64,000 bases of DNA from Clostridia bacterium (lineage in GTDB: Bacteria > Bacillota > Clostridia > Oscillospirales > Acutalibacteraceae): NCBI GenBank assembly GCA_029226955.1, contig JAQXZA010000137.1, positions 13,005 through 77,004 of the forward strand, written 5' to 3'. This document shows, one piece after another, positions 1 to 64,000 of the stretch. The notes beneath the pieces are model-generated. The model did not search any database and was not told where the DNA came from. It worked only from the letters and a program-made list of their open reading frames with translations. Position numbers and translations under genes: made by a program. Positions within the stretch are counted from its first letter, which is position 1, and every line of letters begins with the position of its first letter.

Positions 1-645
1 AAAAAGCTTTCGGCTTTTCAGAACGGCGAGTACGATATAATGCTTGGCACACAAATGGTCGCAAAGGGACTTGACTTTCCGAATGTAACGCTTGTCGGAG
101 TTCTCTCGGCAGACCAGATGATGCACAACTACGATTACCGAAGTTATGAACGCACTTTTTCACTTTTGACACAGGTTGTCGGACGTTCAGGCAGAGGCGG
201 TATTGAGGGCAGAGCAATAATTCAGACCTTTGAACCCGAAAATCCGATAATTGAACTTGCCGCCGCACAGGATTACAATGAATTTTTCAAAAACGAGATA
301 AGGCTCAGGCGGTCAATGCTTTATCCGCCTTTTGCCGATATATGCGTAATAGCGTTCATAGGCACAGACCAGCAAAAGACAAAAAATGCGTCCGAATTTT
401 TTACAAAAAGCCTTACCGACCTTGCAAAGACTTCATACAGTGAACAGCCGCTACGTGTTTTAGGACCTTCACCGGCTATGGTTTCAAAAATAAACAATAA
501 ATTCCGTTATCGGCTCATAATAAAATTCAAAAACAACAAGCGTTTTCGTGAAATGCTTTCCATACTGCTTACGGATTTTGGCAAAAACCGCACTTATTCC
601 GACATTACCGCCTATGCCGACATAGACCCGGACAACATTATTTAG
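1..645 (+). CDS. priA: Primosomal protein N' (replication restart helicase PriA), C-terminal fragment; the 5' end lies upstream of the window
   Basis: The reading frame is open from base 1 in the frame of ORF 40..645. It shows helicase C-terminal motifs (GTQMVAKGLDFPNVTLVGV, QVVGRSGRG). def-fmt follow directly, the usual Firmicute synteny. Confidence 0.9.
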   Translation, partial: KKLSAFQNGEYDIMLGTQMVAKGLDFPNVTLVGVLSADQMMHNYDYRSYERTFSLLTQVVGRSGRGGIEGRAIIQTFEPENPIIELAAAQDYNEFFKNEIRLRRSMLYPPFADICVIAFIGTDQQKTKNASEFFTKSLTDLAKTSYSEQPLRVLGPSPAMVSKINNKFRYRLIIKFKNNKRFREMLSILLTDFGKNRTYSDITAYADIDPDNII

Positions 646-678
646 TGTGGAGTGTGGAGAGTGGAGTGTGGAGTTGTG
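646..678 (+). repeat. C-free tract of about 4.5 tandem heptamers (TGTGGAG-like), starting directly after the priA stop codon
   Basis: Sequence read directly: tgtggag tgtggag agtggag tgtggag ttgtg. Bases 647-675 recur with one mismatch as a reverse complement at 28781-28809. Confidence 0.8.
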
Positions 679-733
679 CGGACGGTTAGTTTTTAAGACA
701 TTGAGTATAAAAAGATGAAAGGAAGACAGAATT

Positions 734-1195
734 ATGGCAATACGCAATATAGTAAAAGAGGGCGACCCGATACTTACAAAAGTATGCCGCCCTGTTGAAA
801 AATTTGACGGCAAACTTGCCACACTTATTGATGATATGTACGAAACAATGATGGACGGCAATGGTGTAGGTCTTGCAGGTCCACAGGTTGGCATTTTAAG
901 ACGTGTGTTTGTTATCGACATAGGCGAGGGCAAAATAGAATTTGTCAATCCGAAAATCGTAAAAACAAAAGGTGTACAGGAAACAAGCGAGGGTTGCCTG
1001 TCCTGTCCCGGTGAATTTGGAATAACAAAACGTCCTATGTATGTTACCGCAATCGCACAGAACAGATATGGCGACCAGTTCACAATTCACGCTGAGGGAC
1101 TTCTTGCAAAAGCTATTTGCCACGAAAACGACCACCTTGACGGAATACTTTTCAAAGAACACGTAATAAGACCGCTTGAACCCGGCGAGGAATAA
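734..1195 (+). CDS. def: Peptide deformylase
   Basis: Has the three deformylase motifs GVGLAGPQVG, EGCLSCPG and HENDHLDG. Lies between priA and fmt. Confidence 0.96.
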   Translation: MAIRNIVKEGDPILTKVCRPVEKFDGKLATLIDDMYETMMDGNGVGLAGPQVGILRRVFVIDIGEGKIEFVNPKIVKTKGVQETSEGCLSCPGEFGITKRPMYVTAIAQNRYGDQFTIHAEGLLAKAICHENDHLDGILFKEHVIRPLEPGEE

Positions 1196-1219
1196 AACAG
1201 GGGAAAGGAATGAAACTGT

Positions 1220-2143
1220 GTGCGTATAGTTTTTATGGGAACACCTGAATTTGCCGTTCCTTGTCTTAAAGCACTTATAGATGACAAAAACGAAATTGTC
1301 GGTGTATTCACACAACCTGACAAACCAAAGGGCAGAGGATATACTCTTACTCCACCGCCTGTAAAGGTAACGGCACTCGAAAACAATATAGATGTATTTC
1401 AGCCGAAAACACTCAAAGACGGCACGGCACTTGAAATACTCAAAAGACTTAATCCCGAAATGATAGTTGTTGTAGCTTACGGAAAAATTCTTCCGAAAGA
1501 AATAATAGATTTGACAAAATATGGCTGTATAAATATACACGCTTCACTTCTTCCCGAATATCGTGGTGCGGCACCTATCCAATGGGCAGTGCTTGACGGC
1601 AAGAAAAAGACAGGCGTTACCGCAATGTATATGGACGTCGGACTTGATACAGGCGATATGCTTATGAAGTCGGAAACCGAAATAGGCGAAAACGAAACCG
1701 CTGACGAACTTCACGACAGACTTTCTGTTTTAGGTTCGGAATTGATTGTAAAAGTTGTACATTCAGCAGTTGACGGTACGCTTATAAGAGAAAAACAGGA
1801 CGATTCAAAATCCTGTTACGCAAAAATGCTGACAAAGGAAATGTCGAAAATTGATTTCACTAAATCGGCACAGGAAGTACACAATCAGGTCAGAGGACTT
1901 AACTCGTGGCCGTCAGCAAGTGCGTTACTCAACGGCAAGAGAATTAAAATTCACCGTACACTTATTGCACACGGCAAAGGAGAACCGGGACAGGTGTTGT
2001 CGCTGAATCCGCTTGTTGTTGCTTGCGGAGAGGGTGCTGTTGAAATAACGGAATTACAGCCGGAGGGCAAAAAAAGAATGTCAGCACAGTCATTTATTAA
2101 CGGACTGCACAATATCAAAGCGGAAGAACTCAGATTTGAATGA
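1220..2143 (+). CDS. fmt: Methionyl-tRNA formyltransferase
   Basis: N-terminus MRIVFMGTPEFAVP, plus HASLLPEYRGAAPIQWA and a C-terminal Fmt domain. Starts on GTG. Confidence 0.95.
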   Translation: MRIVFMGTPEFAVPCLKALIDDKNEIVGVFTQPDKPKGRGYTLTPPPVKVTALENNIDVFQPKTLKDGTALEILKRLNPEMIVVVAYGKILPKEIIDLTKYGCINIHASLLPEYRGAAPIQWAVLDGKKKTGVTAMYMDVGLDTGDMLMKSETEIGENETADELHDRLSVLGSELIVKVVHSAVDGTLIREKQDDSKSCYAKMLTKEMSKIDFTKSAQEVHNQVRGLNSWPSASALLNGKRIKIHRTLIAHGKGEPGQVLSLNPLVVACGEGAVEITELQPEGKKRMSAQSFINGLHNIKAEELRFE

Positions 2144-2171
2144 AAATTTTAAAGATGATGAGGTTTAAATT

Positions 2172-3506
2172 GTGATGATACAGTTGTCAAGGCAAACAGC
2201 TTTACAGGCACTTTTGCGTGTCGAAAACGATAATTCATATTCAAATATTACGCTCGACAGCGTTCTTTCAAAAAGTAATCTTTCGTCGGCTGACAAGTCT
2301 TTTGCAACAACGATTTTTTACGGAGTAATCGAGAAAAAGCTGCTTATTGACTATAATATTGCGGCTTTCTCAAAAATTCCTGTAAACAAACTTGACACGA
2401 AAATTCTCACAATTCTCAGAATGGGAATGTATCAGCTTTTCTTTATGGACAAAGTTCCCGTATCAGCGGCAGTAAATGAGTCGGTAAAACTCTGTAAAGC
2501 TAATAAACTTTACAGTGCCTCATCTTACGTAAATGCGGTGTTGAGAAGTGCCGCCGCAAACAATCAGATAAAATATCCCGACAAGAAAAAAGGCAAAAAT
2601 AAATATCTGTCTATAAAATATTCCTGTCCCGAAGATATAATAAAATTATGGCGGCAAAGTTACGGTGATGAAATTACAGAGGGGATTTTGCAGTCGCTTG
2701 ACGGCAGACCGCCGCTGACAGCAAGAGTCAACACAACAAAAACAACAGCGGAAAAACTTAAACAGTCGCTGTCAGAAAGCGGAATAACTGTAAAAAATTC
2801 AGAAATTCTCGAAAATGCACTTCTTCTTGAAAATACAGGTGCAGTTGAAAAATTACAGGAATACACAGACGGACTTTTTCACATACAGGACACAGCGTCA
2901 CAGATATGTTGTGAACTTTTGAATCCGCTTGAAAATCAGACTGTACTTGATGTCTGTTCAGCACCGGGCGGAAAAACTTTCACAATAGCGGAACTTATGA
3001 AAAACAAGGGAAAAATAATTGCTTGTGACTTATATCAGTCAAGACTTAATCTTGTGAATGACGGTGCAAAAAGACTTTCGCTTGACATAATCTCCACAAA
3101 TGCCTGTAATGCTGCAGAAGTAAAGGATTTGCCAATGGCTGACAGGGTGCTTTGTGACGTTCTGTGTTCGGGACTCGGAATAATAAGACGAAAACCCGAA
3201 CTGCGATACAAAAAAGAACTTGGAATTGACACTTTGCCGGATTTGCAGTACCTTATACTGTGTAACTGCTCGGCATTTGTCAAAAAAGGCGGTATTCTGG
3301 TATATTCTACCTGTACGCTTAATCCGTCAGAAAATAATCTTAATGCCGAAAAATTTCTTGCGGAACACAGCGACTTTGAACCTGTTGAAATAAATTTACC
3401 GAAAAACATACGCCGTGGAATTGACGAAAAGCCGAATGAACTCACGCTGTTTCCGCACATAAACAATACTGACGGATTTTTCATAAGCGTTTTCAGAAAG
3501 AGGTGA
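2172..3506 (+). CDS. rsmB: 16S rRNA (cytosine967-C5)-methyltransferase RsmB (NusB-like N-terminal domain plus SAM methyltransferase)
   Basis: SAM-binding motif DVCSAPGGKT and catalytic region YSTCTLNPSENN. Position after fmt fits. Start is GTG 2172 or ATG 2175. Confidence 0.92.
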   Translation: MMIQLSRQTALQALLRVENDNSYSNITLDSVLSKSNLSSADKSFATTIFYGVIEKKLLIDYNIAAFSKIPVNKLDTKILTILRMGMYQLFFMDKVPVSAAVNESVKLCKANKLYSASSYVNAVLRSAAANNQIKYPDKKKGKNKYLSIKYSCPEDIIKLWRQSYGDEITEGILQSLDGRPPLTARVNTTKTTAEKLKQSLSESGITVKNSEILENALLLENTGAVEKLQEYTDGLFHIQDTASQICCELLNPLENQTVLDVCSAPGGKTFTIAELMKNKGKIIACDLYQSRLNLVNDGAKRLSLDIISTNACNAAEVKDLPMADRVLCDVLCSGLGIIRRKPELRYKKELGIDTLPDLQYLILCNCSAFVKKGGILVYSTCTLNPSENNLNAEKFLAEHSDFEPVEINLPKNIRRGIDEKPNELTLFPHINNTDGFFISVFRKR

Positions 3507-3510
3507 TATT

Positions 3511-4563
3511 TTGCTTACGGACATCAAGTCAATGTATGAGGACGAACTCAAAGAGGAGTTTGCAAAACTCGGTGAACCTTCATACAGAGCCGCTCAGGTA
3601 TATAAATGGCTGCACAGTGGTGTAAAATCTTTTGATGAAATGACTAATATTCCGAAAACATTAAGACAAAAACTTGTGGAGAATTACTATATATCTTATG
3701 CAGCTATTGAAAAAAAATTGATTTCGGATTATGATGATACAAAGAAATACTTATTTTCGTTTGCTGACGGCGAGGCTGTCGAGTCTGTACTGATGAGTTA
3801 TCACCACGGATATACGAGTTGTATTTCAACACAGGTCGGCTGTAAAATGGGCTGTACATTCTGTGCAACAGGCAAAAGCGGTTTTTCACGAAACCTCACC
3901 GCCTCAGAAATGCTTGCACAGTTACAGACAGAACAGTCAGACAACAATATACGGATTTCAAATATTGTTCTTATGGGAATGGGCGAACCGCTCGATAATT
4001 TTGACAATGTAGTGCGGTTTCTTCATCTTGTAAGCAGTGAACACGGTATGAACATAGGTATGCGTCATATTTCGCTTTCTACCTGCGGACTTGTGCCGAG
4101 AATATATGAACTTGCGGATATGAAATTGCAGCTTACACTTTCTGTTTCACTTCACGCACCGAATAATCAGATACGCAGCCGCACTATGCCGGTAAACAGA
4201 AGATACGATATTGACGAACTTCTCAAAGCGTGCAGATATTATTTCAGGCAGACAGGAAGAAGAATTTCATTTGAATATGCAATGATTGACGGAGTCAACG
4301 ACAGTGATTCCTGTGCAAGAGAGCTTGCGTCAAGGCTTACAGGAATGTCGTGCCACGTTAATCTTATACCTGTGAACACGGTCAGCGGCACAGGCTACAA
4401 AAAAAGCAAAAGGGACAGAATGAAGAATTTTATTGCAATTCTTGAAAAATCAGGGATAACGGCAACTGTAAGAAGAACACTCGGAAGTGACATAAACGCA
4501 TCGTGCGGTCAGCTCAGACGTTCAGTTATTGACGGCAGTGTCGAAAAGGGGGATAAATCATAA
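3511..4563 (+). CDS. rlmN: 23S rRNA/tRNA (adenine2503-C2)-methyltransferase RlmN (radical SAM)
   Basis: Radical-SAM cluster motif CKMGCTFCATG and conserved C-terminal motif ASCGQL. TTG start preceded by the SD AGAGGTGA. Confidence 0.94.
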   Translation: MLTDIKSMYEDELKEEFAKLGEPSYRAAQVYKWLHSGVKSFDEMTNIPKTLRQKLVENYYISYAAIEKKLISDYDDTKKYLFSFADGEAVESVLMSYHHGYTSCISTQVGCKMGCTFCATGKSGFSRNLTASEMLAQLQTEQSDNNIRISNIVLMGMGEPLDNFDNVVRFLHLVSSEHGMNIGMRHISLSTCGLVPRIYELADMKLQLTLSVSLHAPNNQIRSRTMPVNRRYDIDELLKACRYYFRQTGRRISFEYAMIDGVNDSDSCARELASRLTGMSCHVNLIPVNTVSGTGYKKSKRDRMKNFIAILEKSGITATVRRTLGSDINASCGQLRRSVIDGSVEKGDKS

Positions 4564-5291
4564 TGAAGGTATATTCCGGAAGTGACATAGGTCTTAAACG
4601 TAATTCAAATCAGGATTATTGCAAGACCGGAACTTTTCCTGACGGAACGGTTTTTGCTGTTGTGTGTGACGGTATGGGCGGAGCAAACGGCGGCTGTACA
4701 GCAAGTCGTGTTGCTGTCGAAACAATAGTAGGCTCTATAAATAACGGCTATGATTCTTCACTTAAACCCGAAGAAGTAAAGTCGCTTATAGAATTTGCCG
4801 TACAAAAGGCAAATTCAGCGGTCTATGATATGGCGAAAAATGACGAGTCACTTTACGGAATGGGTACAACGGTTGTATGTGCTGTAATAAAGGACAAGCG
4901 ACTTCACATTGTCCACGCAGGCGACAGCCGTGCATATCTTTACAGAAATGATGATATAAGTCAGCTTACCACCGATCACTCAATGGTTCAGGAAATGGTG
5001 TCGGCTGGTCAGCTTACTCCCGAACAGGCACGGAAACATCCGCAGCGAAACTACATTACACGGGCATTAGGCATTGAGCCTGAACTTCGTACAGACTACA
5101 CAACAACAGTGTTTGATGAAAATTCACTGCTCATAATCTGTACGGACGGACTGTCAAATTATGTCAGTAAAGAAAGTCTGCTGTACTTTATCCGTAACAA
5201 CAGCGGCGAAAAATTGACTGAAAAACTTATTGAATCTGCAAAAGAACTCGGCGGCAGCGACAATATTACTGTTGCACTTATTGCCGGCTGA
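4563..5291 (+). CDS. stp: PP2C-family Ser/Thr protein phosphatase (Stp/PrpC)
   Basis: PP2C motifs VCDGMGG, HAGDSRAY and TDGL...GGSDNITV. The start overlaps the rlmN stop (ATAATGA). Immediately precedes the PASTA kinase. Confidence 0.93.
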   Translation: MKVYSGSDIGLKRNSNQDYCKTGTFPDGTVFAVVCDGMGGANGGCTASRVAVETIVGSINNGYDSSLKPEEVKSLIEFAVQKANSAVYDMAKNDESLYGMGTTVVCAVIKDKRLHIVHAGDSRAYLYRNDDISQLTTDHSMVQEMVSAGQLTPEQARKHPQRNYITRALGIEPELRTDYTTTVFDENSLLIICTDGLSNYVSKESLLYFIRNNSGEKLTEKLIESAKELGGSDNITVALIAG

Positions 5292-5315
5292 AAATCTTGA
5301 AAGGAGCTTTCTTTT

Positions 5316-7568
5316 ATGGATAAATATACAGGCAAAAGGCTTGACGGCAGATATGAAATACAGGAACTTATCGGCGTAGGCGGTATGGCAATGGTTTACC
5401 GTGCCTATGACACAATAGACGATAAAACCGTCGCAATAAAAATACTTAAAGATGAATTTCTCGGCAATGAGGAATTTATCCGCCGTTTCAAAAACGAATC
5501 AAAGGCTATTGCCGTTCTTTCTCACCCGAACATAGTAAAAGTGTTTGATGTCAGCTTTGGCGACAGAATACAGTATATCGTTATGGAATATATTGACGGT
5601 ATTACGCTCAAAGAATATATCAGCCATCAGCACGTTATTCCGTGGAAAGAGGCTGTACATTTCACCGTACAGATTTTACAGGCACTTCAACACGCCCACG
5701 AAAAAGGAATAGTACACCGTGATGTAAAGCCGCAGAATATTATGCTTTTACAGGACGGCACAATCAAGGTTACCGACTTTGGTATTGCACGTTTTTCAAA
5801 TACAGAAACACGCACAATGACCGACAAGGCAATCGGTTCGGTACACTATATCGCACCTGAACAGGCAAGAGGTGATGTAACTGACGGAAAGGCGGATATT
5901 TATTCTGTTGGCGTTATGCTTTATGAAATGCTCACAGGTAAATTGCCGTTTGAGGCAGACAGTGCTGTTTCCGTTGCGATAATGCAGTTACAGAATGACC
6001 CGAAACCGCTCCGTGACATAAACGACCAGATACCTGAGGGACTTGAAGAAATTACTCTCAAAGCAATGCGAAAAGACCCAAAACAGCGTTATACATCAGC
6101 CAAGGAAATGCTTGAAGCTATCGAAATTTTCCGTCATAATCCGGCAGTGCATTTTCAGTATAATTATTTTGTCGATGAAACCCCGACAAAATATGTTGAC
6201 GCAATAAACAATGTCCGTTCAGCGTCACCCGAACCCGTTTATGACGATGATTACAACGAACCCGACGACGATGTAGCGGCGGCTCGTTCAAAAACGGCTG
6301 TAAAGTGGCTGACAATAAGCGTCAGTGTGCTGGTTCTTGCCGCAATAATTGTTTTTGTATATATGGCAGTATCAAACGCATTCAAATCTACCGAAGTAAA
6401 GAATGTTGACGTTCCGAACTTTGTCGGACAGATGTATGATGATATACAGAAAAATCCTGATTATAAATTCAAGTTTGAAATTACCGCTAAATATGACGAT
6501 ACACAGCCTGTAAATATTGTTCTCTCACAGGAACCTGAGGCTGGTTCAAAACAGGTAAAGGAAAATTCAACCATAAAACTTGTAATAAACAGCACAAGCA
6601 CTACTGTTGAAGTTCCTAAACTTAAAAAATATTCCGAACAGGAAGCAATAGAAAAATTACAGGCAAAATATTTTAACTATTCCGTTTCAAGAGTGAACAG
6701 CAGTGATGTTGCAAAGGGTTATGTAATTGACTGTTCACCACAGGAAGGCACTCAACAGGAAATCGGCACAACAATTACACTTATTGTCAGTGACGGACCC
6801 GAAACACAACAGGTTGAAATTCCTGATGTTGTAGGTGATACCTACGAACAGGCAAAGGCAGCTCTTGAAGCCAAGGGCTTTACAACACAGAAATCTGTCG
6901 TTGCAAGTGCTGAAATTGCCGGTAAAGTAATCGGTACTGACCCGCTTGCAGGAAATAAACTTTCGACAGGTTCTCTTGTTACAATTCAGGTAAGTGACGG
7001 AAGCAAGATAATAAAATCGCTTTCTCAGGATATAAATTTGCCACAGGACGAATATGCGTTAATTACAGTTGGTATCTATGTTGACGGTCAGAAGTTCGAG
7101 GAATCCAGCGGCATACCGGCTGACGGCTTTACAAAGTCTATTCAACTTGACCCGACAAGCGTAAACAACAATCAGCAGAAAAAAGTTATCGTCAAGATTG
7201 ACGGAGTAAACTATATTTCATATACTTTTGACTTCAAGAATCAGACAATAATCACCAATTTTGATAATATGTCAAAGTATGTTATTAAGCAAGGACCGCC
7301 TGATTTATCATCAGAGCCGTCAGACGAGCCATCAGACGAACCGTCGGACGAGCCGTCAGATGAACCATCAGACGAACCATCAGATGAGCCGTCAGATGAA
7401 CCGTCGGACGAGCCGTCAGATGAACCGTCAGACGAGCCGTCAGACGAGCCGTCACCGGAACAGCCGTCAAACAATCCGCTAGAACCTGATGAGAATACTT
7501 CGAGAGAAACATCACCTATGCACTGGCAGAATCACGGCTACAATGCTGACGCATTGATTATGTTTTAA
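5316..7568 (+). CDS. prkC: Ser/Thr protein kinase PrkC/PknB type, with a TM helix, three PASTA repeats, an extra C-terminal beta-rich region and an acidic (SDEP)11 tail
   Basis: Kinase motifs GVGGMAMVY, AIK, HRDVKPQN, DFGIA and APEQ. TM segment at VKWLTISVSVLVLAAIIVFVYMAV. Three PASTA-like units (VDVPNFVGQ, VEVPKLKKY, VEIPDVVGD). Confidence 0.95.
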   Translation: MDKYTGKRLDGRYEIQELIGVGGMAMVYRAYDTIDDKTVAIKILKDEFLGNEEFIRRFKNESKAIAVLSHPNIVKVFDVSFGDRIQYIVMEYIDGITLKEYISHQHVIPWKEAVHFTVQILQALQHAHEKGIVHRDVKPQNIMLLQDGTIKVTDFGIARFSNTETRTMTDKAIGSVHYIAPEQARGDVTDGKADIYSVGVMLYEMLTGKLPFEADSAVSVAIMQLQNDPKPLRDINDQIPEGLEEITLKAMRKDPKQRYTSAKEMLEAIEIFRHNPAVHFQYNYFVDETPTKYVDAINNVRSASPEPVYDDDYNEPDDDVAAARSKTAVKWLTISVSVLVLAAIIVFVYMAVSNAFKSTEVKNVDVPNFVGQMYDDIQKNPDYKFKFEITAKYDDTQPVNIVLSQEPEAGSKQVKENSTIKLVINSTSTTVEVPKLKKYSEQEAIEKLQAKYFNYSVSRVNSSDVAKGYVIDCSPQEGTQQEIGTTITLIVSDGPETQQVEIPDVVGDTYEQAKAALEAKGFTTQKSVVASAEIAGKVIGTDPLAGNKLSTGSLVTIQVSDGSKIIKSLSQDINLPQDEYALITVGIYVDGQKFEESSGIPADGFTKSIQLDPTSVNNNQQKKVIVKIDGVNYISYTFDFKNQTIITNFDNMSKYVIKQGPPDLSSEPSDEPSDEPSDEPSDEPSDEPSDEPSDEPSDEPSDEPSDEPSDEPSPEQPSNNPLEPDENTSRETSPMHWQNHGYNADALIMF
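7311..7451 (+). repeat. In-frame 12-nt tandem repeat encoding SEP followed by (SDEP) x11 inside prkC
   Basis: Eleven 12-nt units from 7320 to 7451. They differ only at synonymous third positions (tca/tcg, gac/gat, gag/gaa, ccg/cca). Confidence 0.95.
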
Positions 7569-7580
7569 CGGCGGATAAAT

Positions 7581-8468
7581 ATGGGAACTTTAAACGGATT
7601 GATAATAAAGGCAATCAGCGGCTTCTACTATGTTGAAGCCGCTGACACGCTTTATGAATGTAAGGCACGTGGTGTTTTCAGAAAAAAGGGCATAAGTCCG
7701 TCAGTTGGCGACAGAGTCACAATAACCGTTATGAATGACGATAAAGCCTCGCTTGATGACGTATTGCCGAGAAAGAATTATCTGATAAGACCGCCTCTTG
7801 CAAACCTTGACAGACTTTTCATTGTATCGTCTGTTGCCGAACCGTCGGCGAATACCGTTATAATTGATAAAATTACTGCTGTTGCCGTCAGCAAGGGGAT
7901 AGAACCTGTTGTGATATTCACAAAATCTGACCTTGCAGATTGTAGTGAACTTTTGGAAATTTACAAAAAAGCCGGCATAAAGGCTTTTTGTTACAGCATA
8001 AATGACCGAACGGGAAGTGATGAGATTATTTCACTTCTTGAAAACAGAATTTCGGCTTTTACAGGCAATACGGGTGTGGGAAAGTCATCACTTCTTAATT
8101 CACTTTTTCCGAATCTGAATATCGAAACAGGCGAGATAAGCCGCAAACTCGGACGTGGTCGCCACACAACACGACACAGTGAACTTTATAAAGTCGGTGG
8201 TGGTTATGTTGCCGATACACCGGGATTTTCAACGGTTGATATTGAACGCTATGAGATTATAAAACGTGACGAACTTGCGTACTGTTTTCCCGAATTTGAA
8301 CCATATATCAATAACTGTAAATTTACAAGCTGTTCACATACCTGTGAGCGTGGCTGTGCCGTTATTGAGGCGGTAAACAACGGTGAAATTCCTGTTTCAC
8401 GTCACAACAGCTACAAATTTATGTATGATGAAGTAAAGTCAATTCCTGACTGGCAACAGAAAAAATAA
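7581..8468 (+). CDS. rsgA: Ribosome small-subunit-dependent GTPase A (RsgA/CpgA)
   Basis: Circularly ordered GTPase motifs (FTKSDL, GNTGVGKSSLLN, DTPGF) and a C-terminal zinc knuckle (CKFTSCSHTCERGCAV). Confidence 0.94.
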   Translation: MGTLNGLIIKAISGFYYVEAADTLYECKARGVFRKKGISPSVGDRVTITVMNDDKASLDDVLPRKNYLIRPPLANLDRLFIVSSVAEPSANTVIIDKITAVAVSKGIEPVVIFTKSDLADCSELLEIYKKAGIKAFCYSINDRTGSDEIISLLENRISAFTGNTGVGKSSLLNSLFPNLNIETGEISRKLGRGRHTTRHSELYKVGGGYVADTPGFSTVDIERYEIIKRDELAYCFPEFEPYINNCKFTSCSHTCERGCAVIEAVNNGEIPVSRHNSYKFMYDEVKSIPDWQQKK

Positions 8469-8474
8469 TTTGGA

Positions 8475-9119
8475 GTGAAAGAATTGTCAGAAAAACGCTG
8501 TGTAATTATCGGTTCGTCACCCGATACCGAAATATCTGTGCTGACCGAAAACATAAAAAGCGGAGATTTTGTCGTATGTGCAGACGGCGGATATGTTTAT
8601 GCACAACAGGCAAAAATTATTCCGAATCTCATTATCGGGGATTTTGACTCATCAGTTTTTCCACAGAATTATGACGGTGAGGTTATAACTCTGCCTGTAC
8701 AAAAAGACGACACCGATACTATTTTTTGTGTAAAAGAATGTTTAAAGCGTGGATTTAATAATTTTGTCATTCTCGGCGGAACAGGCGGCAGACAAGACCA
8801 TACTTTTGCAAATCTATGCACACTGAAATTTCTTGCCGAAAAAAAGATTTATGCTGAAATAATTGACTCAAAAACCGTCATTTCAGTTATGACAAGCGGA
8901 GTAAAACAGCTTTGCGGCAAAAAAGGAATGACATTTTCGATTTTTCCTTTCGGCTGTGAAAGTTGTGATGTAACACTCAGCGGCTTTATGTATGAACTTA
9001 ACAAAGGAACACTCAAATCCGATTTTCCGCTTGGTGTCAGCAACGAAATTACATCGGACAACGCACAGATAACAATTCACAAAGGCACATCAGTAATAAT
9101 GCTTGTAAAAAATCAATAA
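8475..9119 (+). CDS. thiN: Thiamine pyrophosphokinase
   Basis: Motifs VCADGG, GDFDS, KDDTD and LGGTGGRQDH. Start is uncertain: GTG 8475 abuts the SD, whereas TTG 8484 sits 8 nt after GGAG. Confidence 0.9.
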   Translation: MKELSEKRCVIIGSSPDTEISVLTENIKSGDFVVCADGGYVYAQQAKIIPNLIIGDFDSSVFPQNYDGEVITLPVQKDDTDTIFCVKECLKRGFNNFVILGGTGGRQDHTFANLCTLKFLAEKKIYAEIIDSKTVISVMTSGVKQLCGKKGMTFSIFPFGCESCDVTLSGFMYELNKGTLKSDFPLGVSNEITSDNAQITIHKGTSVIMLVKNQ

Positions 9120-9214
9120 ATTTTGTGTCATAGTGAGTTCAGTGTGTATATTATGTTAGTGTAAGCACGAAACCGACAGTAATATTTACTTACTGTACAT
9201 CGGGCGGTGTTAAT

Positions 9215-9364
9215 ATGAAAAATTGTATAAAAAACGGAAATATTCTTGCGTTCAGCTTAGGACTGTTGGTTTCGTTTATATTTCCGCAATGCTGGCTGAT
9301 TGTCATTGTTGCCGTTCTTCTCATAATTATGGCGATAATGTGGCCTAAGTGTTGCAGATTATAA
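9215..9364 (+). CDS. Hypothetical small membrane protein (49 aa), below the ORF-track size cutoff
   Basis: ORF read by hand: MKNCIKNGNILAFSLGLLVSFIFPQCWLIVIVAVLLIIMAIMWPKCCRL, with two hydrophobic helices. Weak SD (GGTG). Same strand and transcription unit as spoVM. No family recognised. Confidence 0.35.
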   Translation: MKNCIKNGNILAFSLGLLVSFIFPQCWLIVIVAVLLIIMAIMWPKCCRL

Positions 9365-9378
9365 CAGGGGGCAGCTTT

Positions 9379-9477
9379 ATGAAATTTGTTGTAGTTGACA
9401 ATCCTAAATTCTGGGGCTTTTTTCTGAGGAGAATATTCAGAATAAAGAAACACGCACAGCAGGATATGGCTGTATGA
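9379..9477 (+). CDS. spoVM: Stage V sporulation protein M-like peptide (32 aa), not in the ORF track
   Basis: ORF read by hand: MKFVVVDNPKFWGFFLRRIFRIKKHAQQDMAV. AGGGGG SD 7 nt upstream and an intrinsic terminator 25 nt downstream. Resembles B. subtilis SpoVM (MKFYTIKLPKFLGGIVRAMLGSFRKD, recalled from memory). Occupies the same position after thiN as in B. subtilis. Confidence 0.7.
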   Translation: MKFVVVDNPKFWGFFLRRIFRIKKHAQQDMAV

Positions 9478-9501
9478 TTTTTGGCTGAACAAAACATACA
9501 G

Positions 9502-9528
9502 GGCGGCAGCAAACGCTGTCGCCTTTTT
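9502..9528 (+). terminator. Rho-independent terminator after spoVM
   Basis: Stem ggcggcagc / gctgtcgcc (one G-U pair), loop aaac, followed by TTTTT. Confidence 0.8.
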
Positions 9529-9614
9529 GTATTTTTGGTAAATATATATATTTTTTTGCACTTTATTTTATAAAAATTTGCCCAAAGTTTTTATTTTGCT
9601 TTTAAGATGAATTA

Positions 9615-9623
9615 TGTTATAAT
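9615..9623 (+). promoter_or_regulatory. Extended -10 element (TGTTATAAT) upstream of the PAP2 gene
   Basis: TGnTATAAT read at 9615-9623, 44 nt before ATG 9667. The -35 is poor. The same 13-mer attatgttataat recurs at 38781-38793. Confidence 0.35.
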
Positions 9624-9666
9624 AAATAATATATGAACAGTTTTTTACTTACTGAAAGGAGAAACT

Positions 9667-10209
9667 ATGCTGGCTCGTATTCAGGCGTGGGATGAAAATA
9701 TTTTAAGACGCCTTCTGAAAAAACATACTCCAAAACTAAATAAATTTATGATTTTAATATCGCAAGTCGCAAATCACGGAATTATCTGGTTTATTTTTTC
9801 CGTTCCGTTTCTGCTTATGAATAAATGGCGGCTTACAGGCTTTACTATACTTCTTGCAATGGCTTTTGCATATCTCGGCGGAGAAATAACTATCAAGAAT
9901 TTAGTAGGTCGTGTCCGTCCTTGCAAAAAGGAATTTGAAAAAGACCTTCTTATCAAAAATCCGCCGGAATATTCTTTTCCGTCAGGACATACCGCATCAT
10001 CTTTTGCCGTATCGACGGTAATTTCGTTTATGTGTCCTATGCTGATTGTTCCGGTGCTGATACTTTCGTGCCTTATTGCATTTTCAAGAATGTATCTGCT
10101 TGTACATTATCCGACAGATGTTCTTGCGGGAATGTTGTTCGGTATTATCTGTGGAATTGCTGCTGTTCCTGTTGCAAATTCTATTCAGTTTTTTAAATTT
10201 CAGCTTTGA
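9667..10209 (+). CDS. PAP2-family membrane phosphatase (undecaprenyl-diphosphatase / PgpB-like)
   Basis: PAP2 motifs KNLVGRVRP, PSGHT and SRMYLLVHYPTDV, with multiple TM helices. AGGAGA SD. Confidence 0.85.
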   Translation: MLARIQAWDENILRRLLKKHTPKLNKFMILISQVANHGIIWFIFSVPFLLMNKWRLTGFTILLAMAFAYLGGEITIKNLVGRVRPCKKEFEKDLLIKNPPEYSFPSGHTASSFAVSTVISFMCPMLIVPVLILSCLIAFSRMYLLVHYPTDVLAGMLFGIICGIAAVPVANSIQFFKFQL

Positions 10210-10237
10210 CAAATATTAAATCATAACATACTTATTG

Positions 10238-10271
10238 CACAGCCGATTGAATTTTATCGGCTGTGTTTTTT
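10238..10271 (+). terminator. Rho-independent terminator after the PAP2 gene
   Basis: 10-bp stem cacagccgat / atcggctgtg, 8-nt loop, then TTTTTT. Confidence 0.85.
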
Positions 10272-10286
10272 ATGCGAAAATATAAA

Positions 10287-10326
10287 TTTACACCGACTTT
10301 ACAAAACAGCGGTTACCGATTTTACA
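10287..10326 (+). promoter_or_regulatory. Candidate Pho boxes (PhoP/PhoB-type direct repeats) upstream of pstS
   Basis: TTTACA at 10287, 10298 and 10321. The first pair is spaced 11 bp apart: TTTACAccgacTTTACA. A TATTAT -10-like hexamer follows at 10333-10338. Matches the B. subtilis PhoP box TT(A/T/C)ACA-N5 repeat, recalled from memory. Confidence 0.5.
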
Positions 10327-10389
10327 CAGCAATATTATTATATGAACTGTTCAAGGAAAAACATTTAAAAACCAAAGGAGAAATCACTT

Positions 10390-11340
10390 ATGAAAAAGAT
10401 TTTTACAGCACTTCTTATTGCGGCTCTTGCAGCAGCAACATTCACAGGTTGCAGCAGTAACAACTCAAATTCAAATTCATCAGCACCGTCAACAAGCTCA
10501 ACAGCTTCAACAGCAAGCGACGCTTCAACAAACTCAACAGAATCAGCAGGTTCTCAGGACAAAATCACAGGTACAGTAAACGTTGTAACAAGAGAACAGG
10601 GTTCAGGTACAAGAGATGCTTTCACAGAACTTACAGGTGTTCTTGAAAAGGGCAGTGACGGTTCAAAGACAGATAAAACATTTTCAGGTGCAGTAACACT
10701 CAATGGTACACAGGCAGTTATGAGTAACGTTTCCGGCGACAAGGCTGCAATCGGATATATTTCACTCGGTTCAGTCAACGATACGGTTAAGGCTGTTAAG
10801 ATTGAAGGTGTTGCACCGTCAACAGCAACAGTAAAAGACGGAACATACAAACTCCAGCGTCCTTTTAACATTGTTACAAAATCAGGACTCAGCGAAGTTG
10901 CTCAGGATTTCGTTAACTACATTATGAGTGCTGACGGTCAGAAGGTTATTGAAGACAACAAATATGTATCGATTGACTCAAATGCAAAGGCATACGAAGG
11001 AAAGAAACCAAGCGGCACAATCACAATCGACGGTTCAACATCAGTAGGACCTGTTATGGAAAAACTCAAAGAGGCTTATGCCGCTGTAAACCCGAATGCA
11101 ACAATTCAGTTCCAGACATCAGACTCATCAACAGGTATCTCATCTGCAATCAACGGAAGTGTTGACATCGGTATGTCATCAAGAGATCTTAAAGATACAG
11201 AAACAGGCGTTACAGCTACAAAAATTGCTCTTGACGGTATCGCAGTAATCGTAAACAAAGAAAACACAACAGATGATCTTACAATCGAACAGATTAAGAA
11301 AATCTACACAGGCGAAGTTACAGACTGGGGCAACATTTAA
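10390..11340 (+). CDS. pstS: Phosphate ABC transporter substrate-binding lipoprotein PstS; domain order appears circularly permuted
   Basis: Lipobox FTGC, then a Ser/Thr/Asn-rich linker. The SGTR-containing segment (VVTREQGSGTRDAF...AIGYISLG...GVAP) precedes the GSTS segment (IDGSTSVGP...DIGMSSRDLKD...DGIAVIVN...IYTGEVTDW). Confidence 0.88.
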   Translation: MKKIFTALLIAALAAATFTGCSSNNSNSNSSAPSTSSTASTASDASTNSTESAGSQDKITGTVNVVTREQGSGTRDAFTELTGVLEKGSDGSKTDKTFSGAVTLNGTQAVMSNVSGDKAAIGYISLGSVNDTVKAVKIEGVAPSTATVKDGTYKLQRPFNIVTKSGLSEVAQDFVNYIMSADGQKVIEDNKYVSIDSNAKAYEGKKPSGTITIDGSTSVGPVMEKLKEAYAAVNPNATIQFQTSDSSTGISSAINGSVDIGMSSRDLKDTETGVTATKIALDGIAVIVNKENTTDDLTIEQIKKIYTGEVTDWGNI

Positions 11341-11369
11341 CAGTAAAATAAAGACTTGATTAACGGCGG

Positions 11370-11393
11370 AGGCACACTGCAACAGGTGTGCCT
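11370..11393 (+). other. Stem-loop without a U-tract between pstS and pstC (possible mRNA-stabilising or processing hairpin)
   Basis: 8-bp stem aggcacac / gtgtgcct with loop tgcaacag. No T-run follows. Confidence 0.4.
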
Positions 11394-11449
11394 ATGCTTG
11401 TATAATATGAAAAATCAGCTTTAATGTGTTTGAAAGGATTGATTAAATA

Positions 11450-12313
11450 ATGAAGAAGGTTACGGAAGTAGGAATGAAGGTGCTGTTCTTCATTTGTGCT
11501 TTGATGTCTGTAATCGCAGTAGCACTTATATGTATATTCCTGTTTGCAAACGGAGTGCCTGCAATGGCGAAAATAGGACTTTTTGACTTTCTCTGTGGTA
11601 CAAACTGGGCACCGGCAAATGTTCCGGCAAGTTACGGAATTTTGCCTATGATTGTCGGAAGTCTTTATGTAACGGCAGGTGCGTTGATAATAGGCGTTCC
11701 GATAGGACTGTTTACAGCAGTATTTATGGCACACTATTGTCCAAAGCCTCTTTATAAGATTCTTAAACCCGCAATTCAGCTTCTTGCCGGAATACCGTCG
11801 GTAGTTTACGGATTTTTCGGACTTGTTGTTTTAGTACCGTTTGTACGCAATAACTTCGGCGGAACAGGCAGCAGTATTCTTACAGCCTCAATCATACTCG
11901 GAATAATGATACTTCCTACAATAATAGAAGTTACGGAATCATCACTTCGTGCAGTTCCGCACAGCTACTATGAAGGAGCAGTAGGTCTTGGTGCAAGCCA
12001 CGAAAGAGCAGTATTTGCAACTGTTCTTCCGGCAGCAAAGTCAGGTGTAACAGCCGGTATTGTACTTGGTATCGGTCGTGCAATCGGTGAAACAATGGCA
12101 GTTCAGCTTATAGTCGGCAACCAGACAGTAATTCCGAACAGCATACTCGACGGTGTTCGTACCCTTACAACAAATATCGTTATGGAAATGGGTTATTCAA
12201 CAGGTCTGCACCGTGAGGCACTTATAGCAACAGCGGTTGTACTTTTTGTATTCATACTTCTTATCAATCTCTGTTGTTCCGCACTCAAAAACAAAAGCAA
12301 TGCAAAAGCATAA
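11450..12313 (+). CDS. pstC: Phosphate ABC transporter permease PstC
   Basis: Polytopic permease with an EAA-type loop (EGAVGLGASHERAVFATVLPAAKSG). Position in the pst operon fits. Confidence 0.93.
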   Translation: MKKVTEVGMKVLFFICALMSVIAVALICIFLFANGVPAMAKIGLFDFLCGTNWAPANVPASYGILPMIVGSLYVTAGALIIGVPIGLFTAVFMAHYCPKPLYKILKPAIQLLAGIPSVVYGFFGLVVLVPFVRNNFGGTGSSILTASIILGIMILPTIIEVTESSLRAVPHSYYEGAVGLGASHERAVFATVLPAAKSGVTAGIVLGIGRAIGETMAVQLIVGNQTVIPNSILDGVRTLTTNIVMEMGYSTGLHREALIATAVVLFVFILLINLCCSALKNKSNAKA

Positions 12314-12325
12314 GAGGTGAGAATT

Positions 12326-13264
12326 ATGGAAATAAATACATCTGTACCAAAAGTTCCGTCGGAAGCCGAAAAGGAATTTGACGCATCATCAATTCAGGGA
12401 ATAAACACAATGACTTTCAGAAAAAGGCTTAAACTCTATAAAAACAAGCCTGGTTCACTTATTCTCCTGATACTCGTAATGCTTGCAACGATTATCACAG
12501 TATCGGCATTGATATTCATTATCGGCTATATTCTCATAAACGGAATACCGCATCTTACCCCCGAATTTTTCTCGTGGGATTATAACTCTGAAAACCTGTC
12601 CTGTGTTCCAGCATTGCTGAATACAATTATGCTGACGCTTATCGGACTTGTTATTGCAGTACCGCTCGGAATATTCTCGGCAATATATCTTGTTGAGTAT
12701 GCGAAAAAAGGCAACAAGTTAGTAAAAGTAATACGTATGACAGCCGAAACACTTTCAGGTGTACCATCAATCGTATATGGTCTTTTCGGTATGCTGTGCT
12801 TTAACTATGCACTCGGCTGGGGATATTCTTTAATTGCGGGTGCTTTTACGGTTGCAATTATGATACTTCCGCTCATTATGCGTACAACAGAGGAGGCACT
12901 TCTCACTGTTCCGGACAGTTTCCGTGAGGGCAGTTTCGGACTCGGTGCCGGCAAACTCAGAACTGTATTCAGAATTGTTCTTCCTTCGGCTGTTCCGGGT
13001 ATTCTTTCGGGTGTAATTCTTGCAATCGGCAGAATTGTCGGTGAAACAGCAGCCCTTCTTTATACATCAGGTTCAAGTGCAGAGCTTGCAAAAGGTATTG
13101 CAGACCCGGGCAGAACGCTTGCACTTCATATGTATGTACTTTCAAACGAGGGACTTCATACAGACCAGGCTTATGCAACGGCGGTTGTTCTTCTTATACT
13201 TGTACTTGCAATCAACACACTTTCTGCCGTAATTGCAAAGAAGGTTGCCAAAGGCAATCAATAA
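12326..13264 (+). CDS. pstA: Phosphate ABC transporter permease PstA
   Basis: EAA loop EGSFGLGAGKLRTVFRIVLPSAVPG. ATG 12326 lies 8 nt after the SD AAGAGG. The track start at GTG 12317 overlaps the SD. Confidence 0.92.
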   Translation: MEINTSVPKVPSEAEKEFDASSIQGINTMTFRKRLKLYKNKPGSLILLILVMLATIITVSALIFIIGYILINGIPHLTPEFFSWDYNSENLSCVPALLNTIMLTLIGLVIAVPLGIFSAIYLVEYAKKGNKLVKVIRMTAETLSGVPSIVYGLFGMLCFNYALGWGYSLIAGAFTVAIMILPLIMRTTEEALLTVPDSFREGSFGLGAGKLRTVFRIVLPSAVPGILSGVILAIGRIVGETAALLYTSGSSAELAKGIADPGRTLALHMYVLSNEGLHTDQAYATAVVLLILVLAINTLSAVIAKKVAKGNQ

Positions 13265-13349
13265 ATAATGCGTAATTATTGTGCGAAACATCAGTTTTAT
13301 ATCCGCATATCAAGATTAACTGAGTTATTAACGAAAGGAACAGAATTTT

Positions 13350-14174
13350 ATGTCAGAGAAAAGTACTGCTGCTATAAAGACACAAAAGGATAAAATAGAT
13401 AAAAAAGCCATCAAGTCGGTAAATCCCGATAAATTCTTAATCGAAAAGGCAAACCTCTACTACGGCAATTTTCACGCACTCAAAGATATAAACCTTGCAC
13501 TTCCGTCAAACGAAATTACAGCATTTATCGGGCCGAGCGGTTGCGGTAAATCAACACTTCTTAAATCACTCAACAGAATGAATGACCTTGTTGAAGGCTG
13601 TAAGATTACGGGAACATTTCTCCTTGACGGCGAGGATATTTACGGCGATATGGACGTAAACCTTCTCAGAAAAAGAGTAGGTATGGTATTCCAGAAACCT
13701 AACCCGTTCCCGATGAGCGTTTATGATAATATTGCTTATGGCCCACGTACACACGGAGTACATTCAAAGATTAAACTTGACGAAATTGTCGAAAAATCTC
13801 TCAGACAGGCTGCAATATGGGACGAAGTAAAAGACCGTCTTAAAAAATCCGCACTTGGTCTTTCAGGCGGACAGCAGCAGCGTCTTTGTATCGCAAGAGC
13901 TATTGCCGTACAGCCTGATGTAATTCTTATGGACGAACCGACAAGTGCCCTTGACCCGATTTCAACTTCTAAAATAGAAGACCTTGCATTAGAACTCAAA
14001 AAGGATTATACTATAATTATGGTAACCCATAATATGCAACAGGCTTTACGTATATCCGACAGAACGGCGTTTTTCTTACTCGGTGAAGTTGTCGAATACG
14101 GCGAAACCGAACAGATTTTCTCTATGCCAAAGGAAAAACGCACGGAAGACTACATCACAGGTCGTTTCGGCTGA
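13350..14174 (+). CDS. pstB: Phosphate ABC transporter ATP-binding protein PstB
   Basis: Walker [10 protein letters not shown], signature LSGGQQQR, Walker B ILMDEP, and PstB-typical [16 protein letters not shown]. Confidence 0.96.
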
Positions 14175-14210
14175 TTTATCGGATTTATATTTGAGGGAGG
14201 CTTATATATT

Positions 14211-14861
14211 ATGAGAAACCGTTTTGATTCACAGCTTGAAAATCTTAACAACTCGCTTATTGAAATGGGCGGACTTGTTGAACAGGCAATAAGCAACGCA
14301 TATTCGGCTCTTATCAGTCAGGACGCAAAGCAAGCAGAAAAAAATATCAAGTTTGATGTTGTTATCAACGAAAAAGAACGTGAAATTGAAGGTCTTTGTA
14401 TGAAACTTCTTTTGCAACAGCAGCCTGTTGCAAAAGACTTGCGACTTATCTCGGCAGTTCTGAAAATGATAACAGACCTTGAAAGAATAGGAGATCACGC
14501 TCAGGATATTTCTGAAATTGTTCTCTTCCTTTCATCACAGCAATACATCAAAAAACTTGAACATATTTCGAGAATGGCTCAGATTACCGCAAAAATGGTA
14601 ACCGACAGCATTGACGCTTTTGTAAAGCGTGACATAATGCTTGCACAAAGAGTATGCGATACAGACGATACCGTTGACGACCTTTTTGTTACGGTAAAGA
14701 ACGAACTTATTTCACTGATTAACGAGAATGTCAAGAACGGCGAGCAGGCTATGGATTTTCTTATGGTTGCAAAATATTTTGAAAGAATAGGCGACCACGC
14801 TGTCAATGTCGGTGAATGGGTTATCTTTTCAATTACAGGAAAGCACAAGGAGTTTGATTAA
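14211..14861 (+). CDS. phoU: Phosphate signalling complex protein PhoU
   Basis: Two PhoU repeats with ERIGDHA motifs (DLERIGDHAQD and FERIGDHAVN). Confidence 0.94.
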   Translation: MRNRFDSQLENLNNSLIEMGGLVEQAISNAYSALISQDAKQAEKNIKFDVVINEKEREIEGLCMKLLLQQQPVAKDLRLISAVLKMITDLERIGDHAQDISEIVLFLSSQQYIKKLEHISRMAQITAKMVTDSIDAFVKRDIMLAQRVCDTDDTVDDLFVTVKNELISLINENVKNGEQAMDFLMVAKYFERIGDHAVNVGEWVIFSITGKHKEFD

Positions 14862-14863
14862 AT

Positions 14864-15532
14864 TTGCTTATTTATATAGCCGAAGACGACGAAAACATAA
14901 GAGAAATTGAATGTTATGCACTCAAAAACAGCGGATATGAAACTGAGGGATTTTGTGACGGTGCGGAGCTTATGGACGCACTTTCACAGAATATTCCCGA
15001 CCTTGTCATACTTGACATAATGATGCCCGGTGAGGACGGACTCTCCATTCTGAAAAAAATCAGAAATTCAGACAACCTCAAAAATATTCCGGTAATGATG
15101 ATTACGGCAAAAACAACGGAAATGGATAAGGTAAAGGGTCTTGATACCGGTGCGGACGATTATATCACAAAACCATTCGGAGTTATGGAATTTGTTTCAA
15201 GGGTTCGTGCCTTGCTGAGAAGAACCTCACGACAGGAGAGCGAAAACACTCTTGAATACAAAAACATTAAAATTGACGATAAAAAACACAGAGTAACGGT
15301 TGATAATGCCGAGTGTGTTCTTACCTTTAAGGAATATGAACTTTTGAAACTTCTTCTTTCAAATCAGGGAATAGTCCTCAGCCGTGAAAAGATTATGAAC
15401 AAGGTGTGGGGTTTTGAGTATGAGGGCGAAAGCCGTACCGTTGATATGCACATAAAAACCCTGCGTCAGAAGTTGGGCGACAGCGGTTCGGAAATAAAGA
15501 CAATTCGTAATGTCGGATATAAAATAGGCTGA
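14864..15532 (+). CDS. phoP: OmpR-family response regulator (PhoP/PhoB-like)
   Basis: Receiver domain (DLVILDIMMPGEDG, phospho-acceptor Asp context) plus a winged-helix domain (TVDMHIKTLRQKL...IRNVGYK). TTG start. Adjacent to phoU and phoR. Confidence 0.88.
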   Translation: MLIYIAEDDENIREIECYALKNSGYETEGFCDGAELMDALSQNIPDLVILDIMMPGEDGLSILKKIRNSDNLKNIPVMMITAKTTEMDKVKGLDTGADDYITKPFGVMEFVSRVRALLRRTSRQESENTLEYKNIKIDDKKHRVTVDNAECVLTFKEYELLKLLLSNQGIVLSREKIMNKVWGFEYEGESRTVDMHIKTLRQKLGDSGSEIKTIRNVGYKIG

Positions 15533-15544
15533 TTTTCTTTAAAG

Positions 15545-15582
15545 ACGGGTGGACGCAGTAAAAATTGTGTCCGCCCGTTTTT
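15545..15582 (+). terminator. Intrinsic terminator between the response regulator and histidine kinase genes
   Basis: 10-bp GC-rich stem acgggtggac / gtccgcccgt (one G-U pair), 14-nt loop, then TTTTT. Confidence 0.75.
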
Positions 15583-15584
15583 AG

Positions 15585-15612
15585 TTAGGAATTAGGAGTT
15601 AGGAGTTAGGAA
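15585..15612 (+). repeat. Four tandem heptamers TTAGGAR (SD-like AGGAG x3) immediately upstream of phoR
   Basis: Read directly: ttaggaa ttaggag ttaggag ttaggaa. Lies within a 50-nt C-free tract (15579-15628) that includes the phoR start codon. Confidence 0.85.
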
Positions 15613-15618
15613 TTATTG

Positions 15619-17322
15619 ATGTTGAGGACAATAAGTCATAGGGAGGAATCTTTTTTGGAAAATAAAGTAAATACTCATATGTTTGTAATGGGTGTGTTTT
15701 CAATTATAATAACAATAATTTTTTCGGTAATGGCATTTTATACAGCGTTTGAAAATCAGGTCACTTTTGACCTGTCCGAACGCACAGATGAAATAGCGAC
15801 AACATATGAATATTTGCATAACAAAGATGAATTGCAGAAATTTTCTAATGATAAACTCCGTATAACACTCATACAATCCGACGGAACAGTTCTGTTTGAA
15901 AGCAGCAGTAATGATACCGATAAAATGGAAAATCATCTTGAACGACCTGAGGTTCAGGAGGCATTAAAAAACGGCAAGGGAACATCAAACCGCTATTCCG
16001 AAACAATGAATACTGATGTTTTTTATTGTGCAAAAAAACTTGCCGACGGAAATATTATAAGACTGTCACAGACAACCAACATAATGTACTCCTTTTTCTC
16101 AAATGTAATTCCTTATCTTGTACTTCTTATGATAATTATGCTCGCAGTTTCGATATTTCTCTCGGTTATTCTTACCAAAAAACTTGTCAAACCTATTAAC
16201 AGAATAGCGTCCGAACTTGAAAATATTGATGAAGACACAGAAAACGACGAAAAAATCTATGACGAGTTATTGCCGTTTATCAGCGAAATAAGGCACAGAA
16301 AAGAGGAAATACGTGAACGTCTTAAACTTGAAAGACAGGAAAAAAACAAACTCAGTGCGGTTCTTACAAATATGTCTGACGGTATGATACTTGTTGACCA
16401 AAACAAAAACATTATGCTGTCAAGCCATAAGGCAGAACAAATACTCGGTTTTGATGATGATTATACAGGGAAAAACATAATATATGCTTCACGCAGAAAA
16501 GAACTTACCGACAGCATAAACGAGGCAATAAACGGAAAAGCAAATTCGTCCGAGATGAAAATAAACGACAAAATTTATCAGATTCGTTCAAATCCTATTA
16601 TTATAAGCGGTGTTCAGTCGGCAACAATGTGCCTTATGATTGACGTTACGGAAAAATACCGTATGGAACAGATAAAACAGGAATTTACCGCAAACGTTTC
16701 CCACGAACTTAAAACACCGCTCACATCAATTTCGGGTTATGCTGAAATGATAGAATCGGGCATAGCACAAAATGACGATGTAAAGAATTTTGCGGGCAAA
16801 ATCCGCCTTGAATCCGAACGTATGATAACTCTTGTAAAGGATATTATCAGACTTTCAGAGCTTGACGAATCAGATGTCCGTGCAGAATTTGAGGAAATTT
16901 CACTTCTCGGAACGGCACAGGAGGCAGTAAAGCCGCTTTACGATTCAGCGGAAAAAAAGAACATATCTCTTACAGTAAGCGGTACTGACAGCAGAATTAC
17001 TGCTAACAGATATATGATAAACGAACTTATATACAATCTTTGTGATAATTCAATAAGATACAATAAGCCAAACGGAAAAGTATCAGTAAAAATTTCAGAC
17101 AAGACGGTTACAGTTTCGGATACAGGTATCGGTATTCCTGAGGAATGTCAGAAAAGAATTTTTGAACGCTTTTACCGTGTTGATAAAAGCCGTTCAAAGC
17201 AGACGGGCGGCACAGGACTTGGACTTGCAATAGTTAAACATATAGCAATACAGCACAATGCTGAGATAAAAGTCGAAAGCGAACTTGACAAGGGAACTTC
17301 AATATCAGTGATTTTTAAATAA
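15619..17322 (+). CDS. phoR: Phosphate-sensing histidine kinase PhoR-like (TM, PAS, HisKA, HATPase_c)
   Basis: H-box VSHELKTPLTSISGY, N-box NLCDNSIRYN, G-boxes DTGIGIP and GGTGLGLAIVK. Start is ambiguous among TTG 15616, ATG 15619 and ATG 15679. Confidence 0.88.
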   Translation: MLRTISHREESFLENKVNTHMFVMGVFSIIITIIFSVMAFYTAFENQVTFDLSERTDEIATTYEYLHNKDELQKFSNDKLRITLIQSDGTVLFESSSNDTDKMENHLERPEVQEALKNGKGTSNRYSETMNTDVFYCAKKLADGNIIRLSQTTNIMYSFFSNVIPYLVLLMIIMLAVSIFLSVILTKKLVKPINRIASELENIDEDTENDEKIYDELLPFISEIRHRKEEIRERLKLERQEKNKLSAVLTNMSDGMILVDQNKNIMLSSHKAEQILGFDDDYTGKNIIYASRRKELTDSINEAINGKANSSEMKINDKIYQIRSNPIIISGVQSATMCLMIDVTEKYRMEQIKQEFTANVSHELKTPLTSISGYAEMIESGIAQNDDVKNFAGKIRLESERMITLVKDIIRLSELDESDVRAEFEEISLLGTAQEAVKPLYDSAEKKNISLTVSGTDSRITANRYMINELIYNLCDNSIRYNKPNGKVSVKISDKTVTVSDTGIGIPEECQKRIFERFYRVDKSRSKQTGGTGLGLAIVKHIAIQHNAEIKVESELDKGTSISVIFK

Positions 17323-17331
17323 GAATTTTTT

Positions 17332-17367
17332 ATCTTCCCCGCAATATGCAGGGAAGATATATTTTTT
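17332..17367 (+). terminator. Rho-independent terminator after phoR
   Basis: Stem atcttccc / gggaagat, followed by atatttttt. Confidence 0.75.
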
Positions 17368-17490
17368 GTTAAACAAGAAGAAATTGTTTTTACAAAAATG
17401 TAACATCTTAAAATATGAAAATGCCTTGATATTATTTCTGTTATGGAGTAAAATGAATAATTGTAAAAAGAAAATTAAAGGAGTAATATA

Positions 17491-18927
17491 ATGGTATTTG
17501 CAGATTTGTTTTTTCTGTACTTTTTTTTGCCTTTGTGCCTGATTTCATATTTCGTATGCAAAAAGATAAAGAATAAAAATACAGTGCTTGTTGTTTTTTC
17601 ACTGATTTTTTATGCGTGGGGCGAACCTGTATGCGTACTTCTCCTTGTATTCAGTGCGTTTATTAACTGGTATCTTGCACTTGTTATCGGGAAATTCCGT
17701 GGGAAACGGGGAGCAAAAATGGCTGTTGCGGGTGCGGTTATTATCGACCTTGCATTTTTGATTGTCTTTAAATACAGCGGATTTCTGGTTGAAAACTTTA
17801 ACGTTTTTTTCCATACAAGTCTTCCTGTTCCGCAGATTCAGCTTCCTATCGGAATAAGTTTCTTTACATTTCAGGCAATTTCCTACATAATGGACTGTTA
17901 CTGGGAAACCGTTGAACCACAGAAACATTTCAAGAATTTCTTGTTGTATCTTTCTTTGTTTCCACAGCTTGTTGCGGGTCCTATCGTGCGTTACAGCGTT
18001 ATCGAAAAAGAAATTACAGACCGCCGCTCTACCGCTGTTGATGTAAGCGAGGGTGCAATGCGTGTAATTATCGGACTCGGAAAGAAAGTAATTATCGCAA
18101 ACAATCTTTACAGCATTGTAACTCAGTTTTTCGGCAGTGAAAGCACTCCTGTCGATATTTCAAACCTCTCGTTTCTCGGAACGTGGTACACAGTAATTAT
18201 GTACTCACTGTATGTTTACTTTGATTTCAGCGGATATTCAGATATTGCAATAGGTCTTGGAAGAATGTTCGGATTCCATTTTGACGAAAACTTCAAATAT
18301 CCGTTTATATGCAAGACAATTACTGAATTTTGGCAGAGATGGCATATTTCACTCAGTTCATTTTTCAGAGATTATCTTTTCTATGTTCCGATTTTTGGCA
18401 AGCCACGTAAATACCTTAATCTTTTGCTTGTATGGTTCTGTACGGGATTCTGGCACGGTGCGGCGTGGAACTTCATTTTCTGGGGACTTTATTACTTCCT
18501 GTTCCTGTTGCTCGAAATAAAAATCGGTAAAAAGCGTCTGAAAAAATGGCCTGTATGGCTGTCGCATATTTACAGTAAAATTGTAATTGTTATAGGTTTC
18601 GGAATATTCTGTTTTACGGATTTGAATCAGCTCGGAAAATTCTTCCTCAACATCAGCGGAATAAGTATGCTTACAAACGGAAATTCCTTTGGCGACATAC
18701 TCACGTGGAACTCTTTCCAAAACAACATAATACTTATTGCAGCCGCAATTATTGCGTCCTTGCCTGTACTTCCGAAGATTAAATACTTCTTTACAAGCTG
18801 GGGCAATAATACGGTTTACGCTGTCGGAAAGATTGCCGGAACGGTTGCCTGTGCAGCGATGCTAATTATCATCAGTATTCTTCTTGTTGATTCAACAAAC
18901 AATCCGTTCCTTTATTTCCGTTTCTGA
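17491..18927 (+). CDS. MBOAT-family membrane O-acyltransferase (AlgI/DltB-like)
   Basis: Polytopic protein with MBOAT signatures FWQRWHISLSSFFRDYLF and GFWHGAAWNF (conserved His). AGGAG SD. Confidence 0.9.
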   Translation: MVFADLFFLYFFLPLCLISYFVCKKIKNKNTVLVVFSLIFYAWGEPVCVLLLVFSAFINWYLALVIGKFRGKRGAKMAVAGAVIIDLAFLIVFKYSGFLVENFNVFFHTSLPVPQIQLPIGISFFTFQAISYIMDCYWETVEPQKHFKNFLLYLSLFPQLVAGPIVRYSVIEKEITDRRSTAVDVSEGAMRVIIGLGKKVIIANNLYSIVTQFFGSESTPVDISNLSFLGTWYTVIMYSLYVYFDFSGYSDIAIGLGRMFGFHFDENFKYPFICKTITEFWQRWHISLSSFFRDYLFYVPIFGKPRKYLNLLLVWFCTGFWHGAAWNFIFWGLYYFLFLLLEIKIGKKRLKKWPVWLSHIYSKIVIVIGFGIFCFTDLNQLGKFFLNISGISMLTNGNSFGDILTWNSFQNNIILIAAAIIASLPVLPKIKYFFTSWGNNTVYAVGKIAGTVACAAMLIIISILLVDSTNNPFLYFRF

Positions 18928-18950
18928 GTTATGTATAAAGGAGAGAAAAT

Positions 18951-20414
18951 ATGGACAACAGAACAACTCAACATAAACCTCAGGCAAAAAAAAGTTTTAA
19001 TTCTCTTAAAAGAAAAGGTGTTGAACACGGTTTTTCAGTAATTTCAATCGCAATTCTTATGGTAGTTTTTTTCCTTACTGCTATATTTTTACTTGTTTTT
19101 CCACGTTCAACCGTTTCAAATATCGAAAAAAGAAAACTTGCAAAATTTCCTGAATTTTCACTTCAATCATATTTTTCGGGAGCATTTACTGCCGGAATAA
19201 CAAACTATTATGACGATACCGTTCCTTACCGTGACGACTTTAAAAATATGGGTAATAACTTTAAGTCTGTTTTCGGATTTCATACTGATGATGAAGTCAA
19301 GGTTATCGGTAAGCCGATTTCGGTTGTTTCCGAGCCGGAAAGCAAACCCGAAAGTAAACCAAGCAAAAACGAAACAAGCAATACAAACAGCAATTCCGAG
19401 TTAAGCAATACTGAACAGAGTTCACAGGTATCGGAAGAATCAAAACCGAAAGACTATACTGTCGAAGACCCTGACGCTTCTTACGAAAACGGTATGATAG
19501 TAGTAAAACAGGACGGTCATTATCGTGCGTTAGAGCTTTTCGGCGGTGGCAGCGGAAACAATTATGTAAAGGCACTTAATGCTTTTCACAAGGATTTAGG
19601 CGACAGTGTAAAGATATATTCTATGATTGCACCGCTTGCAAGCGAATATTACACACCGTCAAACTATTCACAATATAATTCAAGTCAGAAAAAATGCTTT
19701 GAAAGTATTGCGTCAAGACTTGATGACGGCATTATTTCGGTAGATATTACAGATGTACTTGCAAAGCATACGGAAGAACCGATTTATTGTCGTACCGACC
19801 ACCACTGGCAGCCGCTTGGTGCATATTATGCGGCACAGGCATTTGCGTCAGCCGCCGGAGTTGATTTCAAGGACATAAGCACCTTTACCAAAAAGGAAAA
19901 CGAAGGTTTTGTCGGCACAATGTACGCATTCTCAGGTGACGCAAATATTCTCAATGACCCTGAAACCTTTACTTATTACATTCCGCCAAATATTGACCAG
20001 TGTAAAACCTATTACTATGACACTGCCTTTAATTACACGGGAACAGGCAATTTCTTCAATATAGTAGATACACCGAACTCTTACCTTGTATTTATGGGCG
20101 GAGATGAACAGATTGTCAAGGTCAAGACAAATGTCAAGAACGGCAGAAAACTCTGTATCGTAAAGGACAGCTACGGCAATGCCGAACCGCCTTATTATAT
20201 GAATGGTTTTGAAGAAATTTATGTTGTCGATATGAGATACTTTGACCTCAACCTTGTTGACTTTGTAAAACAGATGGGTGTAACCGACCTTCTCTTTACA
20301 ATGGTTTCATATTCAGCAGTAGGTGATAATGCCGATAATCTTGAAAACCTCAGAACACAGGTAAAAGGACAAAAAATCGTTGATGAGGCACTCACCGCAA
20401 AAGATGAAGATTAA
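18951..20414 (+). CDS. DHHW-motif protein (AlgJ/AlgX/DltD-like extracytoplasmic acyl-transfer partner), N-terminally anchored
   Basis: Literal motif CRTDHHWQPLGAYYAAQ. One N-terminal TM helix, then an acidic Ser/Pro/Lys-rich linker (VSEPESKPESKPSKNETSN...). Sits immediately after the MBOAT gene. Confidence 0.85.
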   Translation: MDNRTTQHKPQAKKSFNSLKRKGVEHGFSVISIAILMVVFFLTAIFLLVFPRSTVSNIEKRKLAKFPEFSLQSYFSGAFTAGITNYYDDTVPYRDDFKNMGNNFKSVFGFHTDDEVKVIGKPISVVSEPESKPESKPSKNETSNTNSNSELSNTEQSSQVSEESKPKDYTVEDPDASYENGMIVVKQDGHYRALELFGGGSGNNYVKALNAFHKDLGDSVKIYSMIAPLASEYYTPSNYSQYNSSQKKCFESIASRLDDGIISVDITDVLAKHTEEPIYCRTDHHWQPLGAYYAAQAFASAAGVDFKDISTFTKKENEGFVGTMYAFSGDANILNDPETFTYYIPPNIDQCKTYYYDTAFNYTGTGNFFNIVDTPNSYLVFMGGDEQIVKVKTNVKNGRKLCIVKDSYGNAEPPYYMNGFEEIYVVDMRYFDLNLVDFVKQMGVTDLLFTMVSYSAVGDNADNLENLRTQVKGQKIVDEALTAKDED

Positions 20415-20428
20415 CAAATAAAAACAAT

Positions 20429-20460
20429 AAAGGCGTAAACAATATTAAGTTTACGCCTTT
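20429..20460 (+). other. Stem-loop between the DHHW and FkbH-like genes (weak or partial terminator)
   Basis: 12-bp stem aaaggcgtaaac / gtttacgccttt with an 8-nt loop. There is no T-run beyond the TTT that forms part of the stem. Confidence 0.45.
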
Positions 20461-20483
20461 AAATTAAATTCAGGAGGAATACA

Positions 20484-22277
20484 ATGACTGAACTTGAATA
20501 TCCTTTCGATTCCGAATATATCATCAAAAAAAGAAAATCACTCAAACGCACACTTCTTGCTGACGGCACAAAAAGACTGAAAAAGAAAATTGCTGTTTTC
20601 GGCGGTTCAACAACAAATGATATAGTTGTATATCTTGAACTGTTTTTACTGAATAACGGTATTGAACCCGAATTTTATCAGTCAGAATATGCACAGTACT
20701 GGCAGGACGCAATGTTTCCGAGTGATGAACTGCTGAATTTTAACCCTGATATTGTTTTTATTCACACAACAAACAGGAATATTACAAATTATCCTACGAC
20801 ATCTGACAGCAAAGAAACCGTTAATACCAAACTTGAAAACGAATATAATAAATTTCAGCAGATGTGGCAAAAAATAGCCGAAACCTACCATTGCCCGATA
20901 ATTCAGAATAACTTTGAAATGCCTTATTATCGTCTTATGGGCAACAAGGATTGTAGTGATTATCGTGGACGTTCAAATTTTGTCACACGACTTAATGACA
21001 AATTCTATGAATATGCCGAAAAAACAGAGGGCTTTTATATCAACGATATAAACTTTATTTCAGCGTCATACGGACTTAAAGCGTGGAGCAATCCTGAATA
21101 CTGGAATATGTACAAATACGCTATGTGCATTGACGCTATCCCTGAATTTTCCTTTAACCTTGCAAACATCATAAAGTCGGTATTCGGCAAAAACAAAAAG
21201 GCACTTGCACTCGACCTTGACAATACATTGTGGGGTGGAGTAGTCGGCGACGACGGTGTTGACGGAATACAGATAGGACAGGAAACAGGTGTTTCACAGT
21301 CTTATTATGAATTTCAGGAATATATAAAATCGCTTAAATCTCTCGGAGTAATTCTCACAGTATGTTCAAAAAATGACCACGAAAACGCAGTAGCCGGACT
21401 TAATCACCCGGAGGGAGCATTAAAACCCGACGACTTTATCATTATAAAAGCAAACTGGGAAAACAAGGACAGAAACATTCTTGAAATTGCGTCAGAACTG
21501 AATATTCTGCCCGATTCAATAGTTTTTGTTGACGACAACCCGGCAGAGCGTGAAATAGTAAAGGCACAAATTAAGGGAGTATCTGCACCGACTATGGATA
21601 GTGTAGAAAACTATATCACAACTCTTGACCGCAACGGATATTTTGAAGTTACGAATTTCAGCGAGGACGACCTCAAACGAAACGAAATGTACAAGGCTAA
21701 TGCACAGAGAGCGGCACAACAGGCGACTTTCGGCAATTATGAAGATTATCTTTTAAGCCTTGATATGACAGCGGTAATTGATGATTTTCTGCCCGTATAT
21801 TTGCAGCGTATAACACAGCTTTCCAACAAGAGCAATCAGTTTAACGTGACCACAAAGAGATACACACCGACAGAAATGGAAGAAGTCTTTGAGAACAATA
21901 ATTACATCAGACTTTACGGAAAACTTGTTGACAAATTCGGGGATAATGGTGTAGTATCAGTAGTAATAGGCAAAAAGGACAGCAAAGTTCTGAATATGGA
22001 ATTGTGGCTTATGAGTTGCCGTGTTCTCAAAAGGGATATGGAATTTGCAATGCTTGACAGACTTGTTGAACGCTGTCGTGAACAGGGTATAGAAACAATA
22101 AAAGGTTATTACTATCCTACCGCAAAAAATAATATGGTGCGTGACCTTTACGGCAGATTCGGCTTTGAAAAAATCAGCGAGGATTCTGACGGAAACACCG
22201 TATGGCAGCTTGATGTCGCATCATATCAGAATAAAAACCACGTTATTAAAGTTGAGGACAATTCCTCAATTCAATAA
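20484..22277 (+). CDS. HAD-IIIC / FkbH-like domain protein (597 aa), putative loader of the adjacent carrier protein
   Basis: HAD motif I LALDLDNTLWGGVVGDDG, motif II region LTVCSKN, motif IV FVDDNPAERE. C-terminal acyltransferase-like half. Followed 27 nt later by a carrier protein gene. Confidence 0.8.
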   Translation: MTELEYPFDSEYIIKKRKSLKRTLLADGTKRLKKKIAVFGGSTTNDIVVYLELFLLNNGIEPEFYQSEYAQYWQDAMFPSDELLNFNPDIVFIHTTNRNITNYPTTSDSKETVNTKLENEYNKFQQMWQKIAETYHCPIIQNNFEMPYYRLMGNKDCSDYRGRSNFVTRLNDKFYEYAEKTEGFYINDINFISASYGLKAWSNPEYWNMYKYAMCIDAIPEFSFNLANIIKSVFGKNKKALALDLDNTLWGGVVGDDGVDGIQIGQETGVSQSYYEFQEYIKSLKSLGVILTVCSKNDHENAVAGLNHPEGALKPDDFIIIKANWENKDRNILEIASELNILPDSIVFVDDNPAEREIVKAQIKGVSAPTMDSVENYITTLDRNGYFEVTNFSEDDLKRNEMYKANAQRAAQQATFGNYEDYLLSLDMTAVIDDFLPVYLQRITQLSNKSNQFNVTTKRYTPTEMEEVFENNNYIRLYGKLVDKFGDNGVVSVVIGKKDSKVLNMELWLMSCRVLKRDMEFAMLDRLVERCREQGIETIKGYYYPTAKNNMVRDLYGRFGFEKISEDSDGNTVWQLDVASYQNKNHVIKVEDNSSIQ

Positions 22278-22304
22278 AATAAACTTTTAAGGAGATATTC
22301 AAAA

Positions 22305-22550
22305 ATGGATACCAATACAATTTATGCAAAACTCAACAAGATTTTTCGTGATGTATTTGATGACGATTCAATCACAGTAAATCCAAAGACAACAGCAGAC
22401 GATATTGACGACTGGGACAGCCTTGAACACATCACACTTATTTCAGCGGTTGAACGTGAATTTAAGATGAAGTTCAAAATGGGCGAAATTTCTTCAATGA
22501 AGAATGTCGGTGAAATGGCTGACATTATTGCCGCAAGAACAAAGTTATAA
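22305..22550 (+). CDS. Acyl/peptidyl carrier protein (81 aa)
   Basis: Phosphopantetheine attachment context DDWDSLEHITLISAVEREF. AGGAGA SD. Confidence 0.85.
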   Translation: MDTNTIYAKLNKIFRDVFDDDSITVNPKTTADDIDDWDSLEHITLISAVEREFKMKFKMGEISSMKNVGEMADIIAARTKL

Positions 22551-22573
22551 TACATCACACAAATCATATAACA

Positions 22574-22612
22574 AAAGCGTTCCGTACACTTCAAAATGTC
22601 GGAACGCTTTTT
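22574..22612. terminator. Bidirectional terminator between the convergent ACP and yaaT genes
   Basis: 11-bp stem aaagcgttccg / cggaacgcttt. An A-run lies upstream and a T-run downstream. Confidence 0.8.
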
Positions 22613-22622
22613 CAGTTTATAT

Positions 22623-23492
22623 TCAGTCTTTTTCAAGTTTTCTCAGTTGTTCAAGTTCAGATTTTTCAACTTTAATTTGTGCGTCTTTGATAACTTTTAC
22701 GTCGCCGACCTTGAAATGTCTTGGGGCAGCGTCAGGCGACTTGTTCAACGAAATGGTAAGATTGCCTGTAATAAGATTCAGGTCAACAACCGTACCTTTG
22801 CCCTCAGGAGTGCTGACAATAGCACCAATTTTTGGAGTAGTTTTCAAAAGGTCTGTATAAGCCTCCTGTTCATATTTCAGACAGCACATAAGGCGACCGC
22901 AAGTACCCGAAATTTTCACAGGATTAAGTGACATTCCCTGTTCTTTTGCCATTTTTATTGACACAGGCTGAAAATCACCCAAAAACGTATTACAACAGAA
23001 CGGTCTGCCACATATTCCGATACCGCCGAGCATTTTTGACTCATCACGCACACCTATCTGACGAAGTTCAATTCTTGTTCTGAAAATATATGCAAGGTCT
23101 TTTACGAGGTCACGGAAATCAACACGTCCGTCAGCCGTAAAATAAAAAAGAATTTTGTTGTTGTCAAAGGTATATTCAACATTGACAAGTTTCATTTTGA
23201 GATTATGCTGTTCAATTTTCTTCACGCATATATCAAAAGCCTTTTTTTCTTTTTCACGGTTTTCGGCAACTTTTTTGAGGTCATCATCAGTGGCAACACG
23301 AATAATTTTTTTGAGCGGATATGAAATATCACTGTCATCAATATTTCTGTTTTCCATTGCGACTTCACCGCACTCAACCCCACGGCTTGTTTCAACGATA
23401 ACACGGTCACCGTTTTTGAAAATTTCACCGTCAGGGTCGAAATAATATATTTTTCCTACATCTCTGAATCTTACACCTATAATACAAGCCAT
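22623..23492 (-). CDS. ricT: PSP1-domain protein YaaT/RicT (stage 0 sporulation / RNase Y regulator complex)
   Basis: N-terminus GVRFRDVGKIYYFDP and the Cys cluster ICGRPFCCNTFL...CGRLMCCLKYE. Downstream of holB, as in Bacillus. Confidence 0.9.
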   Translation of the reverse strand: MACIIGVRFRDVGKIYYFDPDGEIFKNGDRVIVETSRGVECGEVAMENRNIDDSDISYPLKKIIRVATDDDLKKVAENREKEKKAFDICVKKIEQHNLKMKLVNVEYTFDNNKILFYFTADGRVDFRDLVKDLAYIFRTRIELRQIGVRDESKMLGGIGICGRPFCCNTFLGDFQPVSIKMAKEQGMSLNPVKISGTCGRLMCCLKYEQEAYTDLLKTTPKIGAIVSTPEGKGTVVDLNLITGNLTISLNKSPDAAPRHFKVGDVKVIKDAQIKVEKSELEQLRKLEKD

Positions 23493-23513
23493 ATTTTTCC
23501 TCCGGATTTTATA

Positions 23514-24473
23514 TCAGTTTCTCAGTACGGAACACAGCCACGTACTAAAAAAATTAAGATTTACATTTGTGTTGAGAATATTACGAGCCTTGCTGATATT
23601 TTCCATAATATTGAAAATTCTCTTTTTCGGCAATTTTTTTGCAACTTCAAGGGCAGTTTCGGACAAAGTTTTTGCACCGACAGAGGCTTTGACACATTCC
23701 GCACCGATTTCAAGCATACAATCAAGCACACTTGACGCAAAATTCCTGTTATCCGCAAGTTTTGATGTCAGAAGTAAAAGCTGATATTCCGCAGTCAGCG
23801 GAATTGCACGAAAAATATCCTCAGCAAGTTTCTGAGCCTCCTCGCCGCCGTTTTCAAGCATTTGTAACGACATACCGATATTGCCGTCACATATTGAAAC
23901 AATATGCTTTATTTCGTCAGGATTTTTGTCGGGAAAGCGTTTTGAAATTTCGCTGACAGCCTCAGAAATTCCGACAGGGAACAGCGAGAAAATTCTTGAC
24001 CTTGAACGAACCGTCTGTAAAAGTGACGTTGCCGACATAACCGTCATAATAAAAACGACATTTTCGGGCGGTTCTTCAAGAACTTTAAGAAAAGCATTTT
24101 GTGCCGGTGACTGCATTTTGTCACAGTTAAGAAGTATATACACCTTTGTGTGTGCCTCATTCGGCTTTATGAAAGCAGATGAGCGGATATTTCTTATTGA
24201 ATCAATGCTGTAAGCACCCGAATTATTTCCATCAAAAACGGAAATATCGGGGTGAATTTCCTGTTCAGCTTTTTTACAGTCGGGACATATTCCGCAAGGT
24301 CTTTGATTATCGGACGAACAAACGCAATATTGTGCAATAATCGTTGCAAGAGTTTTTCGTCCCGTACCTTTTGCACCCTCAATAATAATTGCGTGTGGTA
24401 CGGAATTATTACTCATAATTTCCGAAAGTTCATCTTTTACAGTATCGTTTGAAATAAATTCATTAAGCAGCAT
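23514..24473 (-). CDS. holB: DNA polymerase III delta' subunit
   Basis: AAA+ fold with GAKGTGRKTLA, a zinc module CGICPDCKK, and the SRS sensor motif (TVRSRS). Confidence 0.88.
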   Translation of the reverse strand: MLLNEFISNDTVKDELSEIMSNNSVPHAIIIEGAKGTGRKTLATIIAQYCVCSSDNQRPCGICPDCKKAEQEIHPDISVFDGNNSGAYSIDSIRNIRSSAFIKPNEAHTKVYILLNCDKMQSPAQNAFLKVLEEPPENVVFIMTVMSATSLLQTVRSRSRIFSLFPVGISEAVSEISKRFPDKNPDEIKHIVSICDGNIGMSLQMLENGGEEAQKLAEDIFRAIPLTAEYQLLLLTSKLADNRNFASSVLDCMLEIGAECVKASVGAKTLSETALEVAKKLPKKRIFNIMENISKARNILNTNVNLNFFSTWLCSVLRN

Positions 24474-24640
24474 AATAAAATTACTCTCTCACTATTGATA
24501 TATTCAATATTATAAACTATTTTAAGAATATTTACAAGAAGAATGTTCAGCAAAGAAGTCTATTTGTAAAATTTATATTTAATTGTGCAATTTACCGATA
24601 AAATAAGAAAATAATTATTAAAAAAATTCTTGAAATTGTA

Positions 24641-24669
24641 TTCAAAGCACAAAAATTATATGATATAAT
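24641..24669 (+). promoter_or_regulatory. Sigma-A-type promoter for pyrK-pyrD (TTCAAA-17-TATAAT with TG extension)
   Basis: -35 TTCAAA at 24641-24646, 17-nt spacer, then TGATATAAT at 24661-24669. Confidence 0.5.
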
Positions 24670-24710
24670 AAATTCAGGTTAATTTAATGTTTGTTGAAAG
24701 GATTGATTTG

Positions 24711-25469
24711 ATGAAATATGATGCACAGGATTGTGAGCTTATATATAAAGCACAGCTTACGCCTACAATATACGATTTCAGACTGAAAAACAAGGAACTC
24801 GCCGATATTACAAAACCGGGACAGTTTGCACAGGTTGCCGTAACAGGCAAGACCTTACGCAGACCAATATCAATATGTGATGTTTATGACGGTATTATCC
24901 GCCTTGTTTTTGAAGTCAGGGGAGAGGGAACGGAAATTCTCTCACAGTCAAAAGTCGGTGACAAAATAAATATTATTGCACCGCTCGGAAACGGTTTTAA
25001 AATCAATCCGAATAAAAAAACAGTCTTTGTCGGCGGCGGAATAGGTGTTCCGCCTATGCTTTACAGTGCAAAGCAGTGCGGCAGAAATTCATCTGTAATT
25101 ATCGGTTTCAGAAATAAGGACGCAGTTATACTTGAAGACGATTTTAAGAGTATCGGTTGTGATGTTGCAGTAACAACCGACGACGGCAGTTACGGAATTA
25201 ACGGCTTTGTTACACAGCCGCTTGCTGAAATTATAAAAGATGTTGACTTGGTTTGTGCCTGTGGCCCTACACCAATGCTGAAAAATATTGCAAAACTTGC
25301 AAAGGAAAACGGCATTGAATGTCAGGTTTCACTCGAACAGAGAATGGCTTGCGGAGTAGGTGCGTGTCTTGGCTGTGCCGTTGCGGTAAAGCGTGAGGAC
25401 GGCACTCAGGAATATAAGCACGTATGTAAGGACGGGCCTGTTTTCAATGCAGAGGAGGTAGCTTGGTAA
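24711..25469 (+). CDS. pyrK: Dihydroorotate dehydrogenase B electron-transfer subunit
   Basis: FAD/NAD-binding fold (RRPISI, GGGIGVPP) and a 2Fe-2S motif CGVGACLGCAV...C. ATG 24711 lies 8 nt after the SD AAAGGA. Confidence 0.92.
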   Translation: MKYDAQDCELIYKAQLTPTIYDFRLKNKELADITKPGQFAQVAVTGKTLRRPISICDVYDGIIRLVFEVRGEGTEILSQSKVGDKINIIAPLGNGFKINPNKKTVFVGGGIGVPPMLYSAKQCGRNSSVIIGFRNKDAVILEDDFKSIGCDVAVTTDDGSYGINGFVTQPLAEIIKDVDLVCACGPTPMLKNIAKLAKENGIECQVSLEQRMACGVGACLGCAVAVKREDGTQEYKHVCKDGPVFNAEEVAW

Positions 25470-26380
25470 TGGCAGATTTAGGAGTAAATATAGCGGGAGT
25501 ACATTTTAACAATCCTATTATTGCGGCGTCGGGTACAATCGGTTTCGGACACGAATACAGTGAATTTTATCCGTTGTCAGTGTTCGGCGGAATTTCATGC
25601 AAGGGAACAACACTCAAAGAACGTCCCGGCAATCCGCCGCCACGAATTGCGGAAACTCCTATGGGTATGCTTAACGCTGTCGGACTGCAAAATCCGGGTG
25701 TTGAACACTTTATCGAGAATGATTTGCCTTGGCTCAAAAAACAGAATACAGTAGTTATAGCAAATGTTGCCGGAAGTACACAGGAAGATTATTGCAAAAT
25801 GGCGGAAATTCTCTCCGACAGCGATATTGATATGATTGAGCTTAACATTTCCTGTCCTAACGTAAAAGAGGGTGGAGTGCAGTTCGGAACATCTTGCGAG
25901 TCAGTCGGTGCAATTACAAAAGCCGTCAGAAAATACTGCAAAAAGCCGCTTATTATCAAACTTTCGCCGAATGTATCGGATATTGCGTCAATCGCAAAGG
26001 CGGCAGAGGCAGAGGGTGCTGACGCTGTTTCACTTATAAACACTCTTACAGGTATGAGAATTGATATAAATACACGCAGACCGATAATAAAGAATATCAC
26101 AGGCGGAATGTCTGGCCCCGCTGTATTTCCTGTTGCCGTAAGAATGGTATGGCAAGTCAAGAACGCAGTTTCAATTCCAGTTATCGGAATGGGCGGCATT
26201 ACCACATGGAAAGACGCTGTTGAAATGATGATTGCCGGTGCTGACGCAATTCAGATAGGTACGGCACTTTTTACAGACCCTTATGCACCAGTAAAAATTG
26301 CCGAGGGACTTAACACTTATCTTGATGAACACAATATGAAGTCTGTAACCGAACTTACACACACCGTTATAACAGACTGA
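25469..26380 (+). CDS. pyrD: Dihydroorotate dehydrogenase B catalytic subunit
   Basis: Motifs GTIGFG, NAVGLQNPG, ELNISCPN and GGISGPAV-like GGMSGPAVFP. The ATG overlaps the pyrK stop (TAATG) and GGAGG lies 10 nt upstream. Confidence 0.94.
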   Translation: MADLGVNIAGVHFNNPIIAASGTIGFGHEYSEFYPLSVFGGISCKGTTLKERPGNPPPRIAETPMGMLNAVGLQNPGVEHFIENDLPWLKKQNTVVIANVAGSTQEDYCKMAEILSDSDIDMIELNISCPNVKEGGVQFGTSCESVGAITKAVRKYCKKPLIIKLSPNVSDIASIAKAAEAEGADAVSLINTLTGMRIDINTRRPIIKNITGGMSGPAVFPVAVRMVWQVKNAVSIPVIGMGGITTWKDAVEMMIAGADAIQIGTALFTDPYAPVKIAEGLNTYLDEHNMKSVTELTHTVITD

Positions 26381-26396
26381 TTCAGGAGCGATAAAT

Positions 26397-27008
26397 TTGA
26401 CAAAGGTAATTTTAGTCCGTCATTGTCAGGCGGAGGGAAACTTAAAAAGATTTTTTCAGGGCAGAATTGACACCGATATAACCGAAACAGGCAGAAAACA
26501 AATTGGTGAAGTTATGGAACTTCTTAGTGCTGAACCTATTGACGAAATTTACTGTACTTCACTTACCCGTGCAAGAAAAACAGCCGAGGGCATAAATTTA
26601 TACCACGAATTGCCGATACATACGGACGATTCTTTTCTTGAAATTGACGCTGGCGACTGGGAGGGAAAACTGCTTACCGATATTGCAGTTGAATTTCCCG
26701 AACAATACGAAAACTGGTGCAGTAATCAAAAAGATTTTTCCGCACCAAACGGAGAAAGTATGGCACAGGTTTATGAACGTGTAAAAAACGGACTTTTAAA
26801 TATCGTAAAGCAAAATCCGAACAAAATAGTCTGTATTGTTTCACACGGCTGTGCAATAAAAAATATGATGTGTTTTGCACACGGCTGGACTCTTGAAAAT
26901 ATGGACAAAGTTCCGCTTGGTACAAACACATCTGTAAACATTATTGAATTTGACGATAATCTTCAACCGAAAATTATCCTCGAAAATTACACCGACCACC
27001 TTCAATAA
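26397..27008 (+). CDS. Histidine phosphatase family protein (phosphoglycerate mutase / CobC-like)
   Basis: RHG-type motif VRHCQAEGN and a second catalytic His context VSHGCAIK. TTG start. Confidence 0.8.
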   Translation: MTKVILVRHCQAEGNLKRFFQGRIDTDITETGRKQIGEVMELLSAEPIDEIYCTSLTRARKTAEGINLYHELPIHTDDSFLEIDAGDWEGKLLTDIAVEFPEQYENWCSNQKDFSAPNGESMAQVYERVKNGLLNIVKQNPNKIVCIVSHGCAIKNMMCFAHGWTLENMDKVPLGTNTSVNIIEFDDNLQPKIILENYTDHLQ

Positions 27009-27010
27009 AA

Positions 27011-27045
27011 TTGAAAGTTGAAAGTTGAAAATTTAAAATTTAAAA
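27011..27045 (+). repeat. Five tandem heptamers (TTGAAAG x2, TTGAAAA, TTTAAAA x2), C-free, directly after a stop codon
   Basis: Read directly: ttgaaag ttgaaag ttgaaaa tttaaaa tttaaaa. Confidence 0.85.
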
Positions 27046-27102
27046 TTGCCGTTTATTTTGTCTTGTGCAGAATGACGGCATAAATAATACGGAGATACAA
27101 TT

Positions 27103-27522
27103 ATGATTATTTTGTCTGTTGATTATGGCAGAGTAAGAACAGGCATTGCAGTATGTGACAAAAGTGAAATTATTGCCTCTCCCGTTACCGTAATAAAAGA
27201 AGTAAGACAGGAAGTCCTTGCTGAAAAAATTGCCGATATAGCAAAGCAGAAACACGCTGAACTTATCGTAATGGGACTTCCACGAAATATGGACGGAAGT
27301 GAGGGGGAAAGTGCAGAAAATGTCCGTGCTTTTTCTGAAATTCTCAAAGAAAAAACATCTCTTGAAATAGTTCTCCGTGACGAAAGATGCACAACGGTCA
27401 CCGCTTATGAATATCTTAATATTACAGATACCCGTGGAAAAAAGCGAAAGGCTGTTGTTGACAGTGTTGCGGCTACAATTATTCTTGAAGACTTTTTGAA
27501 TTTCAGGAGGAATAAGAAATGA
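27103..27522 (+). CDS. ruvX: Holliday-junction resolvase-like / pre-16S rRNA nuclease RuvX (YqgF)
   Basis: N-terminus ILSVDYGRVRTGIAVCD, then GLPRNMDGSEGE and DERCTT. Confidence 0.92.
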   Translation: MIILSVDYGRVRTGIAVCDKSEIIASPVTVIKEVRQEVLAEKIADIAKQKHAELIVMGLPRNMDGSEGESAENVRAFSEILKEKTSLEIVLRDERCTTVTAYEYLNITDTRGKKRKAVVDSVAATIILEDFLNFRRNKK

Positions 27523-28442
27523 CTGTTCTTCCGAGCCAGAAACTAACCATAGGTGAATTGTTTGTATCACTTGCGGCAGGTCTTATGTTTTTTCTTCTGC
27601 CTAATGATGCAAAAAACCAGTTCGATTCAATCATCATAAGCGAATGTTTTGTGATGTTGATATGTTCTGTAATAACGCTTGTGCTGTTTATTATAATAAA
27701 GCGGTTTGAGGCAGTCGGAGTGGCTATGCTGACCTATGCCGTTTTAACTCTTGTAAATATTGTTTTCAGCATAATAACAGGGATTTTTTCAAACACAAAG
27801 GATTACTGGCCAACCGTTTCAGAATATAATATCGTGTGTATGTTCATTATATGGGTTATACCATTTTTCTTTATGACAATTACACGACTTCTTCAAGGAG
27901 GACAGTACGATAACAACGAAAGACGAATGGGTTTTTCAAGATTTATTCTTCTGAGTATGAGAGCATTGCTGATACTTTACGGTCTTGTTATAATATTTAT
28001 GATGATAATTCCATACAAGCCACGCACAGAGTCCCCCCGTGAAATTGATTTTATGATTTTCAGCCGAATAGGCGACTGCATAAAAAACATACACGAGGAC
28101 GGCACAAAGTATATCTTGTGGCATAACTTTATATTAGCACCGCTTACATTTTATCTTCTTGTTCTCATACCAAAAATAAAATTCTGGCACTTGCTTATAA
28201 TATCAGGAACATTTGCTCTTACCATTGAGGCACTGCAATATCTGCTTAATACAGGAACAGCCTGTCTTGATGATATTATAATGTACATTGTCGGTGCAAT
28301 TATAGGAATAATGCTGAAACATCTTATAGATTCTGTAAGGTCTGTACTGACATCAGGAAAAGACGACTGTATGCTGAGTTACAGCTATACACCTATAAAG
28401 CGTAAAACCGACACTTCTGCCGCCGTAATAATTGACGAATAA
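27519..28442 (+). CDS. Polytopic membrane protein with a C-terminal VanZ-like region
   Basis: Seven or more hydrophobic helices. C-terminal IEALQYLLNTGTACLDDIIMYIVGAIIG resembles the VanZ family signature. The ATG overlaps the ruvX stop (ATGA). Confidence 0.55.
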   Translation: MTVLPSQKLTIGELFVSLAAGLMFFLLPNDAKNQFDSIIISECFVMLICSVITLVLFIIIKRFEAVGVAMLTYAVLTLVNIVFSIITGIFSNTKDYWPTVSEYNIVCMFIIWVIPFFFMTITRLLQGGQYDNNERRMGFSRFILLSMRALLILYGLVIIFMMIIPYKPRTESPREIDFMIFSRIGDCIKNIHEDGTKYILWHNFILAPLTFYLLVLIPKIKFWHLLIISGTFALTIEALQYLLNTGTACLDDIIMYIVGAIIGIMLKHLIDSVRSVLTSGKDDCMLSYSYTPIKRKTDTSAAVIIDE

Positions 28443-28444
28443 AA

Positions 28445-28484
28445 AGCACAGCCGCAAGAGAAGAAAAATTCTCTCGGCTGTGCT
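28445..28484. terminator. Bidirectional terminator (long hairpin) between the VanZ-like gene and the convergent small ORF
   Basis: Outer stem agcacagccg / cggctgtgct, inner stem agagaa / ttctct. Flanked by AAAAA upstream and TTTATT downstream. Confidence 0.75.
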
Positions 28485-28487
28485 TTA

Positions 28488-28522
28488 TTAGTTGATAGTG
28501 GTCAGTGATTAGTGTATAGTGT
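28488..28522 (+). repeat. Five tandem heptamers of the form WYAGTKN (ttagttg atagtgg tcagtga ttagtgt atagtgt), C-poor
   Basis: Read directly. Only one C in 35 nt. Confidence 0.75.
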
Positions 28523-28575
28523 ACTTCCGCCATTCTTAATACTGCTTATGCCAATTTTCGAGTGTACGAACACCG

Positions 28576-28755
28576 TCAATATCTTGGTCGATTTTTGCTC
28601 TCGTGTTTTTTCATTTCAAGAAATTCATTATAAGCTCTTTTAACATTTTCAGGTGAATTTTTACTCAACTTTGGTGTCAGTTTGTTGTCGAGTATCGTAT
28701 AAGGTTTAATCAATTCTATTATTTCATTTTCTTTTTCTGTCAAAAGGACACGCAT
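28576..28755 (-). CDS. Hypothetical small protein (59 aa)
   Basis: ORF MRVLLTEKENEIIELIKPYTILDNKLTPKLSKNSPENVKRAYNEFLEMKKHESKNRPRY, with the SD AGAGGTG 5-7 nt upstream of ATG 28755. No family recognised. The longer GTG 28788 start lies inside the repeat tract. Confidence 0.4.
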   Translation of the reverse strand: MRVLLTEKENEIIELIKPYTILDNKLTPKLSKNSPENVKRAYNEFLEMKKHESKNRPRY

Positions 28756-28780
28756 ATTATCACCTCTTTGAAGTTTTTTC

Positions 28781-28809
28781 AACTCCACACTTCACTCTCC
28801 ACACTCCAC
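28781..28809 (-). repeat. Inverted copy of the 29-nt GTGGAG heptamer element seen at 647-675
   Basis: The reverse complement reads gtggagtgtggagagtgaagtgtggagtt, against gtggagtgtggagagtggagtgtggagtt at 647-675 (28/29 identical). Lies between the mtaB stop and the small ORF, in sense orientation. Confidence 0.85.
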
Positions 28810-28814
28810 TCTCT

Positions 28815-30095
28815 TTATATCGGTTTTCCAAGACAAAAATCGTCGCCGCTGTCGGTGATTTTAACATCAAGGATTTTTCCGATACTGCTTTCGTCCGTAT
28901 CGACATAAACAAGGGTATAGTTCATCGTGTAGCCCTCGTAGCGTCCGTTTTTGTTACGTGTTTCAATGAGTACCTTTTCGGTTTTGCCGATTTGGGATTT
29001 GAGAAATTCCTTTCTTGTGCGTTCAGCGACTTTTGCCATTATTGCGGCTCTTTCTTTTTTTGTCGAATTAGATACCTGATTCGGTGCTTTGTCGGCAACT
29101 GTGCCGGCTCTGCGTGAATACGGGAAAATATGCACCTTTGCAAAGCCTGTTTTCTCGACAAATTCAACGGACTTTTTGAATTCTTCTTCCGTTTCGCCCG
29201 CAAAACCGACCATAACATCTGTTGTTATTGCAGGATTGTCAAAAACACTGCGGATATTGTTTACTATTTCGGTGTATTCGGCTGTTGTGTAGTGTCGGTT
29301 CATTCGTTTCAGTGTTTCGTCACAGCCACTTTGCAAGGAAAGGTGGAATTGAGGACAGAAATTTTTATATTTCGCAAAGATTTTAAGCGTTTCCAAATCC
29401 ATTGATTCGGGTTCAAGCGAACCAAGGCGGATTCGTACATCAGCACTTTCACAGGCTGTCTTTACAGCGTCAGCAAACGAAAGTCCATTATCACTGCCGA
29501 ATGACGAAAGATTTATTCCGACAAGAACAATTTCTTTATATCCGTTTGCCGCAAAAGCCTTTATTTCCTTGTCGATATATTCAAGTGAACACGAGCGTAC
29601 TCTGCCTCTTGCATAGGGGATAATACAATATGAGCAAAATCTGTTACAACCGTCCTCAATTTTGAGAAAAGCCCTTGTGCGTTCAACAAAATTGTCAACC
29701 GCAAGATTTTCGTATTCGTCTTTTTTTGCATATTCTTCAATGGCGGTTATTTTTTTTCTGTCGTTAAAGTATTGCGACAAAACAGGAACAATATCCGAAC
29801 GACGCTTGTTTCCGAGTACAATATCAACCTCAGGCAGTTTTTTATCAGGAAAAGCCTGTGCCATACAGCCGGTAAGCACAATAACGGTTTCAGGATTTTC
29901 ACGGCGGATACGGTGTATAAGTTTTACGGCTTTTTGTTCGCTTGCCGCTGTTACAGCACAAGAGTTGATTATTGTGATGTCAGCGTTTTCATTTTCGCCG
30001 ACAATTTCATATCCGTTTTTGCTGAGATTGCTGAACATAGCCTGTGTTTCAAATTGATTGACTTTACAGCCGAGTGTAAGAATTTTTACTTTCAT
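28815..30095 (-). CDS. mtaB: tRNA (t6A37) methylthiotransferase MtaB (radical SAM, MiaB-like)
   Basis: N-terminal UPF0004 domain (LGCKVNQFET), radical SAM motif CNRFCSYC, and a C-terminal TRAM-like domain. Confidence 0.88.
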   Translation of the reverse strand: MKVKILTLGCKVNQFETQAMFSNLSKNGYEIVGENENADITIINSCAVTAASEQKAVKLIHRIRRENPETVIVLTGCMAQAFPDKKLPEVDIVLGNKRRSDIVPVLSQYFNDRKKITAIEEYAKKDEYENLAVDNFVERTRAFLKIEDGCNRFCSYCIIPYARGRVRSCSLEYIDKEIKAFAANGYKEIVLVGINLSSFGSDNGLSFADAVKTACESADVRIRLGSLEPESMDLETLKIFAKYKNFCPQFHLSLQSGCDETLKRMNRHYTTAEYTEIVNNIRSVFDNPAITTDVMVGFAGETEEEFKKSVEFVEKTGFAKVHIFPYSRRAGTVADKAPNQVSNSTKKERAAIMAKVAERTRKEFLKSQIGKTEKVLIETRNKNGRYEGYTMNYTLVYVDTDESSIGKILDVKITDSGDDFCLGKPI

Positions 30096-30250
30096 ACTTT
30101 TTCCTTTCAGATTTTAAATAATTCAGTCAAAAAATAATAGAGTTTTTACTTAATTACAGTTGACCTTAAAGAAAAATATTGCTAAAATTAGAACATAATT
30201 TATATCTGCTTTACAGATTATAATAACAAATTAACTGTGGGGTGCTTAGT

Positions 30251-30502
30251 ATGTATTCAAATGAAATTTTCCTTAATGACTTAGAACACGTAAAACAATT
30301 TGTAGCGGTTACATCAAAATATGAAAAACTTCCTATCAATCTTGTTTCGGGAATATACATCATTGACGCACATTCTCTTATCGGAATAATCAGTCTTGAT
30401 ATTTCAAAGCCGATTGAACTTCAAGTGCCGTCTGATAACATACCTGAAAGTTTTTATGAGGACATAAAGCCTTTTCTTGCAAACAATCATACTCATAACT
30501 GA
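30251..30502 (+). CDS. HPr-fold small protein (PTS HPr-like, apparently lacking the canonical His15 context)
   Basis: The pattern LNDLEHVKQFVAVTSKYEKLPINLVSGIYIIDAHSLIGIISLDISKPIEL resembles the clostridial HPr-family orphans (from memory). ATG 30251 is preferred over GTG 30242. Confidence 0.45.
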   Translation: MYSNEIFLNDLEHVKQFVAVTSKYEKLPINLVSGIYIIDAHSLIGIISLDISKPIELQVPSDNIPESFYEDIKPFLANNHTHN

Positions 30503-30508
30503 TTTTAC

Positions 30509-30533
30509 GGGACGCAGAAATGCGTCCCTTTTT
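30509..30533. terminator. Bidirectional terminator between the HPr-like and ABC-F genes
   Basis: Stem gggacgca / tgcgtccc, GAAA loop, then TTTTT. Confidence 0.85.
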
Positions 30534-30538
30534 GTTAT

Positions 30539-32443
30539 TTAATTATCAGCAGTTTCAGAAAGCTGTTCCCACTCGGAATACATACTGTCAAGCAAAGATT
30601 GTGTTTCGTTGATTTTGTTTGTAGTGTCAAGTATCTTTTCGTAGTTGCTTGATATTTCAGGAGAATTAAGCTGTTCATTGAGCATTGACAATAAATCTTC
30701 TTTTTCGGCAATTTCCGTTTCAAGTTTAACAAGTCTTGCACGTGCTTTTCGGCGGAGTGCGTCACGTTCTTTTTTGTTTTTGTATTCTGTTTGTTTTTCC
30801 TGACGGGGTTCAGCGGATTTTTCAGGCTGTTTGAACGGTTCAAACTTACTGAGAAAATCGTCATAATTTCCCTCAAATTTTTCAATGCCGTTTGGTGTGA
30901 GATAAAAAATCTTGTCGGCAAGACTGTTTATAAGATAGCGGTCGTGCGATACAATCAAAAGCGTTCCCTCATAATCTTTTAAAGCCTCCTGCAAAGCCTC
31001 ACAGGAATTTATATCAAGATGGTTTGTAGGTTCATCAAGCAGAAGAAAATTAGAACCCGACAGCATAAGTTCACTTAAAAGCACTCTTGCACGTTCGCCG
31101 CCGCTGAGAGTTGAAAGCGTTTTGAACACATCATCATTTTTGAATAAAAATCTTGCAAGCGTACTTCTTATTTCCGTGTTGGTCATAGATGGATATTTGT
31201 CAGATAATTCCTCAAAAACCGTTTTTTCGCTGTCCATACCCTGTTGTATCTGGTCATAATAGCCGATTTTAACACCCTCGCCGAAACGTATTCTCCCGCT
31301 GTTCGCCTGATATTTTCCAAGAAGTGTTTTCAGCAGAGAAGTTTTTCCGCAACCGTTAGGTCCTAAAATAAATATTCTTTCGCCACGGTGTATTTCCATT
31401 GATACATTTTCAAACAGCGGCAGACCGTCAAAGCACAAAGAGAGATTTGAAACATCAAGCACATCTTCACCGCTTTGTTCCTTTATGCCGAGATTAAAAT
31501 TTATCGCAGACGGGGCAGAGTCAGGTTTTTCAAGATTATTTTTTAAGCGGTCAATAACCTTTTGCTTGCTTTCAGCGGTTTTGATATTTTTTTCTCTGTT
31601 CCAGCGGTGCTGTTGTTCGACAATACCTTCAAGACGTTGTATTTCTTTCATTGTGTTGTCATAAACTCTTTGCATAGAAAGCTGATGTTCAGCCTTTTGC
31701 GGAAGATATGCCGAATAGTTACCTTTATAGGCTGTCATTTTTTTGTTTTCAAGTTCAAAGGTTCTGTTAGTGGTTTTGTCAAGAAAATATCTGTCGTGAG
31801 ATATTACAATATATGCACAGCCTGAATTTATAAGATATTCTTCAAGCCATTCAACAGCGTGTGTGTCAAGGTGGTTTGTCGGTTCGTCAAGCAAAAGAAA
31901 ATTAGCACCGCACAAAAGCAGTTTTGCAAGCTGTAATTTTGCACGTTGTCCGCCGCTGAGAGAGCTTATCGGCAAAGCCATCTGGTTATCGTCAAATCCC
32001 AGTCCGAGCAGTGCCGACCTTGCTCTTGCACGACAGGTAAGTCCGCCTTTTCGTGTAAACTCATCGTGTAAAAATGCCTGACGTTCAACCAGTTCATCAA
32101 GATTTCCGCTTTTTGAATTGATTTTTGCATTAAGCATATCAAGTTCATTTTCCATATCAGTCAATTCATCAAAAACCGTCATAACCTCATCATAAGCCGA
32201 GCGTTCAAGGTTTCTGCACACGTGCTGTTCCATATATCCGACAACGGTGTTTTTATTTATTATGATTGAGCCGCCTGATGCCGTATATTCACCTGTAAGA
32301 AGTTTAAACAGCGTTGTTTTTCCACAGCCGTTCACACCGATAAGACCGATACGGTCACCGTTCTGAACCTCAAAATTCATATTGTCAAAAAGCAGATTTT
32401 CTCCAAAATCCATCATAAGTCCGCTTACAGTAATAATTGCCAT
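30539..32443 (-). CDS. ABC-F family ATPase (two ABC cassettes, no TM domain, C-terminal coiled coil)
   Basis: Walker A GVNGCGKTT and GPNGCGKTS, signatures LSGGQRAK and LSGGERAR, with an inter-domain linker. The subfamily (translation factor or antibiotic resistance) cannot be told by eye. Confidence 0.9.
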   Translation of the reverse strand: MAIITVSGLMMDFGENLLFDNMNFEVQNGDRIGLIGVNGCGKTTLFKLLTGEYTASGGSIIINKNTVVGYMEQHVCRNLERSAYDEVMTVFDELTDMENELDMLNAKINSKSGNLDELVERQAFLHDEFTRKGGLTCRARARSALLGLGFDDNQMALPISSLSGGQRAKLQLAKLLLCGANFLLLDEPTNHLDTHAVEWLEEYLINSGCAYIVISHDRYFLDKTTNRTFELENKKMTAYKGNYSAYLPQKAEHQLSMQRVYDNTMKEIQRLEGIVEQQHRWNREKNIKTAESKQKVIDRLKNNLEKPDSAPSAINFNLGIKEQSGEDVLDVSNLSLCFDGLPLFENVSMEIHRGERIFILGPNGCGKTSLLKTLLGKYQANSGRIRFGEGVKIGYYDQIQQGMDSEKTVFEELSDKYPSMTNTEIRSTLARFLFKNDDVFKTLSTLSGGERARVLLSELMLSGSNFLLLDEPTNHLDINSCEALQEALKDYEGTLLIVSHDRYLINSLADKIFYLTPNGIEKFEGNYDDFLSKFEPFKQPEKSAEPRQEKQTEYKNKKERDALRRKARARLVKLETEIAEKEDLLSMLNEQLNSPEISSNYEKILDTTNKINETQSLLDSMYSEWEQLSETADN

Positions 32444-32598
32444 TTAGTTCACCTGTTATATGTTTCGTTTTTAAATATAATATCATTTATCCGGCTGTTT
32501 TTCAAGCACAGAACCAACAGTTAATCATAATTGAAAACACTGATACATTATATATACAAAAATGATTTTATACTTCACATAAAACTTTTGAAAAAATA

Positions 32599-32627
32599 TT
32601 GACATTTTCACTTGAATATCTTATAAT
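32599..32627 (+). promoter_or_regulatory. Consensus sigma-A promoter for tRNA-Leu (TTGACA-17-TATAAT)
   Basis: TTGACA at 32599-32604, exact 17-nt spacer, TATAAT at 32622-32627. The tRNA 5' end lies 26 nt downstream. Confidence 0.8.
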
Positions 32628-32652
32628 AATTAAGTCGTTTAAAACAGAATAT

Positions 32653-32739
32653 GCCGGTGTGTTGGAATTGGCAGACGAGACGGACTCAAAATCCGTTGGT
32701 GGTAACACCGTGCGGGTTCGACCCCCGCCACCGGCACCA
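32653..32739 (+). tRNA. tRNA-Leu (anticodon CAA), class II with a long variable arm and encoded CCA
   Basis: Folded by hand. Acceptor gccggtg/caccggc, anticodon stem acgga/tccgt with loop ctCAAaa, variable stem ggtg/cacc, T-arm gcggg-ttcgacc-cccgc. Ends ACCA. 87 nt. Confidence 0.93.
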
Positions 32740-32747
32740 AATATAAA

Positions 32748-32778
32748 ATCCTGTACAGTTTGAGTGCAGGATTTTTGT
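32748..32778 (+). terminator. Rho-independent terminator after tRNA-Leu
   Basis: 9-bp stem atcctgtac / gtgcaggat (one G-U pair), 7-nt loop, then TTTTGTATTTT. Confidence 0.75.
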
Positions 32779-32803
32779 ATTTTATATTGTGTTACTAAGT
32801 AGC

Positions 32804-32846
32804 AAAAACCCCCTGAATACAGCGTTAAAGAACTGTATTCAGGGGG
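32804..32846 (-). terminator. Rho-independent terminator downstream of icd (minus strand)
   Basis: 14-bp stem ccccctgaatacag / ctgtattcaggggg. On the minus strand it is followed by TTTTT. Confidence 0.85.
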
Positions 32847-32868
32847 CTTTAATATTCTGAAATTATTT

Positions 32869-34083
32869 TTATGCGTTCATAAGTTTTGAAAGGCGGTTGT
32901 TGATTTCAACGAGGAAAGTTTCAGTGTCAACCTTTTTCTTGTTTTCAAGTGTAGAAAGAAGATAGAGGTCGCCTGTCATAACACCGTCTTCGATTGTGTC
33001 GATAGTAGCTTTTTCGAGCTTGTCGGCAAAATCGCAAAGGTCAGGAGTGTTGTCAAGTTCGCCACGTTTTCTCAAAGCACCTGTCCACGCAAAGAGTGTA
33101 GCAACCGAGTTCGTTGAAGTTGTTTCGCCTTTGAGATATTTGTAATAGTGACGCTGAACTGTTCCGTGTGCAGCCTCGTATTCATAAATTCCGTCAGGAG
33201 AAACGAGAACAGAAGTCATCATTGCAAGAGAACCAAAAGCGGTTGCAACCATATCAGACATAACGTCACCGTCATAGTTCTTGCAAGCCCAGATATAACC
33301 GCCGTCTGAACGTACAACTCTTGCGACAGCGTCGTCAATAAGTGTGTAGAAATAAGTAATTCCGGCTGCTTCAAATTTATCTTTGTATTCTTTTTCAAAT
33401 ATTTCATTGAAAATATCTTTAAAGCGGTGGTCATATTTCTTTGAAATAGTGTCTTTTGTAGCGAACCAGAGATCCTGTTTTTTGTCGAGTGCAAAGTTAA
33501 AGCAAGCCTTTGCAAAACTTGCAATACTCTTGTCAATGTTGTGCAGTCCCTGAATAATACCGTCGCTGTCAAAATCGTGGATAAGCTGACGGCGTTCATT
33601 TCCGTCCTTGTCTGTTACAACGAGTTCAGCCTTACAGCCGCCCTCAACAACCATTTCGGTATTCTTGTAAACGTCGCCGTAAGCGTGACGTGCGATAGTA
33701 ATAGGCTTTTTCCAGTTTGAAATATAGGGTGTAATGCCTTTTACAAGGATAGGAGTTCTGAAAACAGTACCGTCAAGAATGGCTCTGATAGTGCCGTTAG
33801 GTGATTTCCACATCTGAGAAAGATTGTATTCCTTAACTCTTTCTGCGTTAGGTGTGATTGTAGCACATTTTACAGCAACACCATATTTCTTTGTTGCTTC
33901 GGCAGAATCAACGGTAACCTGGTCTTTTGTTTTTTCTCTGTTTTCAAGACCGAGGTCATAGTATTCACTGTTGAGGTCAACGTATGGATTGATAAGTATG
34001 TCCTTAATCATTTTCCATATAACCCTTGTCATTTCGTCGCCGTCCATCTCAACGAGAGGAGTTTTCATTTCGATTTTTTTCAT
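32869..34083 (-). CDS. icd: NADP-dependent isocitrate dehydrogenase (about 400-aa homodimeric, eukaryote-like type)
   Basis: N-terminus [15 protein letters not shown], and [14 protein letters not shown]. Overall colinear with the IDH1/IDP-type enzymes (from memory). Confidence 0.92.
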
Positions 34084-34168
34084 TAAATCTCATACCTTCC
34101 TTAATTTATTGAAATAATCCGCACACAGCTTTTGCCGTGTGCAGAATTATTTTGAAATTTTATAAAAA

Positions 34169-36103
34169 TCAGCCATTCTGTTTTGTGTAGTTAAGCAGAC
34201 CGCCGGCAAGGATAATATCCTTTGTACGTTCTGAAAGTTCGCATTTTACAAGAATTTCTTTTCCTGTTGTCTTGTTGATGATAACAAGGTCTTCTTTGCC
34301 TTCACTGATAAGTTTCTTTACATCAGGAATTGAAAGTTCATCTCCCTGAGAAATACCGTCATAATCAGCCTCGTTTACGAATGTAAGCGGCAGAATACCG
34401 GCATTGATAAGGTTTGAACGGTGAATACGGGCAAATGACTTAACAACAACAGCCTTTATTCCGAGATAAAGCGGAGCAAGAGCAGCGTGTTCACGTGAAG
34501 AACCCTGTCCGTAGTTTATACCACCGACAATAATGCTGCTGCCAAGCTGTTTTGCACGTGTGGGGAAGTCCTTGTCGCATACTGTAAAGCAGTGTTCAGA
34601 AATAGCCGGTATGTTTGAACGGAGAGGAAGAATTTTTGCACCGGCAGGCATAATATGGTCGGTTGTGATATTGTCGCCGACTTTGAGTGAACAAGGCACA
34701 TCAATACTTTCTTCAAGCGGAGAAGTCTTTGGATAAGGCTTGATGTTAGGACCTCTGAGAACTTCAACGCTGTCCATTTCCTCAACAGGAGCCGGAGCAA
34801 TAACCATATTGTCATTGTATTCAAATTTAGCCGGAAGCGGAATATTAACAGGTTCGCCGAGAGTTCTCGGGTCACAGAATACACCGGCAATAGCTGACGC
34901 AGCGGCTGTTTCAGGGCTGACAAGATAAATCTGACCGTCACGTGTACCTGAACGACCTTCAAAGTTACGGTTGAATGTACGGAGTGAAATACCCTTTGAG
35001 TTAGGTGACTGTCCCATACCGATACACGGACCACAGGCACATTCAAGTATTCTTGCACCTGATTCGATAATATCAGCCAAAGCACCGTTTCTTGCGAGCA
35101 TATTGTAAACCTGTTTTGAACCCGGAGCAATAGCAAGGCTGACATCAGGGTGAACCGTTTTGCCTTTAAGAATTGCAGCCACTCTCATAAGGTCAAGATA
35201 AGATGAGTTTGTGCAAGAACCGATACAAACCTGGTCAATCTTCTGTGGACCGATTTCCTCAATAGTCTTTACATTGTCAGGGCTGTGCGGACAAGCAGCC
35301 ATAGGAACGAGTTTTGAAAGGTCAATGTCGATAACTTCATCATAAACAGCGTCTTTGTCAGGTTGAAGTTCAACCCAGTCTTCTTCACGACCCTGTGCCG
35401 CCATAAATTCTCTTGTTATTTCGTCAGACGGGAAGATTGAAGTTGTTGCACCGAGTTCAGCACCCATATTTGTAATGGTTGCTCTCTCAGGAACAGTAAG
35501 AGTCTTAACACCTTCACCGCCGTATTCTATAATTTTGCCAACGCCGCCTTTAACGGACATAATACGGAGAACTTCAAGAATAATATCCTTTGCCGAAACC
35601 CACGGCTGTAACTTGCCTGTAAGGTTAATTCTTACCATTTTCGGCATAGAAATATAGTAAGCACCGCCGCCCATAGCAACAGCAACATCAAGACCGCCCG
35701 CACCTATTGCAAGCATACCGATACCGCCGCCTGTTGGAGTATGGCTGTCTGAACCGATAAGCGTCTTGCCGGGTTTGCCGAAACGTTCAAGATGAACCTG
35801 ATGGCAGATTCCGTTGCCCGGTCTTGAAAAATAGATACCGTGTTTTTTTGCAACAGTCTGAATAAAACGATGGTCGTCAGCGTTTTCAAAACCTGTCTGT
35901 AAAGTGTTGTGGTCAATGTAGGCAACGCTTTTTTCAGTTTTTACACGAGGTACGCCGATAGCCTCAAATTCGAGATATGCCATAGTACCCGTTGCGTCCT
36001 GAGTAAGAGTCTGGTCAATTTTCAGACCGACCTCACTGCCGACTGTCATATCACCGCTGAGAAGGTGAGCTTTGATGATTTTCTGAGCAAGAGTGTAATT
36101 CAT
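34169..36103 (-). CDS. acn: Aconitate hydratase (about 640-aa clostridial type)
   Basis: Fe-S ligand contexts GSDSHT, IGSCTNSS and CGPCIGMG, with a C-terminal swivel domain GINYGQGSSREHAA. ATG 36103 follows the SD AGGGGGA. The track start at 36154 adds 17 implausible residues. Confidence 0.92.
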   Translation of the reverse strand: MNYTLAQKIIKAHLLSGDMTVGSEVGLKIDQTLTQDATGTMAYLEFEAIGVPRVKTEKSVAYIDHNTLQTGFENADDHRFIQTVAKKHGIYFSRPGNGICHQVHLERFGKPGKTLIGSDSHTPTGGGIGMLAIGAGGLDVAVAMGGGAYYISMPKMVRINLTGKLQPWVSAKDIILEVLRIMSVKGGVGKIIEYGGEGVKTLTVPERATITNMGAELGATTSIFPSDEITREFMAAQGREEDWVELQPDKDAVYDEVIDIDLSKLVPMAACPHSPDNVKTIEEIGPQKIDQVCIGSCTNSSYLDLMRVAAILKGKTVHPDVSLAIAPGSKQVYNMLARNGALADIIESGARILECACGPCIGMGQSPNSKGISLRTFNRNFEGRSGTRDGQIYLVSPETAAASAIAGVFCDPRTLGEPVNIPLPAKFEYNDNMVIAPAPVEEMDSVEVLRGPNIKPYPKTSPLEESIDVPCSLKVGDNITTDHIMPAGAKILPLRSNIPAISEHCFTVCDKDFPTRAKQLGSSIIVGGINYGQGSSREHAALAPLYLGIKAVVVKSFARIHRSNLINAGILPLTFVNEADYDGISQGDELSIPDVKKLISEGKEDLVIINKTTGKEILVKCELSERTKDIILAGGLLNYTKQNG

Positions 36104-36164
36104 TTTATAGTCCCCCTTTTTGAATATGATACAATTATAATATAACTGTATCAATATACTTTAT

Positions 36165-36193
36165 ATTATCCTTCAAAAAGCGACATTTGTCAA
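36165..36193 (-). promoter_or_regulatory. Sigma-A-type promoter for acn-icd (TTGACA-17-GATAAT on the minus strand)
   Basis: The reverse complement of 36188-36193 is TTGACA. A 17-nt spacer follows. The reverse complement of 36165-36170 is GATAAT. Confidence 0.5.
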
Positions 36194-36261
36194 TGGTATA
36201 ATTGATAATTGAATGTTTTTATATGAGTGTAAAATAAAAACTTATCTGTTATCAGTGATTT

Positions 36262-37191
36262 TTATTGGCTTATGCTTTGTGCGAATCCTACAATCAAAGG
36301 CATAGTAATTACCGAAAGCAAGGTTGACATTGTGACAAGATTAACCGAAAGTGAAGTATCGTTTCCGAATTTTGCCGCAAACATAGTTGTTGCCGCCGCA
36401 GAAGAGGCGGCTGTTGCAATAAGACAGGCAATAAGCACCTTGCCGTTTATACCGCAGAGCATAAAAACTCCAAGCGAAATCAGTGGCACTATTACAAGCC
36501 TTAATCCCACACAAATAAAATTTTTTATATTTTTAAATGCGTCAAGAATTTTTGATTGTGACAGATAAAAGCCAATAATTATCATCGGCACAGGAGTATT
36601 GAGTGCTGACAAATATCCTATCGGTTCTGAGATAATATCGGGTACAGGTATTGAAAAAACAAAAATGATAATTCCGAATGCAACAGCAATAATACAGGGA
36701 TTAAGAAATATCTTTTTAGGCGAAAGCATTTTAATATCGCCGCTTGAAATATAAACACCAGCCGTCCACATCACGATATTGAAAATTGCGATATATGCCG
36801 CACCGTAGAATACACCTTCATTTCCGAGCAAAGCCTGTTGTAACGGCAAAGAGATAAATCCGCAGTTTGAAAAAACCGTTGCAAATTTATACACACGGTT
36901 TCGTGTATCTTTTTTATCGTGAAATACAAAGTGTGAAATAAGAATTGAAAACATCATAACAAACAGAGCCGCCGCCGCAGATACAAGAAAGCCTTCAAGC
37001 ATTGTCTGGTCAAATTTTCTTATAAAACTCTTTATTATTACGCACGGACAAACTATGTATAATACAAGGTCATTTATTGATTTAACGGAATTTTCGTTCA
37101 GCATTTTAATTTTTCCGCATAAAAAGCCAACAGCGATAAGAATAAACAAAATAAGCACCTGATGTGCAACAGTCAAAAAATTCTGAATCAT
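36262..37191 (-). CDS. AEC (auxin efflux carrier) family transporter
   Basis: About 10 TM helices. The N-terminal pattern QVLILFILIAVGFLCGK and the overall two-repeat layout are typical of AEC/malate-permease-like proteins. Confidence 0.8.
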   Translation of the reverse strand: MIQNFLTVAHQVLILFILIAVGFLCGKIKMLNENSVKSINDLVLYIVCPCVIIKSFIRKFDQTMLEGFLVSAAAALFVMMFSILISHFVFHDKKDTRNRVYKFATVFSNCGFISLPLQQALLGNEGVFYGAAYIAIFNIVMWTAGVYISSGDIKMLSPKKIFLNPCIIAVAFGIIIFVFSIPVPDIISEPIGYLSALNTPVPMIIIGFYLSQSKILDAFKNIKNFICVGLRLVIVPLISLGVFMLCGINGKVLIACLIATAASSAAATTMFAAKFGNDTSLSVNLVTMSTLLSVITMPLIVGFAQSISQ

Positions 37192-37371
37192 TTAAACTTC
37201 CCCAATCCGATTTAATCAAGTAGTGTATTAACATACTATATTATCGTCTTATAGGTGAAATTTGTCAATGTTCACGCTTAAATGCTTTGAATTTCATTGA
37301 AGATACATCTTGAAAATTCCGTGTAAATATTATAATATAGTGTCATATTAAAAATCGGGAGTTGCTTTATA

Positions 37372-37473
37372 ATGTTTAAAAGACAGAAACTTATAGTTCG
37401 TATAGTATGTATTGTTCTTTGTGTGATGATGGTAATAGGTGTGTTCAGTGTATTACTATCTTCAATGGTTTAA
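37372..37473 (+). CDS. Stand-alone 33-codon hydrophobic peptide ORF (hypothetical)
   Basis: MFKRQKLIVRIVCIVLCVMMVIGVFSVLLSSMV. GGGAG SD 11 nt upstream. TTGAAA at 37310 and TATAAT at 37331 upstream. Hairpin terminator about 25 nt downstream. Confidence 0.3.
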   Translation: MFKRQKLIVRIVCIVLCVMMVIGVFSVLLSSMV

Positions 37474-37499
37474 ATTTTTAACAAATCTTTATCAAATCA

Positions 37500-37538
37500 A
37501 AACGCCCGTTGCTTTTGTGCAAAGGGCGTTTTAGTTTT
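37500..37538. terminator. Bidirectional terminator shared by the peptide ORF and the convergent SGNH gene
   Basis: Stem aaacgccc / gggcgttt with an inner ttgc/gcaa pairing. T-run downstream and A-run upstream. Confidence 0.7.
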
Positions 37539-38628
37539 AATTATGCCTTTTTCGTCTGTATAAAACAAGCAAAATGCCAACAACAGCTATAATACCAATC
37601 ACTGAACAGCCTGTAATTATCCATAGGGCAGAGTTGGTGTTTGTGTCGGATATTACCTGACTGTTTTCTGATAAACTTTTTGAAATTTCCGATACTTCTG
37701 AAACAATCTCTGATGATTGTGTTTCGCTGTTTTCTGTCTGAGAAATTCCCATTTCGTTTTCAATCAGTTTTGCAATAACGGAATGACCTTTTTTGTTCGG
37801 GTGAATATCCATTGACATAATATTTGTCAGTTCAGAGGATTTTCCTTTAAAAGCCTTTTCAGCGTCAATAATAAAAAGATTTTCAGGATTTTTTTCAGCC
37901 GATTTTCTTATTATATCGTTAAGCATAGACACAGTTTTTTCTGATATATCATACACATCTTTAAAAACAGGCATTTCATCAAAAGGATTGTATAAAGTAA
38001 GAAGATAAATATTTACAGATGGATTTGCACTGTATATTGTATCAAGTATCGAATCGAGATTTTCTTTGAAATTTTCACAGGCGGCTTTATAAGTATTTTC
38101 CGCATTTTCATTTGTACATTCGTCCTGAATCTTTTTCATAATTGTTCCGTCTGTATCAACAGCGACAATATTTACAAGAGTATTTATAACTGCATAATAA
38201 GATGATGTATCAATGTTTATTCCGTATGAATCAAGAAGTTCTGACTGGGAATCTATTGCCTGACCGACAACATTTCCAAGTGTATAGAGTAAATCATTTC
38301 CGCCGACTGACAGTATAACTGTATCGGCTGAGGATAAATATTCATCACTTATTTCTGACACACGCCAATAAATATCATAACTGGCTGCACCGTTTACAGC
38401 AAAATTAAAATAATTTTCTCCATAAACAAGACCGCACTTATCGGCAACAATATTAGCAAAGCTGTCTTTTGCGTTTTCGGGATTTTCAGATGTATAGTTT
38501 TCAAGACCGAATCCCGTTGTAATAGAATCCCCGACTATAACCATATTTTTGGGATTTTTTGCATTAACACTCAATGAAGATACAATAACAATAAACACAA
38601 TCAGAAAAATTGAAACTGTTTTTTTCAC
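37537..38628 (-). CDS. Secreted SGNH/GDSL hydrolase with a Ser/Glu-rich linker and C-terminal TM anchor
   Basis: Signal peptide. Block I VIVGDSITTG, block III GGNDL, block V DIHPNKKGH. Tail SEIVSEVSEISKSLSENSQ followed by the hydrophobic segment LWIITGCSVIGIIAVVGILLVLY. Confidence 0.85.
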   Translation of the reverse strand: MKKTVSIFLIVFIVIVSSLSVNAKNPKNMVIVGDSITTGFGLENYTSENPENAKDSFANIVADKCGLVYGENYFNFAVNGAASYDIYWRVSEISDEYLSSADTVILSVGGNDLLYTLGNVVGQAIDSQSELLDSYGINIDTSSYYAVINTLVNIVAVDTDGTIMKKIQDECTNENAENTYKAACENFKENLDSILDTIYSANPSVNIYLLTLYNPFDEMPVFKDVYDISEKTVSMLNDIIRKSAEKNPENLFIIDAEKAFKGKSSELTNIMSMDIHPNKKGHSVIAKLIENEMGISQTENSETQSSEIVSEVSEISKSLSENSQVISDTNTNSALWIITGCSVIGIIAVVGILLVLYRRKRHN

Positions 38629-38764
38629 ATAAACACTTCTTTCATTATCTTTTTATAGCTGTTAATAAAGTATTATAGCATACAAATAGAGATAAAAAAC
38701 AATTTTTTATCTGATTTAACAAATTTTACATCAAAATTTCTCTTTATATATAAAATAAAAGTCC

Positions 38765-38793
38765 TTAAAATTTCCCATATATTATGTTATAAT
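38765..38793 (+). promoter_or_regulatory. Candidate sigma-A promoter of the five-gene operon (TTAAAA-17-TATAAT with TG extension)
   Basis: TTAAAA at 38765-38770, 17-nt spacer, TGTTATAAT at 38785-38793. Lies 63 nt before ATG 38856, which has a GGGGG SD. Confidence 0.45.
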
Positions 38794-38855
38794 TATTGTA
38801 TTGATGTCATAATGCTGAAAAAGCTTTATGAAAATAAAATTTTGGGGGAAACTTA

Positions 38856-39968
38856 ATGACACAGAATTATATCAAACCGCCCGTAGAAATACGCTATGCT
38901 GATGAACTTGCGGCACTCCGCTCTGTTGATACAGGAAGAAAACCTGAAAACTGGTGTTTGTCGCCAAAAGCCGTCCGTACTTTTATACTTGGCAGTAAAC
39001 AGCCGATTGAATATAACGGACAGGAAATCACCATAAATAAAAAGTTTTTCGGTAATGATGCACTTGTAGAAAGATGTATCATAACCCTTGCCGGAAACAG
39101 AGGACTTATGCTTGTCGGTGACCCCGGCACAGCAAAAACAATGCTGTCAGAACTGTTGTCAGCCGCAATAAGCGGAATAAGCACAAATACGGTTCAGGGT
39201 ACAGCGGGAACAACGGAAGATATGATTAAATACAGTTGGAACTATGCACTTCTTCTTGCAAAAGGTCCCGTAAAAGAGGCACTTGTTCCGTCACCGCTTT
39301 ATGTAGGAATGTCAAAGGGAATAATAACAAGATTTGAAGAAATAACAAGAACACCGGCGGAAATTCAGGATAGCCTTATTTCCGTAATGAGTGATAAAGT
39401 TCTGAATATTCCCGAACTTGAAGATGACGGACTGCTTTTTGCAAAGCCGGGATTTAATATCATAGGTACGGCAAATACTCGTGACAAAGGCGTAAATGAA
39501 ATGTCAAGTGCATTAAAAAGACGTTTTAACTTTGAAACGGTAAATCCTGTAAATGATGTAAGACTTGAAAAACAGATTATTATAAATGAAGTTGAACAAA
39601 CGGCACTGGCAAATAAAATTGAAATGCCCGTTGATACTGACGTTGCCGAACTGCTTGCCTCAACATATCACGAATTGCGTGAGGGAGTGTCCGACACGGG
39701 AATAAAAATTGATAAGCCGTCAGCGGTAATGAGTACGGCAGAGGCAGTGTCGGTTTATTATCAGACCTTGTCAGATGCGTGGTACTATGAAAAAAATAAA
39801 ATGAGTCTTGGAAACCTTACGGAAAATCTCAACAATGCCGTATGCAAGGACTCAAAAGACGACCTTTCAAAGCTCAAAAGCTATTTCAACACTGTTGTCA
39901 AAGCTAAATCCGAAAAAGTTGGTGGAATATGGAAAGAATTTTACGAAACAAGGAAATATTTAAAATAA
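38856..39968 (+). CDS. MoxR/AAA_5-like AAA+ ATPase (YehL-like)
   Basis: Walker A GDPGTAKT (39117-39140), Walker B-like IITRFEEI, sensor GTANTRD, Arg-finger context SSALKRRF. Confidence 0.85.
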   Translation: MTQNYIKPPVEIRYADELAALRSVDTGRKPENWCLSPKAVRTFILGSKQPIEYNGQEITINKKFFGNDALVERCIITLAGNRGLMLVGDPGTAKTMLSELLSAAISGISTNTVQGTAGTTEDMIKYSWNYALLLAKGPVKEALVPSPLYVGMSKGIITRFEEITRTPAEIQDSLISVMSDKVLNIPELEDDGLLFAKPGFNIIGTANTRDKGVNEMSSALKRRFNFETVNPVNDVRLEKQIIINEVEQTALANKIEMPVDTDVAELLASTYHELREGVSDTGIKIDKPSAVMSTAEAVSVYYQTLSDAWYYEKNKMSLGNLTENLNNAVCKDSKDDLSKLKSYFNTVVKAKSEKVGGIWKEFYETRKYLK

Positions 39969-42352
39969 TACCGTTTGATTATTCCGATAATATACTGTTT
40001 TTTCCGATAAGACACCACAGTCCAGCCTGTTCTTATCATCTTATGAACGCTATCAGAGAATACAATCCTGACTGTATTCTTGTTGAAGGACCGCAGAACG
40101 CAAACAGACTTATTCCCGTACTGACTGACGATAATACGGAACTGCCTGTTGCATTTTATTATTTTTATAAGGATACGGCAAAATTAGTCAGTGAAGAACA
40201 AAAGGATTATAAATGCTACTATCCGTTCCTTGACGCTTCACCCGAATATAACGCACTTAATTATGCAATAAAAACAAACACAGAGTGCAGTTTTATTGAT
40301 TTGCCCTATGGTGAAATACTTATAAATACAGCCGAAAATTCAGGTATGCGTGAAGACAGAGAAATTCAGAGCTACAATGACGACAGTTGTCTTTCGGAAA
40401 ATGATTTTTTCAAAGCCTTATGCGAAAAAACAGGTATGCGTAATTTTGAAGAATTTTGGGAAAATTTCTTTGAAATAGACGCTCTTTCACTGAGTACAGA
40501 GGACTTTGTTGCAAGAATGATGTCATACTGTTATCTTTCAAGGCAAGACACGCCCTATGAAAATATGCAGAATGACGGTTGTATTGTCCGTGAACAGTAT
40601 ATGGCAAAAAAAATAAAAGAATATTCTGAAAAATACAAACGTATTCTTGTTGTCACAGGCGGATTTCATACATACGGACTTTATACTCTTTTAAATTCAT
40701 CAGAAAAAATCCCTGAGGTTACTATTCATAATTTTGATGAAAAAACACAGAATGTTTTTGCAATGGCATATTCGCTTGAAGCGGCAGACGCACTCAACGG
40801 ATATGCGTCAGGTATGCAGAATCCGGGATTTTACGATAAAGTATGGAAATCTTTAAAAAATCAGCAGGATATTTCGTCAGATGTCTATAATAATGCCGTG
40901 CTTGAAACCTTGCTTTCAACGGCGAAAAAAGCCAGTAAACAAAATCTTCTTATAACAATGTCAGATATTTCATCTGCTGTAACAATGTATGAGGGACTTG
41001 CACTTATGCGTAATAAAAAAGCGGCGGGACTGTATGAGTTATATGACAGCGTACAGAGTTGTTTTATCAAAGGCGAACTTAATTTATCAAGCGAACTTCC
41101 GCTGAAAATACTTTCAAAAATCGCAACAGGTGACACAATAGGAAAACTTTGTCCGACAGCCGAAAAAAGTCCGCTTATCATTGATTTTGAAGATAACTGT
41201 CATAAATACGGTCTTAAAGCCGATACCGTTTTAGAACAGAAAATCGAGCTTGATATTTTTGCAAAGCCAAAACATATGAACATAAGCCGTTTCTTTTATC
41301 GTGTAAATTTTCTCAAAACGAATTTTGCAAAGCGTATAAAGGGTGCTGATGTTGTCAACGGTACTGACCGCAGTCGTATAAGAGAACAGTGGAAATACAG
41401 CCGCAGTATAGAAACCGATTCAGCACTGATAGATGCGAATATATACGGTGCAACAATAGAAGAGGCGTGTAAGGTATTGTCTGCATCACAAATTTCATCA
41501 GAAACAAGCTGTTGTGAGGCGGCAAAACTCTATGTTGAATGTTTTCTTATGAATATTGATGTTTCCGAAAAATTCTATGACAGAATGAACGATATTATCA
41601 TAGATGACGGTGATTTCTTTTCAATCGGAAAAGGCATATATTATTTCAATATGCTTTTGTCCTTAAAGAAACTTTATAATTCAGATGATGAGATTGTAAA
41701 TATCTTTTTATCAAAGTGCTTTCAGAAAATCCTTATAATGCTTCCGTCAATGATGAACATAAATCCCGACCGTTCACAAGAATGTATAAAAATCTGTAAA
41801 ATGCTTTATACGCTTGTGTCGGGCGGTCTGTTCAAAAATGAATATGAAACGCTTTTTGAAACATTCAGAACAATGTCACAAATACCAAATCCCGAACCGT
41901 CACTTTACGGTGCTGTTCTCGGACTTTTGTACGGAAACGATGTTTCTTATAAAGCCGAAATAAACAAGGCTTTAAACGGCTATCTTTCGGGCAGTGCGGA
42001 AATGCACCGACAAGGTGCGTCATTTATTCGTGGATTGTTTTATACAGCACGTGATATTGTTCTTGTCGGAAATGAATTTGTAAAGATGATTAACATACTT
42101 ATACAAAGTCTTTCCATTGACGATTTTATGGAAATTCTTCCTGAATTTAAACTTGCGTTCAGTTATTTTACACCGTCTGAAATCAACGATACAGCGGAAA
42201 AAGTAGCCGCCCTTTACGACAAAAAGGGAACGGATATAACAAAAAGCAGTGATTTTTATACAGAGCTTTATGCGGAAGGTTCAAAACTTGAAGAAGAAAT
42301 CTGTGCCGAAATCGAGAAAATGCAGAACGGAAAATTACAGGAGGCAGACTGA
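39929..42352 (+). CDS. Large conserved protein of unknown function (YehM-like; DUF5682-type, assigned from memory)
   Basis: 807 aa. The N-terminal signature FFPIRHHSPACSYHL...ILVEGP is as I recall for YehM homologues. Overlaps the upstream gene by 40 nt and the downstream gene by 1 nt. Confidence 0.65.
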   Translation: MERILRNKEIFKIIPFDYSDNILFFPIRHHSPACSYHLMNAIREYNPDCILVEGPQNANRLIPVLTDDNTELPVAFYYFYKDTAKLVSEEQKDYKCYYPFLDASPEYNALNYAIKTNTECSFIDLPYGEILINTAENSGMREDREIQSYNDDSCLSENDFFKALCEKTGMRNFEEFWENFFEIDALSLSTEDFVARMMSYCYLSRQDTPYENMQNDGCIVREQYMAKKIKEYSEKYKRILVVTGGFHTYGLYTLLNSSEKIPEVTIHNFDEKTQNVFAMAYSLEAADALNGYASGMQNPGFYDKVWKSLKNQQDISSDVYNNAVLETLLSTAKKASKQNLLITMSDISSAVTMYEGLALMRNKKAAGLYELYDSVQSCFIKGELNLSSELPLKILSKIATGDTIGKLCPTAEKSPLIIDFEDNCHKYGLKADTVLEQKIELDIFAKPKHMNISRFFYRVNFLKTNFAKRIKGADVVNGTDRSRIREQWKYSRSIETDSALIDANIYGATIEEACKVLSASQISSETSCCEAAKLYVECFLMNIDVSEKFYDRMNDIIIDDGDFFSIGKGIYYFNMLLSLKKLYNSDDEIVNIFLSKCFQKILIMLPSMMNINPDRSQECIKICKMLYTLVSGGLFKNEYETLFETFRTMSQIPNPEPSLYGAVLGLLYGNDVSYKAEINKALNGYLSGSAEMHRQGASFIRGLFYTARDIVLVGNEFVKMINILIQSLSIDDFMEILPEFKLAFSYFTPSEINDTAEKVAALYDKKGTDITKSSDFYTELYAEGSKLEEEICAEIEKMQNGKLQEAD

Positions 42353-43485
42353 TGAATAACATTCGTGAAGATGAAGAAAATCTGAATAAATGGCGGCTTA
42401 TACTCGGAAAAAATGCCGCAAATCATATAAATTTTTACGGAGAATTTTCCGACAACATTTCATATCAGGATATGGAAGAAACGCTTGATTATCTTTATTC
42501 TATGGAATACGGCGACGATTTACTGAGAAACGGCGGTCAGGGTGATTCACGGCTTTATACGGCTGACTGGATAAACAAGGTACGCAGAATGTTCCCGAAA
42601 AAAACGGTTGAAATTCTCGAAAAACAGGCTCTTGAACATTTTAATTTAACGGAACTTCTCACGGACAAACAAGTCCTTGAAAAAATGGAGCCTAATATGG
42701 ATTTGCTCAAAACGATTCTTGAATTTAAACATCTTATGAAAAATGATGTTGTTGAGGCGGCAAAAAGACTTGTCAGAAAAATTGTTGATGAACTCACCGA
42801 AAAAATGAAAACAGATATTCGCAAGTCACTTTTGGGAAAACTTAACCGCAATATGCCGTCAAACGTAAAATCAATGCGAAACCTTGACATAAAACGCACA
42901 ATACAGCGAAATCTGAAAAACTACGATGTTGAAAATAACCGTATTGTGCTTAAAGATATATATTTCAGCAGTCGTACAAAAAGATACAACAAATGGAATA
43001 TCATAATTGCTGTTGACGAAAGCGGTTCAATGCTTGAATCGGTAATTTATAGTGCGATTATGGCGGGAATTTTCGCAAAACTTCCTATGATTGATACAAA
43101 GCTGATAATATTCGATACAAATATTGTTGACCTGAGCGGATATGTTGATGACCCTGTTGAAGTGCTTATGGGAGTACAGCTTGGCGGCGGAACAGATATA
43201 GGCAAGGCTCTGTCATACTGTGAAACTCTTTGCAGTAGTCCGAATAATACTATTTTTGTAACCGTAACCGACCTTTATGAAGGCGGATATGTCGGAACAC
43301 TTCTGAGTACCTGTGCAGAAATAATAACAGGCGGAAGTAAGATGATTTTTCTCACAGCACTTGACGGTGACGCTAATCCGGCATACGACAAAAATATCGG
43401 TCAGAAACTTGCAGATATGGGAGCATTTGTCGGAGCAATGACACCCGAACAGCTTGGTGATTATATAGGAAAAATGATTAACTGA
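42352..43485 (+). CDS. VWA-domain protein, CoxE/YehP-like
   Basis: MIDAS motif DESGS (43015-43029) in IIIAVDESGSM, then GGGTDIGKAL and VTDLYEGG. The N-terminal helical region is as in CoxE-type VWA proteins. Confidence 0.85.
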   Translation: MNNIREDEENLNKWRLILGKNAANHINFYGEFSDNISYQDMEETLDYLYSMEYGDDLLRNGGQGDSRLYTADWINKVRRMFPKKTVEILEKQALEHFNLTELLTDKQVLEKMEPNMDLLKTILEFKHLMKNDVVEAAKRLVRKIVDELTEKMKTDIRKSLLGKLNRNMPSNVKSMRNLDIKRTIQRNLKNYDVENNRIVLKDIYFSSRTKRYNKWNIIIAVDESGSMLESVIYSAIMAGIFAKLPMIDTKLIIFDTNIVDLSGYVDDPVEVLMGVQLGGGTDIGKALSYCETLCSSPNNTIFVTVTDLYEGGYVGTLLSTCAEIITGGSKMIFLTALDGDANPAYDKNIGQKLADMGAFVGAMTPEQLGDYIGKMIN

Positions 43486-43512
43486 TAACCGATAACTGAA
43501 AGAAGTGAATTT

Positions 43513-45558
43513 ATGCAGGAATTACAAAATGCACTCAGCGTAGCAGATGATGATTATCTTATTGCTCTTGCGAATAAAGGAATATTAAAGCGTTCATATA
43601 AAGACCTTGAAACCGCTGAAATTTCCGCAGAATATACCGACACCACCGCAGAAGTAACGGTGTCGGGCGAAAAATGCACAATCACCGTGCCGCTTGCCGA
43701 AAGCAAATGCACCTGTCCGTCAAGGAGTATTTGCCGACATATAATAACGTCAATTTTATGGCTGAAAAATAATTCAAACAATACTGTAAATACTGAAAGT
43801 GGCGAAAATCAGCAAACGCAAGATAACGTTTCAGAAAATACAGATACAAAAATTTCTGACGAACTGATAAACGAACTTACATCATTTCCGTTGCAAACAA
43901 TTCAGAAAGCAATGAAAAAACAGTATTATTCGGAATTTGTATATGATGCAGAAAAGGGAATACTGCCTGAAATAGAGGAAACATCTGTCCTTTCGGTAAA
44001 ATTTCCGAAAGAGGATATGACGGTCAGACTTATTTCACCTTTGGAATATTCCACCTGTACCTGTCACAGCCTGAAATTATGCAAACATAAAGCGGCGGCA
44101 ATTCTTGCGTGGCAGTTAAAGCATAAAATCATCACACCTGAAACTATGTTGACAAACACCGAACCCACAACTCGTATTGATGTAAGCAAAGTACACTCAG
44201 CCGCCGAAACCGTAAGAAATTTTCTTTTTGATATTCTTTCAAACGGACTCGTAAGACTTTCCGACGATATATCTGACAGGGCGGAATATGCGTCAACAAT
44301 TTGTCACAATGCACGACTTGCAGATTGTGAAAGACTTATGCGTGAAATAGGAAACCGAATACAAAGTTATATAGACCATACGGCAGATTTTAATACTGAT
44401 ATTCTGTTTTCAGTGATTATGGATTGCATAATTCTTCTTGAAAAAATACTCAGAACAGATGACCAGAAACTGCTTTCATCATATCTCGGCGAATTTAAAA
44501 GCAGTTATTCGCTGACTGATACGCTTGAACTTATTCCTATGGCGAAAAGGCATTTTTCGTCAGCCTCAGGCTATGAAGGAACTATTTATTATTTTTTGAA
44601 TAAAGATAAAAACGGTCATTATCCTTTTTTGTCATATTCATATATTATGCCGAAATATTATGGTTCATCAAGACGTAACAAACGTTCTTCTGCACCGTGG
44701 GGACTTGGCGGTGAAATGGACGACATTATGGGACGTGAACTCCGTCTGAAAAATCCGAAATTGTCGGGAAACAAAATTTCATCATCAAATGATACAAAGG
44801 CTGAAATTCTTGAAAAAGTAAATCTCAATCAGCCAATCGTATATGACCGTATATATACTGACTTTGAAAAAATGCTGTATGAGGTTTTCAGAAATGAAAT
44901 ATTTTCCGACATTGAAAAACTTGTTCTTGTTGCCCCTAAAAGATGCGTCAGCTCAAAATCCGACACAATAACCCAGTCACATCAGATTGTTATTGAAGAC
45001 TATTGCGGTCATTATCTGACAGTAAAGACAAAATATAAAAGCGACAGTAAGGATTTCTTTGCCCTTTTACAGCGAATAGGTGACATTATGCAGGAAAATC
45101 CTGAACAGCAGTATGTTATTTTTGCCAATACATATATTCAGAACGGTCATTGTTATCTTTACCCGATAGCAATTTATGACCACATTGATATTCCACGAAA
45201 TATGACGGAGGAAAAACCCGAAATAACTTTCAAGCCGTCAGAAACACTTTCGTTACTGTCAAAGCTGATGTTTGAAATAAGGTCGATATTATGCGATATA
45301 ATACAATGTGGTATAAATTCCTTTGACCTTTACGAACAGATAAACGACTATTCAGCCGAATGTACAAAGTCAGGACTTATTGTGCTTGGCGACAAGCTGA
45401 AAAAAGCGTATGAACTGTTCAAAGCCAAAAATCACACATACGACAACGACAATACCGACATAATAAATATTCTTACCGAAATATATACATATCTTTCGAT
45501 AGGAATACAGAAGACAGAAATAAAACAGGCAAATAATAATTTATATGAGGAGAATTGA
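43513..45558 (+). CDS. Double SWIM zinc-finger protein (YehQ-like)
   Basis: Two CxCx5CxH motifs: CTCPSRSICRH (43708-43740) and CTCHSLKLCKH (44056-44088). The remaining roughly 480 aa are helical with no motif I recognise. Confidence 0.8.
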   Translation: MQELQNALSVADDDYLIALANKGILKRSYKDLETAEISAEYTDTTAEVTVSGEKCTITVPLAESKCTCPSRSICRHIITSILWLKNNSNNTVNTESGENQQTQDNVSENTDTKISDELINELTSFPLQTIQKAMKKQYYSEFVYDAEKGILPEIEETSVLSVKFPKEDMTVRLISPLEYSTCTCHSLKLCKHKAAAILAWQLKHKIITPETMLTNTEPTTRIDVSKVHSAAETVRNFLFDILSNGLVRLSDDISDRAEYASTICHNARLADCERLMREIGNRIQSYIDHTADFNTDILFSVIMDCIILLEKILRTDDQKLLSSYLGEFKSSYSLTDTLELIPMAKRHFSSASGYEGTIYYFLNKDKNGHYPFLSYSYIMPKYYGSSRRNKRSSAPWGLGGEMDDIMGRELRLKNPKLSGNKISSSNDTKAEILEKVNLNQPIVYDRIYTDFEKMLYEVFRNEIFSDIEKLVLVAPKRCVSSKSDTITQSHQIVIEDYCGHYLTVKTKYKSDSKDFFALLQRIGDIMQENPEQQYVIFANTYIQNGHCYLYPIAIYDHIDIPRNMTEEKPEITFKPSETLSLLSKLMFEIRSILCDIIQCGINSFDLYEQINDYSAECTKSGLIVLGDKLKKAYELFKAKNHTYDNDNTDIINILTEIYTYLSIGIQKTEIKQANNNLYEEN

Positions 45559-45560
45559 AA

Positions 45561-48500
45561 ATGGATTTACTTAACAACAAGTCAGCAGACAAAAACAGCA
45601 GAATGAAAGCGGAAATACTGGACATTCTCGGCGGAATGAATATTTTGCCGGACAATATGAAAATTGCGGAGCAGTTTTTTGATTTTGATAAAGAACTTGA
45701 CATAGAACTCCTGAAAAAATTAAAATTTCAGGATATGTCATCGCTCAAATATTACACTAAATCACAAACTTTTATCCGAAAAATAAAGGAAAGCTGTGAA
45801 TACAGTGACGGGTATATACTTTTCCTTGACCAGCTTGGTCATAACACTGTCTATAATCTGCTTTCTTATAGTTTTGATAATGATTATTTTTGGTCAAGTA
45901 ATCTTAAAAAAATTGTTGACCACGCACTCGCAAGACGATACACCAGTGATGAAATAATATCGGTTATAGCTGCACTGATTGCAGAAAGAAGTGGTGCGGA
46001 ATATTATTCAAATCGTCTTTATAATTTAGCAAAAGAAAATCCGCTTGCTTTGTTGAAATCAGGAAGATATTATTGTCACGGACAGTATGCCAATGCGTCA
46101 TTAAAGCTTTATTCATTCGCACTTGCATTTATTGAACCAATCAACAAAGCTACCGACGACAACAAGGAACTCAAAGAATGTATTGATTATGCCTGTACGA
46201 GAATATATGATGTATCAAAAGGAAGCAAATCCGACTGGAAATATAAAAATATTGCCAAATTTCTTGGCTCGGTATGTTTTATGTCATATCACCACAGCAA
46301 AAAAACAGAAGAAATCCTGAAAGATATAGTCGTTACAAATAAAAAACACTTTATTAACGGTGTATTGGATTTTGTTCCGACTGCCTATTTTGAAAAAAAT
46401 ACGGATAAATTCTTTGAACTCCTGAATCTTGACAAAAATCCGTCTTTTCTTACCGAATGTTTATATCATGTTGTTAACTTTGGAAACTATTATCCGCTTT
46501 TAACAAATAACAAAAAAATCTTCCTTGCATATATTGCAAAGAAATATCCCGAAACATATACAGAAATAATGCGTGCAAGAACTATAATGATTGACGGTAA
46601 ATCCTGTGATAATGATGCGGTTTATTCGTATGATTACCTGTATGACATTCTTAAAGCCAACAATCCTGACGCTGTAACAAAATACAATGTCGATATTGAT
46701 GCCGATATTCTTAAAATGATTATTGAAGATGAACAGTGTTGGACAGACTGTAAAACAGAAATAGAGGAGTATCTTTCAGGCAAATGTGATTCTTCCGTTC
46801 TCGAACAGGTGTCGGATAAATTAAGCTGTGACAGTGCAAATATCAACAGTTATGGTGTAAACAATTCGTGGCAAAGAGTGAATAATCACCGTCATCATCT
46901 GGATTGTCTGGTGTTTAATAATTGTGATTTCAGAAAACGCCTTGTTATCCTTAAAATGTACCAAAACGACTTTGCAACGATAAGAAACTGGTTTTACAGA
47001 ACTGACAAAAAATTATCATTTACGGAAATTGCAAACATACTTATTTCCGAAAAAATGCCTGTATCAGTCCGTTTTTCATCTTATGAAAACTTTACAACAA
47101 ATTCATATTTTACTGACCAGCAAAAAACAGAGGAAGAAGAACAGCTTTCAAGAGTAATGGCTGAACACAGTGCTGAATTTGACAGTGACTATGAACAGGT
47201 TTGTAAAAACGGTAAATTGCTTGCAAGAAAGCTGTATGTACGCTATCTTGGTCTTTCAGATAAAGATGACAGCAACAAAGACAGACTGCTTTCAATGTTT
47301 GCCGATTCATCAAAGGAAGTCAGGGAGCTTGTCGCAAAAGCCGCTTCACAGCATAAAAACTATGAATCCGAAGTTCTTTCAATGCTTGAATCTAAAAAAT
47401 CCGCAATCCGTGAAACAGCCGTAGATGTTCTTTCTATATGGGGTGCAAACAATTATAAAGATATTCTTCTTGGTGTTGCCGAAAATGAAAAAAGTGCAAA
47501 GCTGAAAGAAAAAATCAATAGAGTTCTTAATATCACAACCACAGTCGAAACTCAGGGTGATGAGGCTTTTTCGCCTATGCTTTTTGTTGACAGCATACAT
47601 AAGGGCGGCAAAGCCAAAAAATTACAGTGGCTTTATGAAACACCAAACGGCACTGTTCACTTTAAGAACGGCAATGTTGCAGAAGATAAATATATTCAGG
47701 CAATACTTCTTTGCTATGCAGATATGTCAAATCCCGGAGTTAATGAAAATGCCGCACTTCTTGCACAGGAGCTTAACGAACAGGAACTCAACAAATATGC
47801 CGAAACAATCTTCTCAAAATGGACAGCACAGGGAGCAGAGGCAAAGAAAAAGTGGGTACTGTATTTTTGTGCAATTCACGGCGGATATAATATGATAGCG
47901 GTTTTGCTGAATTATATCAAAGAATGGGCAGAAAATGCACGTGGTGCAATAGCGTCAGAGGCGGTTCGTGCAATAGCTTGCAACGGCAGTTCAGAGGCAC
48001 TTATGAGCGTTGATAATATTGCTCATAAATTCAAACATAAACAAGTAAAGAGTGCCGCAGTAAAGGCACTTGATGATGCCGCTGAGGAACTTGGAATAAC
48101 AAGTGACGAACTTGGTGACAGAATAGTACCCGACCTTAGCTTTGACGAGAATATGGAACGTGTATTTGACTATGGCACAAGAAAATTCAAAGTATATCTT
48201 ACACCAACGCTTGAACTTGAAGTTTTTGACGAAAGTAACAAAAAGCTGAAAACACTTCCGTCGCCGGCAAAGAAAGACGACGAAACAATAGCTAAACAGT
48301 CAAATGCCGATTTTAAAGCAATGAAAAAGCAACTCAAAAATGTTGTTTCAATTCAGAAACTCCGCCTTGAAACCGCACTTCTTGCCGACAGAAGATGGAC
48401 TGTTGAAAACTGGAATAATCTCTTTGTAAAGAACCCTGTAATGCACAGTTTTGCAATAGGACTTATATGGGCGGCTTATGAAAACGATACACTTGTGCAG

Positions 48501-49106
48501 ACATTCAGATATATGGAGGACGGAACATTCAACACTGCTGATGAAGATGAATTTGAACTTCCCGAAAACTGCACAATAGGACTTGTACACCCGATAGACC
48601 TTTCAGAAGACGAACTTTCAACGTGGAAAGAACAGTTAAGCGACTATGAAATAACACAGCCGATTGAACAGCTTGAAAGAAAAGTTTACCGTATAAAAGA
48701 TGATGAAATCGGTCAGCTTGACTTTAACAGATTTAAAGGCAGAGAAATAAACGGAATGACGCTTCTTGGCAGAATGACAAAAATGGGCTGGTATAAAGGT
48801 TCTGTTCAGGACGCCGGCTGTTTCTATACATTCTATCGTGAAGACATTACAAAACGATTTAAGGACAAAGATAATAATGTTCACCTTGTCGGAAATGCAG
48901 TTGAACTTAACTTTTCAGGAATGTATGTAGGCGGTGAAGATGAAACAGTTACTATCGAAAACATCAGATTCTACAAACCGGGTACAGTAAAACGTGGCAG
49001 CTATGAATATGATGAACCTGATGAACAGAGAACAATAGCGCCCGATAAAATAAGTCCACGCTATCTGAGCGAAATAATAAACCAGATTGAAACAATTTTG
49101 AAATAA
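45561..49106 (+). CDS. Giant (about 1181 aa) helical-repeat protein, YehI/MolR-like (DUF4132-type C-terminus, assigned from memory)
   Basis: ATG 45561 lies 8 nt after the SD GAGGAG. The track start TTG 45555 overlaps the SWIM gene stop. HEAT-like segment SKEVRELVAKAASQH...SAIRETAVDVLSIWG. The C-terminal third (FAIGLIWAAYE...LVHPIDLSEDELSTWKEQLSDYEITQPIEQLER) resembles DUF4132. Confidence 0.65.
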   Translation: MDLLNNKSADKNSRMKAEILDILGGMNILPDNMKIAEQFFDFDKELDIELLKKLKFQDMSSLKYYTKSQTFIRKIKESCEYSDGYILFLDQLGHNTVYNLLSYSFDNDYFWSSNLKKIVDHALARRYTSDEIISVIAALIAERSGAEYYSNRLYNLAKENPLALLKSGRYYCHGQYANASLKLYSFALAFIEPINKATDDNKELKECIDYACTRIYDVSKGSKSDWKYKNIAKFLGSVCFMSYHHSKKTEEILKDIVVTNKKHFINGVLDFVPTAYFEKNTDKFFELLNLDKNPSFLTECLYHVVNFGNYYPLLTNNKKIFLAYIAKKYPETYTEIMRARTIMIDGKSCDNDAVYSYDYLYDILKANNPDAVTKYNVDIDADILKMIIEDEQCWTDCKTEIEEYLSGKCDSSVLEQVSDKLSCDSANINSYGVNNSWQRVNNHRHHLDCLVFNNCDFRKRLVILKMYQNDFATIRNWFYRTDKKLSFTEIANILISEKMPVSVRFSSYENFTTNSYFTDQQKTEEEEQLSRVMAEHSAEFDSDYEQVCKNGKLLARKLYVRYLGLSDKDDSNKDRLLSMFADSSKEVRELVAKAASQHKNYESEVLSMLESKKSAIRETAVDVLSIWGANNYKDILLGVAENEKSAKLKEKINRVLNITTTVETQGDEAFSPMLFVDSIHKGGKAKKLQWLYETPNGTVHFKNGNVAEDKYIQAILLCYADMSNPGVNENAALLAQELNEQELNKYAETIFSKWTAQGAEAKKKWVLYFCAIHGGYNMIAVLLNYIKEWAENARGAIASEAVRAIACNGSSEALMSVDNIAHKFKHKQVKSAAVKALDDAAEELGITSDELGDRIVPDLSFDENMERVFDYGTRKFKVYLTPTLELEVFDESNKKLKTLPSPAKKDDETIAKQSNADFKAMKKQLKNVVSIQKLRLETALLADRRWTVENWNNLFVKNPVMHSFAIGLIWAAYENDTLVQTFRYMEDGTFNTADEDEFELPENCTIGLVHPIDLSEDELSTWKEQLSDYEITQPIEQLERKVYRIKDDEIGQLDFNRFKGREINGMTLLGRMTKMGWYKGSVQDAGCFYTFYREDITKRFKDKDNNVHLVGNAVELNFSGMYVGGEDETVTIENIRFYKPGTVKRGSYEYDEPDEQRTIAPDKISPRYLSEIINQIETILK

Positions 49107-49281
49107 CTCGCAAATTAAAATATCAAGATTACAATATTGTAATTAAAAATTATGTCGTGATTTGTTGACAATTACTTTTAATTAGTCTAACATAATAAAG
49201 GCTTGTGAAATACTGCGTTAATAGCTTGATATAGTGTTTCGTGTAGTATCAACAAGTATTTTGATATTGGAGAGGTATTTT

Positions 49282-50292
49282 ATGAAATATACAGGAATTT
49301 TAATTACAGCTGTTTTGGTGACAATGCTTTCCCTAAGTGGCTGTGGGAAAAATAATTCGGATATATCATCAAGTAATAGCAGTGTCAGCTCGGAGGTATC
49401 CAAGAAGATAGAATCATCTGAAAGCAATGTCAGCTCGGAGGTATCTAAGAATATAGAATCATCTGAAAGCAATGTCAGCTCGGAGGTATCTAAGAATATA
49501 GAATCGTCTGAAAGCAATGTCAGCTCGGAGGTATCTAAGAATATAGAATCGTCTGAAAGTAATGTCAGTTCGGAGGTATCTAAGAATATAGAATCATCTG
49601 AAAGCAATGTCGTGTCAGAGATAAGCAAGGAAGAATCGAAAATTCCCGAACATTCTGTCGAGGTCAAAAAAGAGGTTGAATCAAGCTGGTTTGATGATAC
49701 AGTTTTTGTAGGTGACAGCGTAACGCTTAAGCTCTCTTACTATGCGGAAAACGGCTCTCTCGGCAAGGCTGAATTTCTTTGTGCGGGAAGTCTTGGCTAT
49801 GGTTCGGCACTTCAGGATATAAAAGCTGAGGGAAATGTCCACCCTACATACGAGGGCGAAAAGTACACAGTAGATGACGGTGTTAAAATGCTCGGAGCAA
49901 AAAAAGTCTTTATTATGTTCGGTATGAATGATATAGGTCTTTACGGTATAGATGATACTATCGAAAATATGAAAACTCTTACGTCGAGAATTAAAAAGAA
50001 AAGTCCCGAAGTCGAAATATATATTCAGTCCGTAACACCTATGCTTGAGAATATGCAGTTAAGAGATTTGAACAATAAATCCATTTCAGAGTTTAACAAA
50101 AAGTTAAAGGCAGAGGCGAAAAAGCTGGGATATAAATATCTCGATGTTGCCTCTGTTATGAAGGATAAAAAGGGAAATCTGATTCCTGAGTATTGCAGTG
50201 ACCCTGAAGCTATGGGAATACATTTTTCTGACGAGGGCTGTAAGGCTTGGGTGGAATATTTAAAGCAGAATGTAGCAGACATTGAAGAATAA
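49282..50292 (+). CDS. SGNH/GDSL hydrolase lipoprotein with a tandem 15-aa Ser/Glu-rich repeat linker
   Basis: ATG 49282 follows the SD GGAGAGG. Lipobox LSGC. Block I VFVGDSVT, block III MFGMNDI, block V DPEAMGIHFS. The track start 49234 adds 16 non-signal residues. Confidence 0.85.
   Translation: MKYTGILITAVLVTMLSLSGCGKNNSDISSSNSSVSSEVSKKIESSESNVSSEVSKNIESSESNVSSEVSKNIESSESNVSSEVSKNIESSESNVSSEVSKNIESSESNVVSEISKEESKIPEHSVEVKKEVESSWFDDTVFVGDSVTLKLSYYAENGSLGKAEFLCAGSLGYGSALQDIKAEGNVHPTYEGEKYTVDDGVKMLGAKKVFIMFGMNDIGLYGIDDTIENMKTLTSRIKKKSPEVEIYIQSVTPMLENMQLRDLNNKSISEFNKKLKAEAKKLGYKYLDVASVMKDKKGNLIPEYCSDPEAMGIHFSDEGCKAWVEYLKQNVADIEE
49381..49605 (+). repeat. 45-bp in-frame tandem repeat x5 (plus a degenerate sixth copy to about 49620), encoding NVSSEVSKNIESSES
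   Basis: Units start at 49381, 49426, 49471, 49516 and 49561. They differ by 0-3 nt, and copies 2-5 are nearly identical. Confidence 0.95.
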
Positions 50293-50326
50293 AGATAATT
50301 TAACAAAAAAGAGAGGATTTTGAAAG

Positions 50327-50896
50327 ATGAAAAAGATTTTTGCGGTGATTTTATCGGCTATGCTTATTACTTCATTGACAGCTTGCGGAAGCTCTGAAAG
50401 CGGAACAAACTCAAAGACAGAGAGTGTCGTATCTTCGGCAAGTTCTGAATCAAGTAAGGCTGAATCTAAAGACGAAAGCTCAGGCAGTGAATCAGGTGCA
50501 GAAAGCTCTGTGCTTAAAACTGCTATTGAAAAGGTTAAAGCAGAGGTTGAACTGCCAAGTGATATGGCGGATTTTGATGCAAGAAGATTAAAGCGTGTTT
50601 TTGGAATAACCGAGGAACAGGCAGAGGATTTTTCGGGTGCAATCTGCACAGACGGTCTTAAACAGGACGAATTTATCTATATTAAGGCTAAGGACGAAAG
50701 CACAGCAAAGGAAGTCGCAGATAAGCTTCAGAACGATTGGCAGTCAAAATATAATGTCATTAAGAACTATGATCCTAACCAGGTTAAAATTATCGAGAGT
50801 GCTAAGGTTGAAACCAACGGACTTTATGTTTTCCTTGTAATTTCGGAAAAGGCTGACCAAATTAAGCAAATTTATAATGACGCTATTAAGTCTTGA
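50327..50896 (+). CDS. Lipoprotein, DUF4358-like
   Basis: Lipobox LTAC and a Ser/Glu-rich linker. The C-terminal pattern EFIYIKAKDESTAKEVADKLQN...NGLYVFLVIS resembles DUF4358 proteins of Clostridia (from memory). Confidence 0.5.
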   Translation: MKKIFAVILSAMLITSLTACGSSESGTNSKTESVVSSASSESSKAESKDESSGSESGAESSVLKTAIEKVKAEVELPSDMADFDARRLKRVFGITEEQAEDFSGAICTDGLKQDEFIYIKAKDESTAKEVADKLQNDWQSKYNVIKNYDPNQVKIIESAKVETNGLYVFLVISEKADQIKQIYNDAIKS

Positions 50897-51139
50897 TTTT
50901 TAGTATTAGAGAAATGCGGTGATTGTATTGCATATATTCCGCTTTTGGTAATTTCTGCAATAGTGCCATTCGCATTTTTATCACCATATTTATTGGTTCT
51001 ATAATAAATGTTGGGGTAAACAAATAGAGCAAAAACAAATGATAACCTGATTACTGATACTTGTTTTCCAATTTTTTCGGGTTACCCCAACTATTGACAC
51101 AGAACCTATTTATTTATAGGGAAATAGTAGTTATAAAGC

Positions 51140-51174
51140 AAACCCGATACGGATTTTTTCGTATCGGGTTTTTG
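51140..51174. terminator. Bidirectional terminator downstream of the DUF4363 gene
   Basis: 12-bp stem aaacccgatacg / cgtatcgggttt, with T-runs available on both strands. Confidence 0.8.
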
Positions 51175-51180
51175 AAATTT

Positions 51181-51570
51181 TCAGAAAATATTGTTAATAC
51201 TCGGATATTCCACGCTTTTAAAGTGGTCAAGCAGTGTGGACGCTCTTTGACATTCAGCGTAAAAAAGCGGCACTTCATCATACTGAATGTATGAGTTTGC
51301 AATATTTATAGCCTCCTCAATTTCGTCTAATTTTCCGTGAGAAACGAATAAAAGCATTATTTCAATTTTCTTTTCCCATTCGTCAATAGCCTCAGCAAGT
51401 TCTTTTTTTGCATTTTCAATATTTCCGTCAATGGCATATTGCTGGGATTTCTGAACTTTTTCCATTACCATATCTGCCGTTCTGGTATTTATAAAAAATC
51501 CTGTTGCGGCAATACCCGCTATAATTAAAAAAATTACTATTGTACCGATAAGCCTTTTCAAATCAAACAA
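51181..51570 (-). CDS. DUF4363 family protein
   Basis: N-terminal TM helix, a helical body and the ending ...YPSINNIF, typical of DUF4363 proteins paired with DUF421 genes (from memory). Overlaps the upstream gene by 8 nt. Confidence 0.7.
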   Translation of the reverse strand: MFDLKRLIGTIVIFLIIAGIAATGFFINTRTADMVMEKVQKSQQYAIDGNIENAKKELAEAIDEWEKKIEIMLLFVSHGKLDEIEEAINIANSYIQYDEVPLFYAECQRASTLLDHFKSVEYPSINNIF

Positions 51571-52240
51571 TCCTTTCTTTTTTTATTATCTGATAAGTTC
51601 GTCTTTTGTCGGCGGTCATAATAAATATTTCATTAAGTTTTATGTTTTCGTGGCTGAGAATATTATACAGCCATTCCTTGTCCAGACCGCAGAAATCAAG
51701 TGACGACTGTGCAATTTCTCCGTCACTTATCACAACAGTTTGCAATCCCTTGTCGGTTGTTTTTATACCCATTTGTTTTGCGGTTACGGTTTCATTTTCG
51801 GGTTTTTTCAGGACACTAAGGTTTCCGTTGGTTTCCATAACGGCAAAGGCAACATCTTCAATATTGAACACATTTTTCTGACGCAGTTGTTCGTATAAAT
51901 CCTCTGTACTCATACGCAGTCTTTTCATTTCTGACTGGTCTATTTTTCCATCATTTATTACGACAATCGGTTTTCCGCATATAACACGTCTGAAACCCGC
52001 CCTTTTCAGCATAAGAAATGAAATGACAATCTCACATACCATCAGTACAAGAATAGGAATTATTCCGCTGAGCATTGACTGGTCTGTATCTTGCATAGGA
52101 ATTGACGCAATGTTTGATATAAGCAATGTTACAACAAGTTCACTTGTCTGTAATTCGCTTATCTGTCTTTTGCCCATCATTCTTACGGCGAAAATAATAA
52201 GTACATATAAAAGTAATGTTCTTATCGCAGAAATAATCAT
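51563..52240 (-). CDS. DUF421 (YetF-family) membrane protein
   Basis: GKRQISELQTSELVVTLLISNIAS with three TM helices, plus a C-terminal soluble DUF421-like half. ATG 52240 is preferred over 52303, but the SD is weak, so the start is uncertain. Confidence 0.8.
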   Translation of the reverse strand: MIISAIRTLLLYVLIIFAVRMMGKRQISELQTSELVVTLLISNIASIPMQDTDQSMLSGIIPILVLMVCEIVISFLMLKRAGFRRVICGKPIVVINDGKIDQSEMKRLRMSTEDLYEQLRQKNVFNIEDVAFAVMETNGNLSVLKKPENETVTAKQMGIKTTDKGLQTVVISDGEIAQSSLDFCGLDKEWLYNILSHENIKLNEIFIMTADKRRTYQIIKKERIV

Positions 52241-52340
52241 ATTTTCAGGGATTTTGCCCCTACACCTCCAAAGAAATATTATCAATATTTTTATACAAAT
52301 CAAACCCGATTATACCGCAGAAATCAATTTTTAAATCACG

Positions 52341-52371
52341 TGAATAATTCAGATAAAGATGAAACACATTA
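52341..52371 (+). promoter_or_regulatory. Forespore-type (sigma-G/F-like) promoter candidate for the ger operon
   Basis: TGAATA at 52341-52346, 18-nt spacer, CACATTA at 52365-52371. Compared with the remembered consensus TGAATA-17/18-CATnnTA, one -10 position mismatches. Confidence 0.35.
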
Positions 52372-53945
52372 TTATTCAGGAAAAGCAAGGGGTGAAATGT
52401 TTGTATAAGTTCATCAAAGAATTAAAGGATATATACACTCATAAGGCAACAGGCGGCTTTAAAGAAAGCGAAACACCGCTTGATGTATCAATGAAAAAAA
52501 ATCTTGAATATATAAAAAAGCGTTTTGAAAACAGTGCCGACCTTACAGTCCACGAAATGAAACTTTCGGGGATTGACACAGCCGTCATAACCATTGAAGG
52601 AATGGTAAATAAAGATATTCTTGCGTTAGGTGTTATAAAACCGCTTTTTGAATATAAATTCAGCGGTACACCTGATGAATGTTTTAATGCCATAAAATCA
52701 GAAATATTATACACAGCCGAACTTGTAGATATTGAAACTTATGAAATGGCTGAAAAATTTGCAATGTCGGGATTTGCGGTTCTTGCAGTCAACGGCTGTA
52801 AAAAAATGCTTGCAATAGGAATACAGGGATTCAGTTTCAGAAGTGTTTCCGAGCCTGAATCTGACGTTGTCCAAAGAGGTTCAAAAGAGGGATTTGTTGA
52901 GGCACTGAGAATAAATATGTCGCTCATACGCAGAAGAATAAAAAATCCAAAGCTGAAATTTGAAACAATGACAGTCGGCAAAGTCAGCAAGACCGATATA
53001 TGCCTTTGTTATCTTACTGACACGGTTTCAAAAAAAATTCTTAATAAATTAAAACAAAGAATAAATAATACAGACCTTGACACATTATTTGCATCAGGCT
53101 ATCTTGTACCGTTTCTTGAAGAAAGAGGGGATTTTTCCTTTTTCAGCGGTGTAGGGGTATCTGAACGACCTGACACTGTATGCGGAAAAATCACTGAGGG
53201 GCGAATTGCCGTATTGATTGACGGAGCTCCGTCAGCACTGATTGTGCCGTATCTTTTTGTTGAGTATTTTCAGACGCTTGACGATTATTCAAACCGTGCA
53301 TACTTTGCGACATTCACACGTTGGCTGAAATACTTTTCGTTTTTTATATCATTTCTTCTTCCGGGGATATACACCGCACTCGGCACTTTTCACCCGGAAA
53401 TGTTCCCGACATTATTGCTGAACAAAATTGCCGGAGCAATAGGGGACACACCATTATCACTTATGGCGGAAACAATTCTTATTCATTTTGTTTATGAAAT
53501 AATGCGTGAGGCAGGACTGCGTATGCCTCAGCCTTTGGGATATGCCGTTAGTATAGTTGGCGGTCTTGTTGTCGGTGAAACGGCAGTAAATTCAGGACTA
53601 ATCGGAGCACCAACACTTATGGTTGTGGCAATTACTGCGATATGCTCTTATGTTATTCCGAGTCTTTATGCACCGTCAGCAGTTTTAAGACTTATTTTCA
53701 CGCTTGCCGGAGGAATACTTGGAATATGGGGAGTTGCGTTTCTTTTTTGTATGGTGCTTGTAAATATCTGCGGAAAAAATAGCTTTGGTGTGCCTTATAC
53801 TTCCCCTGTAACGCCATTCAGTGCATCTGCAATGCGTGATGTAGCGGTAAGGGCAGGCTGGAAAATTCTTTCAAAAAAGCGTGAAAAAATTCAGGATATG
53901 CCGGGAGTCAATCTAAAAAGTGAGGATAACGAAGATGAACGATAA
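52359..53945 (+). CDS. gerAA: Spore germination protein, GerA-family A subunit
   Basis: GerA-family core (RRRIKNPKLKFE, DGAPSALIVPYLFVEYFQ) and a C-terminal TM bundle. Start is uncertain: ATG 52359 has no SD, whereas in-frame TTG 52401 lies 8 nt after AAGGGG. Confidence 0.88.
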   Translation: MKHIIIQEKQGVKCLYKFIKELKDIYTHKATGGFKESETPLDVSMKKNLEYIKKRFENSADLTVHEMKLSGIDTAVITIEGMVNKDILALGVIKPLFEYKFSGTPDECFNAIKSEILYTAELVDIETYEMAEKFAMSGFAVLAVNGCKKMLAIGIQGFSFRSVSEPESDVVQRGSKEGFVEALRINMSLIRRRIKNPKLKFETMTVGKVSKTDICLCYLTDTVSKKILNKLKQRINNTDLDTLFASGYLVPFLEERGDFSFFSGVGVSERPDTVCGKITEGRIAVLIDGAPSALIVPYLFVEYFQTLDDYSNRAYFATFTRWLKYFSFFISFLLPGIYTALGTFHPEMFPTLLLNKIAGAIGDTPLSLMAETILIHFVYEIMREAGLRMPQPLGYAVSIVGGLVVGETAVNSGLIGAPTLMVVAITAICSYVIPSLYAPSAVLRLIFTLAGGILGIWGVAFLFCMVLVNICGKNSFGVPYTSPVTPFSASAMRDVAVRAGWKILSKKREKIQDMPGVNLKSEDNEDER

Positions 53946-56055
53946 GGGAATCGTAACATCAGGACAGCTTTTTGTACTGTTTTTTATAAGCAGAATTATT
54001 ATCGCAGTGTTTTGTTCGCCGAAAATTTCGGGAGTAAATACCTTGTGGGATTATTTTCTTCCTGTGATTATTTCGCTTTTTTTGTCAATGCTTATGCTTG
54101 TTCCCGTGCTTGTTATGTACCGACAGAACCGACAAATGTCCGTCAGCGAGTATTCATACAAATATTTCGGAAAAACAGGGAATATAATTACAATTTTGTA
54201 TGCACTGTATTTTTTTGTTGGCTGTATTTATTCGCTTTCAGTATATTATGGATTTTTGAAGTTTATTTCACCCGACGGAATACAGATTCCGCTTATTTTA
54301 ATTTTGCTTGTTATTGCCTGTATTTATGCGTCATTCAAAGGTTTGGAGGCTGTTTCAAGACTTTCGGGAATTGTGCTTGTAATAGTTATTATTTCGGCTT
54401 TTATTTTAATATCTTTTCTTTCGCCTGAATTATCAAACCGCAATTATTTTCCGCTGTATTATACAACACCTACTTCGACAACAGACACGGTTATATTTAT
54501 ACTTTCACGAATGTGTAATATAGCCGTTCTTGCAATGCTTTATCCCGTAACCAAGGGCAATATAACAAAAGGTGCAATTATATGTAATATTTTTGTTTTT
54601 CTTGTGTTTATTTCAATGATATTGTTTCTGACAGGTTCACTCGGTGAATATTCTGACGGTCAATTTTTTCCTGTATATCAGTCAATAGACGGTTCGGGAA
54701 AACTCCAACGGTTCAATCCTATGTTTTTAGGAGTATCTGCCGCTGGTATATTCTGTGAAGTGTCAATGCTGCTTTATGTTATTTCACAATGTGTAAAAAA
54801 TGTTTCAAGCGAAAAAACAGGCAGAAAATTTACCATTATCGGCGGTATTTTATCAGCGGCAATATCACTGTGCATATCGGGCAGTGATACAATATTAAAT
54901 TTACTTTTTAATAAATATTTATGTTTTACTATAACTTTGATTTTTGCTTTTGTCATTCCACTTTTAATTGTTATCATTAACTCTTTTAAAAACAGAAATC
55001 GAAAAAGCCATAAATTCAAAAAAGCATTTCGTGTTTTTTCTTTGATTATTGCCGTTTCAATGTCGGCTGTAATGTTCAGTGGTTGTGGTGCAATTCAGCT
55101 TAATCAACGAATAATCGTACAGGGCATAGGCATTGATAAAAACGAAAACAACTATAAACTTACAGTAATTATTCTTGATACCGAAAGCGAGGAACAGGAA
55201 AATGCGGTCAGACTTTTGTATTCTGAGGGTGATACCGTCAGCGAGGCGATAACATCACTTGAAGTTCAGCAAGGCAGAAAGGTTCTTTTAAATCAATGCC
55301 TTTTTATAATGATGAATGAAATCGCCGCAAAGAACACCGCCGAAACGCTTTCATATTTTACCGACAATAACGATATAATAAAAAGCCTTAATCTTATGGT
55401 TTCAGAATCCGCCGCCGAACAGACAATAACAACAGCAATAAACGATATGAATTACAAATCAGAAGACATAAATCTTTTATCCGACAGCAGTGCAATAAAT
55501 CAGACAACAGTTCAGTTTTCGCTTTTTGATTATATCTCGTCAGAAAAAAATCCGTACTCGGCAATGATTTTTCCGTATATAGTGATAAACAATTCACTGT
55601 CAGCATTACAGGCAGACGGCAGTTGTGTTATAAATAAAAACAAGCTGTCAATTCTTAATTCAGACGAAACAACAGGAACACTTATTGCAAAAAATGAGGC
55701 ACAAAATTATACTTCTTCCGTAACTGATTTAAATGGTACTAAAACCGTATATAAAATCAAAAAAACATCATCAGAAATTTTCCCGCAGATAAAAAACGGA
55801 AATTTAACACTGAATTTTAATATAAAAATTTCGCTTTCCGAAAATTACAGTTCCGAAAAAAAGAAACTAATCTATGAAGATTTATACAAAAAAATACAAA
55901 GCGGAATTTCAAAAACAATTACTGAAAATGCCTGTGACATCTTTTCGATAAATAAATATATCCGTCTTGAATTTCCTGAATTTTATTCAAATATAAATAA
56001 CTGGACAGACATTCTCAAAAATGCAGAAATCAAAATAAATCTTGAATTGAATTAA
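53935..56055 (+). CDS. Fused spore germination B (permease-like, about 10 TM) and C (lipoprotein-type) subunits in a single ORF
   Basis: The N-terminal 355 aa are polytopic and GerAB-like. From about 55020 comes a GerAC-like signal/lipobox KKAFRVFSLIIAVSMSAVMFSGC, then IIVQGIGIDK and the rest of a Ger(x)C domain. No stop codon between them. Confidence 0.8.
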   Translation: MNDKGIVTSGQLFVLFFISRIIIAVFCSPKISGVNTLWDYFLPVIISLFLSMLMLVPVLVMYRQNRQMSVSEYSYKYFGKTGNIITILYALYFFVGCIYSLSVYYGFLKFISPDGIQIPLILILLVIACIYASFKGLEAVSRLSGIVLVIVIISAFILISFLSPELSNRNYFPLYYTTPTSTTDTVIFILSRMCNIAVLAMLYPVTKGNITKGAIICNIFVFLVFISMILFLTGSLGEYSDGQFFPVYQSIDGSGKLQRFNPMFLGVSAAGIFCEVSMLLYVISQCVKNVSSEKTGRKFTIIGGILSAAISLCISGSDTILNLLFNKYLCFTITLIFAFVIPLLIVIINSFKNRNRKSHKFKKAFRVFSLIIAVSMSAVMFSGCGAIQLNQRIIVQGIGIDKNENNYKLTVIILDTESEEQENAVRLLYSEGDTVSEAITSLEVQQGRKVLLNQCLFIMMNEIAAKNTAETLSYFTDNNDIIKSLNLMVSESAAEQTITTAINDMNYKSEDINLLSDSSAINQTTVQFSLFDYISSEKNPYSAMIFPYIVINNSLSALQADGSCVINKNKLSILNSDETTGTLIAKNEAQNYTSSVTDLNGTKTVYKIKKTSSEIFPQIKNGNLTLNFNIKISLSENYSSEKKKLIYEDLYKKIQSGISKTITENACDIFSINKYIRLEFPEFYSNINNWTDILKNAEIKINLELN

Positions 56056-56061
56056 GCAAAA

Positions 56062-56098
56062 ATTAAGGACAGCCGTTTCAGACTGTCCTTAATTTGTT
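56062..56098. terminator. Bidirectional terminator between the ger operon and the convergent SDR gene
   Basis: 11-bp stem attaaggacag / ctgtccttaat, with an A-run upstream and a T-rich tail downstream. Confidence 0.8.
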
Positions 56099-56114
56099 TA
56101 TTTCAAGTTTTCGA

Positions 56115-56846
56115 TTATACGACAAATCCGCCGTTTACACCAAGAACCTGACCAGTGATAAATGATGAATTATCAGACGCAAGAAACAATACTGCCCTTG
56201 CAACATCATAGGGAGTTCCGAGTGTTCCTGTCGGAGTTTCGTCTTTAAGTGCGTTGAAATCATCTTCCGAAAGATTAGATGTCATATCTGTTTTGATAAC
56301 TCCTGGTGCAATGCAGTTTACGGTAATTCCGCTTAAACCTTCTTCCATTGCAAGACCCTTTGTAAGACCGATAACAGCGGCTTTTACAGCGGAATAATGT
56401 ACTTCACACGAGCCGCCGACCTGACCCCACATTGACGAAATATTCACTATTCTTCCGAACTGATTATGCACCATATATGGTATTGCACGGCGACAGCAGT
56501 AAAATACACTATTAAGATTTGTAGCGACCATTCTGTTCCAGTCGTCGTCTGTAATATCAGTAAAAAGTTTTGTCTGTGCAATTCCGGCATTGTTCACAAG
56601 GACATCAATTCCACCGCAAAGCGTTTCAATTTCATCAAACATTTTTCCCACTTCCACAGAAACCGAAACATCAGCCTTTACTATATTTACACTGTAACCT
56701 TTTTCTTTAAGTTCATTATAAAGTGCAAAAGCGGATTTTTCAGAATGATTATAATTTATAAAAACATTATCACCGTTTTCCGCAAAAAGTCTTGCTGTTT
56801 CCGCACCAATTCCACGTGACGCTCCTGTTACAAGTACATTTCTCAT
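56115..56846 (-). CDS. Short-chain dehydrogenase/reductase (FabG-like 3-oxoacyl reductase family)
   Basis: Motifs TGASRGIG, NNAG and the catalytic YSAVKAAV (YxxxK). Confidence 0.85.
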   Translation of the reverse strand: MRNVLVTGASRGIGAETARLFAENGDNVFINYNHSEKSAFALYNELKEKGYSVNIVKADVSVSVEVGKMFDEIETLCGGIDVLVNNAGIAQTKLFTDITDDDWNRMVATNLNSVFYCCRRAIPYMVHNQFGRIVNISSMWGQVGGSCEVHYSAVKAAVIGLTKGLAMEEGLSGITVNCIAPGVIKTDMTSNLSEDDFNALKDETPTGTLGTPYDVARAVLFLASDNSSFITGQVLGVNGGFVV

Positions 56847-56847
56847 T

Positions 56848-57357
56848 TTATGCCTTTTTAAGAACCTTTACAATTTCTCCGATAAATGTATGATGATATG
56901 CACCGTCAGGATAAATGCTTTCAGCTAATTCTTTATCAACGAATGATTCCCTGTTCATAGGCTGTTTATATAACTTTTTGCATACAAGAACAAGGTCAGC
57001 CTGTTCAAAATAGGGAGCTTTTTCGTCAAATACAGGAACTAAGCCTGTTTCTTTGATTTTATCGACATCACGACCGGAATTTCTTCCGCAGAAAGTCAGT
57101 TCTTCTTTCATTTTTCCGCCAAAGAATGACAGGGTATAATACTCATTATGGTCAACAAAATTATAGGTATATCTTGACGGACGGATAAATGTAATCGAAA
57201 TATTTTTGTTCCACAAAAAACCAGTGCCGCCCCAACTTGCTGTCATTGTGTTGAATGAATCCTTGTTTCCGGCAGTAATCAGCATCCATTCCTTGCCTAT
57301 TCTTGTGAAGAAATTGTCATCAAGTCGGCTTACATCAATTTCAGTAAAATTACTCAT
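56848..57357 (-). CDS. Flavin reductase-like domain protein
   Basis: NTMTASWGGTGFLWNKNISITFIRPSRYTYNFV matches the flavin_reduct family pattern (from memory). Its stop abuts the SDR start codon. Confidence 0.7.
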   Translation of the reverse strand: MSNFTEIDVSRLDDNFFTRIGKEWMLITAGNKDSFNTMTASWGGTGFLWNKNISITFIRPSRYTYNFVDHNEYYTLSFFGGKMKEELTFCGRNSGRDVDKIKETGLVPVFDEKAPYFEQADLVLVCKKLYKQPMNRESFVDKELAESIYPDGAYHHTFIGEIVKVLKKA

Positions 57358-57703
57358 AAATAAAAACCTCCGAAAATCATATTTAAATGAACAAATTTAT
57401 GTCAGCAGTAAACGCTTGAAAATTTGCCCGATACACTTACATTATATCATATTCAGTATGAATTTTGTACTGATTTTGAAATCAAAAAACTTAAAACAAA
57501 TAATAAAAATCGAAAAATATACATAATATACTGTAAAAATGTATATTATTTGCAAAAATAAGTATTGCCTTAAATTAGTAAAATTCAAAAAATCAATCCG
57601 CAAACGCTAAAAAGTGAAATAGATTATCAAAAATTCTTAAAAATATCATAAAAAATTTTCCAATAATCACTTAATAATGTAAAAACCTACAAAAATTCCG
57701 ATA

Positions 57704-57721
57704 TTTGAATAAATATACATA
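57704..57721 (+). promoter_or_regulatory. Candidate ARG box (ArgR/AhrC operator) adjacent to the argG promoter
   Basis: TTTGAATAAATATACATA compared with the remembered consensus TNTGAATWWWWATTCANW (one mismatch in the right half). The 12-mer AAATATACATAA also occurs at 57516-57527. Confidence 0.35.
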
Positions 57722-57727
57722 AAATGC

Positions 57728-57755
57728 TTGATTTTATGTATAAAAAGTGTATAAT
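57728..57755 (+). promoter_or_regulatory. Sigma-A-type promoter for the arg operon (TTGATT-16-TATAAT)
   Basis: TTGATT at 57728-57733, 16-nt spacer, TATAAT at 57750-57755. Lies 42 nt before ATG 57797, which has a GGAGG SD. Confidence 0.55.
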
Positions 57756-57796
57756 AAAAGCATACTCAAACAAACAGATGACGGAGGTTCAATATA

Positions 57797-59017
57797 ATGG
57801 GTGACATAAAAAAAGTAGTTCTTGCATATTCAGGCGGTCTTGATACATCAATCATAATTCCGTGGCTTAAAGAAAACTATGACAACTGTGAAGTTATCGC
57901 AGTTTCAGGTGACGTAGGACAGGGAACAGAGCTTGACGGTCTTGAAGAAAAGGCTAAAAAGACAGGTGCTTCAAAACTCTATATCGAAGACCTCAACAAA
58001 GAATTTATCGAGGATTATGTATTCCCGACAGTAAAAGCTGGTGCAGTTTACGAAAACAAATATCTTCTCGGTACATCATTTGCACGTCCTATTATCGCAA
58101 AGAGAATAGTTGAAATCGCTCTTAAAGAGGGGGCAGACGCAATCTGTCACGGTTGCACAGGTAAGGGCAACGACCAGGTTCGTTTTGAACTTGCAATCAA
58201 GGCATTTGCTCCTGATATGAAGATTATCGCTCCTTGGAGAGAGTGGAATCTTAAATCACGTGAAGAAGAAATCGAATACGCTGAGGCACACAATATTCCT
58301 CTTAAAATCACAAGAGAAACAAACTACTCAAAAGATAAAAATATATGGCACATTTCACACGAAGGACTTGACCTTGAAGACCCGGCAAACGAACCGCAGT
58401 ACAACAAGGAAGGTTTCCTCGAACTCGGTGTTTCACCTGAACAGGCTCCTGACAAGGCAACTTATGTTACAATTTCATTTGAAAAAGGTATTCCTGTTGC
58501 AATCGACGGTGAAAAACTCGGTGCTGTTGAACTTGTAAAGAAACTCAATAAACTCGGCGGCGAAAACGGTATCGGTATTGTTGACCTCGTTGAAAACAGA
58601 CTCGTAGGTATGAAGTCAAGAGGCGTTTATGAAACTCCGGGCGGAACAATCCTTTACCACGCACACAATAAACTTGAAGAAATCACACTCGACAGAGATA
58701 CATACCACTACAAACAAAACGTTGCAAATCGTTTTGCTGAACTTGTATATTTCGGTCAGTGGTACACACCTCTCCGCAAGGCTCTTTCAGCATTTGTTGA
58801 TTCAACACAGGAAACCGTTACAGGCGACGTTAAACTCAAACTTTACAAAGGCAATATCATTGACGCTGGTGTTACATCACCGTATTCACTCTATGATGAA
58901 GATATTGCAACATTTGATGAAGACGAAGTTTACAACCAGAAAGATTCAGCCGGATTTATTAACCTCTTTGGTCTGCCGATTAAGGTTCAGGCAAAGAAAG
59001 GCTTTATCAAGGAATAA
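57797..59017 (+). CDS. argG: Argininosuccinate synthase
   Basis: Motifs AYSGGLDTS and [13 protein letters not shown], and colinear over the full length. Confidence 0.97.
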
Positions 59018-59038
59018 TAAAATTTCTGTTTAAACTCA

Positions 59039-59095
59039 GAAGTTCGTCAGGGCGAGCAGTGATAGTGAGTCATTGTCCGCCCGACTTCGTTTTTA
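59039..59095 (+). terminator. Imperfect hairpin plus T-run after argG (possible attenuating terminator)
   Basis: gaagt...gggcg pairs with cgccc.acttc, with an internal loop. Followed by GTTTTTAT. The loop contains cagtgatagtgagt, similar to the heptamer tract at 28502-28514. Confidence 0.45.
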
Positions 59096-59153
59096 TAAAA
59101 CACATAAAGAAAACATCACTTAAATTAAAATAAAAAAATCAGGAGTGACTACA

Positions 59154-60524
59154 ATGAAATTGTGGGCAGGGCGTTTTTCTAAGGAAATCGACAAAAAAAC
59201 AAACGACTTCAATTCGTCAATATCATTTGACAGCCGTATGTATCGTGAAGATATAGAGGGCAGTATTGCACACGCAACAATGATAGGCGAGTGCGGTATA
59301 ATCGAAAAAAGTGAGTCAGAGGCTATTGTAAAGGGACTTGAAGAAATCCTTGCCGACATTGACAGCGGAAAACTTCAGATTGACCCGAATGCCGAAGATA
59401 TACATACATTTATCGAGGGAGAACTCACAAAGCGTCTTGGACAGACAGGAAAAAGACTTCATACAGCACGTAGCCGTAATGACCAGGTAGCCGTTGATAT
59501 TCGTCTTTATCTTAAAAAAGAAGTAAAGAATATCGAAAAAATGGTAAAAGAGCTTGTTTCTGTTCTTTGCGATAAAGCCGAACAGTATTCATCAACCGTA
59601 ATGCCGGGATATACACATCTGCAAAGAGCCCAGCCTATCACATTCGGTCATCACCTTATGGCTTATGTTGAAATGCTATTGCGTGATATTGACAGACTTC
59701 AATGCACATACAGACATATGGACGAAATGCCGCTCGGAAGTGGTGCATTGGCAACAACAACATATCCGATTGACAGGAATATAACCGCCTCACTTTTAGG
59801 TTTTGACCGTGTTTCCCAAAACAGCCTTGACGGTGTTTCCGACAGGGATTTTTGTATGGAACTTGCAAGCACAATTTCAATAATTATGGTACATCTTTCA
59901 CGTTTTTCGGAAGAAATAATTATGTGGTGTTCGTGGGAATTTAAGTTTATTGAACTTGACGACGCATTTTCAACAGGTTCAAGCATAATGCCGCAGAAGA
60001 AAAACCCCGATATAGCGGAACTTGTCCGTGGCAAATCGGGCAGAGTGTTCGGCGACCTTATGACATTGCTTACGGTTATGAAAGGTATTGCACTTGCATA
60101 TAACAAAGATATGCAAGAGGATAAAGAGGCAATTTTTGACGCAGTTGATACAGTTAAAATGTGTCTTACAGCCTTTACGCCTATGATTGAAACAATGAAA
60201 GTAATCCCCGAAAATATGAGAAAAGCCGCCGCAAACGGATTTATCAATGCAACCGACTGTGCAGACTATCTTGTTAAAAAAGGACTTCCTTTCCGTGACG
60301 CATACAAGGCAACGGGAACACTGGTTGCACTTTGTATTGAAAAAGGACTTACTCTTGAAACACTTCCGATTGAAGAATACAAAAAAGTTTGTGATACATT
60401 CGACGAGGGAGTGTATGACGCAATATCACTTGAAAATTGTGTGAACGGCAGAAAGGTTATCGGCGGGCCGGCAAGTGCAAATGTAATTTCACAGGTTGAG
60501 CGTGTAAGAAATCTTATCAAATAA
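59154..60524 (+). CDS. argH: Argininosuccinate lyase
   Basis: N-terminus KLWAGRF, and the fumarate-lyase signature GSSIMPQKKNPD. ATG 59154 lies 8 nt after AGGAG. Confidence 0.96.
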   Translation: MKLWAGRFSKEIDKKTNDFNSSISFDSRMYREDIEGSIAHATMIGECGIIEKSESEAIVKGLEEILADIDSGKLQIDPNAEDIHTFIEGELTKRLGQTGKRLHTARSRNDQVAVDIRLYLKKEVKNIEKMVKELVSVLCDKAEQYSSTVMPGYTHLQRAQPITFGHHLMAYVEMLLRDIDRLQCTYRHMDEMPLGSGALATTTYPIDRNITASLLGFDRVSQNSLDGVSDRDFCMELASTISIIMVHLSRFSEEIIMWCSWEFKFIELDDAFSTGSSIMPQKKNPDIAELVRGKSGRVFGDLMTLLTVMKGIALAYNKDMQEDKEAIFDAVDTVKMCLTAFTPMIETMKVIPENMRKAAANGFINATDCADYLVKKGLPFRDAYKATGTLVALCIEKGLTLETLPIEEYKKVCDTFDEGVYDAISLENCVNGRKVIGGPASANVISQVERVRNLIK

Positions 60525-60561
60525 TAAAATTACCAAATAAAACAGGCAAGAGGGAAAGAAA

Positions 60562-61599
60562 ATGAAAATTAAAGTTGGAATAATCGGTGCAACAGGATAT
60601 GCGGGTGCAGAACTTGTCCGTATTCTTTTGACTCACCCACAGGCAGAAATTGCGGCAATAAGTTCAGTCAGCTTTGAGGGCAAAAAACTCAGCGAAGTTT
60701 ATCCGTCATATAAGACACTTTGTGATATGGAGTGCAAAACACAGGACGAAGTTGTCGAAAAGAGTGATGTAATTTTTGCGGCACTTCCGCACGGACTTTC
60801 ACAGGAGCTTGCCGCACAATGCGACAAAGCCGGCAAAGCGTTTATTGACCTTGGTGCAGACTTCCGTCTTGAAAACGAGGACGATTACAAAGAATGGTAC
60901 AACGGCGAATTTCTTGATAAAGAACTTCATCAACGTGCCGTTTACGGACTTCCCGAACTTTTCAGAGATAATATCAAGGGTAAAAAAGTTATTGCAAATC
61001 CGGGTTGCTATACAACAGGTGCACCGCTTGCACTTGCTCCGGCAGTAAAGTCAGGACTTGTAAAAACAGAGGGTATTATAGTTGACTCAAAATCGGGTGT
61101 AACGGGTGCGGGCAGAAAGCCGTCACAGAGCAATCATTACCCCGAACTCAACGAGGGTTTCCACGCATATAAGGTTGCCTCACACCGCCATACTCCCGAA
61201 ATCGAACAGACTCTCTCGAAACTTTCGGGCAAAAAAGTTACAATAACATTTGTACCACATCTTCTTCCTGTAAACCGTGGCATACTTTCAACCTGTTATG
61301 CACGTCTGAATGACGGTGTAACAAAGGAACAGATAAGAACGGAATATGAAAAATTCTATAAAGATGAATTTTTTATCCGACTTCTTCCCGACGGACAGAA
61401 TACCGATATTCACAACATAAAATATTCAAATTTCTGTGATATATCACTTCATATTGACACACGCACAAATACACTTGTTGCAATTTCAGCCATTGATAAT
61501 ATGGTTAAGGGTGCGGCAGGACAGGCAATACAAAATATGAATATTATTTTCGGACTTGATGAAACAACAGGTCTTGTAATTGTGCCGCCGGCATTTTAA
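60562..61599 (+). CDS. argC: N-acetyl-gamma-glutamyl-phosphate reductase
   Basis: Motifs GATGYAGAEL and the catalytic PGCYTT. Confidence 0.96.
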   Translation: MKIKVGIIGATGYAGAELVRILLTHPQAEIAAISSVSFEGKKLSEVYPSYKTLCDMECKTQDEVVEKSDVIFAALPHGLSQELAAQCDKAGKAFIDLGADFRLENEDDYKEWYNGEFLDKELHQRAVYGLPELFRDNIKGKKVIANPGCYTTGAPLALAPAVKSGLVKTEGIIVDSKSGVTGAGRKPSQSNHYPELNEGFHAYKVASHRHTPEIEQTLSKLSGKKVTITFVPHLLPVNRGILSTCYARLNDGVTKEQIRTEYEKFYKDEFFIRLLPDGQNTDIHNIKYSNFCDISLHIDTRTNTLVAISAIDNMVKGAAGQAIQNMNIIFGLDETTGLVIVPPAF

Positions 61600-61644
61600 A
61601 AATAAAACCGGCTATGTAACAGGTAATTTTGGAGGAATAAATCT

Positions 61645-62865
61645 ATGACATATAAATTCATTGACGGTTCGGTAACATCAGCAAAGGGATTTAAAGCGTC
61701 TGGTATTCACTGCGGTATAAGAAAAAATAAGGGTAAACGTGACCTCGGACTTATTTTCTGTGAGAAAAAATGTACAGCCGCCGCAGTATATACAACAAAT
61801 CTTGTTCAGAGTTCACCGATAACCGTAACCCGTCAGCACCTTGAAAACGGAATTGCACAGGCAGTTATCGTAAACAGCGGAAATGCCAACACCTGTAATG
61901 CAGACGGTGTTCAGAAAGCCGAAAAAATGTGTACTCTTGCCGCAGAAAAACTCGGAATCAGTGCCGATGATGTAATTGTCGGTTCAACAGGTGTTATCGG
62001 ACAGATTCTTCCGATAGAACCGATAGAAAACGGCATTGACGAGCTTGTTTCACAGCTTTCTGTTGACGGTGCGTCAAATGCCGCAGAGGCAATTATGACT
62101 ACCGATACGGTCAAAAAAGAGGTTGCCGTTGAAACCACAATCGGCGGTAAAACCGTAAAAATCGGCGGTATATCAAAGGGCAGTGGTATGATTCATCCGA
62201 ATATGGCGACAATGCTTTGCTTTGTTACCACAGATGCCGCAATTTCCGCAGAAATGATACAAAAGGCTGTAAAAACCGCCGCTGACAAAACATTCAATAT
62301 GGTAAGCATAGACGGCGACACTTCAACAAATGACACACTTGCTGTTATGGCGTCAGGTCTTGCCGAAAATAACGAGATTACCGAAGAAAACGACGATTAC
62401 AAGACATTTCTTGACGCACTCACCGCAGTATGCCGTGAACTTTCAAAAATGATGGCAAAAGACGGCGAGGGTGCAACAAAACTTCTTGTTTGTAAGGTAA
62501 GCGGTGCAAAAACAGAAAAAGACGCAAAAGGTGTTGCAAAATCAGTTATCTGTTCAAGTCTGCTTAAAGCCGCAATGTTCGGGGCAGACGCAAACTGGGG
62601 ACGTGTTCTCTGTGCAATAGGTTATTCGGGCTGTGATGTTGATGTAAATAAAGTAGCGGTTGCCTTTTCATCAAAAGCCGGCAGAATTGATGTATGCAAA
62701 AACGGTGCCGGAATTGACTTTTCAGAAGAAATTGCCAAAAAGGTTCTTACAGAGGACGAAATAGACATTATTGTTGAACTTGGCGACGGAAACTTCGACT
62801 CTGAGGCATACGGCTGTGATCTTACCTATGAATATGTAAAGATTAACGGAGATTACAGAACCTGA
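61645..62865 (+). CDS. argJ: Bifunctional ornithine acetyltransferase / N-acetylglutamate synthase
   Basis: Autoprocessing site context PNMATMLCFVTTDA, and DGDTSTND. Confidence 0.96.
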   Translation: MTYKFIDGSVTSAKGFKASGIHCGIRKNKGKRDLGLIFCEKKCTAAAVYTTNLVQSSPITVTRQHLENGIAQAVIVNSGNANTCNADGVQKAEKMCTLAAEKLGISADDVIVGSTGVIGQILPIEPIENGIDELVSQLSVDGASNAAEAIMTTDTVKKEVAVETTIGGKTVKIGGISKGSGMIHPNMATMLCFVTTDAAISAEMIQKAVKTAADKTFNMVSIDGDTSTNDTLAVMASGLAENNEITEENDDYKTFLDALTAVCRELSKMMAKDGEGATKLLVCKVSGAKTEKDAKGVAKSVICSSLLKAAMFGADANWGRVLCAIGYSGCDVDVNKVAVAFSSKAGRIDVCKNGAGIDFSEEIAKKVLTEDEIDIIVELGDGNFDSEAYGCDLTYEYVKINGDYRT

Positions 62866-62888
62866 TTTTATGAACGGAGATGTAAAAA

Positions 62889-63749
62889 ATGAAGAATATT
62901 CCAAATCAGGATCGTGCAAAGGTACTTATACAGGCACTTCCTTATATACAAAAATATTCAGGTCAGACAATAGTTGTAAAATACGGCGGAAATGCAATGA
63001 TAAATGACGAGCTGAAAGACGCAGTAATGAGTGATATAGTGCTTTTACAGCTTGTCGGAATAAACGTTGTGCTTGTACACGGTGGCGGTCCTGAAATAAG
63101 CGGTATGCTGAAAAAAATCGGCAAAGAAAGCAAATTCGTAAACGGACTGCGTGTTACCGATAAAGAAACTATTGACATTGTTCAGATGGTTCTTGCCGGA
63201 AAGGTCAACAAAAGCCTTGTACAAATGCTTGAACAGCACAGTGGCAAGGCAATAGGACTTTGCGGACTTGACGGTCGTATGATTATGGCTGAAAAAATGA
63301 TAAGTGGCGAGGATCTTGGCTATGTCGGAGAAATCACTGAGGTAAACACAGACGTTATTGAGAACGCAACCAAAGACGGCTATGTCCCGATTATTTCAAC
63401 CGTTGCCGGCGGTTATAACGGAGATGTCTATAATATCAATGCCGACCTTGCCGCCGCAAGAATTGCCGCAAAACTCAAAGCCGCAAAACTCATTCTTATG
63501 ACCGATATACGAGGACTTCTCAGGGATAAAGATGATGAAGATACACTTATACCTGTTGTCAATGTCAGCGAAGTTCCGTCACTCAAACGAGAGGGCATTA
63601 TTTCGGGCGGAATGATTCCGAAAATCGACTGTTGTGTCGAGGCTGTCCGACGTGGAGTTAAACGTGCCCATATTATTGACGGACGTATTCCACATTCAAT
63701 TCTGATAGAAATGTTCTCCGATGAAGGTATCGGAACAATGTTCTATTGA
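62889..63749 (+). CDS. argB: Acetylglutamate kinase
   Basis: Motifs VVKYGGNAM, VHGGGP and NINADLAA. Confidence 0.96.
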   Translation: MKNIPNQDRAKVLIQALPYIQKYSGQTIVVKYGGNAMINDELKDAVMSDIVLLQLVGINVVLVHGGGPEISGMLKKIGKESKFVNGLRVTDKETIDIVQMVLAGKVNKSLVQMLEQHSGKAIGLCGLDGRMIMAEKMISGEDLGYVGEITEVNTDVIENATKDGYVPIISTVAGGYNGDVYNINADLAAARIAAKLKAAKLILMTDIRGLLRDKDDEDTLIPVVNVSEVPSLKREGIISGGMIPKIDCCVEAVRRGVKRAHIIDGRIPHSILIEMFSDEGIGTMFY

Positions 63750-63765
63750 TTCGGGAGTGATAAAA

Positions 63766-64000
63766 TTGACATTTGAAGAAATAAAAAACGATGAACAAGA
63801 ATATATGATGCACACATACGGCAGATTTGATGCCGCAATAGTAAGCGGTAAAGGTGCTGTCGCAAAAGATGTAAACGGCAAAGAATACATAGACTTTACA
63901 AGCGGCATAGGTGTAAACTGTCTTGGCTACTGTGATGATGGCTGGGTAAAGGCAGTTTCGACTCAGGCGGCAACGGTACAGCATATTTCAAATCTTTACT
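63766..64000 (+). CDS. argD: Acetylornithine aminotransferase, N-terminal fragment (continues beyond the window)
   Basis: Translated by hand: LTFEEIKNDEQEYMMHTYGRFDAAIVSGKGAVAKDVNGKEYIDFTSGIGVNCLGY...VQHISNLY. TTG 63766 lies 8 nt after GGGAG. Follows argB. Confidence 0.85.
   Translation, partial: MTFEEIKNDEQEYMMHTYGRFDAAIVSGKGAVAKDVNGKEYIDFTSGIGVNCLGYCDDGWVKAVSTQAATVQHISNLY

What the first reader, a model, noticed from the sequence alone, without database searches (positions are those of the whole stretch)
17491..22550. dlt-like surface acylation module: MBOAT + DHHW protein + FkbH-like loader + dedicated carrier protein
SEEN:
- Four consecutive same-strand genes with strong SDs.
- A DltB/AlgI-type MBOAT with WHISLSSFFRDY and FWHGAAW.
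- An N-terminally anchored extracytoplasmic protein with a literal DHHW motif.
- A 597-aa HAD-IIIC/FkbH-like protein with DLDNTLWGG.
- An 81-aa carrier protein with a DSL phosphopantetheinylation site.

ESTABLISHED:
- In the Dlt pathway a carrier protein (DltC) is loaded by DltA. It hands its cargo to the MBOAT DltB, and an extracytoplasmic SGNH-like partner (DltD) completes transfer to teichoic acid.
- FkbH-type enzymes load a glyceryl unit from 1,3-bisphosphoglycerate onto an ACP in polyketide pathways.

INFERENCE:
- This module has Dlt logic, but the adenylating ligase is replaced by an FkbH-like loader.
- It may therefore decorate a wall or extracellular glycopolymer with a non-D-alanyl, possibly glyceryl- or hydroxyacyl-type, ester delivered from a carrier protein rather than from acyl-CoA.
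- I am not aware of a characterised example.

CAVEAT: a stem-loop without a clear U-tract (20429-20460) separates the two gene pairs, so they may be two transcription units.
Basis: partly seen in the sequence, partly recalled or inferred. Interest (0 to 1): 0.65.

Follow-up and report, generated by a model that had tools for sequence, protein, structure and literature searches.

The report
Carrier-protein-fed cell-wall acylation operon
A four-gene operon from a pig-gut Clostridium-like bacterium pairs a membrane acyl-transfer machine with its own carrier protein and an FkbH-type loader, which predicts an undescribed glycerate-type ester on cell-surface polymers that is widespread in gut Firmicutes.

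Summary
Four same-strand genes at 17491-22550 encode an MBOAT, a DHHW (PatB1-type SGNH-like) ectoprotein, a 597-aa FkbH-like protein and an 81-aa carrier protein. One promoter-like site and two terminator-like hairpins bracket them.

The gene pairs are co-conserved.
- Of 48 genome loci holding an FkbH-like homologue (51-89% identity) with at least 4 kb on both sides, 45 have the ACP and 38 have an MBOAT (35 within 5 kb).
- There are two gene orders, each with a different MBOAT/SGNH lineage.
- The linkage recurs in a relative of only 33% identity.
- Window-type cassettes form one clade, keep no other neighbour in common, and often have 8-28 nt between the two pairs.

The MBOAT is PatA/AlgI-like: it carries the fused C-terminal FxYxxF acyl-shuttle motif and needs no DltX. 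The literature states that such systems lack carrier proteins. The loader keeps the HAD DxDxT motif and an invariant Cys in a GNAT-fold domain.

Best reading (inferred, untested): 1,3-bisphosphoglycerate gives glyceryl-S-ACP, which passes to MBOAT Tyr475, then DHHW Ser407, then a wall glycopolymer. Sister systems add a MaoC-like dehydratase plus an SDR, probably giving lactyl.

I found no characterised example. This is a new variant of a known kind. Interest about 0.67.

The parts
17331..17367 (+). Terminator-like hairpin plus U-tract that ends the upstream phoR-like kinase gene. It marks the 5' boundary of the unit.
   Evidence: dG -23.6 kcal/mol, z = -5.1. Sequence.
17426..17454 (+). Promoter-like site (TTGATA, 17 nt, TAAAAT) 37 nt upstream of the MBOAT start codon.
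   Evidence: 10 of 12 matches. This is a consensus match only.
17491..18927 (+). MBOAT, 478 aa. Catalytic-type His322 lies in FWHGAAW and His285 in WHISLS. The C-terminal acyl-shuttle motif is F473-L-Y475-F-R-F478.
   Evidence: Motif meaning comes from PMC12148441.
18951..20414 (+). DHHW-family (PatB1-type, SGNH-like) extracytoplasmic acyltransferase, 487 aa. It has an N-terminal TM anchor at 28-50, a Ser/Glu/Pro-rich linker, DHHW at 283-286, Ser407 in KDSYG, and D427-x-R429-Y.
   Evidence: (4nzk at 2e-93, PatB1 5v8d at 8e-6). Catalytic blocks from PMC9487903.
20428..20461 (+). Intra-operon hairpin of 13 bp with no U-tract on the + strand. It is probably an attenuator, stabiliser or processing element rather than a full terminator.
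   Evidence: Structurally analogous but non-homologous hairpins occur in close relatives, and the element is absent where the spacer is 8-28 nt.
20484..22277 (+). FkbH-like loader, 597 aa. Residues ~1-235 form a degenerate SGNH-like domain. Residues ~238-395 form the HAD-IIIC phosphatase domain (D244, D246, T248, K296, D350/D351). Residues ~420-590 form a GNAT-fold domain with invariant S511-C512-R513.
22305..22550 (+). Dedicated acyl carrier protein, 81 aa. The phosphopantetheine site is Ser39 in DWDSLEH.
   Evidence: (2lml at 1e-20). It lies directly after the FkbH-like gene in 40 of 48 well-flanked loci.
22573..22612 (.). Bidirectional terminator-like hairpin (A-tract, GC stem, U5) between the ACP gene and the convergent ricT/yaaT gene. 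It marks the 3' boundary of the unit.
   Evidence: dG -19.8 kcal/mol, z = -7.6.

Best explanation
The four genes are one operon. It encodes a carrier-protein-dependent MBOAT-SGNH system that esterifies an extracytoplasmic glycopolymer, probably a teichoic-acid-like or secondary wall polymer, with a small hydroxyacyl group, most likely glycerate.

Proposed steps (all inferred):
1. The FkbH-like enzyme takes the glycolytic acyl phosphate 1,3-bisphosphoglycerate. Its HAD domain (D244/D246) removes the 3-phosphate.
2. The glyceryl group is held as a thioester on Cys512 in the GNAT-fold domain.
3. It passes to the phosphopantetheine arm on Ser39 of the dedicated ACP. No ATP-dependent ligase is needed because the substrate is already an activated acyl phosphate.
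4. Glyceryl-S-ACP docks on the cytoplasmic face of the MBOAT. With His322, the MBOAT moves the acyl group through its tunnel onto Tyr475 of its own C-terminal FLYFRF motif on the outer face.
5. The membrane-anchored DHHW protein takes the group onto Ser407 (oxyanion hole D427-x-R429) and transfers it to a polymer hydroxyl.

Shown here: gene content, catalytic motifs, folds, operon structure and co-conservation.
Inferred: the substrate, ACP-to-MBOAT hand-over, and the acceptor.
For: Co-conservation:
- Of 48 genome loci with at least 4 kb on both sides of an FkbH-like homologue (51-89% identity), 45 have the ACP, 40 of them directly downstream. 38 have an MBOAT, 35 within 5 kb.
- There are two gene orders. 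One is MBOAT-DHHW-FkbH-ACP. The other is FkbH-ACP-(MaoC+SDR or VOC)-MBOAT-SGNH-like. The MBOATs of the two orders are only ~30% identical.
- The linkage recurs at 33% identity in an environmental contig: AT3-MBOAT-x-FkbH-ACP-MaoC-SDR-MBOAT-ALGX.
- Window-type loaders form one clade. Nothing else in their flanks is conserved.
- The same cassette sits in a different context in L001 and L009, behind TagF-like glycerophosphotransferases and a Stealth protein.

Operon structure: spacers of 8-28 nt in at least 10 cassettes; RNA contigs cross the spacer; terminator-like hairpins only at the two ends.

Loader:
- TIGR01686 FkbH scores 266 bits against a cut-off of 147.
- DxDxT and SCR are present in 76 of 76 homologues.
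- The AF2 model has pLDDT 89.5. Residues 1-395 match 3slr (TMt 0.90), and the C-terminal domain is a GNAT fold with Cys512 between beta4 and alpha3.
- FkbH loads glycerate or glyceryl units from 1,3-BPG onto carrier proteins (PMC3679948; PMC8609519).

Membrane half:
- F[LI]YxxF tail and WHG are present in 21 of 21 window-type MBOATs and 35 (tail) and 36 (WHG) of 37 type-B MBOATs.
- The acyl-Tyr shuttle mechanism comes from PMC12148441.
- DHHW catalytic blocks are present.

Conservation gradient: loader and ACP, then MBOAT, then DHHW. This fits constant donor chemistry and variable acceptors.

Accessory enzymes in sister systems all belong to thioester-acting families: HadB/MaoC-like, FabG-like and methylmalonyl-CoA-epimerase-like.
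Against: - There is no biochemical evidence for any step.
- PatA, the characterised MBOAT with the same fused shuttle motif, uses acetyl-CoA. The literature states that non-Dlt MBOAT/SGNH systems lack carrier proteins.
- Some FkbH-ACP pairs have no MBOAT within 10 kb: L017, L064, L089.
- An E. siraeum-type sub-clade has DHHW-DHHW-FkbH-ACP with no adjacent MBOAT.
- The window holds no polymer-synthesis genes next to the cassette, so the acceptor is unknown.
- Calling the acyl group glyceryl rests on homology to polyketide/NRPS FkbH enzymes that lack the N-terminal domain.
- Assigning Cys512 as the catalytic Cys rests on invariance, its position in the fold, and my recollection of OzmB work. I made no alignment to a characterised FkbH.
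Confidence: 0.55

Rival explanations
1. The architecture and flow are the same (loader to ACP to MBOAT to DHHW to polymer), but the acyl group is not glycerate. The three-domain FkbH-like enzyme would use another phosphorylated or acyl-phosphate precursor and deliver a different small acyl group, for example lactyl, a phosphoglyceryl-derived group, or another hydroxyacyl group.
For: - The loader differs from canonical ~360-aa FkbH proteins by an extra SGNH-like N-terminal domain.
- It is annotated only as 'HAD-IIIC family phosphatase'.
- No characterised member is close. The only PDB relative is the uncharacterised BF1531.
- Sister systems clearly remodel the ACP-bound group with a MaoC-like dehydratase, an SDR or a VOC protein.
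Against: - The TIGR01686 match spans the whole FkbH domain and is well above the cut-off.
- The HAD and Cys motifs are invariant.
- A beta-hydroxy-eliminating dehydratase plus a ketoreductase is exactly what would act on a 2,3-dihydroxypropanoyl thioester, so the sister systems fit a glyceryl starting point.
Confidence: 0.2
2. The two gene pairs are functionally independent and merely adjacent. The MBOAT/DHHW pair O-acetylates a polymer from acetyl-CoA, as PatA/PatB1 do. The FkbH-like/ACP pair makes glyceryl-ACP for a cytoplasmic pathway such as a glycerate-containing polymer backbone, a lipid, or N-acylation of a sugar nucleotide.
For: - PatA with the same FxYxxF tail auto-acetylates from acetyl-CoA.
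- FkbH-ACP pairs occur without a nearby MBOAT: next to housekeeping genes in L017, next to nonulosonic-acid-like genes in L064, and next to GT4/deacetylase genes in L089.
- The E. siraeum-type cassette lacks an adjacent MBOAT.
Against: - 79% co-localisation within a few kb across 51-89% identity.
- Two independent gene orders with two MBOAT lineages.
- Recurrence at 33% identity.
- Clade-wise co-inheritance with no other conserved neighbour.
- Translationally tight spacers.
- No cytoplasmic acyltransferase or condensing enzyme in the cassette that could use acyl-ACP.
Confidence: 0.15
3. The system acylates something other than a glycopolymer, such as a membrane glycolipid, a lipoprotein or a secreted protein.
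For: - No polymer-synthesis genes flank the cassette in the window.
- Flanks are not conserved across cassettes.
Against: - Characterised DHHW and AlgX-family proteins act on polysaccharides.
- In L001 and L009 the cassette directly follows TagF-like and Stealth genes.
- Type-B loci lie in glycosyltransferase-rich regions, for example L033.
Confidence: 0.07

Closest known systems
Dlt pathway (DltA, DltC, DltB, DltX, DltD; D-alanylation of teichoic acids)
   Same: - A dedicated small carrier protein is encoded with an MBOAT and an extracytoplasmic SGNH-like transferase.
- The predicted flow is thioester on Ppant, then MBOAT, then acyl-Tyr, then Ser of the SGNH protein, then polymer.
   Different: - No adenylating ligase. 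The loader is FkbH-like (HAD phosphatase plus a GNAT-like Cys domain).
- The MBOAT is not a DltB equivalog (154 bits against a 375 cut-off).
- The acyl-shuttle FxYxxF motif is fused to the MBOAT, so there is no DltX.
- The partner is a DHHW protein, not DltD.
- The cargo is predicted to be a neutral hydroxyacyl group, not D-Ala.
PatA/PatB, PatA1/PatB1, AlgI/AlgJ/AlgX, WssH/WssI and CcsH/CcsI O-acetylation systems
   Same: - MBOAT with catalytic His and a C-terminal FxYxxF tail.
- A DHHW/AlgX-type partner with Ser, DxRY and DHHW blocks (PatB1 family; 4nzk is a close homologue of the window protein).
   Different: - Those systems use acetyl-CoA and are described as lacking a carrier protein (PMC12148441).
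- Here a loader and an ACP are co-inherited with the pair.
FkbH/OzmB-type glyceryl-ACP loaders of polyketide and NRPS pathways (methoxymalonyl-ACP, tetronate, and glycerate loading modules)
   Same: - Full-length TIGR01686 FkbH domain.
- HAD DxDxT motif.
- Invariant Cys.
- A dedicated ACP immediately downstream.
   Different: - An extra degenerate SGNH-like N-terminal domain, shared with B. fragilis BF1531 (3slr).
- No FkbK/I/G-type oxidation or methylation genes, and no KS or PKS/NRPS.
- The product is predicted to go to a membrane acyltransferase rather than to an assembly line.
PDB 4nzk (Eubacterium siraeum EUBSIR_00411) and PDB 3slr (B. fragilis BF1531), both uncharacterised structural-genomics entries
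   Same: - 4nzk matches the window DHHW ectodomain at E = 2e-93.
- 3slr matches residues 18-395 of the loader at E = 3e-55.
- Near-identical 4nzk homologues are encoded in a DHHW-DHHW-FkbH-ACP cassette.
   Different: - Neither has an assigned function.
- The E. siraeum-type cassette has no adjacent MBOAT.

Membership tests
Dlt D-alanylation system | DltA-type adenylating D-alanine-carrier-protein ligase in the operon | tested here: not met
   The four ORFs are an MBOAT, a DHHW protein, an FkbH-like protein and an ACP. The flanking genes are phoR-like and ricT. There is no AMP-binding gene in the unit.
Dlt D-alanylation system | DltB equivalog MBOAT | tested here: not met
   TIGR04091 scores 154 bits against a cut-off of 375. 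Only the MBOAT core aligns to DltB structures (6bug, 1e-20).
Dlt D-alanylation system | Separate DltX microprotein that carries the FxYxxF acyl-shuttle motif | tested here: not met
   Intergenic gaps are 23, 69 and 27 nt, which leaves no room for a small ORF. [quoted passage not shown]
Dlt D-alanylation system | DltD-family SGNH partner | tested here: not met
   The partner hits the DHHW (2e-48) and ALGX families and gives no DltD hit.
Dlt D-alanylation system | Dedicated carrier protein encoded with the MBOAT | tested here: met
   An 81-aa PP-binding protein with Ser39. NCBIfam gives only generic ACP hits and no DltC model.
PatA/PatB1-type MBOAT-SGNH O-acetyltransferase pair | MBOAT with the invariant His and a C-terminal FxYxxF acyl-shuttle motif | tested here: met
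   His322 (FWHGAAW) and F473-L-Y-F-R-F478. Both are conserved in 21 of 21 cassette MBOATs. Motif definition.
PatA/PatB1-type MBOAT-SGNH O-acetyltransferase pair | DHHW-family partner with a nucleophilic Ser, Block II DxRY and Block V DHHW | tested here: met
   Ser407 (KDSYG), D427-M-R-Y and DHHW 283-286. PF14286 at 2e-48. PatB1 5v8d at 8e-6 and 4nzk at 2e-93. Block definitions.
PatA/PatB1-type MBOAT-SGNH O-acetyltransferase pair | Acetyl-CoA as donor, with no carrier protein | not testable with these tools
   The donor cannot be read from sequence. The co-inherited loader and ACP argue against it.
FkbH family (glyceryl-ACP-forming HAD-IIIC enzymes) | Full-length FkbH domain above the curated threshold | tested here: met
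   TIGR01686 scores 265.9 bits against 146.65, covering residues 238-562 and model positions 3-320 of 323.
FkbH family (glyceryl-ACP-forming HAD-IIIC enzymes) | HAD catalytic motifs (DxDxT, Lys, DD) | tested here: met
   D244, D246, T248, K296 and D350 are invariant in 20 diverse members. DxDxT[LI]W is present in 76 of 76. The fold matches the 3slr phosphatase domain.
FkbH family (glyceryl-ACP-forming HAD-IIIC enzymes) | Conserved Cys that carries the acyl thioester | tested here: inconclusive
   S511-C512-R513 is invariant and sits at the acyl/pantetheine site of the GNAT fold. I made no alignment to a biochemically mapped FkbH/OzmB Cys.
FkbH family (glyceryl-ACP-forming HAD-IIIC enzymes) | Dedicated ACP partner | tested here: met
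   The ACP lies directly downstream in 40 of 48 well-flanked loci and in relatives at 31-36% identity.
FkbH family (glyceryl-ACP-forming HAD-IIIC enzymes) | 1,3-bisphosphoglycerate as substrate, glyceryl-ACP as product | not testable with these tools
   This needs an enzyme assay.
Methoxymalonyl-ACP pathway (FkbG-K type) | Acyl-ACP dehydrogenases and an O-methyltransferase next to FkbH and the ACP | tested here: not met
   The window cassette has none. Compare the bafilomycin gene list.

The most novel reading that the evidence does not exclude
Gut and rumen Clostridia, and some other phyla, carry a widespread uncharacterised pathway that esterifies cell-envelope glycopolymers with glycerate. 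Sister systems with a MaoC-like dehydratase plus an SDR would use lactate. The acyl group would be drawn directly from the glycolytic acyl phosphate 1,3-bisphosphoglycerate through an FkbH-like loader and a dedicated ACP. This would be the first carrier-protein-dependent MBOAT system outside Dlt. It would also be a new chemical class of Gram-positive wall modification, and it would assign functions to PDB entries 4nzk, 3slr and probably 2lml.
Probability: 0.4. Interest if true: 0.8.

Novelty: new variant of a known kind. Interest (0 to 1): 0.67.

Why it matters
MBOAT-SGNH systems (Dlt, Pat, Alg, Wss) shape antibiotic and lysozyme resistance, autolysin control, phage adsorption and immune recognition. 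The current model divides them into Dlt, which uses a carrier protein, and all the rest, which use acyl-CoA.

This module would break that division. It would show that an MBOAT with a fused shuttle motif can be fed by a carrier protein. It would also predict a new ester, glycerate or lactate, on surface polymers of abundant gut and rumen Firmicutes that are poorly studied.

The loader family is large: 14,416 clusters at 50% identity. Three orphan structural-genomics entries would gain a functional context. The hypothesis is directly testable with a simple in vitro ACP-loading assay and with ester analysis of cultured carriers such as Eisenbergiella tayi DSM 26961 or E. siraeum.

Tried and rejected
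- The first homology search timed out and I repeated it.
- Ten literature searches found no paper that links an FkbH/HAD-IIIC loader and an ACP to a polymer-modifying MBOAT. I combined FkbH, HAD-IIIC, MBOAT, SGNH, carrier protein, DHHW, glyceryl-ACP, lactyl-ACP and related terms. The only co-mentions are aeruginosin/suomilide clusters, where the two act separately.
- The Dlt mechanism paper, PMC10664464, is not held.
- I looked for TagF-like, Stealth or AT3 genes in the window using the L001 neighbours as queries. There were none, so the acceptor cannot be read from this window.
- Rfam on 17000-23000 gave only a sub-threshold RefA9 hit over the terminator. There is no riboswitch in the 169-nt leader and no known family for the internal hairpin.
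- No public RNA run holds this exact sequence. Two RNA runs hold relatives at 85-95% identity, available only as assembled contigs. Co-transcription is therefore supported only weakly, and DNA carry-over cannot be excluded.
- I considered that the internal hairpin is a terminator that splits two operons. I rejected this as the main reading: there is no U-tract, at least 10 relatives have 8-28 nt spacers, and contigs cross the spacer.
- I considered that the N-terminal domain of the loader is an active esterase. This is unlikely. The fold is SGNH-like, but the Block I Ser is replaced by T, A or G in some members and no Block V His is conserved.
- I could not model an ACP-MBOAT-DHHW complex. The structure tool predicts single chains only, and model coordinates are not exposed.

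Full report
**1. The observation**

- 17491-18927, 478 aa
- 18951-20414, 487 aa
- 20484-22277, 597 aa
- 22305-22550, 81 aa

Each has a strong Shine-Dalgarno sequence.

Profile scans give these assignments:
- MBOAT: PF03062, 7e-25.
- DHHW: PF14286, 2e-48, with a weaker ALGX hit.
- FkbH domain: TIGR01686, 266 bits against a cut-off of 147, plus HAD-IIIC and FkbH_N.
- PP-binding: at threshold, plus generic ACP models.

The quoted motifs are at MBOAT 284-289 and 320-326, DHHW 283-286, loader 244-248 and ACP 38-40.

The stem-loop at 20428-20461 is real. It has dG -19 kcal/mol and z = -6.4, with no U-tract on the + strand.

**2. The transcription unit**

- A hairpin plus U-tract at 17331-17367 ends the upstream phoR-like gene.
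- A promoter-like site lies at 17426-17454.
- A bidirectional terminator-like hairpin at 22573-22612 follows the ACP gene, before the convergent ricT gene.
- The window context is housekeeping: pstSCAB, phoU, phoB/phoR-like genes upstream, and ricT and holB downstream. There are no polymer-synthesis genes.
- The source looks like a pig-gut metagenome.
- The nearest genomes are uncultured Clostridia, Acutalibacteraceae and Ruminococcus MAGs.

**3. Are the two gene pairs linked?**

The loader family is very large. It has 14,416 clusters at 50% identity with E <= 1e-3, and the top 120 clusters at 90% identity are 78-93% identical to the window protein.

An 80%-identical relative (L001) has the same four genes in the same order and sizes (478/487/597/81 aa). 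Its flanks are entirely different: two TagF-like glycerophosphotransferases, a Stealth protein and an AT3 protein lie upstream.

I fetched 80 genome loci at 51-89% identity and searched their ORFs with the window proteins. Of 48 loci with at least 4 kb on both sides:
- 45 have the ACP, 40 of them directly downstream of the loader.
- 38 have an MBOAT, 35 within 5 kb.
- 14 have a DHHW protein.

Two architectures appear:
- Type A, the window type, about 23 loci: MBOAT-DHHW(-DHHW)-FkbH-ACP.
- Type B, about 34 loci: FkbH-ACP, then optional tailoring genes, then a different MBOAT lineage, then one to five copies of a ~340-aa N-anchored SGNH-like protein. The type-B MBOAT is ~30% identical to the window MBOAT and also ends in FIYxxF. 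The SGNH-like partner has no Pfam family, or only a weak GDSL_2 hit.

Further evidence for linkage:
- In a neighbour-joining tree of the loaders, all type-A sequences but one form a single clade.
- An all-against-all comparison of the flanks of 23 type-A cassettes found no other conserved neighbour.
- The linkage persists in very distant relatives. A 33%-identical loader from an environmental contig lies in AT3-MBOAT-x-FkbH-ACP-MaoC-SDR-MBOAT-ALGX. Relatives at 31% and 36% identity keep FkbH-ACP-MaoC(-SDR).

The four genes are therefore a self-contained, co-inherited module.

**4. One operon or two?**

- In at least 10 type-A cassettes the DHHW-FkbH spacer is only 8-28 nt and holds just an SD.
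- In the window's closest relatives the spacer is longer (64-222 nt). It usually holds a strong hairpin of unrelated sequence, again without a U-tract. This suggests an internal attenuator or stabiliser that tunes the ratio of membrane to cytoplasmic components.
- Assembled contigs from two RNA-seq runs of relatives at about 85-95% identity cross the spacer: X11 at 19857-22700 and X22 at 20331-20551. This is weak support, because these are contigs and DNA carry-over is possible.

**5. The membrane half**

The MBOAT aligns to DltB only over the core (6bug, 1e-20). It fails the DltB equivalog cut-off, with 154 bits against 375.

It ends in F473-L-Y475-F-R-F478. Anderson et al. (PMC12148441) showed three things:
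- Bacterial MBOATs paired with SGNH proteins carry a C-terminal FxYxxF 'acyl shuttle'.
- The Tyr of that motif is auto-acylated. PatA does this from acetyl-CoA.
- DltB lacks the motif and borrows it from the microprotein DltX.

All 21 type-A MBOATs end in the F[LI]YxxF tail and keep WHG; of the 37 type-B MBOATs, 35 have the tail and 36 keep WHG.

The partner protein has a TM anchor, a low-complexity linker, and the PatB1-type catalytic blocks: Ser407, D427-x-R-Y and DHHW. It matches the uncharacterised E. siraeum structure 4nzk at 2e-93 and B. cereus PatB1 at 8e-6.

Architecturally this half is PatA/PatB1-like, not DltB/DltD-like.

**6. The cytoplasmic half**

An alignment of 20 diverse loaders at 30-60% identity shows these invariant residues: D244, D246, T248, K296, N297, D350 and S511-C512-R513. 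DxDxT[LI]W and SCR are each present in 76 of 76 locus homologues.

The AF2 model has pLDDT 89.5. It has three domains:
- Residues 1-395 superpose on B. fragilis BF1531. This is PDB 3slr, a 'phosphatase domain' with Mg and tungstate, matched at TMt 0.90.
- The C-terminal ~170 residues form a GNAT fold, with RimI and Ard1 among the hits at E ~1e-7. Cys512 lies between beta4 and alpha3. From general knowledge of the fold, that is where GNATs hold the pantetheine and thioester.
- The N-terminal 235 residues, modelled alone (pLDDT 92.8), form a degenerate SGNH/GDSL-like fold. It has no conserved Ser or His, so it is probably non-catalytic.

FkbH enzymes and domains load a glyceryl or glycerate unit derived from 1,3-bisphosphoglycerate onto carrier proteins (PMC3679948; PMC8609519).

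The ACP is not a DltC by any model. It matches the orphan NMR structure 2lml at 1e-20. Across loci it is nearly as conserved as the loader.

**7. Tailoring genes in sister systems**

The tailoring genes support a hydroxyacyl cargo.
- In 13-17 type-B loci a MaoC/HadB-like dehydratase and a FabG-like SDR lie between the ACP and the MBOAT.
- In 13 loci a VOC protein lies there instead. Its best hit is methylmalonyl-CoA epimerase.
- All of these are thioester-acting families.

A beta-hydroxy-eliminating dehydratase plus a ketoreductase acting on 2,3-dihydroxypropanoyl-S-ACP would give pyruvoyl-ACP and then lactyl-ACP. I recall the same logic from FkbH-DH-KR loading modules, but I could not verify it in the held library. 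The window cassette has no tailoring genes, so an unmodified glyceryl group is the simplest prediction.

**8. Mechanism proposed (inference)**

1. 1,3-BPG is dephosphorylated at C3 by the HAD domain.
2. Its acyl group is captured on Cys512.
3. It is passed to Ppant-Ser39 of the ACP.
4. The MBOAT, with His322, relays it to Tyr475 at the outer face.
5. DHHW Ser407 takes it.
6. It is transferred to a polymer hydroxyl.

An acyl phosphate substrate explains why no adenylating ligase is present. The conservation gradient runs from loader and ACP, to MBOAT, to DHHW. This fits fixed donor chemistry with diversifying acceptors.

The acceptor is unknown. TagF-like and Stealth neighbours in L001 and L009 hint at a teichoic-acid-like polymer.

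**9. What does not fit**

- FkbH-ACP pairs occur without an MBOAT within 10 kb: L017 beside housekeeping genes, L064 beside nonulosonic-acid-like genes, and L089 beside GT4/deacetylase genes and a PPTase. The pair can therefore feed other acceptors, or its partners are unlinked.
- Near-identical homologues of the protein crystallised as 4nzk lie in [443-aa DUF308 membrane protein]-DHHW-DHHW-FkbH-ACP. That membrane protein is not an MBOAT. L019 and L052 look the same. How the acyl group would cross the membrane in these cassettes is open.
- The 80 loci are the best 80 of at least 598 matches, so the percentages describe relatives at 51% identity or above.

**10. Comparison with known systems, and novelty**

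The module works like Dlt because it has a carrier-protein donor. It is built like PatA/PatB1, with a fused shuttle and a DHHW partner. It is loaded like a polyketide glyceryl-ACP pathway.

It fails four of the five defining Dlt features I tested. It meets the structural features of the Pat-type pair and of the FkbH family.

Ten literature searches found no characterised or even described example (and others).

I rate it a new variant of a known kind. It is widespread and directly testable. My confidence is about 0.85 that the four genes are one functional unit, about 0.6 that the ACP feeds the MBOAT, and about 0.4-0.5 that the cargo is glycerate.

Noticed in passing
window 38856-49106 (+): A five-gene cluster: AAA_5/MoxR-like ATPase (370 aa), DUF5682 (807 aa), VWA_CoxE (377 aa), SWIM-finger protein (681 aa), and DUF4132 + HEAT protein (1183 aa). 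It looks like a MoxR-vWA-type system of unknown function.
   Followed up: no
window 20428-20461; L001 9901-10001; and the DHHW-FkbH spacers of L005, L006, L009 and L027: Close relatives keep a strong hairpin without a U-tract between the DHHW and FkbH genes, although the hairpin sequences are unrelated. More distant cassettes have only 8-28 nt there. This suggests a selected intra-operon attenuator or stabiliser.
   Followed up: partly
L091 3497-9597; L092; also L019 and L052: Near-identical homologues (94-96%) of the protein crystallised as PDB 4nzk are encoded in DHHW-DHHW-FkbH-ACP cassettes. A 443-aa DUF308 membrane protein precedes them, and it is not an MBOAT. No MBOAT lies within the flanks.
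   Followed up: partly
L040 12027-19989; L061 12067-17116; L058 5753-6799; L023 13605-14603: The type-B partner is a ~340-aa N-anchored SGNH-like family with no Pfam or NCBIfam model. It has the motifs DVVYIGSSN and AHLN. It is present in up to six tandem or nearby paralogues per locus.
   Followed up: partly
L058 3029-4178; L061 13119-13505; L087 10026-11175: Sister systems insert a MaoC/HadB-like dehydratase plus a FabG-like SDR, or a methylmalonyl-CoA-epimerase-like VOC protein, between the ACP and the MBOAT. This implies remodelling of the ACP-bound group, possibly glyceryl to lactyl or a C2 epimerisation.
   Followed up: partly
window 20484-21188 (loader residues 1-235): The FkbH_N domain is a degenerate SGNH/GDSL-like fold, with Foldseek hits to GDSL lipases, the OatA C-terminal domain and PatB. 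It has no conserved catalytic Ser or His. Its role in a cytoplasmic loader is unknown.
   Followed up: partly
window 10390-17322: The cassette lies directly downstream of a complete pstSCAB-phoU-phoB/phoR-like phosphate-sensing block. In L001 a convergent histidine kinase/response regulator pair follows it. I did not examine a possible regulatory link between phosphate status and wall-polymer decoration.
   Followed up: no
window 52359-56055 (+): A GerA-family protein is followed by a fused spore-permease/GerAC-like protein of 711 aa, so the organism is probably a spore former.
   Followed up: no
window 22539-22610 (+): A sub-threshold Rfam hit to the Enterococcus sRNA RefA9 (33 bits against a gathering score of 49, E = 0.03) overlaps the ACP terminator. 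It most likely reflects only the terminator hairpin.
   Followed up: no
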